From Macrostomum lignano (lineage: Eukaryota), in NCBI GenBank assembly GCA_002269645.1, contig NIVC01002670.1, positions 62,001 through 126,000 of the forward strand: 64,000 nucleotides of DNA, read 5' to 3'. The translations under genes were made by a program, and so were the position numbers. This document shows positions 1 through 64,000 of this stretch, piece by piece (position 1 is the stretch's first letter; every line of letters starts with the position of its first letter). The notes beneath the pieces are model-generated. The model had not been told where the DNA came from. It saw only the letters and a program-made list of their open reading frames with translations, and searched no databases.

Positions 1-899
1 ATTTTTAGCTTGATTTGTTACCCGGTCTGGTCCAGGCCTGTGGAATCAGGCTTAGCTTTAGTAAATTGCGCATGGTGTTTGGCCTTAGCTCTTCCCTTTC
101 TCACTTTACTGTTTGCCTATCTGGTTTCTGTTTGACCAAACAATCGTCTCTGTCGCAACACAAATCGCTTTTTGTCTTGTGTTTGTTTGTATTTTTGTTT
201 TCTTATTGTCTTCTTTTATTGCCGATACGGCTGCCATGACAAAGAAGGGCACTGTGTACTTTGCGGGAAGCTCTCGCTGCTCCCTCCACGTCACACGTAT
301 TGATCAAATTGTCACAGCTTTTTAATCTATAGAAACAGTTTTCCAGATTTTTCTGACAATCCGTGCTTTTTGTTGTGTCCATTTGCGTGCGCTGAGAGCT
401 GGGCAGAGGAGCTTTATTTAAACTGGCTTTTTGTAGTCCATGACTGATTCGACAGCCACGCTTCTTTTGGTTACTGGTTACTATGCGCTTCTCAGCCTGA
501 ATGTCTATTTCTGATTTATTAGGTGTCAGATTGTACTCTGCGTCGCTTGATAAAGTCTACAGTAGCCCAGCGACCATCAGCTTTCTATCGTTTCACTCAT
601 TTTTTCTATTTGGTCGAATTCTTGTTGCAGCATTTCTGCTATTATATTGCTACTGATCTGCTTTTTTGTTCTCTCGCTCTCGATTCTGTTAGCAACAGAT
701 ACCATTGAACTAGCTGATTGCACCTTTAGTACTGCGTGCCTACAGGTGACAAAATTAACATTATTCTTAATTATATATTATTCCCGGTTGAAAAAAATAC
801 TGGATTAGCCCATTGAAATTGGCCCGCTCATCGGCCACTTCGTGTCAGAAAAGCCCGCTCTAAAAGCCCGCTCATTTTTCCAAATCAACGAGTCTCTCA

Positions 900-1940
900 A
901 ATCGGCCCGTTCCACGGCCCGCTTCTGGGCCCGCTGGCTGGCCCGCTGGTTGGCCCGTTCTAAACCGGCCCGCTGGCTGGCCCGTTGTTTGGCCCGGTGG
1001 CTGGCCCGTTGGTTGGCCCGCTCACTGGCCCACTCATTGACCCGTTCTAAACCGGCCTACTGGCTGGCCCGCTGATTGGCCCCCTCATTGGCCCGTTCTA
1101 AACCGGCCCGCTGGTTGGCCCGTTGGTTGGCCCGCTGATTGGCCCGTTCTTAACCGGCCCGCTGGTTGGCCCGTTGGTTGGCCCGCTCATTGGCCCACTC
1201 ATTGACCCGTTGTAAACCGGCCTGCTGGCTGGCCCGCTCATTGGCCCGTTCTAAACCGGCCTACTGGCTGGCCCGCTGATTGGCCCCCTCATTGGCCCGT
1301 TCTAAACCGGCCCGCTGGTTGGCCCGTTGGTTGGCCCGCTGATTGGCCCGTTCTTAACCGGCCCGCTGGTTGGCCCGTTGGTTGGCCCGCTCATTGGCCC
1401 ACTCATTGACCCGTTGTAAACCGGCCTGCTGGCTGGCCCGCTCATTGGCCCGTTCTAAACCAGCCCGCTCATTGGCCCGTTCTAAACCGGCCCGCTCATT
1501 GGCCCGTTCTAAACCGGCCCGCTGGCTGGCCAGTTGGTTGGCCCGCTGGTTGGCCCGTTCTAAACCGGCCCGCTGGTTGGCCCGTTGGTTGGCCCGCTGG
1601 CTGGCCCGCTCACTGGCCCGTTCTAAACCGGCCCGCTGGCTGGCCCGTTGTTTGGCCCGGTGGCTGGCCCGTTGGTTGGCCCGCTCACTGGCCCACTCAT
1701 TGACCCGTTCTAAACCGGCCTGCTGGCTGGCCCGCTCATTGGCCCGTTCTAAACCAGCCCGCTGGCTGGCCCGTTGGTTGGCCCGCTGGTTGGCCCGTTC
1801 TAAACCGGCCCGCTGGTTGGCCCGTTGGTTGGCCCGCTGGTTGGCCCGCTCACTGGCCCACTCATTGACCCGTTGTAAACCGGCCTGCTGGCTGGCCCGC
1901 TCATTGGCCCGTTCTAAACCGGCCCGCTGGTTGGCCCGCT
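900..1940 (+). repeat. Left subterminal array of GGCCCG(C/T)T-core units (ggcccgctggtt / ggcccgttctaaacc)
   Basis: Dozens of 12-15 bp units, directly visible. ORFs 842-1075, 1354-1980 and 1370-1942 are read-throughs of this array. Confidence 0.95.
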
Positions 1941-2271
1941 GAACGAACAAAAAAAATAAGTAAAGAAGCAAAATAAGCATGAGATTTCTAAGTCAGACCG
2001 ATGAGCCGTACAATTAGCTTTTTTATAAAAACCGGGAATATACTTCATCGGATCTGGTAAAAACAAAGAGATGTTAAGGTTAAAATTGAATACTAGTATT
2101 TTTTCATGGTGGCACGAATAGCTAAAAGAGCTAATATAGCTAATAGAGCTATCTGAGCTAAAAGAGCTAATATATAAAAGAGCAACCCTAGCCTCAGAGT
2201 CTATTCTCAACCCAAAGTAATGTTTGTCAGCATAGTGAAAAATTGTCACCACAATCGAGGCCTAGTCTCTA

Positions 2272-4208
2272 CTACTCGCTTTCCTCTTCATTTTCTGCGC
2301 AGGCGCCACTTTTCGCAGACGAACTCTCCCGATCCCGTACGGTCCTGACTGTAGGGCGGAAGACCTCGCCGAGTTCGGCGTCTGTGAATAGTTTTTTGTC
2401 CTCCTCTGAGACCAGTTTACTGGCCAGGTAGGACCGTATGGCCGCCTTCTTGGAGCTATCCAGCTCAACCCGGTTGGCCGCTTTCTCTCCTTTCACCTGT
2501 CGACCAGCCCAAGATGCGGTTCGCAGGTCTTGCTCAGGGCACACAGCAAGTATGACTAGCCGAATGGCTCGTCTGCGAATCTTGTTATTGTTTGCGGCTT
2601 TTCGCATTTCAACTGCTGCGGCTTCCAATTTTGTCAGGGCCAACGGACAAACCGTGACACCGGGAAATGCAGCTATCAGCGGCACACGTTTCGACGACTG
2701 GTTGCCCATCATGGAGGTCGATATATTTGCGATTGCCGTCGCAATGGCGTGGCTCACAAATCCACTGGTAAGCTGCGATGACGTCGAGCCACTTGGCTCG
2801 GCATCGATGCCGATATCGGCAGCAGCTGATGACGACTCTCCGGGTGCAGTACTCGAACCAGCGACCAACGTTTCGTAGTCACTAATAGAGCGCACCAGAC
2901 TTTCGAGGTGGCTGCATGATTCTGTAGTTCTACGTGCCACCTCGTTGGCCGACCGCGCCTGCGCCGTGACGAACCGTAGCGTCTCAAGTATCTGAGAATT
3001 CGCATGCATGGAACTTGCAAGACGGGTGTCATACTTTTGCAGCACGTCATCTTTCTGTGCCAGTTCCTGTTTCAGCTGCTCATTCTCAGACCGAATGGCC
3101 TCATTCTCAATCTTCAGGTTGGCTGCATCAGTTTCAGCAGCCCCCCGCTTGTCCGTCTCTTCTCGATTTGCCTCACGTAGGTCACGACATTCGATGTCGA
3201 GGTTCCGGCAGCGCGGGCATCCGGCATCAGGGTGATTTATAACGGGTTGCACGCGCCTATAGGCGCCTGCAGAGCCCCACCCCATTAAAGTTGCCGATTT
3301 GGCCAGGTTGTCCCGGGCAGCGTAGGTGGACTTCCTATCCGGAAAAGGCCCGGCTGTCAGGAAAGCGTCGAAAGTTTTTGCACTCGGGCTATGGCCAGTC
3401 CGTACTTGTACTTTAACGCCGACTGTTCGTGTTACGGGGTCCGGGTCGACGATGCACTTTTGGTCGATGGCCATAACTTTGCCGGTGTTAGTGTACGTGA
3501 GCACCCACCAAATAGCTTTGTGGATGACCATGACACGGGGCGCCTTAGCCTTTGGTGGTCCACCGGCCCTATTGCGATGCCGCATCTCCTTTCTCGACTC
3601 TAGATCTGGCTCGCTCGATGAGTCAGATAGAGATTCGCGATGCCGATGCCTATCGGCATTGGCTTCGGCTTTCCGTTTTGTAGTAGAGCCGGTCGGCTCC
3701 GCGGACACGGCCGTGCTCATATCGGAGCCGATTAGCGCCGTTGAAGTGGCGTCGTGGGCTTTAGGGAGCGTCCTCACAATCGTCGCACTGCTCGATGGCG
3801 TCCAACGCCATTGGAGCGCCACTCCAATAGTCGTCATCTGGAGCTTCTTCGCCTGGTTCCTCAACGATAGATCTAGAAGATACGTCCTCATCGTCGTTGT
3901 CTGAATACTGCGAGCCGGTAGGCTCGACGACCATGGGAGTCTGGACGCCACTGCTACATCCACCTGTTGCCAATGCTGGCTGCCAGCTGCTGCCAACACT
4001 GGCTACACTGTTGCTTGTTTGCGCGTCATGAGTGGTTGGTACGTCATGAGTGGTCCGAGTTGCAGTTAGTAAATGGCTCACTGAAGCTTCTGCTCGTGTC
4101 GGACGGGCTGTCGCCGCAACTGTCTGTCTGAGTGATTCTTTGAGTCGACTGAAGCGCCGTGCGATGGCAACTGACTTCTTGTCGAGCTCTTTTAGTCGTT
4201 CAAGTGAC
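2272..4208 (-). CDS. Transposon-encoded coiled-coil protein with C-terminal BEN-like domain, split by a +1 frameshift at about 3763
   Basis: The ORF 3999-2272 has a CxxC motif, then a heptad coiled coil, then a C-terminal RRAIRLVILAVCPEQDLRTASWAG...ELDSSKKAAIRSYL...RDRE segment with BEN-domain-like spacing. An upstream acidic frame (4208-3761, preceded by a ttttcag acceptor) joins it by a +1 shift. The BEN call is pattern recognition, not a profile hit. Confidence 0.6.
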
Positions 4209-4616
4209 TGAAAATGAAGAAATTGAATACCTGTGTGACTAGGAGAGAATCCGTACTAAAATTGTTAATTAACAAATACCATCATTCTACTATCAGTTTG
4301 AATCAGTTTGCTATCTTAGCCCAAGAGCCAACAAAGGGCGAAGCAATGGTTTCACACTAAACTGGGTGATATCTGAAGTACATACGTCACAACGTAGCGC
4401 GATATACAAATTGCTGTGGGCGTATGAGGCGATAAAAATAAATAAAATTGACACACTTTTTGTACATGTCATCATGAAATTTGTGTATGCACAGTTTATT
4501 GGACAGCATTAGTGCTCTACAAATCAAATAATTGCCCGAGCGCCAAGACACCGCAAAAGTTTACACGTACAAGTTTATACACCATTTGATAAGATTATCA
4601 CGTTCACAACAAGTCA

Positions 4617-5340
4617 GCGGGCCGGTTTAGAACGGGTCAGTGAGCGGGCCAACCAGCGGGCCGTGCAGCGGGCCGGTTTAGACCATTGAGCGGGCCAACC
4701 AGCGGGCCGGTTTAGAACGGGCCAACCAGCGGGCCAACCAGCGGGCCAACCAGCGGGCCGGTTTAGAACGGGCCAACCAGCGGGCCAACCAGCGGGCCAA
4801 CTAGTGGGCCGAGCAGCGGGCCGGTTTAGATCGGGCCAGTGAGCGGGCCAACCAGCGGGCCGTGCAGCGGGCCGGTTTAGAACGGACCATTGAGCGGGCC
4901 AACCAGCGGGCCAACCAGCGGGCCGGTTTAGAACGGGCCAGTGAGCGGGCCAACTAGTGGGCCGAGCAGCTGGCCGGTTTAGAACGGACCATTGAGCGGG
5001 CCAACCAGCGGGCCAACCAGCGGGCCGGTTTAGAACGGGCCAACCAGCGGGCCAGTGAGCGGGCCAACTAGTGGGCCGAGCAGCTGGCCGGTTTAGAACG
5101 GACCATTGAGCGGGCCAACCAGCGGGCCAACCAGCGGGCCGGTTTAGAACGGGCCAACCAGCGGGCCAGTGAGCGGGCCAACTAGTGGGCCGAGCAGCTG
5201 GCCGGTTTAGAACGGGCCATTGAGCGGGCCAACCAACGGGCCAACCAGCGGGCCGGTTTAGAACGGGCCAACCAGCGGGCCAACCAGTGGGCCGCGCAGC
5301 GGGCCGGTTTAGAACGGGCCAGTGAGCGGGCCAACCAGCG
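4617..5340 (-). repeat. Right subterminal array, reverse complement of the left array
   Basis: Units cagcgggccaac / ggccggtttagaacgggcc are the inverse of the 900-1940 units. Confidence 0.95.
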
Positions 5341-6390
5341 GGCTAATCAGCGGGCCGATCTGCGGATCGGTTTCGAGCGGGCCATTAGCGGGCTAATCAG
5401 CGGGCTTCAGAGCAGGCCGGGTTTCAGCGGGCCAATTTGTTGTAAAAGGCCTGTAATACGGGCCGATTCGCTTCGGCCCGCTAATGGCCCGCTCAAAAGC
5501 CCACTGAGGCCCGCTAAGTTTTTCAACCGGGATTACTTACTAACATTATTAACACAGCAATACGATTTGTTATAAATAAAGGTCAGTCCAACCCTTGTAC
5601 AGCTTCCGCGTCGGTTCGTGCGCATCTGTTAATTTAGATTATTGCTTAACTGCATCATATGCTTCTTTATTGCACTAACTGTAGACTCAAAGCATCCCGA
5701 GGAGCTCACTGAGGCTGTTTCCAGCTGAAAAATAGGTACTGGAAAAAATAACATCAAAATCCTTACTTATTTACTACTGTTAGTAGCATGAATATTGTTA
5801 GAATCCAACATAGGCTTTTATTATTCACAGCCAGGGTGAAGCATACATGGCCTGTTTAATCGATAATTGTGTAATTGCTGAATTTTGATGTTTCACTGAT
5901 CACAGCCTGACTGTTTATCGAGTAAAAGAATGGCCGCCAAAACAATACTAAAATATAAAATTACACTATTAAATAATAGTCTAAGAGATTAGGACAAAGT
6001 ACATGAATAGTTTTCTTTTCGGACTGAGAATCGCTAATAACCGAGGCTGATTAGAATCTGAGATGGGGAACACAATTCGCAGTTTATTGTGATATATAGA
6101 AAAACAAAAAGCAACAAATAATTAAATTTGGCAATCCAGATCAATCAGCCTTGCCTTACAGATATAATAGCTAGCGGGAACAAATGCAATAAATAGCGGA
6201 TAATTTGGAGCAGTTTTGGATTCGGAATATCAATAATTTATTTTACAATCAGACAGCAAATTTATTAATTACATCGAAAACACCGAAAATACTACTGACT
6301 GAACGCTTGAGAGTAGCCTACGAGTATATAGCTTGAGTATAAAATTTAAATAATAATAAAAAATCGTTGCAAGACATGACTACAAGTTAA

Positions 6391-9300
6391 CTAACTGGCG
6401 GAGGCTGAGGTGGCAGCGGCCCGCATCTGGCGGAGGGTCTCGTGGCAGCGGGCGCAGACGCGCACCGGCTCCCGGTATTGTGGCGGCAGCGGGGCGCTGT
6501 GCGACGAGCACTCGGCGCAGAACACTTCGCCGCAGTTTCGGCAGTGATGCTGAAGCAATGTTGGCGGTATGAATATAACGAATAAGATGCTTTATAGTAC
6601 TTTTAAGTAGCATATAATAAATGGTCTGATGAACCTTCTGACTTTTCCGGATGAATTTCGGGCTATAGTGATGAGTGTACATTGGCTTCATTGTACGTGT
6701 TATCATTTACTTCGGCATCAGTGCTTGCTAGTCCACAGCTTGCACGCCATACTCATTTTGCCACGGGTCAGAGCGCGAGTCCTCACTCACAGCATTGTAA
6801 AAATAACAATCGCGCGCTCACCCGTCGCAGCGTGAGGCTGAACATCTTCTCGCACTTGCTGCACTGCTTGGCCTGGTCGTCGCGCACCCAGACCCGACTG
6901 CGGGTGGTCTCCTGCGACACCTGCAGCCGCTGATTGTCCCGGCCAATGTCCAGCAGCGCCGACTGCAGCTCCTCCAGTTGGCGCCGCTGCTCGGCTAGCT
7001 CCCGGTTGAGCCGGTCGCGCTCGTCAGCGTCCACTATGAGGCGCTCGGTGAGGCGGCGCTTCTCCTCGTCCAGCTCGTCCACTTGGCGCTCGCTCTCTGA
7101 ATAGTAATTACAGCTTGCTACTCGCGTGATGCTACTGGGGAGTAGTCAGACAGACTGGGAGGGTCTGTATTTCTACCGCAGCTCAGAGCTGCTGCCCAAA
7201 CACAGCAGGGCGAACTGCAGCTCAGAGCTGCTGCCCAATCACAGCAGGGCGAACTGCAGCTCAGAGCTGCTGCCCAATCACAGCAGGGCGAACTGCAGCT
7301 CAGCTTAATTTGTCACTCGCTCACTGCGGCTGAATTTAAAAGTGACGCAAGCTGTCTATTCAGCTGCATACAAACCCTATGTAGTCATGTAATGAAATCA
7401 TTACTATTGTGTCTGAGTCAGACAGACGAATAAGCCAGGTGGCAGGAACCTCACCCTTCTTAGCGACCTCAGCAGCCTCAGTCAGGCGCTGAATCTCCGC
7501 CCGCATTGACTCCGCCGCTTTGCCAGCCTCCGCCAGATCGGCCTCCGCAGTGGAGAGCCGCTCAGCTCCCTGCAGCTGCTCCGTCTCCTGCAGCAGTTAA
7601 TTGCAACAATGCAAAATGATAGAGATTAGCCAATCAGCAATCAGCTGGGCAGCCCGATTGCACTCACGCATTTCAGCCGCAGTTCTCTGAGCTCTGCATC
7701 TCGACCGTCCCGTTCAGCCTCTGTGGCAGCCAGCTGTTCAGCGAGTTTCGCCAGCTCGGCCGCTTTGATGTCAACCGATTCGCGCAGACTCCCTTCAGAC
7801 TGTTGCAGCGATTCGATGCTTGCCGACAGCTCTGACACTCGCTGCGGGTGTGGCCATTCCGATTGACCAATCAGAGAGATGCTAAAGGGAAGCCTCAATA
7901 ATCACTGACCAATCAGAGAGAAGCTAAAGGGAAGCCTCATTAATCACTGACCAATCAGAGAGAAGCTAAAGGGAAGCCTCATTAATCACTGACCAATCAG
8001 AGAGAAGCTAAAGGGAAGCCTCATTAATCACTGACCAATCAGAGAGAAGCTGAAGGCAAGCCTGCTAATCTCCCATGTACTAGCAAAGGCGCCCGCGGTT
8101 CACGTTACTCACCTGTTCAAGCTCCTCATGCCGAGCAGCCGCCAGATCCAGCTGCTCTCGCGACTGCGCCAACTCCGATGTCAGACGATCGTTGGCGGCA
8201 GATGTCTCGGCTAGCTTTGTTGTCAGAGAGTCCCTCTCCTGACAGGCTGTTGCCAACTCCTGACGAGTGCCAGTCAGCTCACTGGTCAGCGAGTCCCGCT
8301 CCTGACAGGCTGTCGCCAACTCCTGACGAGTGCCAGTCAGCTCACTAGTCAGCGAGTCCCGCTCCTGACAGGCTGTCGCCAACTCCTGACGAGTGCCAGT
8401 CAGCTCACTAGTCAGCGAGTCCCGCTCCTGACAGGCTGTCGCCAACTCCTGACGAGTGCCAGTCAGCTCACTAGTCAGCGAGTCCCGCTCCTGACAGGCT
8501 GTCGCCAACTCCTGACGAGTGCCAGTCAGCTCACTAGTCAGCGAGTCCCGCTCCTGACAGGCTGTCGCCAACTCCTGACGAGTGCCAGTCAGCTCACTAG
8601 TCAGCGATTCCCGCTCCTGACAGGCTGTCGCCAACTCCTGACGAGTGCCAGTCAGCTCACTAGTCAGCGAGTCCCGCTCCCGTTCGAGTCCCGCAACTTT
8701 CTTCTGCGCAGATGTCAGCTCCTCCGTCAGCGAGTCCCTTTGCTGACAGAGTTCATTAAACTCCCGACGCGAACTTTCTAGCTGCAATACAATCGAATCC
8801 CGCTCTGCACTGATTTTGTTGGCTTCCTCGCGAACCGAGGCAACATTTTCAGCTAGCGAGTCCCGCTCCTGCACCAGCTTATCCAAATCCGAGCGAGTGG
8901 CAGCTAAATCCGCTGTCAGCGAGTCCCGCTCCTGCACCAGCTTATCCAAATCCGAGCGAGTGGCAGCTAAATCCGCTGTCAGCGAGTCCCGCTCCTGCAC
9001 CAGCTTATCCAAATCCGAGCGAGTGGCAGCTAAATCCGCTGTCAGCGAGTCCCGCTCCTGCACCAGCTTATCCAAATCCGAGCGAGTGGCAGCTAAATCC
9101 GCTGTCAGCGAGTCCCGCTCCTGCACCAGCTTATCCAAATCCGAGCGAGCAGTCGTCAAGTCTGCTGTCAGCGAGTCCCGCTCCTGCACCAGCTTATCCA
9201 AATCTGAGCGAGCGGCAGCTAAATCCGCTGTCAGCGACTGGCGAGTTGCATTTAACTCAGTTGTCAGCGCGTTAATTTCTAAGCGCGCGCTGCTCAAATC

Positions 9301-12300
9301 GGCTGCTAGGGAGTCGCGCTGGCCTGAGAGGCTGTCTGCCCTCTGTCTGCCGGTCTCGGCTTCAGCGGCCGCATCCGCCAGACTGGCTTTCAATTCGGCC
9401 AGCTCTGCCTGCGGAATAAAATCACACAAGAGCGCTAATTACAAGCTCACACAGGGTGTACGCGGCCTTGACTTTCTATTCGTCAGACATGTACACCCTG
9501 TGCCTCGGGGGCTGGCAAGTTTGCGTGCACAAGCCCCAAATGAATGTGGCCGCGCAGGGGTCGTGGCGCGAGAGTCGGATGACCAACTTTGCTCCTTGCT
9601 AATTAGACTACTGACAGTAACAGTACTGAATTTGTTTCGTAATTTTGTAGTTCCTCGTATTCTTACCTCGTGCTTCTCGCGAGCGGCAGTTAGCGAGTGC
9701 TCCAATTTCTGAAGCTTCTTCTGCTGCTTGGCCATTGACTTGCTCTGCTCCTGCTCAAGGTGGACAAGTCAAGGTCAATACTATTGTTAACCGGAACTGA
9801 GCCCTGCTGTAATGCTGTACTAACCGCTCACCTGCTTTTCAGACTCCAGCTGGCTGGCGCTGCTCTTCAGCGCGTCCAGCTCCTCGGCCAGCCGGCCCTG
9901 CATCGACTCCGCCGTCTGGATCGTCTCAGTCGCATCGGCCAGTCGCCGCTCGGCCTGGTCGGCCCGATCTCTCTGGCCGGACACAGCGGAGCGAAGCTCT
10001 CCGCAGGAGGCCTCGGCCGCCGCTAGTCGCGTCCGCAGGTCCTCGGCCAAGCCGTCCAGCTCGCGCTCTCGACTGGCGGACTCGGCTGCCTCGGCAGCGG
10101 ACTCCGACTGCAGCCGATCGATTTTGTCGGCTAGCAGCCGCTCCAGGTCGCATTTTTCATTGTAGGCCGTCTGGCTGGCCGATAGCTGCTGGCGCACTTC
10201 GGACAGAGTCTGCAGGAGTAGCGGAGGCAAGAGTCTCACTATATGAGATCCTTGAGTCTCACTGAGATCCTTGAGTCTCACTATATGAGATCCTTGAGTC
10301 TCACTATATGAGATCCTTGAGTCTCACTATATGAGATCCTTGAGTCTCACTGAGATCCTTGAGTCTCACTATATGAGATCCTTGAGTCTCACTATATGAG
10401 ATCCTTGAGTCTCCACTTGAGACAACCTCACCTGTTGCAGCCGTTGCGTTTCCTCTTCGCGACTGGCCGCTGCATCGGCCGCCTCGCGTCTCAGCGCTTC
10501 GATTTGCGCCTCCGCCTCGGTGCGCGCGTCGCGCTCGGCGGCCGCCTCGGCCCGTCGGTTCGACAGCTCGTCGGATAGCTGGCGCTCGCGATCCTCGGCG
10601 GCGCGAGATGAAGCTTCCAGCTGCCGTTGAGATGGGATTATTTTAGAAAATTTAATACCAGTGGCTGTATTACTCATGGGTGCGATCTATCAGCTGCGTA
10701 CTAACCGCGGCCAAATCAGCTTAACTTTCAGGGCTGATTCTGGTTGAGTACTGAAAACAAATAATTTTTTCAGCTTCACTTCAACAGCCTAGTGGGGAAC
10801 GCAAAGTCTAGCGCAGGCATAGTTAGACAGTTGAAGCGCTAACCTGAGCCTGCAGTCCGTCAGCTTTCTGGCGCAGCTCAGTCAGCTCAGCGGTCAGCTT
10901 GGCGTGCTCCTGCTCCGACTGAGCTGCTTTCTCTCTGAGCAGTTGGCAGTTCTGTAGGTAAGAAATAGAAAATACGACTGTGGGTGTTTCTTACAGTTTC
11001 TAGGGCATCTAAGGGCATTACGCAAATCTAAGGAAATGACAATGACAACGCTAACCCGCATAGATTTGCCCAGCGTATCCATTGCCTCCTCCAAGCTGGC
11101 CTGCGTCCGAGCCGTCTCGGCCTCCGCGTCAGCTCTGGCCGACTCCGCCGACCTGGCGGCCTCCTTTGCCTCGGCCAGGCCGGCTTCAAGACTGGCCAGC
11201 TCGCTGCGCAGGCAGTCCGCCTGCTCCTCCAGGTTGGCCGCGATCGCCTCCCGCTCGGCTAGCAGGCGCGCAGTGGCCGCTTCGCGCTCTCGCGCCTGCT
11301 TAGCCCGCGCCGCCTCCGCCTCCGCCTCTGTCGCTGAATTGGCCGCCAGCTCGGCCGCCATTCGAGTCTCGGCTAGCTCAGCGGCCAGCGCCTCCCGAGC
11401 GGCCCGCTCGCTGGCCAATCTGGCGCGGGATTCGTCGCGCTGTCGCGCCAATTCGCGCTCCTGCGCCTGCGCCGCCGCCGTCAGCCTGGCGATCTCGTCG
11501 TCGCGCTGGCGCAGCCGCTGGGCCTCGGCGTGCCGCGACTCCTCGCGAATGGCCGCCGCCTGCCTGTCGAACTCCTGGCGCATCTCGCCGGCCTGCTGGC
11601 TGGCCCGCTCCTCTGTGGCCGACACGCGGCGTCTGGCGTCCTCAAGCTCGGCGCGCAGGCGACCAAGTTCTGAGTCTTTGCTGCGATAAGACGCAAATTT
11701 TGAGCACAGATATTTGAATATTTTATTTGAAAAACTAGTGTCTATGATGGCACTTTGATATCGAAAGACGAGATTTCGCGAGAAGCTGGCCGATGAGGTT
11801 TTAGGATCTACGATGGGATCTCTTAAGACAATAGGATTTGGGATTTAAGACAATAGGATTTGGGAATTTAAGACAATGGGATTTGGGGATTGAAGATAAT
11901 AGGATTTTGGGATCTAAGACAATGGGATTTGGGGATCTAAGACAATGGGATTTGGGGATCTAAGACAATGGGATTCAGGGATCTAAGACAATGGGATTTG
12001 GGAATTTAAGACAATGGGATTCGGGGATCTAAGACAATGGGATTCGGGATCTAAGACAATGGGATTCGGATATGTTTCAATGAAATTTCGGGATCCAAGT
12101 CGATACAACAATTTGTCATCTAAGACGCTGCGAGCTCGGTTTCTAAGATGATGAATATCTTAAGATCTTAATTGAGGTTTAGAGCTTCTCCAAAACCCCC
12201 ATGTGCATGTACTCGTAAGTGTATTAGGATCCCCCACATGGCAACAGACGCCGAGAAGTCCTGTACCTGGCCAAGATGTCGCGGGACTCGGCCTCCTTGG

Positions 12301-15300
12301 CGGTGGCGGCCTCGGCGGCGGCCAGCTCCACAGCTGCCAGCCGGTGCTGCAGTTCGGCGCGCAGCTCCTCGATTCGCGCCTCGGCCGCCTGTTCAGCCGA
12401 GCGCTGATTGGCCGCGCTGTCATCCTGCAGCTGCCGGCGGAGCTGCTGGAGCTCCGCGTCTTTCCTGGGAGAGGATGGGCGGGCTTTTGAAATCCTATCT
12501 GGGGGATAATTGGGTTCAGAATCCCATCTGTGGATTATAGGGTTCGAAATCGCATCTGGAGGATTATAGGGCTCAGAATCCTATCTGGGGGATTATAGGG
12601 TTCAGAATCCCATCTGGGGAATTATAGGGCTCAGAATCCCATCTGGGGGATTATAGGGTTCATAATCCCATCTGGGGGATTATAGCTGGGTTCAGAATCC
12701 CATCTGGGGATTGTAAGGTTCGAAATCGCATCTAGAGGATTATAGGGCTCAGAATCCCATCTGGGGGATTATAGGGTTCAAAATCCCATCTAGGGATTAT
12801 TGGGTTCAGAATCCCATCTGGGGGATTATAGCTGGGTTCAGAATCCCATCTGGGGATTATAGGGCTCGAAATCGCATCTGGGGGATTATAGGGCTCAGAA
12901 TTCCATCTCAGAATCCCATCTGGGGATTATAGGGTTCAGAATCCCATCTGGGGATTATAGGGTTCAGAATCCCATCTGGGGGATTATAGGGTTCAGAATC
13001 CCATCTAGGGATTATAGGGTTCAGAATCCCATCTGGGAGATTATAGGGTTCAGAATCCCATCTGGGGATTATAGGGTTCAGAATCCTATCTGGGGGATTA
13101 AGTTTCAAAATCGTATCTGTGGATTACTGTGGTAGATTCCCTACAGACTCAATACCAATAGGCAGTCAAACACTGAGAGTCTCACTGCTGCCGCAGCTCC
13201 TGCAGTTTGGTCTCCATATCGGTGGCCAGAGATTTGCGCAGCTCCTGCAGTTTTCTAGCCGACTCGATGCCAGCATCTTCTAATCGGGTCTGCAGCTCTG
13301 CGCTGGCCTGCTTCAGCTCTTGAACCTGCTGACGGTGCCTGCATGTCGTTGTTTAAATATTTCGGGTTTTTTCCAGTTTCTTAGAAAGTGGATTCATCCT
13401 CAGCGCAGAAATCGCATGAGAAAATGTCTCACTTTTGACTGGCATTCTTAGCTCTGAGCTCGATGGCCTGTTTCTCCTCGGTTAGGGCTTTCACGGCTCG
13501 CTCGGACTCGCTAAATTGATGGGTTGAAATTACATAAGACTAATTAAATAAAATAAGAAACTAATAAAATAAAATAACGCTTACTCTGCCTTAGCTTGCA
13601 ACTCAGAGCGCAGCGATTCAATCTCTTTGTCGCGACTGAAAGCGGCAGTTTAAAAATAGACACAAGTATAACAGAGGCGACACTTTATTAACTATAGTAA
13701 ATGGATAACTATCGTATGAACTACCGTTTGATTTCACTGTCAGCCTTTTGTTGGCTGCTCTGCTTTTCCGACATCAGATTCTTCAGGGCTTCATCAGCGG
13801 ACCTGCAATATTTTGAACATTTACGCCGCATGAAGGCTGAAGTTTGTTGAATAGCCAAGTTTTGCTGCGTAGCAAAGTAAGAATAGATGCGGGAGGGAGT
13901 CTGGGTGAGAGGTGGGGGAAGGAGGGTGACAGGTGAGAGAGAAGGAAAGGCAGATATAGAGTGGGAGAGGAAAGCTCCTTTCGAGGAGAGGGAGACGGGG
14001 AGGTGAGAAGAAGAGAGAAGGAGAGAAAGAGGGGAGACGTAGAGGGAGGGGAAGGAGAGAGAGAGGGAGAAGAGAGGAAGGGGAGTGGGAGAGGTAGATG
14101 GAGAGGGAGGAGGGGTAGAGGTAAAGGAATAGGGAGGGGAGAGGGAGTGAGAGGGTGAGAGGTAGGAGGAGAGGTAGAGGGAGGGTGAGAGGTAGGTGGA
14201 GAGGGAGGAGGAGAGGTAGAGGGAGGGTGAGAGGTAGATGGAGAGGGAGGAGGAGAGGTAGAGGGAGGGTGAGAGGTAGATGGAGAGATAGGAGGAGAGG
14301 TAGAGGGAGGGTGAGAGGTAGATGGAGAGGGAGGAGGAGAGGTAGAGGGAGGGTGAGAGGTAGATGAGAGGTAGGAGGAGAGGTAGAGGGAGGGTGAGAG
14401 GTAGATGGAGAGGGAGGAGGGGTAGAGGTAAAGGAATAGGGAGGGGAGAGGCAGAGGGAGGGTGAGAGGTAGATGGAGAGGGAGGAGGAGAGGTAGGGGA
14501 GGGTGAGAGGTAGATGGAGAGGGGGGAGGGTGAGAGGTAGATGGAGAGGGAGGAGGGGTAGAGGTAAAGGAATAGGGAGGGGAGAGGCAGAGGGAGAGGG
14601 AGTGGGAGGGTGAGAGGTAGATGGAGAGATAGGAGGAGAGGTAGAGGGGGAGGGGATGATGGAGCAGAAGAATCGAAAGGACAGAAGAGAGGTAAGAAGC
14701 GAGGTGGACAGTGCAGCATGGCAGCGCAGCATGTCAGTGCAGCACTTCTCTTACCCAGACTTGGATTGCAACTCAGTGGTGAGCGATTCGATTTGTTCCT
14801 CTTTCCTGCAAATAAACAGCGCACAAAGATTTCCGATTAGCTAAAATAAAAGAAAGTCAGTGAAATTTATCTACTCATCAAACCTTTGAATTTCTTCGTC
14901 GGCGATTCTCTCCGACTCAAGCTTCTCAGCGGCCAGTTGTTTCAGGGACTGCTCGGCGGCGCTGTAAAATAGGGCGATGAAAGTAATTAAAGCTTACCTT
15001 CAATAATAATTAGGCATGCAATAAAAATAATCCTTCTGTACACTTCAATGAAATCCGCACTCACTCGAGCTTGGCCAGCAGCTTTTGTTTCAACTTTTCG
15101 ATCGCTTGGTCTTTTCTGAAAAGAAAAAAGTACACGAAAAACTTTGATTGCTTGCATTAGTGAGAACATTTTTAAGAAAGCATAAAGCCACGTCGCATCA
15201 AACAGACTTATCACTGGTTTCTTTGAGCCGCTTCTCTAACGCTTGCTTCTCGTCAGAAAGTGTTTTCAAGGCTTTGTCAGCAGAGCTGAAATATAAGTAG

Positions 15301-18300
15301 GGTAATTTTATATAATAAAGCCCCGATACTAGTGTCTTCACAAGTGGCGCTAAAACTGGTGTCTTCACAAGTGGCGCTAAAACTGATGTCTTCACAAGTG
15401 GCGCTATAACTGGTGTCTTCACAAGTGGCGCTAAAACTAGTGTCTTCAAGTGGCGCTAAAACTAGTGTCTTCAAGTGGCGCTAAAACTAGTGTCTTCAAG
15501 TGGCGCTAAAACTAGTGTCTTCAAGTGGCGCCAAAACTAGTGTCTTCAAGTGGCGCTAAAACTAGTGTCTTCAAGTGGCGCCAAAACTAGTGTCTTCAAG
15601 TGGCGCCAAAACTAGTGTCTTCAAGTGGCGCTAAAACTAGTGCCTTAAACTCTTTAAGCAGTACTTACTCAGACTTCGATTTGAACTCCGCTCTAAGCGC
15701 CTCAATAGTCTGTTGTGCACTGAAAAGGAGGTCGAACTGAAACCAATGTAAAATTAGCATAATCAAAATTGAAAAGTTGAAATTCCAAAAAAGCCAGTCG
15801 GTACCGCTGTTTCTCAGCCTCGGCTGCAGATTCAATCGATTGCTTGCTCTCAGTCAGACTGCTTAGAGCATGTTCGGCTGAGCTGAAATGAAAAGATGAT
15901 ATCAATTTGAAATGCATTGTTTTAAGTAAGTTAATAAATATACTAATAGTTACACTGTACTCATTCATGCTCACTTTAATTTCGATTGCAGCTCAGCATT
16001 TTTCTTCGCCAACTCCTGGTCACGTCTGCAATATTAAAGTGATTATTTTCTCATAAAACTAAGCGTGAACAGATAAAAGAAAATTCAATATCACGGTTTC
16101 AAAACAGTACTTTGTAGAATCCTCTTGTAATTTCTCTAGTGCCAGTCGCTCAGTGGCCAGACTCCGTTGCGCTTCATCTGCGCAGCTGAAAGTAAATTAG
16201 TTTATTAATTTTTACATCGGCATGTAGCTATGCATAGCAATTTTAGATATATTTAGATAGCTTGAAATTGAGTGGATCACGGGTAGGGGAAACTTGGAGA
16301 GATTAGATCACAGGTAGGAGATACCTGGAGAGATTAGATCACAGGTAGGAGATACCTGGAGAGATTAGATCACAGGTAAGGAATACATAGAAAGATTAGT
16401 TCACAGGTAGGGATTCCTGGAGAGATTAGATCACAGTTAGGAGATACCTGGAGAGATTAGATCACAGGTAAGGAATACATAGAAAGATTAGTTCACAGGT
16501 AGGGATTCCTGGAGAGATTAGATCACAGGTAGGAGATACCTGGAGAGATTAGATCACAGGTAAGGAATACATAGAAAGATTAGTTCACAGGTAGGGATTC
16601 CTGGAGAGATTAGATCACAGTTAGGAGATACCTGGAGAGATTAGATCACAGGTAAGGAATACATAGAAAGATTAGTTCACAGGTAGGGATTCCTGGAGAG
16701 ATTAGATCACAGTTAGGAGATACCTGGAGAGATTAGATCACATGTAAGGAATACATAAAAAGATTAGATCACAGGTAGGGATTCCTGGAGAGATTAGATC
16801 ACAGGTAGGGGACACCTGGGAGTGAGTGGATCAGGTGGGGCACAAGTAAAATTATTGAAAAAGTTTGGCATGCTATTGAATATTGTTGAGTCCTACTTTG
16901 ATTTCAACTGTAGATCCGCTCTAACAGCATGCAATTGTTCGTGATGTCTGAAAAAAAAACAAGATAAAAATGAACAGCATAGTTGATCAAGTAGGCTTAG
17001 GCTTAACTATCTCCCCAACTGACACCGCGACTTGCCTCTGCCGCTCGTCCGCCAGAGAGCACTCAAGCGACTGTTTCTGTTCGGTTAAGCACTGGATCTC
17101 CTGTGCGGCAGTACTAAAATTAGCATAACTTAACTATGAAAAAGATTATAGCGATGTGAAGTGTACACAATTTACTAAGGTTTTTGGCTGAACTCACTCT
17201 GAAGAGGACTGAATCTCGGCCTTAAGGGTAACAATAATTTGATCCTTTCTAAAAATGTGTTTTAGTTTGCGGGTGCGAGAAATAACAATAACAGTGAGTG
17301 TGGGTGTGAAAGACTGCCGGTGAAAGAGTGACAGTGAGTGTGGGTGTGAAAGACTGCCAGTGAAAGAGTGACAGTGAGTGTGAAAGAGTGACAGTGAGTG
17401 TGAGTGTGAAAGACTGCCGGTGAAAGAGTGACAGTGAGTGTGGGTGTGAAAGACTGCCGGTGAAAGAGTGACAGTGAGTGTGAAAGAGTGACAGTGAGTG
17501 TGGGTGTGGAAGACTGCCAGTGAAAGAGTGACAGTGAGTGTGGGTGTGAAAGAGTGACAGTGAGTGTGGGTGTGAAAGACTGCCGGTGAAAGAGTGACAG
17601 TGAGTGTGGGTGTGAAAGAGTGACAGTGAGTGTGGGTGTGGAAGAGTGACAGTGAGTGTGGGTGTGAAAGAGTGACAGTGAGTGTGGGTGTGAAAGACTG
17701 CCGGTGAAAGAGTGACAGTGAGTGTGGGTGTGAAAGACTGCCAGTGAAAGAGTGACAGTGAGTGTGGGTGTGAAAGACTGCCAGTGAAAGAGTGACAGTG
17801 AGTGTGGGTGTGAAAGACTGCCGGTGAAAGAGTGACAGTGAGTGTGGGTGTGAAAGACTGCCGGTGAAAGAGTGACAGTGAGTGTGGGTGTGAAAGACTG
17901 CCAGTGAAAGAGTGACAGTGAGTGTGGGTGTGAAAGACTGCCAGTGAAAGGCCAGTGAAAGAGTGACAGTGAGTGTGGGTGTGAAAGACTGCCAGTGAAA
18001 GAGTGACAGTGAGTGTGGGTGTGAAAGACTGCCAGTGAAAGAGTGACAGTGAGTGTGGGTGTGAAAGAGTGACAGTGAGTGTGGGTGTGAAAGAGTGACA
18101 GTGAGTGTGGGTGTGAAAGACTGCCGGTGAAAGAGTGACAGTGAGTGTGGGTGTGGAAGACTGCCAGTGAAAGAGTGACAGTGAGTGTGGGTGTGAAAGA
18201 CTGCCGGTGAAAGAGTGACAGTGAGTGTGGGTGTGGAAGACTGCCAGTGAAAGAGTGACAGTGAGTGTGGGTGTGAAAGACTGCCAGTGAAAGAGTGACA

Positions 18301-20941
18301 GTGAGTGTGGGTGTGAAAGAGTGACAGTGAGTGTGGGTGTGAAAGAGTGACAGTGAGTGTGGGTGTGAAAGAGTGACAGTGAGTGTGGGTGTGAAAGAGT
18401 GACAGTGAGTGTGGGTGTGAAAGAGTGACAGTGAGTGTGGGTGTGAAAGAGTGACAGTGAGTGTGGGTGTGAAAGACTGCCGGTGAAAGAGTGACAGTGA
18501 GTGTGGGTGTGAAAGAGTGACAGTGAGTGTGGGTGTGGAAGACTGCGGGTGAAAGAGTGACAGTGACTGTGAATGCGAGAGTGAATATACAACACACAGC
18601 AGGAGTAGAAATACACCGCCATAGCTCACTCAATCAGTTTTTCATTCAACTCGGCCAAAGCGGCTGCGGCAGCTTTAGATTCATCATCCGCCTTATCCTG
18701 TTTATCAGTAGCGTCCAGCTTCACTCCCGTCCTGATGAAGTCACTAGTCAGATCGGGCGGTATCTCAATGTCAGCGAAACTTGCCAACCCGTTGCTGGTA
18801 GCAGCGGCTGACTCGGCAGTGTTGGACTAGGAGATATTGCAGGGAAGGCCGGCCAGTTACTATAGTTACTACATGTATATGCCTGGCATTACTGAATAGT
18901 CAATAGTCTAGGTCTGAAGGCTAATTTAACCCATCGGCTGTCTTTAAAGAGTTAAGTGTAGTGACACTGTAGTGTCAGTGTCACTGTAGTGTCACACGCT
19001 GTGATCTCTATCTTCTCTCTCTCTCTGCCCTGACGAAGAGTAAGTAACTGGAAATATCGAGAACTGTAACTTTATAGACTTTTATTAGTCTTTTTACCGT
19101 GTCAGAGTCTAAGATTGGAGGTGCCCTCCTCCCCCCTCTCTCTAACTTGCTTTCCCTTTTTCTGTCAATGCCTATGTCTATGGGCAAGACCAAATCTACT
19201 GCCAGCAAATGGGAAGTCTCAACTTGGCTGACAAAAGCAATACTTGAAAACACATGGATTGCTAATCTGAGCATGCTATTGCCATACACAAAATACCTCA
19301 GCCAAGTCCTGAACCTGCTGCAGCAGCTCCGCTCTAAGCTGCTCAATAGTGTCGCACAATGCGCGCTCCTTCTGGCTGAATTCTTCTACTAAGACTTGCT
19401 TCTCTTGGCTGGCCGCTGTCAGTTGCTCGTCAAGCTGCTGAGCCACTGGATAAAAATCAACCAAGAAGCAATATAAATAAACAATAAACAATTGGACAAT
19501 ATAAATAAAAAAGTTTTAAAAAAGCAACAAATGACAGACTTAATAAAAGACTTACTCAGAGTTTTACTTTCATTAGAAGCCATCAATTGCTGTTCAAGCA
19601 AGAATATCTCCTCTGAGGCCTGGGGTAGGTTTTATTAATTATAAAATTGAGTTCACAAATTATATCACATTAATGTAGTTGTCAGCAAGGCACTCACGTG
19701 ACTGTTGTTGGCCGCAGCGGATCCCGCGCTGGCCAGCCGCTGGTTGAGCTCCGCATTCTCCAATCGCAACTGTTGGACAGTCTTAACTAGTTCGGCCACG
19801 CTCTCTGCTTTGTTGGCCTGCTGCTGGTTCAGTGTGCGGTCGAACCTGCATTAGCGTCAGAAGCATTGATTCGTTGGTGAAATAGGTAAGCCTCTTCTGT
19901 GTGTAAATGTTGAAATCCACTGTTTTTAACTCCTACCCCCAGCGACACTAACCTCACACCCCACTGTTATATTCCTACCCCCTGCGACACACCTCACGCC
20001 CCAGTGTCCTTTCCTATCCTTTGCGAGACACCCACCTCACGCCCACTGTTATATTCCTACCCCCTGCGAGGCACCTCACGCCCCAGTGTTCTTTCCTATC
20101 CTTTGCGAGACACCCACCTCACGCCCCAGTGTTATATTCTTACCCCCTGCGAGACACCCACCTCACGCCCCAGTGTTATATTCCTACCCCCTGCGAGACA
20201 CCCACCTCACGCCCCAGTGTTATATTCCTACCCCCTGCGAGACACCCACCTCACGCCCCAGTGTTATATTCCTACCCCCTGCGAGACACACACCTCACGC
20301 CCCAGTGTTATATTCCTACCCCCTGCGAGACACACACCTCACGCCCCAGTGTTATATTCCTACCCCTGCGAGACACCCACCTCACGCCCCAGTGTTATAT
20401 TCCTACCCCCTGCGAGACACCCACCTCACGCCCCAGTGTTATATTCCTACCCCTGCGAGACACCCACCTCACGCCCCAGTGTTATATTCCTACCCCCTGC
20501 GAGGCACTCACCTCACGCCCCCAGTGTTATATTCCTACACCCCTGCGAGGCACCGCCACGCTTTATTATTGAATTCAACAGACATTTTTAGCCTTAGACA
20601 GAATGCAAAAGCTACAAAAGCTTCTACTAACATAACGTTAGCCTCGGCAGTGACCAACGCCGGCACAGAATTTCCAATTGCAGCAGTTGAAGGCGAAGCG
20701 GTAACGGCTGGCTGTTCCGGCTCGCCAGCCGAATGCGCGGCGGCAAAGTGATGTGTGAGAGCCTCGGCCGTGCCGAACTTAATTATACAGGTGGGACAGA
20801 CAAATCCTTCAACCTGCGACGACACGGTGCTGGCCCCGAGGAGTTGCCGGAGGCCCTCTGCGCGCCAGCATCGTTGCCGGCGGAACTGCCACTTCCGGCC
20901 TGCGATTTAGGCTTGGCCTTTTTTAACAAGTTGGACAGCAT
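6391..20941 (-). CDS. EEA1: Early endosome antigen 1-like tether (N-terminal C2H2 finger, long coiled coil, C-terminal FYVE), about 30 exons
   Basis: ATG at 20941 (MLSNLLKK...). C2H2 finger [43 protein letters not shown]...LRR|[15 protein letters not shown]...VRVCARC is split by a GT-AG intron (exon ends 6822, next exon 6549-6391, TAG). The intervening exons encode coiled coil in consistent phase. There is one 1-bp frameshift near 20835. Confidence 0.9.
7186..7305. repeat. Intronic 39-bp tandem repeat (about 3 copies)
   Basis: cagctcagagctgctgcccaatcacagcagggcgaactg units. Confidence 0.9.
7862..8067. repeat. Intronic 42-bp tandem repeat (about 5 copies)
   Basis: tgaccaatcagagagaagctaaagggaagcctcattaatcac units. 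Confidence 0.9.
8230..9240 (-). repeat. Coding 63-nt (21-aa) tandem repeats inside EEA1 exon 9408-8113
   Basis: About 6 x [21 protein letters not shown] and 7 x [21 protein letters not shown]. Confidence 0.95.
10232..10413. repeat. Intronic 23-bp tandem repeat filling almost the whole intron
   Basis: tgagatccttgagtctcactata units. Confidence 0.9.
11824..12070. repeat. Intronic about 23-bp tandem repeat
   Basis: aagacaatgggatttggggatct units. Confidence 0.9.
12490..13100. repeat. Intronic 28-29-bp tandem repeat
   Basis: agaatcccatctggggattatagggttc units. Confidence 0.95.
13900..14660. repeat. Intronic polypurine (G/A) tract with about 42-bp subrepeats
   Basis: Nearly pure G/A with gagggagggtgagaggtagatggagagggaggaggagaggta units. 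Source of the spurious Pro/Ser/Leu ORFs. Confidence 0.9.
15328..15645. repeat. Intronic 25-28-bp tandem repeat
   Basis: aagtggcgctaaaactagtgtcttc units. Confidence 0.9.
16290..16820. repeat. Intronic 31-bp tandem repeat with two alternating variants
   Basis: ggagagattagatcacaggtaggagatacct and agaaagattagttcacaggtagggattcct variants. Confidence 0.9.
17293..18570. repeat. Intronic composite minisatellite (26-bp + 14-bp units)
   Basis: agagtgacagtgagtgtgggtgtgaa mixed with agactgcc(a/g)gtgaa. Confidence 0.95.
19935..20550. repeat. Intronic 43-44-bp tandem repeat
   Basis: tgcgagacacccacctcacgccccagtgttatattcctaccccc units. Confidence 0.95.
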
Positions 20942-21119
20942 TTCCGGCGGCAATGGTGCGAGTTCGGGTGGGGAATTGGGCGAGCCAGAGTTAGAGTGCG
21001 AGTGGCATGCATTGAATAAATGGAGAAAACAAAAGTTTTGCTTATTCAAATAGCTATTTACTGAAAAGCCTATTTGTTACGGTTGAAGGGATTGATGCAA
21101 GGCTTATCACACCTGGGTG

Positions 21120-21450
21120 CTAGATGGGACAGGAGTGCTAGATGAGGAAGCTCAATAGGGGTGCTATATGAGGGAGGACAGGGGTGCTAGATGGGGACAG
21201 GGGGTGCTAGTTGGGGACAGGGGTGCTAGTTGAGGACAGGGGGTGCTAGATGAGGACAGGGGGTGCTAGTTGGGGACAGGGGGTGCTAGATAGGGACAGG
21301 GGGTGCTAGATGGGGACAGGGGGTGCTAGATGGGGACAGGGTGCTAGATGGGGACAGGGTGCTAGATGGGGACAGGGGGTGCTAGATGGGGACAGAGGTG
21401 CTAGATGGGGACAGGGGTGCTAGGGTGCTAGATGGGGACAGGGGTGCTAG
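21120..21450. repeat. About 19-21-bp G-rich tandem repeat
   Basis: gggacagggggtgctagatg units. Confidence 0.9.
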
Positions 21451-22315
21451 AGTGCTAGGTAAAATTTGAGTTTCCAAGTTCAGCGAAGGTCAGTGAGAAG
21501 TTCAGCCTGGTTAGTTTTATGGCTAAAGCCCACACCATAGCATTCTGAATAGCAAAATGCACAAATAAGCATTGGCAAGAAAGTACATTTAGGCTACAAT
21601 ATAGTTCCGGATAACTCGGATTTATTTGCAAGACCTTGCTGCACATTTTATTACAACAATGAAACGCTACGGTTCTGATAAGAACAAGGACTGTCCATCG
21701 ATAAGGATTAGAGGTTCTGCGCTAGAATTACAATTCCATAAAGTTTAACAGCCTAAGTACAAGACAGCTGATTGCGTAATCAATTAGCAATTCTTACTCC
21801 ACTACAGAGCACGAAAAGGAACTACTCAAATAGCAGAGCAAACAATAATTCCAATTCCCACTCGCAGTCCATTTTTGACAGCAATATTGTTTTTGAGCAT
21901 AGAAAACTTTACATTAAACAGATTTCTATTTGCAACAAAATTTTATAACCAACAACTTTCCAACGTTTTCCAACAACCCAAAGTGTCCTGACCTATTTTA
22001 AGTGGTTGCTTGATTTAATCATTTGTATGAAAGCAGATATTTGCACTCATATTGCTCAAACATACAGCGAAATTAACAGAAAAAATAAAATGAGAGACAG
22101 ACAGGCGGAATGAGCTGGAAGTTCTGCGCGTTCCACTGCTCACCTGGGAGACCTTTATATTCAACAAAAACGCTAGCGATATGTTTTGCAGTGATAACAG
22201 CGGGACTCGCATTGCAACAATAGCCTATTCAACTAATAACTTTATAAAGCATACAACGCGTAAAGTTACAGGCCAACGCCAAGTTTCTAAATCTGGCATT
22301 TCAAGTTTTCAACTG

Positions 22316-22658
22316 ATCAGGACAGGGATTGGAGATGCTGATCAGGACAGGGATTGGAGATGCTGATCAGGACAGGGATTGGAGATGCTGATCAGGACAG
22401 GGATTGGAGATGCTGATCAGGACAGGGATTGGAGATGCTGATCAGGACAGGGATTGGAGATGCTGATCAGGACAGGGATTGGAGATGCTGATCAGGACAG
22501 GGATTGGAGATGCTGATCAGGACAGGGATTGGAGATGCTGATCAGGACAGGGATCAGAGATGCTGATCAGGACAGGGATTGGAGATGCTGATCAGGACAG
22601 GGATTGGAGATGCTGATCAGGACAGGGATTGGAGATGCTGATCAGAACAGGGATTGGG
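22316..22658. repeat. 25-bp tandem repeat
   Basis: caggacagggattggagatgctgat units. Confidence 0.95.
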
Positions 22659-23409
22659 GCTGCATACGGACCAAAGGGTTGACAGCGCATTAAATAATTA
22701 AGTCAGCACAGCAGCAAGCAAACATAAAGCGCAAAAGCAATATTTAGCAAAACATCATGGAATAACACAGTTAAGATTGGTGTGTGCAAACATACTCATT
22801 TGTAACTAATAGAGTACGGATTGATGATGAGTTCCAGTTGACTGCGCACGCGCACAGTCGGACAACAAAATCTAACAATACTACTAGTAGTAGTACAATA
22901 GAAAAAGCGATTTCAGAAAGCCACAATTTCCTAGGCTTCCAGCAAACAAGTGAGCCCTAGATAACAAAGGACAAAATGAAGAATGTTTAGATTGTTACAT
23001 TATCAAGGGCAGCAATTGGTGTAGATCAATATGCATAAACATATTATCATTATTAAATATTTATTTATTTCTGAGTAAAATAATACAATAAATAAAAATA
23101 AAATACGCAGATACACAAAACTAAAAAAACAACGCACAAGAACTAAACGAACAAATAAAAGAATGCATTAACTGCACACTGGGCAATCCAGGGCTCACGC
23201 ACTATAGATATAGAATACGGGTTTATATTTTTCCAAATACGATATACGCTCTATATTTATGTACTCGTAGGGGAGCGAAAAAAACAGTGACCGTTAAATT
23301 AACAAAGCTGGTGTGATCTTGATACTGGGCTGCATTGATTTTTTTCTGTCTCACTGAAGGACACGCTGAAGAGAGAGAAAGACAGAATTCCAGTTGGGAA
23401 GTGAGGACG

Positions 23410-24000
23410 GGATATAATCCCACTGAGGAACTGGATTGGGATATAATCCCACTGAGGAACTAGAAGGGGATATAATCCCACTGAGGAACTAGAAGGGGAT
23501 ATAATCCCACTGAGGAACTGGATTGGGATATAATCCCACTGAGGAACTGGATTGTGATATAATCCCACTGAGGAACTGGATTGGGATATAATCCCACTGA
23601 GGAACTGGATTGGGATATAATCCCACTGAGGAACTAGAAGGGGGTAGAATCCCACTGAGGAACTAGAAGGGGATATAATCCCACTGAGGAACTAGAAGGG
23701 GATATAATCCCACTGAGGAACTGGATTGGGATATAATCCCACTGAGGAACTGGATTGTGATATAATCCCACTGAGGAACTAGAAGGGGATATAATCCCAC
23801 TGAGGAACTAGAAGGGGTAGAATCCCACTGAGGAACTAGAAGGGGATATAATCCCACTGAGGAACTAGAAGGGGATATAATCCCACTGAGGAACTAGAAG
23901 GGGATATAATCCCACTGAGGAACTAGGAGCGATGGAATCTTACGGAGGGACTAAAAGAGGATAGAATCCCACTGAGGAACTGGAAAGGGGATAGAATCCC
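23410..24000. repeat. 29-bp tandem repeat
   Basis: gggatataatcccactgaggaactagaag / ...ggatt units. Confidence 0.95.
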
Positions 24001-24156
24001 ATTAAAGGTATCTGTGGAAGTGTCAGAAAAAATACACATAAGGAGACTTAAGGATATTTTTACATTTAAAAACGACATGTAACAATTTAAAAAAAACGCA
24101 CAGTTAAAAATCGATGCAAAGTTTAAAAAATATACAGCTAATGAGCTTAGGGAACA

Positions 24157-25459
24157 TCAAAGGTCATTGTTTATTTCAACATCGCCGCCGCCCTCGCTTC
24201 GATGAATCTTGGCGTGCTTGGCAAGACCTGAACAGTCGTAGAAGGCTTTGCCGCAGTCGCTGCACTCGAAAGGCCGTTCGCCAGTGTGCAGGCGCATATG
24301 CATGCGCAGGTAGTCTTTGCGAACGAATCGTTTAGCGCATACTAAGCAGACGTGCGGCTTCTTGCCCGTATGGTTGCGCATGTGACGCGCCAGGGCCGAG
24401 TTGTAGGAGAATCGCTGGCCGCAGCGGTTGCAGGAGAATGGCTTGACGCCGACGCCGCTGCTGGTGCCGATGCTCAAGCCGCTGACAGAGTTGGCTGCCA
24501 AGGACTGAGCGAGTCGCCGCTGGCGCTGCAGCGGATCCAACGGACGAGAAAGTGGCGGAGGTGGAGGCCGCGGCGGTGGCGACGGCGGCGGAGGTGACGG
24601 TGGCGACAGAGGCGGCAACAGAAGCTGCTGCGGAGGCGGAGGCGGTGACGGGGGAAGCTCGGGAGGCGGATGGGCGACAGCGGCGTGCCTGGCCAGGGAG
24701 GCCTCGTCGCGGAATCGCTTGCCACAATTTGGACAGGGCAGAAATCTTGGCGGCGGCAATGCCGAAGCGAGCGCATGCTGGCGCTGATGCTGCTGCTGCT
24801 GCCCCAGGCTGCCTCCAGCGGCTGCCGAGGAGTGCTTCTTCTGGTGCGCTTTCAGGTGTTCGCGGCGAGGAAAGCGCCGATCGCACAGGCTGCAGGCGTA
24901 AGGCATTTCGCCCGTGTGACTGCGCCGATGCCGGACCAGGCTGGACCTGGCCGTGAAGGTTTTGCCGCACTCGTTGCAGGTCAGGTGCTGCTGGCGCCGG
25001 CGCCCGAGGATGACAGCGCGCGGAGACTGCGGCATTTGCAACGGAGGCGGCGGCGGCGGAGGCGGTGATGGCGGTGGCATTGGCTGATGCTGCCGCGACA
25101 GTGACGGCGGCCGCTGGCCCTCTAGAAGCGGAGGCGGAGAAAGCGAAGGCTGCGGAGGCGGCGGCGGTGAAGCCGGACAATGCAGAGTCGACTGTTGCTG
25201 CTGCTGCTGCTGCTGTTGTTTTCGTTGTTGTTGTTGCTGTTGCTGCTGCAAGAGGCTGTCGTCTCCGTTGACGGCGAGCAGCTGGACCTCCAGCTCGGCC
25301 GCGGAGTCGGCGCACATCTCTAGGAAGCCCAGTCTGAGGCAGGGATCGTCGTCAAAGTCGCTGTTAGCCCAGGTGTTCCAGCACCCGATGCCCAGGCAAC
25401 GGAGACGTCGCCGTTGCCATCGCTGTCGCCGTTGCTATTAGCTGAATTGCCGTTGCCAT
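24157..25459 (-). CDS. C2H2 zinc-finger protein with poly-Q and poly-P tracts (six fingers in 2+1+3 clusters)
   Basis: ORF 25317-24157 has CNECGKTF...HRRSHTGEMPYACSLC, CPNCGKRF...H and KPFSCNRC...HTGKKPHVC...HTGERPFECSDC. An upstream Kozak ATG at 25459 joins in frame if one base of the G run at 25391-25393 is removed. Confidence 0.85.
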
Positions 25460-25612
25460 GGTGACCGTTGACGGCCGGCAGTGGCGGCAACGATGGTTCG
25501 GTCTGGAACTTGTGGGTTGATATTTGTAAAAATAGAACACCATCTACGTATCTTTATACGGCAGGGAAAATTATTTAAAATTAGTTTGTAAAAATGGATT
25601 CTATAGGAATTC

Positions 25613-25945
25613 ACAGACATACCAGACACTGCAGGCACACCGTAAGACAGACATAACAGACACTGCAGGCACACCGTAAGACAGACATACCAGACACTGC
25701 AGGCACACCGTAAGACAGACATACCAGACACTGCAGGCACACCGTAAGACAGACATACCAGACACTGCAGGCACACCGTAAGACAGACATATCAGACACT
25801 GCAGGCACACCGTAAGACAGACATATCAGACACTGCAGGCACACCGTAAGACAGACATATCAGACACTGCAGGCACACCGTAAGACAGATATATCAGACA
25901 CTGCAGGCACACCGTAAGACAGACATATCAGACACTGCAGGCACA
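25613..25945. repeat. 34-bp tandem repeat
   Basis: cagacactgcaggcacaccgtaagacagacata(c/t) units. Confidence 0.95.
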
Positions 25946-26196
25946 CTGTAAAGACAGAAAGCACCATAAAGCATACAACAGTAAAACACACAGATACAGA
26001 CGCAAGGCAGACAAAACAGAGAGTGGGTTTTATTAAAGACTAACTGTAATAATCGCAGTAAAAAAATAAGCTGAAACACAGCACTTCCCAAGAGATTGTA
26101 AATCTGCATTTGATTTATTAAAGTAAACCTCAAGCTCGTGGACAGTGCACGATACAAGCTTACACAAAAATGCCAGGATAAGAACGCTATAAAAAG

Positions 26197-29040
26197 CTAT
26201 CTAACAAAGTCCAGCACTAATTCCACGTGGCGGCAATTTGGGAACAGATCGATAGGCTGGCAGCTGGCCAATCGGAATGGCCGGCCCGAGCCTTCAGGCA
26301 TCAGCAGGCGGAGGAAATTGTCGGTCGGCTGGCCCTCCGGCCGGCAGGAGATGTACACTATTCGGTCAACGGTCGGGCAGGCTCGGATTGCGGACACCGA
26401 GGCGTCGTCAAGGCCGTCGCGGGCCGGGTTCAGCACGCAGCAGACGCTGTCAGCAGAGAAGCAGCTGTCAATAGCTGACAGGCGATTAGCAAAGAAGGTG
26501 GCAGCGTCCTCGCAGTGATATTGAAATGCGTTGCTAGGCAACCCGTTTAGCCTGGCGTTGTCAAGAGCGTCACGCACGGCGGACTGGTTGGAGTCGAAGC
26601 CGATTAGCTGGTCGAATTGCCGACTGTCGAACAGCACCTGGCCGACGACGCCGGTGCCGCAGAAGGCGTCTATAAGCAGACGGCGGCGTGGCGGCGATGA
26701 CGGGGGCAGCTCCGCAGCCAGCAGCTGGCGCAGGTAGCCGTACAGGGTCTCAGCAGCTACCGTGTTGTTCTGAAAAAACGAATGCGGCCGAACTTTGAAG
26801 CGCCGGTCCAGCAGGCGCTGGTGCAGCGAGTCGCGGCCGAATAGGTGTCGCGGCTCCACAGGCTGGAAGCAGTTACTGCTGGCCTGGCTGTAGCCAGACA
26901 CCAGGTTGAGGCCGGAGCGGAGCACCGCCGGGAAGAACTGGCGAGTCTGCAAATTAACACGTTGACATGCTAGACTAGAAGCTTTACAGGCTCGAATTGC
27001 TATTGAGAGAGACTTTCCGATAGGACATAATAAAAACGGCATTGAAATTGGCTCCAAATTTATTGTTAATTAGCAAATTTTCATGCACGGAAAGCTTATT
27101 ACCGTTTTCCTTAGTTCCAGTCTAGGCATCAAGAAAGGGTCTGTAGCTAGACAGGGCATAGCTATCGAGAGGTAAGACCATAAGGAGGCCATGACCCCCC
27201 AATCGTCTGGAAAAGTAATTGACGCCCCTTTGTACTCCTTTGGCGCTCCTAGTGCTGGTGTCCCCTGGTGCTGGTGTCCCCTGGTGCTGGTGTCTCCTGG
27301 CGCTGGTGTCCCTGATGCTGGTGTCCCCTGGTGCTGGCGCCCCTGGTGCTGGTGTCCCCTGGTGCTGGAGTCTCCTGGCGCTGGTGTCCCCTGGTGCTGG
27401 CGCCCCTGGTGCTGGTGTCTCCTGGCGCTGGTGTCCCCTGGTGCTGGCGCCCCTGGTGCTGGCGCCCCTGATGCTGGTGTCCCCTGGCGCTGGCGCCCCT
27501 GGTGATGGCGCCCCTGGTGATGGTGCCCCTGGTGCTGGTGTCCCCTGGTGCTGGCGCCCCTGGTGCTGGTGTCCCCTGGTGCTGGCGCCCCTGGTGCTGG
27601 CGCCCCCGATGCTGGTGTCCCCTGGCGCTGGCGCCCCTGGTGATGGCGCCCCTGGTGCTGGCGCCCCTGGTGCTGGCGCCCCTGGTGCTGGCGCCCCTGG
27701 TGCTGGCGCCCCTGGTGCTGGCGCCCCTGGTGCTGGCGCCCCTGGTGCTGGCGCCCCTGGTGCTGGCGCCCCTGGTGCTGGCGCCCCTGGTGCTGGCGCC
27801 CCTGGTGCTGGCGCCCCTGGTGCTGGCGCCCCTGGTGCTGGCGCCCCTGGTGCTGGCGCCCCTGGTGCTGGCGCCCCTGGTGCTGGCGCCCCTGGTGCTG
27901 GCGCCCCTGGTGCTGGCGCCCCTGGTGCTGGCGCCCCTGGTGCTGGCGCCCCTGGTGCTGGCGCCCCTGGTGCTGGCGCCCCTGGTGCTGGCGCCCCTGG
28001 TGCTGGCGCCCCTGGTGCTGGCGCCCCTGGTGCTGGCGCCCCTGGTGCTGGCGCCCCTGGTGCTGGCGCCCCTGGTGCTGGCGCCCCTGGTGCTGGCGCC
28101 CCTGGTGCTGGCGCACAGTAAAAAAAAATTTCCCGCCACAAATTAACACTAGAGCTTCACCAAGTTAAGCAGAGTTGGTCTCGGTTAGTATGCACTTGAG
28201 TAGGTTTCTTGTGTTACTCCCCAATAAACGAGTGGCACATTAAACGGAGCTCAAGACCACCCTGCTGGGATGGGGTATAGCAGCTCAGAGCTGACGTAGG
28301 CACACTGGGTGGCAGTTGTAGCCCCAACAGACATTTCTATCAACCGCACTAACCAGCTCAGACAGTAGCCGAGCCTCGGCCCCAGCTGGCAGCTGTCCGT
28401 GGTAGCAAACCTCCAGCATCAGCTCGTCATCGTGATTAGTCCTGGCAACCAGGCCGGCCCAGGCCCCGTCTGGTTTCCTATGCTTATCGTAGGGATCGAA
28501 TTGACTCTGGCCGCTGCGCAGGAAATCGGTGAATAATTGAAATACTCTGGCATGAATCGGGCAGGTGCTAGCCAGGTGTTCAACGCTGAATCCGACTCGG
28601 CGGTGCGGGAAGCCGGGCTCGAACATTCGCACCTGCATGCTGTGACCAACCAGCGGCCAGCCGTCCGGGTCGAACAGCACCGACGCGCTGTTCCGGTTGC
28701 GGCGCCACCAACCCCGGCCAGGCGGGTGCAGCACCGGTGGCACCGGGCACAGGGCTTCAGCTCGGCTGCCACCCTCGGCCTCGCCGCTGCGTAGGCAATT
28801 GGTTAAACGGCCTATTAGGGCCGCTACTCGGCGATGCTTGAGCTCAAGTTGAGCAGTGTAGGGCAGCGGCTGCAACGGCTGCACGTGCTGTCGGATTCGA
28901 TCGTGAGGCCTGGCCACCCTGGACAGGACCGGGGAGGCGCGGAACGGCCGGCGCAGACAGCCGGCAGATGCGGGCACCGCGGCATCCAGACAGGCCGCCA
29001 CTGCGCTACCTGCGACTGATGCTGTTGCTGCCGCTGCCGA
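26197..29040 (-). CDS. TRMT2: tRNA (uracil-5-)-methyltransferase, TRMT2A/B (RlmD/TrmA) family; 5' end unresolved
   Basis: The exon from about 29040 to 28306 (VQPLQPLPYTAQLELK) splices in phase 0 to exon 26946-26197. That exon has HSFFQNN, LLIDAFCGTG (SAM motif I), NPARDG, IVYISC and DLFP...HVE. The A versus B paralogue cannot be resolved. Confidence 0.88.
27252..28114. repeat. Intronic 15-bp GC-rich tandem repeat
   Basis: ggcgcccctggtgct units, with a long perfect core and degenerate left part. Confidence 0.95.
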
Positions 29041-29074
29041 CTGGAGGTACGAAAATAAGTTGTTAGATAAAGTG

Positions 29075-30972
29075 TGGTGCTGACACTAATGAACCTAACT
29101 ATAGTGTGGTGCTGACACTAATGAACCTAACTATAGTGTGGTGCTGACACTAATGAACCTAACTATAGTGTGGTGCTGACACTAATGAACCTAACTATAG
29201 TGTGGTGCTGACACTAATGAACCTAACTATAGTGTGGTGCTGACACTAATGAACCTAACTATAGTGTGGTGCTGACACTAATGAACCTAACTATAGTGTG
29301 GTGCTGACACTAATGAACCTAACTATAGTGTAGCACTGACACTAATGGACCTAACTATAGTGTAGCACTGACACTAATGAACCTAACTATAGTGTAGCAC
29401 TGACACTAATGAACCTAACTATAGTGTAGCACTGACACTAATGAACCTAACTATAGTGTAGCACTGACACTAATGAACCTAACTATAGTGTAGCACTGAC
29501 ACTAATGAACCTAACTATAGTGTAGCACTGACACTAATGGACCTAACTATAGTGTAGCACTGACACTAATGAACCTAACTATAGTGTAGCACTGACACTA
29601 ATGGACCTAACTATAGTGTAGCACTGACACTAATGAACCTAACTATAGTGTAGCACTGACACTAATGAACCTAACTATAGTGTAGCACTGACACTAATGA
29701 ACCTAACTATAGTGTAGCACTGACACTAATGAACCTAACTATAGTGTAGCACTGACACTAATGAACCTAACTATAGTGTAGCACTGACACTAATGAACCT
29801 AACTATAGTGTAGCACTGACACTAATGAACCTAACTATAGTGTAGCACTGACACTAATGAACCTAACTATAGTGTAGCACTGACACTAATGAACCTAACT
29901 ATAGTGTAGCACTGACACTAATGAACCTAACTATAGTGTAGCACTGACACTAATGAACCTAACTATAGTGTAGCACTGACACTAATGGACCTAACTATAG
30001 TGTAGCACTGACATTAATGGACCTAACTATAGTGTAGCACTGACACTAATGGACCTAACTATAGTGTAGCACTGACACTAATGGACCTAACTATAGTGTA
30101 GCACTGACACTAATGGACCTAACTATAGTGTAGCACTGACACTAATGGACCTAACTATAGTGTAGCACTGACACTAATGGACCTAACTATAGTTTAGCAC
30201 TGACACTAATGGACCTAACTATAGTGTAGCACTGACACTAATGGACCTAACTATAGTGTAGCACTGACACTAATGGACCTAACTATAGTGTAGCACTGAC
30301 ACTAATGGACCTAAGTATAGTGTAGCACTGACACTAATGGACCTAACTATAGTGTAGCACTGACACTAATGGACCTAACTATAGTGTAGCACTGACACTA
30401 ATGGACCTAACTATAGTGTAGCACTGACACTAATGGACCTAACTATAGTGTAGCACTGACACTAATGGACCTAACTAAAGTGTAGCACTGACACTAATGG
30501 ACCTAACTATAGTGTAGCACTGACACTAATGGACCTAACTATAGTGTAGCACTGACACTAATGGACCTAACTATAGTGTAGCACTGACACTAATGGACCT
30601 AACTATAGTGTAGCACTGACACTAATGAACCTAACTATAGTGTGGCACTGACACTAAAAGACCCAGTTGGAGTGTGGCACTGACACTAAAAGACCCAGTT
30701 GGAGTGTGGCACTGACACTAAAAGACCCAGTTGGAGTGTGGCACTGACACTAAAAGACCCAGTTGGAGTGTGGCACTGACACTAAAAGACCCAGTTGGAG
30801 TGTGGCACTGACACTAAAAGACCCAGTTGGAGTGTGGCACTGACATTTAAAGACCCAGTTGGAGTGTGGCACTGACACTAAAAGACCCAGTTGGAGTGTG
30901 GCACTGACACTAAAAGACCCAGTTGGAGTCTGGCACTGACACTAAAAGAGCCAGTTGGAGTGTGGCACTGAT
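29075..30972. repeat. 1.9-kb 32-bp tandem array with ordered variant blocks
   Basis: actgacactaatgaacctaactatagtgtagc variants, switching at about 30650 to tgacactaaaagacccagttggagtgtggcac. Confidence 0.95.
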
Positions 30973-31752
30973 ATAGTAATTGAAGCGAATGAAGCCAACT
31001 GAAAGCCGTGTATAAACAATAAAATCACGATAGACGGCTTTCTGCAATTCGAAGCTATTGAAATCCGTGTAAACAGCGAATGGCCTGCTTATTAATACAT
31101 TTTTAATACAAAAAATTGGAGACACGAAACAGATTACAAGAAAGACACAAAAAGACTGCCACAATTAACTGGAGTATAGAACATTAATTTTGTTAATAAA
31201 TCTTTGCCTATTTTTATATTGATATTAGAGTAACTAAATCATTCATTTCCAAACATGCATAATAATTAACAGATGGAAATAAAAAACGGTAGAAAAAAAT
31301 GGAAATGCTTTCCTCGTGTTTTTTCAAGAGAATTTAATAGTAAATTTCATTGTGCAACAGAATTAAGTATTGTTACCTTTTAGCATAATGAGTTGAGTAA
31401 ATACTGCATGTCGTACAATAAGACTGCAAGATTCCCCCGATAAAGTTTCAAGATTCTTGCTTTTCAAAATCTTGTCCCTGCCGGAGTGCTCAGCAAGACT
31501 GGCCATTTTAGCACTGCTTTGCAATGACTCAGAGCAGAGTTTTATAGCAGAAAAGGGAGGAGGCACTTATTGTGTATAAATACTTGGCTGTTTATTATAA
31601 TAAAGCTTGCTGCAGCCCAATTGGGCCTATGCGCATTGAATTTAATCCAAGATACTCGTATGTTTGCCAATGTAACGGAGTTTCTGTCTATGGTTGCAAG
31701 GCTGGCACCTCTTTAGAACTCAGGACTGCATCATCCAAGTACGACTTCCGTA

Positions 31753-32118
31753 CATGGATGAATGAATAGAATGGATTGCTGTTCTGGCTCTGGCTATTTT
31801 CGTTTTTGACTCTTTTGCATCCGGTTCCCCCCCGTGCCTTTTCATTGGTTGATGATTGCCATGGACAGTTTTCGGCCTTCGCCCCTTTCTTTCGATGCAC
31901 AAGCGCTTTCTTGTTAGTAAATAGAAGTTACTTGTGTTGAAATTGAACTTTGTTGAAATTCTCAGTTCTTTGCGCTTGAAAGAAAGGGGCGAAGGCCGAA
32001 AATTGTCTATGGCAATCATCAACCAATGAAAAGGCACGGGGGGGAACCGGATGCAAAAGAGTCAAAAACGAAAATAGCCAGAGCCAGAATAGCAATCCAT
32101 TCTATTCATTCATCCATG
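31753..32118. mobile_element. 366-bp MITE with about 140-bp TIRs and 8-bp TSD (P-element-like or hAT-like termini)
   Basis: Arms CATGGATGAATGAATAG...CTTTC (31753-about 31893) and their reverse complement (about 31977-32118). TSD CTTCCGTA at 31745-31752 and 32119-32126. Confidence 0.9.
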
Positions 32119-33040
32119 CTTCCGTAGAACTTTTCTTAGAAAATTTCGGTTTCTTAGAAAACTCAGATTTTTACAAACAAAGCTTTACAAAATCAGTATA
32201 TCATTATTTTTTTGTCGAATAATGAAAACTTCCCATCCCTGCAGTGTACTTTTCGCGCAATACCGGGCCCAAAAATGCCTTCGAAGAAAGAGGTTTCTTT
32301 AGTCCCCTTCTAGTTAAGTAGTCCTTGCTATCATTCATAGACTACAGAAATATAAGCGGACAAAAAGGGTAGCCTTGGATGCCCTTGGATTTTAGCTCAA
32401 GCGGGTTAACTCAGTCCCCTCCGGTTCTGACATTAGACAAAAAATTGCAAGCTAATATGATTAGAATTCGTCAAACTCAAACAAAAATATTCTTTAAAAA
32501 CATGTTTTGCAAAAAATCTGCAAAGAGACAGTGGCAAAATAATCGGCAAAAGTACTCGCAATATGAAGGGGAAGAGTCACCACTGTTCTCAAATAGATGA
32601 GTCTCACAACAAAGCATTAACCATATCAGTTCCGAAAAAACTTCAACACTGTACACCTATTTAACCTTCAAATGATTTTAACGGGAAAATTTGTTTGCAC
32701 TTACCTAAAAGAGATTTGCTAAAAACTCACATTGTTACTTGCGAGTAGGCGCGCGCGCGCGTAACAAGCGGCAACGCGTCCTAACCCTCAAACCTAGGTT
32801 CCTGGGTTCGAATCCGCAGACCAATGCAGTAAAATTAACTTGGCGTTTACAGAGGGACTGCTGCTGGTCTTGGTTTAATTAAGCGCCCATGAAGGCTAGT
32901 GTTAATTGAATTAATACCATCAAGCCTGTCAATATCATAATCAAAAAGTACATTAAAACGCTTATTTCTTTTCCAGGCAAAAAGACGACGATAAAAAATG
33001 TATGGAGTTAAAGCAAAAATCCGACTAGCGCAGACAGAGC

Positions 33041-39943
<6,903 letters not shown>

Positions 39944-40454
39944 GGCATATATGAATGGCTGCAATCTTTTATCATGCCCGGCAGACTGAAATAATTGCAT
40001 TGATTAGCGGCTTTGCTTTAAGTGAAACAATAATTCAAAACTTATGGTTTGACTGAATGATTTGTAACAACTAACAATCCGCGGTTGCGATATAAAGATA
40101 TCAGTTTCAGCAATTTATGTACATGCATAATAATTTTTTACATAACAGGTGCGCCGAAGTGTAAAACAGAATATATCAAACTAATGATGAAAATAAAATG
40201 AAAATATATAGCAGTTTGTAAAAAACTTCTTTACTATACAGTTATAATACAAACTACTTCAAACCTTAAACTATACAGCTTAATTAGCTTAATTAGGAAA
40301 AAGGAAAGTCAAATTCAGACTACAAGAATAGGATAAAAATGCCTAAAGTTGTGTTCCTAAAACAAGTTTTAACATTGCAGAAACACAGTATAATAGCAAC
40401 TTTTGGACAAACGTGACATAGCAAACTGGCACTGGCAGTGCAGCACGCATTTTA

Positions 40455-40745
40455 CTGATCAAGTGAAAATTACCATAGACTATAGGGCCATAACTGGCTG
40501 ATCAAGTGAAAATTACCATAGACTATAGGGCCATAACTGGCTGATCAAGTGAAAATTACCATAGAGTATAAGCCCATATCTGGCTGATCAAGTGAAAATT
40601 ACCATAGACTATAGGCCTAGATCTGGCTGATCAAGTGAAAATTACCATAGACTATAGGCCTAGATCTGGCTGATCAAGTGAAAATCACCATAGACTATAG
40701 GCCTAGATCTGGCTGATCAAGTGAAAGTTACCATAGACTATAGGT
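40455..40745. repeat. Intergenic 43-bp tandem repeat
   Basis: ctgatcaagtgaaaattaccatagactatagggccataactgg units. Confidence 0.9.
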
Positions 40746-41096
40746 CATGTGCACACTTGCATTAATCAAAGTTTGCTCGCATTAGATATAGTAAGAAGCA
40801 AGGCAATCACTAGATTGTTTTTTAATACCACAATCGGCATAAAAACCCATGTTTATTTCCCTGATAAATAAATAAAGAGAATACGAGCTATACAATTGTT
40901 AAATATTATCTAAATGGATAAAAAAGAATGCCACTAGTCACTAAATAATTATCACTAAACTGAAGCAATTTTTGTTTGGAAAATGCTCTTTTGTCCTAAA
41001 AAATAAATTTTTAAATAATTCTAATAAGAAGACAATTATAAAACAGATTAAATCCCCTCCGATTCTCCCAGATTGATGACTTCATTTAAAAGCGGC

Positions 41097-43888
41097 TTAA
41101 TCGCGCCACCAGAATTGCAAATCGCCGTCAAGCGAACCCGTAGCGACGACGCCATCCCGACAGCTGACCGAGACGGCGTTGGGCCAGCCGGCCAGCGGCC
41201 TGGGCGGCAGAGTGGCCAAATAGGCCTGCATTGGGTGCCGCTCCCGGCAGACCAGCACCGCACCGTCGGGCGAATCGATGCAGGTCACATTGTTGCCGAC
41301 TCCTAGTTTCTGATGCTGTTGCTGTTGCTGCTCCTGCTGCACCGAATCGCTACCAACAAACTCGGCGGCGTCGAGATCGGCAGCGAACGAGCTGGCATCG
41401 ATGAGGCGGCAGTGACGGCGGCACCAGTTGAAGCAGCGAATACCGCCGTGCTGTACGGCGCCCCAGATCTGTCTGGTGTCGCCGGCGTCGCCTGCCGGCT
41501 GTTGGCTGGACAGACAGCGGAGGTAGCGGGATCGGCCAAGGCTGAACTGCTGGACAGGCTGGCTCAGGCTGGCTCTGAGGTCCGTCACGCATACGTTGGT
41601 GTCTTCGCCTGCGTGAGCGGGGCGACTTTGCATTGGATACTGGAGACTGGGATTTATAAGGCAAAATATCCCAGATTAGCATTAGAAAGGCGATTTTTTC
41701 TCGGAATTAGGTGATTTTCTGTCGGGATTGAAATCTCTCCGGGTATTTTAATGGCGATTTCTCTCAAGATTGGCGGGCGATTTTCTCTCGAAACTGGGGG
41801 GGAAGCAAATTAATCTCGTGATTAGGGAGTGGCGATTTTCTCTCGAAATTGGGGGGGAGGCAATTTAATCTCGTGATTAGGGAGTGGCAATTTTCTCTCG
41901 AAATTGGGGGGGAGGCAATTTAATCTCGTGATTAGGGAGTGGCGATTTTCTCTCGAAATTAAAGGGGGGAAGCAATTTAATCTCGTGATTAGGGAGTGGC
42001 GATTTTCTCTCGAAATTGGGGGGGGGGGAGGCAATTTAATCTCGTGATTAGGGAGTGGCGATTTTCTCTCGAAATTGGGGGGAGGCAATTTAATCTCGTG
42101 ATTAGGGAGTGGCGATTTTCTCTCGAAATTGGGGGGGGGGAGGCAATTTAATCTCGTGATTAGGGAGTGGCGATTTTCTCTCGAATTAGGGGCGATTTTC
42201 TCAGAGAATTAGGGGCGATTTTCTCAGAGAATTAGGGGCGATTTTCTCACAGAGTTAGGGGCGATTTTTTCTTAGGATTAGGGGCGATTTTCTCCTGGAA
42301 TTAGGGGCGATTTTCTCCTGGAATTAGGGGCGATTTTCTCTCGGGATTAGGAGATTTGCTCTCGAGATTAGGGGAGGGGGGGCGATTTCCTCTCGAAATT
42401 GGGGGGGGGGTGGGAATTTTCTTTCGAAGTGGGGGGATAAATTGCTGATATTGCTGTGAAAAAAATTAACTAAACAAGCCAGCCTGTGCATCAATGAATA
42501 TGCTTAACAAGACTCACCCGCGGTGAGCAGGTAGTGATCCGACAGCGGCAGCACGCACAGCACTGGCCTGGAGCTGTGCACCGTGACTCGCCGCCTTGTA
42601 TCGCGAATATCTCTACAGTCAAGCACGTAGGCGCTCCGATCGAAGCAGCCGGCCAGGGCGACGTTCTTCCCCAGCCAGGCGGTGCACAGGACCGGGCTGC
42701 CCAGCATCACGGCATCGGCCAGCTGGGCGGGGTGCAGGGCAAACCGGCGCAGCACCCGGTCCCAGCATCCCGTCAGCACCGAGTCCTCGTGGGCCGCCAC
42801 GCTCCAGATCCAGCCGCGGTGGTGCTGCCGGTCACGGTAGGAGAAGCAATCCGCGTCCGCGGCGCCCGACCGGATGCCGCGCAGCGACACCAGCCCGAAC
42901 GTCTGCATGGGATGGAAGACAGGGAGTCGCTGATGGATGAAACAGAAGCATTTACCGAAGACGCAGGCCATCCGTGATGCGAGTTTTTGTTTGTGTTTTT
43001 AATTATTGAGGAAGGCTTTGGGAATTTTCCGCCGAGCTCTAAGCAGGCACACAAAGGGTGCACATCGGCCTGGGGTTCTCATTGTCAGGCATGTCAGGTC
43101 CAAAATTAATGAAGGCCCACCATGTGCGGAATCGAACCCAGGGTCTAGCTATTGTGCGAGGCGACAGATTCAGACGCTCTGATACCCGGACCCGAAACTG
43201 AGCTTGAGATTGCAACCCAATTTTCGAGCTTATAATTTTCGAGTTTGTAAAAGTTGACCAATGCGAGTTTCGGCATTCCAATCCGAAGGCAGCCACTCGC
43301 CTGATCGCGGCTGCCAACGGCGGCCAGCCCGCAGCTGCTGGGCAGCAATTGCAGCGCGTCGATGCACACCCCGATGCCGTACTGCATCCGCCGGTGCCTG
43401 GAACGCGACGGATCGCCAAACCGGTCGATTGCCGTCTCCAGGGCTGTACACCGTCTGCGCCAACGATGCCCGTCGTCAAGATCGTCGACATCCCCGCCGC
43501 CGCCGCTGCCACCGTCAGCAGCGTCTTCGGCAGAGTTGATGGAGGAAGTCGACGACAACTCGTCGGGTAGGCGAAATCGCCGAGGCGCTCCGGCTTCTTC
43601 TTGAACGGCTCCGTCGCAGATCTCGCCTGCGCCCGGCAGCTGGCGGCTGTGCAGCAGGCGACGGACGCGCATCTGCCAGAAGACGCGACTGCCAAGCAGC
43701 TGGCGCATCCGCTGGCAGGTGGCGCTCAACTGGGCGACGGAGCGGCAGTCCAGGTGGCCGCACAGGCGCTCAATTAGTTCAACGGGCAAGCGGATTAGCT
43801 GGCTATTATCAAGCGTATCGATTGCGTTGCCGGGCAAATTCTCTTTGTTACTATTGTCACTGGGCGTTGAACGCACGAGAGCCGTCAT
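41097..43888 (-). CDS. FBXW9: F-box/WD40 protein, FBXW9-like (3 coding exons: 43888-43301, about 42902-42518, 41608-41097)
   Basis: F-box LIRLPVELIERLCGHLDCRSVAQLSATC. WD motifs GSRDQ, HRGWIWSVAAHEDSVLTGCWD, LTAGED and VVATGSLDGDLQFW. The symbol is based on recalled similarity. Confidence 0.75.
41780..42410. repeat. Intronic about 55-bp tandem repeat with variable G runs
   Basis: gcgattttctctcgaaattgggggg...gcaatttaatctcgtgattagggagtg units. Confidence 0.9.
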
Positions 43889-44099
43889 GTTAAATTTACT
43901 GATGAGTAATCTTATAGGACAGCAGCTATCGGCGGTAGCTGCCGCACATGAAGGCGGTTGAAAATTGAAAATCCATCATCAAACTGTAAAAATAGTCTAT
44001 GGCTATTGTAGCAAATAATTGGCGAACTGGGTCAGTTACTCGTACTTCTACAGCTTCTAATGAGTTCAAAAAACAAGCCGCAGTCTTGTTGGAAACATC

Positions 44100-44690
44100 G
44101 GATATTCTTAGGATTATCCACCGGATTTCTATGGGATTTATCATATGGATTAATGTGGGATTATCGGACAGATTTTTATGGGATTTATCATATGGATTAT
44201 TGTGGGATTATCAGACGGATTTCTGTGGAATTTATATGGATTATTGCAGGATTATTGGACGGATTTCTGTGGGAGTTATCATATGGATTAACGTGGGATT
44301 ATCTGATGGCTTTCTGTGGGAATTATCTTATGGATTAATGTGAGATTATCGGACGGATTTCTGTAAGATTTATCATATGGATTATTGCAGGATTATGACG
44401 GATTTCTTCTGTGGGATTTATCGTATGGATTATTGCAGGATTATCTGACAGATTTCTGTGGGAGTTATCATATGGATTAATGTGGGATTATCTGACAGAT
44501 TTCTGTGGGAGTTATCATATGGATTAATGTGGGATTATCGGACGGATTTCTGTGGGATTTATTATATGGATTAATGTGGGATTATCGGACGGATTTCTAT
44601 GGGATTTATCATATGGATTAATGTGGGATTTATTATATGGATTAATGTGGGATTATCGAATGATTTGGCTTAACTTCTGTAGGGATTATC
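44100..44690. repeat. Intergenic about 47-bp degenerate tandem repeat
   Basis: gggattatcggacggatttctgtgggatttatcatatggattaatgt units. Confidence 0.9.
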
Positions 44691-44889
44691 TCACCTATTT
44701 TGCGGGAGTTAAAGTAGACAAGGAACACCGAAAACTGGCTAAAATTTAAAGAAGCAAAGACAAACAAAGATGATCAAGTCAATTATTAAATATTAATTAT
44801 TATTATTGTACACTGCATAATATCCCGCAGACACTAATATAAAAGCAGTAGCAATGAAAACAGTGCGCAGAATGCAATATTGAGAATTC

Positions 44890-47800
44890 TCAGGACATCA
44901 TCCAGGTGGCGGTGCTAACCAGCATCAGATTACTTGGGGGCGTGCCGCTAGCCGGCGCCAGAGCCACTACGCTGTCGTTAAGCACGTCGACTACAACGCA
45001 GAATCCGTAGACAGGATAGTCGGCCAGCTGGTCGGACGAGGTCGCCTGGCTGACGCCCAGCAGCGCGTGCAGCAGGCTGCGATCCGGCAGCACCCGGACA
45101 GCGCGGCGCCAGTGCTCCTCCCGTTCGGACTTCTCGTGGCCAAGCGGCAGCAGCGACGAAGGCAGCGCCTGCACGCCCAGCCTATAGAATTGAAACGCGC
45201 TAGTTGGCATGCTAATTCGGTGCGGACTGAGGCTCAGCAGCGGCCCTTTAAAGTATTCCGTCACTTTTCTGTCGCGCAATTCCTGTCGAATCTCCTGGCC
45301 GCGGTCGGCTACGCCGCGCGACTTTGGCAGGGTGACAATTTTGACAAAGCTGGGCAAATCTCGCTTTAGATCGTTGTACAGCCGCTCCGACTCGATCACG
45401 AATATTAGATCCACCTGAGGGATAATGCGAGCAGTTCTGATTGGAGTGCTACCCCGGCCCTCCTAACATTTATTCAGAGTGCTAATCCCTCAGGCACTCA
45501 TTGGGAGTGCTAGTCCCTCAGTCACCCATTGGGAGTGCTAATTCCTCAGGCACTCATTGGGAGTGCTAGTCCCTCAGTCACCCATTGGGAGTGCTAATTC
45601 CTCAGGCACTCATTGGGAGTGCTAGTCCCTCAGTCACCCATTGGGAGTGCTAATCCCTCAGTCACACATTGGGAGTGCTAGTCCCTCAGTCACCCTTTGG
45701 GAGTGCTAATCCCTCAGTCACACATTGGGAGTGCTAATCCCTCAGTCACCCATTGGGAGTGCTAATCCCTCAGTCACACATTGGGAGCGCTAATCCCTCA
45801 GTCACACATTGGGAATGCTAATCCCTCAGTCACCCATTAGGAGTGCTACCCTCTCCGTTTAGATAGTCGTTAGAGGCTTGAACAAACCTCAAAAGCGCTG
45901 GCGCACTGTTTAATAGCATCGTATCCTTCGAGTTTAATCCAGCCGCATGTGTTTATTACCAAGCCGGCATAATTAGCATCCTGGTCGTATTCGCAGCGCT
46001 TATTAACGTACTCGGCTAGCCGGTTCATCATATAAAAGTACAAATTAATATTAGCCTGCGGATTCGTGTGGCCAAATTGGAATAGCACCGGGGCTTGCTC
46101 AGTCTCAAGGCCCTCCTCGATGTCGAACGGCTTGCGCACTGGCACGGCGCCCATTGTACCGGGCACGCTGATCTGCGACTGGCCGACGTCGACGTCAACG
46201 TAGATTGGCTTGGACTTCTCTCTGGATGGGCAACGGCGATTAGGAGAGGGATCTTCCGGATTGTTGCAGGTCTGGCCAATTCTTTATCCTCGAGTTGCAC
46301 CATTTTTATGTCAATCTTTTCATTTATCGTGTCTATCTATTCGATTATTTGTCTGCTGTCTACCTCTCTGTCTATCAGTCTACTATGCCTACCTCTCTAT
46401 GCCTCTCAGTCTACTGTGTCTACCTCTTTATGCCTCTCAGTCTACTATGCCTACCTCTCTATGCCTCTCAGTCTACTATGCCTATCTCTCTATGCCTCTC
46501 AGTCTACTGTGTCTACCTCTCTATGCCTCTCAGTCTACTGTGTCTACCTCTCTATGCCTCTCAGTCTACTGTGTCTACCTCTCTATGCCTCTCAGTCTAC
46601 TATGCCTACCTCTCTATGCCTCTCAGTCTACTATGCCTATCTCTCTATGCCTCTCAGTCTACTGTGTCTACCTCTCTATGTCTCTCAGTCTACTATGCCT
46701 ACCTCTCTATGCCTCTCAGTCTACTGTGTCTACCTCTCTATGCCTCTCAGTCTACTGTGTCTACCTCTCTATGCCTCTCAGTCTACTATGCCTACCTCTC
46801 TATGCCTCTCAGTCTACTATGCCTACCTCTCTATGCCTCTCAGTCTACTATGCCTATCTCTCTATGCCTCTCAGTCTACTGTGTCTACCTCTCTATGCCT
46901 CTCAGTCTGCTGTGTCTACCTCTCTATGCCTCTCAGTCTGCTGTGTCTACCTCTCTATGCCTCTCAGTCTGCTGTGTCTACCTCTCTATGCCTCTCAGTC
47001 TGCTGTGTCTACCTCTCTATGCCTCTCAGTCTGCTGTGTCTACCTCTCTATGCCTCTCAGTCTACTGTGTCTACCTCTCTATGCCTCTCAGTCTACTATG
47101 CCTACCTCTCTATGCCTCTCAGTCTACTATGCCTATCTCTCTATGCCTCTCAGTCTACTGTGTCTACCTCTCTATGCCTCTCAGTCTACTATGCCTACCT
47201 CTCTATGCCTCTCAGTCTACTATGCCTATCTCTCTATGCCTCTCAGTCTACTGTGTCTACCTCTCTATGCCTCTCAGTCTGCTGTGTCTACCTCTCTATG
47301 CCTCTCAGTCTGCTGTGTCTACCTTCACTGCAGACTGCAGGCCTAATTTTTACTGATTACTTAGACTTAGACCCGAAGAAGAATCCTAATAATCATAAAA
47401 TTATTGATAGTTTATCCACAGTAAAATTCAGGATGCCAAAATAAAATTTGATGTCATGATATGAACCTACACGGCAACAAGAAATAGAAGCACTACCTAG
47501 TAGCCCAGGACACCAATTGTCGACAAAGCGACGTCTTGCCGGCATCCTTCGGGCCGCAGACGAGAACCCGCGGCCCGCGCCGTCTCGCCTCTTGTGCCTG
47601 ACGGCGCAGCTGCTGCAGGGCGGCGTGACAGTTGACGTACACGGTGACAGCGTGGGTGTCCTTAGAAGTATAACGGGATTCCGTCTCGCCCCAGACCTTC
47701 AGTTCGCAGCCGCTGAAGGTGAACACGGCCGCCTTGGACCCGGCGGGGAAATGGTAGCGCCTCTGGCGCACAAGCTCGGTGCCGAACACTTCGGCTTTGC

Positions 47801-47945
47801 CTTCGATCAGCTTCACCCAGAAGCTGGACGTGCTGAGCGCTTCGAAACGGAGCTCGCAGAAATCGTCCAGCTGGACGGTCTGGCCGCCCTCCGGCTCGGG
47901 CTCGACTTCAGGGACCTCCTCTGCGTCGGCGGCCGTGTCAGTCAT
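44890..47945 (-). CDS. CLP1: Polyribonucleotide 5'-hydroxyl kinase Clp1 (3 exons: 47945-47497, 46221-45888, 45414-44890)
   Basis: ELRFE...GKAEVFGTEL, P-loop GPKDAGKTS, DVDVGQSQISVPGTMGA, VINTCGW and PVYGFCVV. Splice phases are consistent. Confidence 0.95.
45440..45850. repeat. Intronic 28-bp tandem repeat
   Basis: ttgggagtgctaatccctcagtcacaca units. Confidence 0.9.
46365..47325. repeat. Intronic 31-bp tandem repeat
   Basis: ctctctatgcctctcagtctactgtgtctac units. Confidence 0.95.
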
Positions 47946-48289
47946 TGTTAACTTGCATAATAACAATGATAAGTCACGCTGATTGTTCACATAAGTAATT
48001 GCTGTAGATTAGGTATATTAGCCTGAATTCGCATTGTCTGGCTTCATTTTCAACATTCAGTCTTCTATTCAGCAAAATTTGGTTAACTTCAAATTTGCCA
48101 ATAGCAGAAATCCAAATATCAGATTAATAAACTCATGGCTGACTCATGGAAAAATTCCTTTCAATTTAGCAACTTAATTCTGATTCTTTGATATTTATAT
48201 TATTCAAGCAACTTATCTTTTGTCAAGCTCACTGAACTAAGACCCTAAGCTAATACTTGTGAAAAGCATTTGGTTTCTAAAAAAACATA

Positions 48290-48900
48290 ATCAGAGAGTG
48301 AAATCTATTCTGGCTCATTGTGTTGTCTGTTTAAGGTGCAAGAATGGCCCCTATTCTATGAAGCTCATTGGTCCTTCTATGCTAGACTTCCACCTAAGAT
48401 TTGGTCCATTCTAGACTATTAGACTAGACTACAGTGGTCCAATATACGAGCATACTATTAGATAGGGAGGTATATAAAGCATTGTCATATTCACATGTTC
48501 TGCTATACAAATAGTCTACCTTGAGCTAGTCAATGGCATGACTGCTACTCAATTCATCAACGGCTTGCAAAATTTTGTATCAAGACATAGAGTAACATAG
48601 CTAAATAGGGCCTAGCAACAATTCTAAGACCCCCAAATAAGCAGCTTGCATTTTTGAGGCCAGCACTAGTTTCTAGGTGGAATCATTTAACTTATAAAAG
48701 AGGAGTTACATATAAATTCATTTCCAAGAGAGCTCCATGGTGGAGGCTTTTTGGAATATACATCTTGATGATCAGCATTATAAAGGCCTGTCTGAAGAAA
48801 AGCATGGGCAAGAGACTTCTAAAATTTGATCAGCTACTTACAACCATCATAGAGATTGAAGCTATTGTTTATAGTCACCTACTAATGCATATCTATAGAT
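48290..48900 (+). mobile_element. Degenerate BEL/Pao LTR-retrotransposon integrase fragment
   Basis: Translated remnants ...VYLELVNGMTATQFINGLQNFVSR, KFISKRAPWW and IKACLKKSMGKRLLKFDQLLTTIIEIEAIV match the BEL/Pao integrase pattern (HLELV, PERAPWWGG, EVEAIVNSRPL). Stops and frameshifts are present. Confidence 0.75.
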
Positions 48901-49550
48901 GATGAGAATTGTTGGCACCATTTCTTATATTGCTTATTGCAAGTCTTGAGTCTTATCTTATTTCTTATAATCTAAAATTTCAAATTTTAGCTTTGTAATA
49001 TTATACTTGGGTTAGGATAAGTATAAGTATCTCTTATATGACTATAAGACACATGCAATAGAAAATTGAGAAAAGCCTATCTTATCATTACTGAAATGTC
49101 CAAAAATATTACTGAGTTACTTTTAACTATTATCTATTCAATTTTTATTACTAAATAGTCTTAGATTTGTTAGTTTTATTATATATCAAGAAAATTTTAT
49201 TTCTCAATTTGATAAATTTATTGATAAGATTCAAATCATTCTTATACCTTTAATACCTATTTTTCCTTATCTCAAACTAATGATAACTTTAAGTTGTATA
49301 AGAAGTATTGTTTGGAAGATTAGATAAGGTATACACCAATCAAAATTGGTATACAAAGTAGATTTAAGGATGGTTTTGATATATATAAGTAGACTTGAAG
49401 ATTGACCAACATTGCTAATATGCAAATTGGCATATATTAATTTTAGACACACTTTACCACATGGTATAATATATATTTATGTAATGTTACAAATTTATTT
49501 TTTTGTTTGTTAATTTTTTTCTTATGGTTAAAAAATACTTGTTAATATAT

Positions 49551-49818
49551 CATACATGCGCAACCCCCCTGATTTACACTGGCCATGCGACTTACTTTTT
49601 GACCAAAAATGTGACCTACCTGGGAAAAAAACCCTAGAGCAACATTAACTCAATTTTGGGTAAACGGCAGGAGTAACTATGACTGTCTTATAAGGGCTAA
49701 ATGCCTCCTCATCTAATTAGTGCTATATCTGTATTCTTTGGGGTGGGCATTTTTGTGACTTACCCCTGGTCCACCACGATTTATAGTAGCCAGATCGGCC
49801 AGCAGTTGCGCATGTATG
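49551..49818 (+). mobile_element. hAT-like MITE (268 bp) carrying a 28S rRNA fragment, copy A
   Basis: 14-bp TIR CATACATGCGCAAC...GTTGCGCATGTATG. 8-bp TSD TAATATAT at 49543-49550 and 49819-49826. 28S-like segment at 49658-49722. Confidence 0.85.
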
Positions 49819-50475
49819 TAATATATTAATATAAAAATTCTAACCTCTTAATACTAAAACTGGTGCGATGTTTGTCTGTATGTATGTTGTAACTGAACTC
49901 CTACAATTTATTATATAAAAATAGAGTTCCACTATAGCTATAGATATATATGGGAAGTTATAGATACATTGCTTTTGGCTTCCAAGTTACAGATATAGAT
50001 ATAGTTATAGGAATAGGAATTTTACCAGATTTTTGCCACATCTTATATAAACCTTTTTTTAACTGACAAAAATTTTGGTACATTTACATGCATCTTTGTT
50101 TAATTAGCTATATCATACCTTGAAAATATCTAGAATTAATGTTATGATGCAAATATGCTTATAAGTTCAATATTACAATAATAATTGTTTGAAACACAAC
50201 TTGTCAACAAATGTATTGTACTATATATTCATAATAAAATGTCAAATATGAGTGTATATATGTATAAGAGCGTATTAAGATAGCTTTTTTTAATTATTGT
50301 GAATGGACATTGAATTGTATATATACATATATATATACGAGGCCAACTCCTCCGTTGGCGGAGTAAGGGGATAGAACTCCCATCGGCTGAAATCCATCAG
50401 CTGAATCCAATGACACGAATCCCATCGTCCAAATCCTCTCCAAATCCTCTATTAACCCCCCAAAAATCATGTTGT

Positions 50476-52130
50476 TTTACCTGTTTGCAAAAATTGACTG
50501 CCTGCCATTGTCCAGATTGAGACTCTCGTCTGTCCCTCTCTCCTCTTTGCTCTCTCATCTCTAATCTCTCCTATCTCCTCTCTGCTCTCATCTGCTCGTT
50601 TATCAATCATTTCTCATCTCATCTCATATCTCTCATCTCTACTCTCTTATCTCTCCTTTCTGCACTCTCATATCTACTCTCTTCTTTCTCCTCACTACTT
50701 TCTCCTCTACTTTTTCCTCTCTTCTCTTTTATCTCTTCACTCTCCTCTCCTTTATCTCCTCTCTGATCTCTCATCTTTCTACTTTCTCCCCTCTCCTCTC
50801 TCCCTTATCCTCTCGCTTCTCTCTCCTCTCTCTCCCCTCATCTTTACTCTTTTATCTCTTCTCTCTCGTCTTTTGGCTCTACTCCCTCCTGTCTCCTCTT
50901 TCTCCTCTCTTGTCCCCTCTCCTCTCTCCTCTCAATTCCCTCATCTCTTCTCTCGCCTTTATTCTCTTTTTCTTTTCTCTAAGCTGTCCCTTTTGATTCT
51001 CTCTTTTTATGTTCTCTTTCATCTAATATTTTATCCACTCTTTCCTTTTCTCTTTTCTCTATTCCCTTTCATTTAGCCATTTCATCCTCTCTATGAAACA
51101 GATATAATCAAAATCCTCTCCATTAAACTGCAATCCAGCGTGTATCATCTCCTTCAAGCTACAATCCATCAATTAAAAGAATATTATCTCTATCAAATTT
51201 CAGTCACTCAAGACTATGAAACTGAAGTCTATAAAATATGCTTTTTACTTGTCTGGGTATACGTCAAAAAATTTAAAAAATCCTCCATAAAACCTCTGAA
51301 ATATCATAGCATGTTTTCCCTGTTTGCAAAAATTGACTGCCATCGTCCAGTCTGAGACTCTCCTGTCTCCTCTCTCCTCTTTGCTCCTTTATCTAATCTC
51401 TTCTCTCTGCTCTCATCTCCTCTCTCATCTCTACTCTTACTTTCTTATCAATCACCTCCCATCTCTCATCTCTCCTCTCTGCGCTCTTATCTCTTTTTTC
51501 TTATCTCTATTCTCTCATCTTTCCCCTTTGCTCTCTCATTTCTTTTCTCATCTCTCTCCTGAGTCCTCTCTCTCTTCTCTTCTCGCTTCTCTCTCTCCCG
51601 TCTTCTCTCCTGTCTTCTCTCAATTCTCTCTTATCTCTCCTCTTCTCTTCCATCTCTCATCTCTACTCGCTTATCTATCGCCTCTCCTCTACCCTGCCCT
51701 CTCTCTCTCTTCTCTTTTCTCTCTTGTCTCTTCTCTCTGCTCTCATTTCTCATACTCCTATTTTCTCTCTTACCCTCTCCTTTTTCATCTCTCATCTTTC
51801 CCCTCTCCTCTCTACCGTCTCCTGTCTCATCTCTCTTCTCTCTTCTCTCTCCTCTGTACTCTCTTATCCCTCTCTCCTCCCATCTTTCCTCCCTCCTTTG
51901 CTCTCTCATTTTTCCTCTCTCCCCTCCTTTCTTCCCTCTACATTCTCTTCTCTTCGCTCTCCCTCTTCATCATTCCCGCCTCACTCCCCTCTTCTCTCCC
52001 CTCTGTCGTCGACTCGTCTTTAATCTCACAGCTCTCATATCTACTGTCTTTTCTATCATCTTTCTATCCTCTCTTCTCCTTGAAATCTTTTCTCTCTACT
52101 CTCTTATCTGACGGACTGAAAGCGCCGATA
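50476..52130. repeat. Two degenerate direct copies of an about 840-bp unit with a CT-rich low-complexity body
   Basis: The shared head ctgtttgcaaaaattgactgcc...gtccag..tgagactctc occurs at about 50480 and about 51318, each followed by a long C/T tract. Confidence 0.7.
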
Positions 52131-53266
52131 ATCAAACCAATTGAAATTTATCACCCGCCTCCTCCATTACTGAAATTACTCAAATGATAGCTGGCTTGAA
52201 TTTGTGTACGCAACCTTCCCCCCCAACTACAATCTTGGCAGAAAGTTTAAAAGTATGGAAATCGTTTTTTCAATGCTGTGCTTTTTGTTTTCATATTTAA
52301 AACAAATAACTTATAACCCCAAACTCAGCGTTGCAAGATCTTTCCAGCAATACAAATTCTCTCCTCTCAAAGCTTAAAACTCAAGGAACAGTTAGCGTTT
52401 GAACTTCCCGCTCGCAAGTTTATTCATTGAATTTAGCTGCCCAGCTAATACACAGCCTTTTGAAAGACGCCGATAATAAAACCAATTGAATCTCGACACA
52501 GTCCTTATCTATCTGTTTACACAGTACATTGCTATGTACACTCAGCCCAAACCAACCCCCCATTCCGGGGGAATCATTAAATTTTACTGCACCCCCAACA
52601 CGCAAGGGTTTTATTAGCATTGAACCCAGAACACGCGTCACCCACCCCTCCAAAACACAGCGACCCGCGGGAGGAGGTTGGGGTGGTTGTTTTTACAATT
52701 ATGCCACTACCCCTCCACTGGAGAGGCAATGTGGCCAAAGAAGGTTAAGAAAACAGTTTTCTGCTTTTTTAACTGACTTAATTTTGGAAATTTCAACATT
52801 AAAATAGCCTATTTGTTGCGTAGGAAAATTCTGCATTGATATATATAAGTCCCGCATTTGAGTTGCCAGCCGTCTAGGAGGAGATACGCGTTAAACCCGG
52901 CCGGTCGATCGATCCACTCAGCTTTAGATATAAGATATATATATTGTAGATTATAGCTATATAATATATGTAGGTAGATGCTTGCATAACTTAAATACAT
53001 AATGGAAAAATATGTTTGAAGACACTGCATGGGATTGAGACATGCATGTCCCTGGTAAATATTAATTCCTTATATAAATTAGAGATTCAGATGTTTCAAA
53101 GACAAATATATCCAAACATATATAGTAACCTAGCTATGTGCCATAGTTTGGAAGGCAACATGTAGGCTTCTATGCTGGGATTTCCTGGTATATAACAAGG
53201 GTCTTACCATTTTGCAGTATACATTAGGATATATCTTGGCATATATGACACATACATTATGTCAAA

Positions 53267-53438
53267 CATGCTTGGGCGCAACCTAGGGATTCACACAGCT
53301 GTTTCTATTGGCAACACACACATGTAAGTTGCTATTGGACGGAATAGTAGTCACGTGACTGCTCTTAGCCAATAGCAACTTACATGTATGTGTTGCCAAT
53401 AGAAATGGCCAAGTGATTCCCAAGGTTGCGCATGTATG
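53267..53438. mobile_element. Palindromic MITE sharing the CATACATGCGCAAC terminus
   Basis: The right end GTTGCGCATGTATG is intact and the left end is degenerate. TSD ATGTCAAA at 53259-53266 and 53439-53446. Internal inverted arms. Confidence 0.7.
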
Positions 53439-53637
53439 ATGTCAAATGACAATTTTTTTATATTGGCCCCAGCATATATGAGGTCTTGTCATTTATTCTG
53501 GCATTAAAACTGGCATATACTAATATATGATCCAAACTATATGCTATATGTACTACCCCAACCTTTTCACCTTTGCATCCATGGTGGCTACCAATGGCTA
53601 TAAGACTAATTCCTTTAAGACTTATAAGCATCTAGCT

Positions 53638-53872
53638 CATACATGGGCAACAGTTGGCCAAGTCAGCCGATCTGGCTGACCAATTAAGTAGCTGACAAGG
53701 CATTTTGACTTAATAAGACAGTTATAGTTACTCCTGCTGTTTACCCAGAGTTGCGTTAATTTTGCATTAGGGTTTTTTACATGTAAGTCGCATTTTTGGC
53801 CAAAAACTACATTGCATTTTTGTTAAAACTAAGTTGCATGGCCAACCAAATTTTGGAGGTTGCGCATGTATG
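53638..53872 (-). mobile_element. hAT-like MITE (235 bp) carrying a 28S rRNA fragment, copy B
   Basis: Same TIRs as copy A. 8-bp TSD ATCTAGCT at 53630-53637 and 53873-53880. 28S-like segment at about 53692-53746 on the minus strand. Confidence 0.85.
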
Positions 53873-55193
53873 ATCTAGCTCTATTATTGACTCCCTATAT
53901 ATAGCTCTATTATTGACTCCCTATATACTAGCTAGCCATCATGTATATTTTTATGTATATGAACCTATATTGTGACCCTTTACTTTATTGATATATAAAC
54001 AACTACATGTACATATTGCTACAATTTACTAAAAACTGTTTACTTTTATAATTGTTTACTTTTTACAAGCTATTGACACTTTTGGATGCTTTGAAAGATA
54101 ATCCTCTAGTATAATAATATAATAGGCATGATTGCTCTCACTGAAATTATCCCACTGCTGCAACCAGCTATTGTCAAAGGGGTGTTCCTCTGTCTTTATG
54201 AATGATCCCACTAGTTAGCCACCAGCTATTGTAGGAGTACTTTTCTAATTCCTATTATTAAGTTACTAAGTTGTGCTAGTATTAAACTTCTATCGATCTA
54301 CTTAATGTACCTTTGCATGTACATACTATTATCACTGGTAGCATCTACTTATCTACTTCTATTGGTAACATTCACTTATATTGGTAGCGTCTACTTATCT
54401 ACTTCTGTACTTTTAGCCTGAGTGGTCTATTGGCAACTGTCGAATTCTTAGTCTCTCAGTCCTGGCATTCCCAGGATCAGAGGGTCATAGCTTTATGTGG
54501 TTTTCCCCACCCTGAGGCAATCTTCTCTTGCTATGAAGCAGTCCTCCTACCCTGAGGCAAATTTACAATTACTGCCCTAAGGCAATTTCTTGCTTTTAGT
54601 GGTCTCGAACTCTCCCAATATGGGGGTTTTTACTTATAGAAATGAATAAGTCACTTGAACAATTTTCTTATCAAGTCTTAGCTATTGAAAGCTTTGCTGC
54701 GAGAGCACACAAACGAGTAAGTCTTCCTGGCCCACTCAGGGCTTCTATTTATACTAAGATTCGGTACAATTTTTACCAAAACTTAATTGCGAGAATAAGT
54801 TGTATTTTCGTTGTATTTTCAATTATTGTTTTTTTACAACTCACAACATTTAAACAAAATAATCATATTTTTGTGCAAATTTGAATAAGGTTTTTTGTTT
54901 TCTAAGAAACAAAATATAGAAATGAAAAGTTTTTTTTAAACATTTATATTGCATTACAAAAGCCCTTCCTCAATAAGAAACTAAAAATCTCTAAGAAGCT
55001 GCATATCACAATAGTAAATGTAGCAACTTATCTGCAAATCTATGGATATGAATACTGATATAGATAAGGCTAAAAGAACTTTTTGTAGATACAAATATTG
55101 TATTGTATTGTAGAGGCAGTTGAATAAATCAAGACTAAAATCCAAGGGTTTCAGCAAAAATTGAATATTATTTACTAAATCTGATAAATATAT

Positions 55194-55708
55194 GGCAGTT
55201 GTTATTTGTCCAGTGACTAGATGAATAGTGATGTGGTTATTTGTCCAGTTACTAGACCTATAGATTTGTCCAATTAAATTGCTAATATAAGTATTGATTT
55301 GTTTAGTGATGAATATTTTGAAATTTTTAGGACCTTTCTTATAGTCATATCTTGATTAATATTTTGTTATATATTAATGCAAGCAAAGCAGATATATATA
55401 ATGTGTAAGCAATTTGGAATAATTTGGTAATATAAGACATACACTAGTAGGCCTAGGCCTGGGCCTATAAAAACATAATAGGCCTAATCAAGATACGAGT
55501 AAAAAGTCTGAAGTCCAGAAATATTCATCCTTGTAGTTTCTGTAAAATAGATAAAATAGATAACCGGACAAATAACAAAATGCCTATTTGTCTAGCTACT
55601 CTAACATTAACTGGATGAATAGGAAAACATGGCTAGGCCCTATTATCTAGTAACCAGACAAATAACCACATTGCTATTTGTTTGGTCACAGGACAAATAA
55701 CAACTGCC
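55194..55708. mobile_element. Old MITE with about 70-bp imperfect TIRs
   Basis: ggcagttgttatttgtcc...gtggttatttgtccagttactag at the left, reverse complement at about 55643-55708. TA-rich flanks make the TSD ambiguous. Confidence 0.6.
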
Positions 55709-58700
55709 TATATATACAAAATAGCTTGCATTTTCTACAAGATGTATTTTTTTTATAAAAATAGGACTTTGTGGCTTGATGCCTGCTTGTCTCTGGCCTT
55801 GCTTCTACTGTAGGCCATAGCAGGCCTACTGGCTCTAGACTGTATAATCTTAAAGCCAAGCCAAAGGCAAAAATCGCTTTAAAATCTAATGATTTGGTAA
55901 ACGAAAGCAATGGAATGGCTGTACAGTTAAGTTAATTTTGTGCAAAAATATTTTTACGAAAAACCCATTACTGCAGTCTTTTATAGCATGTTGTGTCTAG
56001 CCCAACCCCACTTAAAAATAATATACTCAGAAATACAATAATTTTAATACTAATTACAAAAAATCCATGAACCAAACGCTGCGTTAAACATTGGCAAATA
56101 CAGGATGAAGTCTTTCAGTCAGAATGCAAAACAAGAATGACAAGCGATCATCTAGAGCCTGAGTAGAGTAAATTAGTGACTTTAAAAAAATTGAAAATTT
56201 TCTAAGAACAACTGCTGGTTAATTTTAAAACAGCGATAGTACTGGTAAATAGCAGGTTATCCGTATAAAATGAACTATTGTTTCGTGATCTGTTACATTT
56301 TCAACCAAAAAATAAATATTTCCTAATTTTTTCCTTACAATTTTAGATTGATATTCTTTATCCTCCACGATACATATCCTATGAAGAAATTTTTTTAGCC
56401 GCTATAGGTACGAGTTAAGAATTTTAATCAAAGTCGACTTCAAAAGGAAAATGAAGCTTCGTTTCCTACAAAATTTGGGGGCTGCGAGAAGAATACACTA
56501 CGGCTGATCTACATGTATACGGAGGAACTTCAATGTGTACAGTTAAATTATTTGGGGAAAATAGCGATTAGTCATGCCTTGGATAGCTGCGTACCCGATG
56601 AAAATGTTTCACCCAGTTTGTAAAAAAATTCGTCTTTTTTTACATTCGATTGTTCAATAACAATGAACAAAAATTCGATTGTTCAATAATTGATTAACCT
56701 TGTTGATTAATACAGTAGAAGCAAAAAGGCGAACTGTTGTATAAATGTTAGTTATATTGCCGAGATATACACGTACACATTTACATGTGTCTATTCTAGG
56801 CCTAGGGAACGAGATGGCTAGTATAAGGAACCATATAGAGAATCCAAAAATATACTTTTTGAAATTTCAACAGCAAACGGTAAAAATCGTTCACTTTGCA
56901 TGGCAGAAAATTTTCGTGCCCAGATCATCGTTAGCAATCCACCATATGCAGGTACGTACAAGGACCACAGTAACACTAGGACTAGTCTAAGTAGTCCTTG
57001 GGTACGTACTGTAGTACTATGTACAAAGTATCATCCTTGGTTCCGGCCTCCTTTCATGGCGTCTTTATAGTTGGGCGTACATTTACTTAAACCAATACCT
57101 TAACAGAAAGATAACGACATGTACATAATATATGCATATGCACATAAATTAGAGAACAAATCCATAATTCTTTACGCTCTCGAAAACTCGGATTTTTCTA
57201 GCGGGGGTACGGGGTTTTTCTCCACTAAATTTCTCTGAAAAACCCCGTTCTGTGAGCATTAAATGCACTATAGCGATACGACAGATAATACGCTCCTTAC
57301 TACGGCCTCCAACTCATTTCTAAGAAAATCAAGTGCAGCGTCCTTCTAAACTGCATTTGTCCATAGACCTGTGTGTACATGCCCGCGACGATTAGAAAGT
57401 CAGGGCCGCTGTGTGTGAGCGTGACACAGGTGTGTGAGCGTCTATGAGTGCATGCGGTTATATGTGCAGGAGTCAGCGAGTGCAGGTCAGAATTGCTTAG
57501 TGCTGGTTGTGGGATGATTTCATTGGAGGCGTTGCGCCGGTAGCTAGAACTCTCTTGCGATTATCTAGTTTGTTTATCCTCTGTTACGGGAGCAAGTTCT
57601 AGACTGGGCAATGTGTGGTAGAAGCAAGAACGATCTAGACGTGTTCTTACTTAAGTCGTCCTTGGCGTCGGATATCTGAGCGGAACGGGAAAACGTATTA
57701 AGTCACAAGCTGAATCGCACCTCGAAGATCGGCCTTGTGCTTTGTCCCATCACAATCAGTGGTGACAGGAACGCTGCTGGTATTTCGTTGCTCGAGGAAC
57801 GTGACCTGCCCATTTGGAAAAGCATAATCTTTTCAAAGTATTCTGATTCTCGTTTATTGAAGAGGCAACAACATAAAAAAAAGGAAATAATGATAAGTAG
57901 TATGGTTACATGCATTGATTTTGCCTAATGTTATATACTCGTAATAGTTAAGCGTCATGCCCCAGGGGCGCAGAAAAAGGGGTGGGCAAAGCGAATTGGC
58001 GCGCCTCCTTGACAACTGATCAGGCGCGCCCCTTCTAAGCAGCTGTGGCGCCACTGGTGTAGTAACCCCACACCCAACCCCCCCCCCCTGATGACATCCT
58101 CGAGGTGCCGGCCCCAAGCATCAATGTCGCCCCCCCCCCAAAGATGTGAAAAATCGTTGCCACTCCCCTGGCAACTGTAAGTTAAGTGGATTAAATTCTT
58201 TTGTTCTGACAGGGTTCAATCCAAGGAGATTGCTAAGTGATTGAGCTGCTTTTTTTGTCCGGACAATAATGGACAACTCATTTACAGTCAGCTAGACTAG
58301 AAGCTCATATTAGAATTTGAATTCAATTTTTCAATTTGACAATTGTTGGAGTACCATTCTACTAACCAATTGAAAGCAAGAAAATTTTCTCACAAAAGGC
58401 AATTTTTCTGGCAAAAGTATTGAAAATAATTGCCTAGATTAATGAATGCAACTTAAAAATTAGCATGGTTACTGTAGGAACTGAATGCGATTGAGTCTGA
58501 TGCTTTCAGTAGACAGCAGCAAGAAGTCTCAATACATAAAATAGAATCTATCCATTTTAATCCTTAGCGAGACGGGACTGCAGCTAAAGCCGCGCTGAGC
58601 ACACTGAACAAATGCGCGCACTCGGGGAGAGAAAATCAGCGGGCAAAACAAACGCTAGAAGTCGTCCCCAGCGCTAGCCATGTACTCACTCACTGCAGTC

Positions 58701-59291
58701 TGCACCTGGTTACTTTCACTTTACTTTTACCCGGTTAGTTTTGTTTCTGGCTTTAACCCACTCAAGCCCAAAACAGATTTAGTTCAAGTGTTAAGTTAAT
58801 AAATAAAACATGAATAGTTGGAGCAGGCTGTGTACGAGCGTAGTATTATGATTCATTTTTCTTGTTTACACGTACGAGTAACAAACCTAATAAATAGTAC
58901 GCGGTGTACGTGTAAGATGCACTGGCGAAGCCAAGATCACGGTCATGACCCCCAGGACCTCCACCCAGTCAGCCGATAATTTATAAATCGTAGATTTCTT
59001 TAGACTCCCCGGGATAGAAATCATGACTAAGCCACTGGATGCTAGCATGAAAACTTTTCATGTCATGTCAAGTCAGGAGAAGCATTATTACCAAACCGAC
59101 AGACTTTTCATTGGCTCCTGGACCTGAGAGAACATTTTGATGTGATGAAGCTGATTTTCTGGTCTTAACAGCTGCCTCATCCGCAAAAAGCCGACTCCAT
59201 TTGCTATGATATCTTAGCATAGTCGTTAGCATTGAGTTAGGTGCGAGTAGGATTCAGATTTCAAGATTTCATGATTTGGTACCTAGATATT

Positions 59292-59936
59292 CGAGGGGTG
59301 TCCGGAAAGTTCTGACACTTTTAACCCCGGAGGAAAACAGTAGCAGCTGCAAGCACATCTTTGGCGTCATTTTAAAGAGGCACATATTTTCTTTCCAATT
59401 CATTCAGTCGCGTGTATTTTGGTCATTTCATTTAAAAGTTATGTGTGAAAACCCATCGCAATGCCACTGATAGTCTCACAGTAAAAGGTGAAGTACATAA
59501 CTTAGGCAACTTTTTATGGATCTTGTTTGCAGCACGCAAGTATACAAGTACACACAAAACGGCTCTGATTTCAGTGCATCCCTCACTTACCGTCCATCCC
59601 TTCTGAGTTGAGTATTTTATTCACTCCGTCACTTCTAAGCAAACCTCACTGCTTTGCACCTTGCGAAATTTTGCTTAATCAAGTGTTTTGATTTTTGCGA
59701 TTATTGACACCATGATGAGTCTGCAATCGAAAGAAGGCCAAAGGTACGGAATGCTCAAGCGATGGCAAAATTGTGTTGCTACAGGTGGAGACTATGTTGA
59801 GAAAGCTGCCTTGAAGGTTGATGATGATGATAAGTGACTACAATTCGTTTTTTAGGACAAAACCTAGCTTTTTAAATTTTTAAACTTTTACTGTAAGACT
59901 ATTAGTGGCATTGCGATGGGTTTTCACACAACTTAT
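59292..59936 (+). mobile_element. Internally deleted mariner-like element
   Basis: Mariner-type start CGAGGGGTGTCCGGAAAGT. Transposase C-terminal motif KRWQNCVATGGDYVEK at 59757-59804. About 50-bp inverted repeat at about 59434-59487 versus 59884-59936. Confidence 0.65.
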
Positions 59937-60984
59937 GATCTTCATGTGGGTTCATATGGGTTCCGTATGTTTTGCATCATCTAGCATATTTAACAGCAAT
60001 AATACAATAACTAACAATGCTCTGCATCCTAAACGGCATTTTATGCATGTTTCGAGTAAGTGCATTTAAAGCAATTCTTCAACTGCTTGTATCTAGAATT
60101 GTGGTTTCTTTCAGAATAAAAGTGTTATATAGGAACACAGGTCATTAATTTGCAGTTAGTTCATCGGTTTCTACCGGTAGCTTGTTGCATCTATAGGACA
60201 ATAGGTTTTACTCGATCTTGTAATTTCGGTCCTGCCAATAACTGTAATCTTCATAGAGTTTACCGAGTACTTAGGTAAAAATTATACGGGCTCAATGGCT
60301 CGAGCAAGGCATGAGAAGATTTGAAATAATAGAAGTTTATTTTATTGAATGTTGAGCATACATTAATTCCAACTGAGTAAAGGAAACGTTTAGTCCATGC
60401 ACGATCATGGACAGACTAGAAAACGATTGGACTAGAAGTCCCATGACACTGCTGACAGCATTCGTGCAGCCACAATAACACTTCTTCTAGTCTTTCTTTC
60501 TCGCTTTCAGCTATATCCTGTTTCTCTTTCCGCTTCTGTCATGCAGGCGCGACGCGCTGACATCAGCCCGGATACAGTCCACTGCAGATCCGATTGTTTT
60601 TATCCAATATTTTTTTTCAGATCAGATTCAAAATAAAAGCAATGCAGTTGCTCGCTCTGAAAGAGAGCATGACTCTCTGTAGCAAGGGAAATGAAATTAA
60701 ATCAGGCGCAGCGCAGAGGGACCCGGTACGGTTTGGCGGGGACTATTTTTAGTTGAGCACAGACAGAACAACATTACCGGTAGAGCGAACATCGGTTAAG
60801 ACTCTCGCGAAATGAATGGCTCCAATCAAGTGCATCGTAGCGTTAAAACGAATAAATAGTTAATTAGCTAGGAGTACTATGCAGTGAGAAAATGCGAGCT
60901 GCATCAAGTGGAATGCGAGCTGGAGTGGATTTAAGTGCTTTTATACCAACCAGTTTTTGGTTTGGTAATTTGGTAGAAATTAAG

Positions 60985-63290
60985 GGTAGCAGGTATGAGA
61001 CTGGAGGCTTACGGCGGATCTGCCATCAATACCATCGGCAAAGTCAAGCTTCTGGTTGTATTTAACAACACCAGAGTGACTGCCATTTTCTACGTCGCCG
61101 ACAATGAATCGGTGGGCCGGGTCCGGTCCCCGCACCGGGGAAGGCAGTCTTGAGTAATGACCAGACCTCTTTGGGCTGGATCCAGAGCGCCAAGGGGGTC
61201 AGATCGGTCGGCATGGCAAGACAATGGAAAATATGCGTGACGGTTTCGTCGTCCCGGCCGCATATGCGGCAAAGCAGTGAGGCCGACGTGTCAATTTTAG
61301 ATTGATAGGTGGCGAGCAGCTTACAGTGACCGGAGCGCAGCTGGGCTAGAGTGATGCGCTGGCGACGGTTGCGAAGGCTCTCGGTGGTGCAGATGTTCGG
61401 CGCGCGCGAGCCAAGGACCGGGTTTGGCGGCTGCTTGTTGAAGTGCTCGCTGACAAACGCAGTATGTATGGACTGCCGAGTATGCGAGGCGGAGGGAGGC
61501 AAAATCCGTGATGGGAGTCGAGTAGGATGATAGCCGATGCGAGCGAAAATGGCGTTGGAGAACGAACCAAGATTGCAGCGAATGGAGCGACGTGGCGAGG
61601 GGTCTTGGAAGAGCTGGTGATTAGGATGCCAGGAGGCCGAGCAGGAAGCCCAGCGACTCAAGGCGCTCAGAGTGCGCTTTAACAGGGAGCACGGCGCATT
61701 CAGAGTGAAAGTTCTCGACCTGAGTGCAGTTGTGACACTCGGTGATGATTCGCAGAGCCACGTTCTGACAGCGCTGGAGCAGGTTCCAGCTGGTCTTGCT
61801 GAGGAGGGGCGACTAGACAGGGGCGCAGTAGTTAAGTTGTGACCTGCAGATGGCTTCGAAGGACACGCTGAGAGTCTCTTTATCTTGGCCCCAGTGCGTG
61901 CCACAAAGAGCGCGTAGGATGGGTGGATTTGGAGCGGACCTTGTTGCTGGTCAGTTTGGCATGAAAGCAAAGAAGGGGGTCGAACGTGACGCCCAGGATC
62001 TTCGGGTTAGTGCAGTAGGACAATGGCGAGCCGCACAGAAAGATCGGAGGAGACGAGTGAAATTCGTGGGTTTTGCTGGTAAAGATGGTAGCAGGTGAGT
62101 TGCCCAGCGAGAGCGGAAGGCTTTTAATTTCGAGATAGCGGCAGAGCTGATCGAGGTACGGTTGAATGAGCTCAGAGAGTTTAATGACAAACGGGCCGCG
62201 AGCGCAGATAGAAATGTCGTCGGCATACTGCGTAATTTGCAGGTTTGGCGGCGGACGCGGAAGGTCAGACATATAGAAAGCGGAAAGGAGAGGAGATAAA
62301 ACTCCGCCTTGTGGGACTCCGACGTGCAGCGGGCGGGATTTAGAAAGAATAGTGCGATAATCGGGGAGCGACTGTTAAGATAAGCGTGAAGCCAGCGGAC
62401 CAAAGCGTGCGGCAGAGAGGACTGAAGCAGCATCTCGCAGAGCTTGGTATGTTCGACTTTGTCAAAAGCGTTTTGGAGGTCGAGAGCGACAAGGAGACTA
62501 CGGAGAGCTGGCTTCTGGGCGTTTAGGCCCTCACTGGTGAAGGTGGTCAAGCCGAGCAGAGCCGTGGTGGTGGAATGACGGTCGCGGTCTGCGTCGGTCC
62601 AAGAGCTTTATTCATCGGACCAAAGTCGACGCCTCGTTGAAGCCGGTATCACAGCCAATGCGGAAGTTTTCGATCAGGCGGAAGATCACCCGAAAGGACA
62701 TCAGTAATCAGTCGAATAGAGCGACCAGGCATCATGGAGAAGGTCAATGCCTTGAGTGGGTCAGCAAAGTGGTTGTGACACGCAACGAATCCAATAAAGT
62801 TCGTCTCTGCGTAGACCTGTGACAAGTTAACAAAGCGCAGACCGCTACCCTGTGCCGTCAATCGAGGACCTGTCAGCGAGCATTACCGGGTCGAAGTGCT
62901 TCAGCAAGCTGGACCTCCAACAAGGTTACCAGCAGATACTACTGCATCCTAACTCTCGAGGACTGAATTTCTTCATCCTCGATGCCGGCCTGTACGAGTT
63001 CATCGTGGTGCCATATTTGAGTCCAGCTCCGGAGCTGCCTTCCAGAGGGCCCTTCGGACAGTGCTTCAAGGAGCTCCAGGCGCCATCAAAATCGTTGACA
63101 AAATCCTGGTACACAGCACGAACGAGACTGAGAATGAAAAGAACCTCCGTGAAGTCCTGGACACAAAATTCACCGCGAAGGCTTCACGCTCAACCTTGAG
63201 AAGTGCAAATTCAGGCAGCCAAGCGTCGAGTTCTTTGGGTTGGTGATCTTTTCAGATGGAATCAGAATGACCCAGTCCAACGTTGAGGGG
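60985..63290 (+). mobile_element. Degenerate Ty3/Gypsy pol fragment (protease end at 60985-61110, RT at 62600-63290), interrupted by a LINE
   Basis: MRLEAYGGSAINTIGKVKLLVVFNNTRVTAIFYV, then KPVSQPMRK, VRLCVDL, PSIEDL...FSKLDLQQGYQQI and EKCKF...VEFFG, across frameshifts. Confidence 0.75.
61115..62590 (-). mobile_element. 5'-truncated non-LTR retrotransposon (RT plus C-terminal CCHC; I/Ingi-like group)
   Basis: HSTTTAL, LLVALDLQNAFDKV, QYADDISI, KILGVTFD and TLAQLRSGHC...CRICGRDDETVTHIFHC, in frameshifted pieces. Confidence 0.85.
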
Positions 63291-63403
63291 ATAGATCAAT
63301 TAGATGAAATTAGATGAGATAAAATAGGTAAGATTAGATGAGTTGACGAGATAGATAAATAGCTCGTAGGAATGATGAATGAGTTTGATTGAATGGATCA
63401 ACT

Positions 63404-63883
63404 AAATCAGATAGGTCAGGTAGATCAGATAGGTCAGGTAGATCAGATAGGTCAGGTAGATCAGATAGGTCAGGTAGATCAGATAGGTCAGGTAGATCAG
63501 ATAGGTCAGGTAGATCAGATAGGTCAGGTAGATCAGATAGGTCAGGTAGATCAGATAGGTCAGGTAGATCAGATAGGTCAGGTAGATCAGATAGGTCAGG
63601 TAGATCAGATAGGTCAGGTAGATCAGATAGGTCAGGTAGATCAGATAGGTCAGGTAGATCAGATAGGTCAGGTAGATCAGATAGGTCAGGTAGATCAGAT
63701 AGGTCAGGTAGATCAGATAGGTCAGGTAGATCAGATAGGTCAGGTAGATCAGATAGGTCAGGTAGATCAGATAGGTCAGGTAGATCAGATAGGTCAGGTA
63801 GATCAGATAGGTCAGGTAGATCAGATAGGTCAGGTAGATCAGATAGGTCAGGTAGATCAGATAGGTCAGGTAGATCAGATAGA
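63404..63883. repeat. 18-bp perfect tandem repeat (about 26 copies)
   Basis: tagatcagataggtcagg units. Confidence 0.95.
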
Positions 63884-64000
63884 TTTTCAGTTTTTTCGAA
63901 AATAAAACAGATTCGTCTTTTAAAGCCTAAAAGCAAAACAACGTAGCTCATAAAAGAAGAAGAAATTTACATAATCGAATGGGATTCTTTAAAAAAAATC

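Follow-up and report, generated by a model that had tools for sequence, protein, structure and literature searches.

A putative foldback-type transposon copy with inverted short-repeat arrays and an orphan gene in Macrostomum lignano

Main finding

A segment of about 4.7 kb (positions 783-5531) of the 64-kb window, i.e. of the whole stretch of Macrostomum lignano DNA analysed here, is best explained, with a probability of roughly 0.6, as a single inserted copy of a class II transposon of the foldback type, a cut-and-paste element with terminal inverted repeats (TIRs), which carries inverted repeat arrays and an orphan gene and whose transposase would lie elsewhere. Its insertion would have been carried out by a DDE-type transposase making 3-bp staggered cuts and encoded elsewhere in the genome, which would make this copy non-autonomous. 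The arrays may be multimerised protein-binding sites that have grown by unequal exchange, by analogy with the role proposed for tandem repeats in the arms of other foldback elements, such as the THAP sites in Galileo. The data fit two candidates for the protein that would bind the arrays, namely the DNA-binding portion of the absent transposase and the protein encoded by the cargo gene. From the available descriptions, we read the element as a new family within the known foldback-type kind. Some points speak against this explanation: the element is seen in a single copy, with no second insertion next to another TSD, no empty site and no autonomous partner in the window, the match between its flanks has a chance probability of about 4%, and its termini fit neither CMC nor Harbinger elements.

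Termini and target site

The segment is delimited by a perfect 13-bp TIR, CCCGGTTGAAAAA, which has exactly two matches in the window, one on the forward strand at 783-795 and the other on the reverse strand at 5519-5531, both of them at the ends of the element. The preliminary description of this DNA, made from the sequence alone, had proposed 13-bp TIRs starting with CCC, and this is borne out: the termini read 5'-CCC...GGG-3' (CCCGG...CCGGG). The identity of the TIRs stops at 13 bp, and the putative target site duplication (TSD), an ATT found by direct reading at 780-782 and again at 5532-5534, is likewise not longer than 3 bp. The immediate flanks are TATT on the left and ATTA on the right, TTAA being absent, and the empty site expected from them would consist of ...TTATATATT joined directly to ACTTACTAAC... 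The ATT repeat that had been described is present; since a 3-bp match would arise by chance with a probability of about 0.04 in AT-rich flanks (a rough estimate), it supports an insertion but falls short of being decisive.

Between the TIRs and the arrays lie two unique subterminal domains, which show no alignment with each other past the TIR. The left one (796-898, forward strand), corresponding to the "flanking" domain of foldback elements, contains scattered degenerate cores (AGCCCAT, GGCCCGCT and two copies of AGCCCGCT). In the right one (5441-5518, reverse strand) the three outermost cores, at 5476, 5487 and 5509, are reversed with respect to the array, so that the two ends of the element are asymmetric.

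Inverted repeat arrays

The left array, delimited by TRF, unit parsing and motif positions, extends over about 1.04 kb on the forward strand (~899-1941) and contains about 82 units, each 12 or 15 bp long and built around the core GGCCCG(C/T)T. The right array (4615-5440, reverse strand) comprises about 60 units of the same two lengths and with the same core, inverted with respect to those on the left; it is regular over 4615-5357 (0.74 kb) and degenerate from there to about 5440. Inverted arrays of a GGCCCG core, of about 1.0 and 0.7 kb, had been noticed before, and our delimitation agrees with them. The orientation of units is almost uniform within each arm, the only reversed cores being the three beside the right end, and the two arms are 83-90% complementary across stretches of 130-250 nt. 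The motif TTGGCCCGYT occurs 58 times in the window, always within the element, compared to 0.28 occurrences expected.

The units are organized into higher-order repeats of 51, 63, 114, 165 and ~204 bp, the longest of which is exemplified in the left array by 1053-1251 and 1257-1455. According to TRF, homogeneity is 87% for the 114-bp unit and 66% at the level of the 12-bp unit; the arrays can be called homogeneous, as they had been, in terms of the higher-order repeat, but not of the basic unit.

No second copy of the element sequences was found elsewhere in the 64-kb window, and the two flanks are mutually unrelated, the pattern that an insertion into unique sequence would leave. As only a single copy is visible, we infer rather than observe the mobility of the element, its mobilisation in trans and the binding of its arrays by the cargo protein. 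A scan of viral and metagenome contigs with the array unit returned no matches; a looser version of the pattern matched one metagenome contig (L001), where it corresponds to a (TSGP)n-coding repeat in a 470-aa ORF, and we regard this match to an unrelated contig as a coincidence.

An immobile arrangement, in which a host gene is caught between inverted blocks of a local satellite and the TIR and ATT are by-products of an inverted duplication, we consider very improbable: the presence of one copy in 64 kb and the abundance of other tandem repeats in the window would fit, but the perfect 13-bp TIR is found beyond the arrays, where the subterminal sequences are otherwise dissimilar, and directly adjoins a 3-bp direct repeat, and the core motif is absent from the other 59 kb.

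The cargo gene

The region between the arrays is occupied by a gene on the reverse strand. It is preceded by a unique AT-rich region (4286-4614), which may contain the promoter and the 5' UTR, and by ATGATG at 4285-4280, directly before a putative AT-rich intron of 72 nt (GTATTT...TTTTCAG, 4208-4279), recognized by reading the sequence. The exon of ORF1 (3761-4207) encodes, by translation, 148 aa followed by a stop; the product includes a helix at the N-terminus, a long stretch of low complexity and an acidic tail. ORF2 (2272-3720) encodes 482 aa from its first ATG, and its frame is open back to 3999; the predicted protein has a basic N-terminus and an acidic tail and, between them, a β-rich region, a coiled coil, a linker rich in Ser and a helical region in its C-terminal part. 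The 3' flank of the gene (1942-2271, reverse strand) includes a 9/18-bp tandem repeat of AGCTAAAAG at 2118-2183. Earlier, one central gene had been described; more exactly, it is made of two overlapping frames (4207-3761 and 3999-2272). The coiled coil attributed to it is supported for the only long ORF, in which the Pfam matches to coiled coils are weak and sub-threshold.

The two frames overlap at 3761-3999, and reading on from ORF1 into ORF2 takes a +1 shift; codon-usage scoring places the switch of the coding frame near 3790-3760. An intron joining ORF1 to ORF2 was considered and rejected, as the interval 3761-3999 offers neither an AT-rich stretch nor a plausible GT...AG of 3n+1 length, which leaves a frameshift or two cistrons: from its sequence, the cargo would be either one frame of ~646 aa with a 1-nt frameshift near 3765 or a pair of cistrons. 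There is a CCC run at 3766-3764, where CC instead would give a continuous ORF of ~646 aa. The ORF2 frame is open for 575 codons in DNA of 53% GC and cannot be a product of chance. The GC content at third codon positions (GC3) is 0.57 in ORF2 and 0.39 in the upstream 69 codons of ORF1 (4207-4000), compared to 0.68-0.75 in six host exons; the gene is more likely borne by the element than a typical host gene.

No homologue of ORF2 was found among about 15 billion proteins in total, neither among 5.8 billion clusters searched by word index nor among 1.84 billion representatives compared exhaustively with HMMER, in libraries that include animal proteins. A record of the exact sequence is also absent from the protein collections; the exact look-up of a neighbouring zinc-finger ORF was negative too, which indicates that the genome is probably absent from those collections. 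Pfam revealed no transposase and no Myb, SANT or MADF domain in the ORFs of the element, and no DDE domain was found in the other tested ORFs of the window, in agreement with the initial view of the element as transposase-less. Neither a catalytic domain or motif nor, by any method used, a DNA-binding domain was detected in the cargo protein, and scans with Rfam and for tRNAs gave no matches.

We do not regard the element as autonomous: for its orphan protein to act as a transposase or recombinase of a novel type would fit its being the only gene, its plausible size if the frames are joined (~646 aa) and its lack of known relatives, but it is highly unlikely given a protein with no catalytic domain or motif, much of which is coiled coil or low-complexity sequence and for which no fold is predicted with confidence.

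The question of a BEN domain

The C-terminal part of the cargo protein had been taken for a BEN-like domain. Insv and BEND5/6 have a coiled coil and, after it, about 100 aa of helical C-terminal sequence. The cargo resembles BEN proteins (Insv, Elba/Bsg25A, BEND3/5/6, BANP, NAC1) in this layout, but it shows no detectable match to them in sequence, profile or, as far as a weak model allows the comparison, structure. The Pfam family BEN (PF10523) gave no match at E<=10, with either the whole ORF or its last 143 aa. A phmmer search of PDB sequences returned no BEN chain from a library that contains, as a positive control, those of BEND6, Insv, BANP, BEND3, Bsg25A and NAC1. Against our own HMM built from four solved BEN domains, the C-terminus scored -0.9 bits, and 1480 of 3000 shuffled sequences scored equally well or better; hhalign assigned a probability of 0.1% to its relationship with BEN. 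On these searches we reject a BEN domain at the sequence level. The single-sequence AF2 model of the C-terminal region has a pLDDT of 56, with helices at 70-80, and in a Foldseek comparison with PDB and BFVD it retrieved no BEN chain, although a query of such low confidence (pLDDT 56) does not speak against the fold as such, which is a helical bundle whose α3 and α4 are linked by a long loop; the model of the N-terminal region of ORF2 (pLDDT 38) is unusable. No TIR transposon carrying a BEN domain was found by literature searches.

Relationship to known transposons

Foldback elements, such as FB, Tetris and Galileo of Drosophila, Tm1 of Meloidogyne, TU of sea urchin and TFB1 of Chironomus, have a short unique terminus, inverted tandem-repeat arms and a variable middle. 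FB makes TSDs of 9 bp and Galileo of 7 bp. They share a build of flanking, tandem-repeat and middle domains, which is reported to have had independent origins in several superfamilies (PMC4079207). As is probable for the present copy, they are often non-autonomous, and the arm repeats, which can carry transposase-binding sites, have been proposed to multiply sites for protein binding, while the middle domains vary in content (PMC4079207). Our element shows inverted tandem-repeat arms, with defined termini and a TSD in its single copy, and the foldback-like anatomy suggested for it holds. However, the foldback families with known TSDs, Tetris with 8-10 bp among them (PMC4079207), duplicate 7-10 bp and are members of the Mutator or the P superfamily, whereas here the TSD is 3 bp, the repeat unit is only 12 or 15 bp long, and the middle is an intact-looking orphan gene instead of a transposase.

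Because of its size and inverted ends, we also considered a parvovirus-like or other hairpin-ended viral genome, which was rejected as no replication or capsid domain is present.

Harbinger elements usually target TWA, while piggyBac elements have 13-bp TIRs that start with 5'-CCC and end with GGG-3' and duplicate TTAA. The element shares with piggyBac its 13-bp CCC...GGG TIRs, but has neither TTAA at its flanks nor a piggyBac transposase. With PIF/Harbinger, whose TSDs are 3 bp and whose TIRs are 25-50 bp long (PMC9179366), it shares nothing beyond the length of the TSD: its TIR is 13 bp, its target is ATT, and it lacks Myb, SANT and MADF domains as well as a transposase of the DDE_Tnp_4 type.

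Zator and Academ also make 3-bp TSDs, and En/Spm elements combine such TSDs with 13-bp TIRs. The preliminary description had inferred a CMC/foldback-like element, with its transposase supplied in trans, whose BEN cargo would bind the GGCCCG arrays in the way TnpA binds the subterminal repeats of En/Spm, and we find this improbable. The lengths of the TIR and TSD indeed match those of En/Spm and Chapaev, the coiled coil and C-terminal helices resemble BEND5/6 and Insv, and the order of helices in the weak structural model is not incompatible with a BEN fold. Unit length, at 12-15 bp, is in the range of 10-20 bp given for CACTA subterminal repeats (PMC8978399), and autonomous CMC copies have a second, non-transposase ORF, in which the cargo is like them (PMC8978399, PMC4079192). 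However, the termini are CCC...GGG and not the 5'-CAC...GTG-3' that is invariable in Chapaev/CMC (PMC4079192), which leaves the TSD length as the only fit to CMC at the ends, and this length is shared by other superfamilies. In plants the ends carry the CACTA motif, and TSDs of the CMC superfamily, to which Mirage belongs as well, measure 2-4 bp, typically 3 bp. Besides, CACTA subterminal repeats mix direct and inverted orientations (PMC8978399), whereas here the units of an arm nearly all point the same way, apart from the three reversed cores beside the right end, and the arrays are far longer (0.8-1.0 kb). Finally, no CMC transposase was found in the element or in the tested ORFs of the window, and the BEN domain was negative in Pfam, PDB, our own HMM with shuffles, hhalign and Foldseek.

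Possible roles of the orphan protein

Within the foldback reading, it is conceivable, though doubtful, that the cargo, whatever its fold, is an accessory factor encoded by the element, which binds the arrays and recruits a transposase supplied in trans, as an analogue of TnpA or of the Myb-like protein of Harbinger. The latter model comes closest to a cargo that binds its own arrays: in Harbinger, a separate DNA-binding accessory protein attaches to the ends of the element and recruits the transposase (PMC9179366). In favour of this role, no gene other than the cargo has been retained between the arms, and its codon usage differs from that of host exons; the N-terminus of the protein is basic, its coiled coil could serve in dimerisation, and its C-terminal region is helical. 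The accessory proteins of two-ORF transposons diverge fast (PMC9179366), which would fit the absence of homologues. On the other hand, no method detected a DNA-binding domain, this copy of the gene may carry a frameshift, and an accessory gene without its transposase has no obvious means of persistence. It is also rather unlikely that the protein is a sequence-specific DNA-binding factor of unrecognised fold, which would coat the ~140 GGCCCG(C/T)T sites and recruit or block the trans-acting transposase. A factor of this kind would, by analogy, make the element an animal two-component foldback system, comparable to En/Spm with TnpA or Harbinger with its Myb-like protein but unrelated to them in sequence, a proposal that we regard as speculative.

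Somewhat less probable still is that the cargo was captured from the host, as a gene or part of one, and plays no part in transposition, as in the transduplication by Pack-MULE or Pack-CACTA elements. The putative spliceosomal intron and the gene's own upstream region are in line with capture, the middle domains of foldback elements are variable (PMC4079207), and the break in the frame could mark a decaying passenger. Nevertheless, the window contains no paralogue, the searched libraries no homologue from animals, and GC3 is below that of all six tested host exons.

Significance

At present the element is one unclassified and probably non-autonomous transposon copy, ordinary for an animal genome. 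If the family is mobile, it would add a foldback element with a 3-bp TSD and CCC...GGG termini to a class found so far mostly in the Mutator and P superfamilies, and would support the repeated origin of the foldback architecture. If the orphan protein binds the arrays, the element would offer a compact natural system in which one protein is paired with ~140 clustered sites, which would be useful for understanding how accessory proteins build or silence transposition complexes.

Genomic setting

The element sits about 860 bp downstream of a host coiled-coil/FYVE protein gene, in non-coding DNA that is rich in AT. Inside the element, in the 3' flank of the cargo gene, AACCGGGA at 2030-2037 is an 8-nt look-alike of the right terminus, at the level of chance (~0.08 expected). 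Tandem repeats of other kinds abound in the 64-kb window.

Delimitation and classification of the element

The 4749-bp element at 783-5531 of the window is a real, well-delimited insertion of a foldback-type transposon with an orphan cargo gene, present as a single copy in the 64-kb window. Its left end is CCCGGTTGAAAAA and its right end the exact reverse complement of this sequence; no other perfect match to CCCGGTTGAAAAA was found in 64 kb, and the remaining matches carry two mismatches each, lie outside the element ends and are at chance level. ATT directly borders the element on both sides (780-782 and 5532-5534), and the two flanks share no similarity with each other or with the element. 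No extension of the terminal inverted repeat (TIR) past 13 bp or of the direct repeat past 3 bp was found. The 13-bp TIRs and the ATT target-site duplication reported in the preliminary description have thus been confirmed, the 3-bp match by itself being modest evidence in AT-rich DNA, where we estimate its chance probability at ~0.04. The sole basis for regarding the insertion as recent is the intact 13-bp TIR with the 3-bp repeat; homogeneity of the arrays is a sign of array turnover, not of insertion age.

The succession of flanking, tandem-repeat and middle domains in the element is the anatomy of foldback-type TIR transposons (PMC4079207). This architecture has probably appeared independently in separate superfamilies, as the transposase was lost and the arms lengthened; Mutator accounts for most foldback families, with exceptions in the P superfamily (PMC4079207). 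In agreement with the earlier reading of a transposase-less element, no transposase domain was found in its ORFs or in the other window ORFs tested, hence this copy is non-autonomous unless the orphan protein is itself a new enzyme, an option that we regard as very improbable.

The 13-bp CCC...GGG termini are common to the element and to piggyBac, whose TTAA is however missing at the element flanks; 3-bp duplications are also made by Zator and Academ. Membership in CMC, proposed previously, is not supported: CMC/Chapaev elements require invariable CAC...GTG termini (PMC4079192), and in plants an intact CACTA motif is needed for CACTA elements (PMC8978399), whereas the ends found here are CCC...GGG and thus lack the defining feature. 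With Harbinger the element has the 3-bp duplication in common, but the 25-50 bp TIRs, DDE transposase and Myb-like ORF of that superfamily (PMC9179366) are all missing. We class the element, with no superfamily assigned, as a new family within a known structural type.

Organization of the arms

Each arm consists of three zones: the TIR, a unique subterminal stretch of ~100 bp with a few degenerate cores, and a long array. The left array (~899-1941) comprises ~82 units and the right one (4615 to ~5440, regular to 5357) ~60 units. The units share the core GGCCCG(C/T)T and measure 12 bp (GGCCCGCTGGTT, which is the most frequent among those of this length, and its variants) or 15 bp (GGCCCGTTCTAAACC). 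They are organized in higher-order periods of 51, 63, 114, 165 and ~204 bp, and the match at the 114-bp period reaches 87%, compared to only 66% for the 12-bp unit. The arms are complementary at 83-90% over stretches of 130-250 nt, and all 58 copies of TTGGCCCGYT in the window fall within the element (0.28 expected), which upholds the inverted arrays of a GGCCCG core noted previously. A non-mobile inverted satellite surrounding a host gene is a very improbable explanation for a sequence delimited by perfect TIRs and ATT flanks. The ends are asymmetric, as the three cores closest to the right terminus face opposite to the right array. At 2030-2037, ~90 bp inside the left array, AACCGGGA matches the right terminus over its last 7 nt and continues into the first flank base; it is probably a coincidence, with ~0.08 such matches expected in the middle domain; alternatively, it may be what is left of an internal end.

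When viral and metagenome contigs were scanned for the array sequence, no related sequence came up. A looser array pattern was met in metagenome contig Ga0222714_10014555, where GGCCCGCTGGTT occurs nine times in tandem at 3589-3700, with CCCGGTTG 40 nt away; this repeat codes for (TSGP)n within a 470-aa ORF, and we rejected it as a coincidence.

We propose that the element would have been inserted by a transposase encoded elsewhere and cutting with a 3-bp stagger, and that the arrays are putative multiplied binding sites, enlarged presumably by unequal exchange, because they exhibit higher-order repeats. Arm repeats can hold additional transposase-binding sites, such as the THAP sites in the foldback element Galileo (PMC4079207). 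The array-bound protein may be the DNA-binding part of the missing transposase, or the cargo product. The latter prediction, which retains the functional core of the preliminary description without its BEN and CMC labels, is tentative and deserves some, if limited, credence.

The cargo gene

The middle domain is 2.67 kb of unique DNA between the arrays. The single central gene described earlier is indeed there, on the minus strand, but it is split into two overlapping frames. The ORF1 frame is open from 4207 to a TAA at 3763-3761 (148 codons), and the ORF2 frame from 3999 to 2272 (575 codons; 482 aa from the first ATG at 3720); they overlap over 3761-3999, and passing from ORF1 to ORF2 needs a +1 shift. 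Codon-usage scoring prefers the ORF1 frame down to ~3790 and the ORF2 frame afterwards, therefore the switch (~3790-3760) adjoins the ORF1 stop. The break would be accounted for by a single additional C in the CCC run at 3766-3764, whose removal would yield one continuous frame of ~646 aa; the overlap may represent a frameshift mutation, a homopolymer error of the assembly, or a true two-cistron layout. On the 5' side of ORF1, a good splice acceptor, TTTTCAG, 72 nt of AT-rich DNA beginning with GTATTT, and ATGATG at 4285-4280 suggest a putative short first exon followed by an intron.

GC3 is 0.57 in ORF2 and 0.39 in the upstream 69 codons of ORF1, as compared to 0.68-0.75 in six host exons of the window, which weakly favours, from composition, a gene that belongs to the element rather than one typical of the host. 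Capture of a host gene is a doubtful origin for the cargo, slightly less probable than its binding to the arrays.

Identity of the cargo protein

No homologue of the cargo protein was found in a word-indexed search of 5.8 billion clusters or when HMMER was run exhaustively against 1.84 billion representatives, and a sequence search of PDB gave no match. Animal proteins are present in these libraries: the neighbouring two-pore-channel exon retrieved TPC2 of molluscs, vertebrates, cestodes and bryozoans at 28-46% identity, which indicates that the host is an animal whose close relatives are missing from them.

The cargo had been described as a coiled-coil/BEN-like protein. On visual inspection the C-terminus of ORF2 indeed looks similar to the BEN pattern, for which reason we tested this identity directly. 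For the coiled coil, Pfam gave sub-threshold matches in the central part of ORF2, and these were its only matches; no BEN, Myb/SANT, THAP or transposase families appeared among the Pfam matches of the element ORFs, the C-terminus included. The C-terminal 143 aa gave no BEN match at E<=10 against a PDB library that includes the BEN chains of BEND6, Insv, BANP, BEND3, Bsg25A and NAC1. With an HMM made from four solved BEN domains the C-terminus scored -0.9 bits, equalled or beaten by 1480 of 3000 shuffles, and hhalign assigned a probability of 0.1%. For the last 172 aa, single-sequence AlphaFold gave a weak model (pLDDT 56, core helices 70-80), with no significant Foldseek match in PDB or BFVD, and for the N-terminal region of ORF2 a model (pLDDT 38) with no usable structure. 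BEN domains are highly divergent among themselves (Insv finds BEND6 with E = 0.004 and does not find BANP), so the negative sequence result is not proof of their absence; at the sequence level, the BEN identity is not supported. The complete BEN/CMC model, which combines this label with CMC membership, is improbable.

Genomic neighbourhood

The insertion site is AT-rich non-coding DNA ~860 bp downstream of a minus-strand host gene (6391-11625), counted from its stop codon at 6391; this gene codes for a very long repetitive coiled-coil protein with a FYVE-like zinc finger at its end (...RVCARCH); its exon 8080-9429 encodes near-perfect tandem peptide repeats. Long tandem or low-complexity arrays are unusually frequent in the window and are visible as repetitive ORFs, with several frames open (13721-14824, 17194-18633, 20004-20751, 27070-28149, 34097-34633, 46095-47444, 51324-52187 and 63334-63951); the GGCCCG unit is in none of these eight. 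There is also a strong GC skew, +0.4 at 14-18 kb and -0.63 at 50-52 kb. Other host genes, all on the minus strand, include a proline/glutamine-rich C2H2 zinc-finger protein (24157-25317) and exons for a tRNA (uracil-5)-methyltransferase-like protein (26197-27057), two-pore channel 2 (33041-33976, best 35-46% identity to animal TPC2) and a Clp1-like N-terminus (47493-47990). Identities this low suggest that the animal belongs to a lineage that evolves fast or has been poorly sampled. Finally, broken reverse-transcriptase fragments on both strands and in several frames at 61062-63199, with weak RVT_1 matches (E = 1e-4 and 2e-3), represent a degraded non-LTR retrotransposon.
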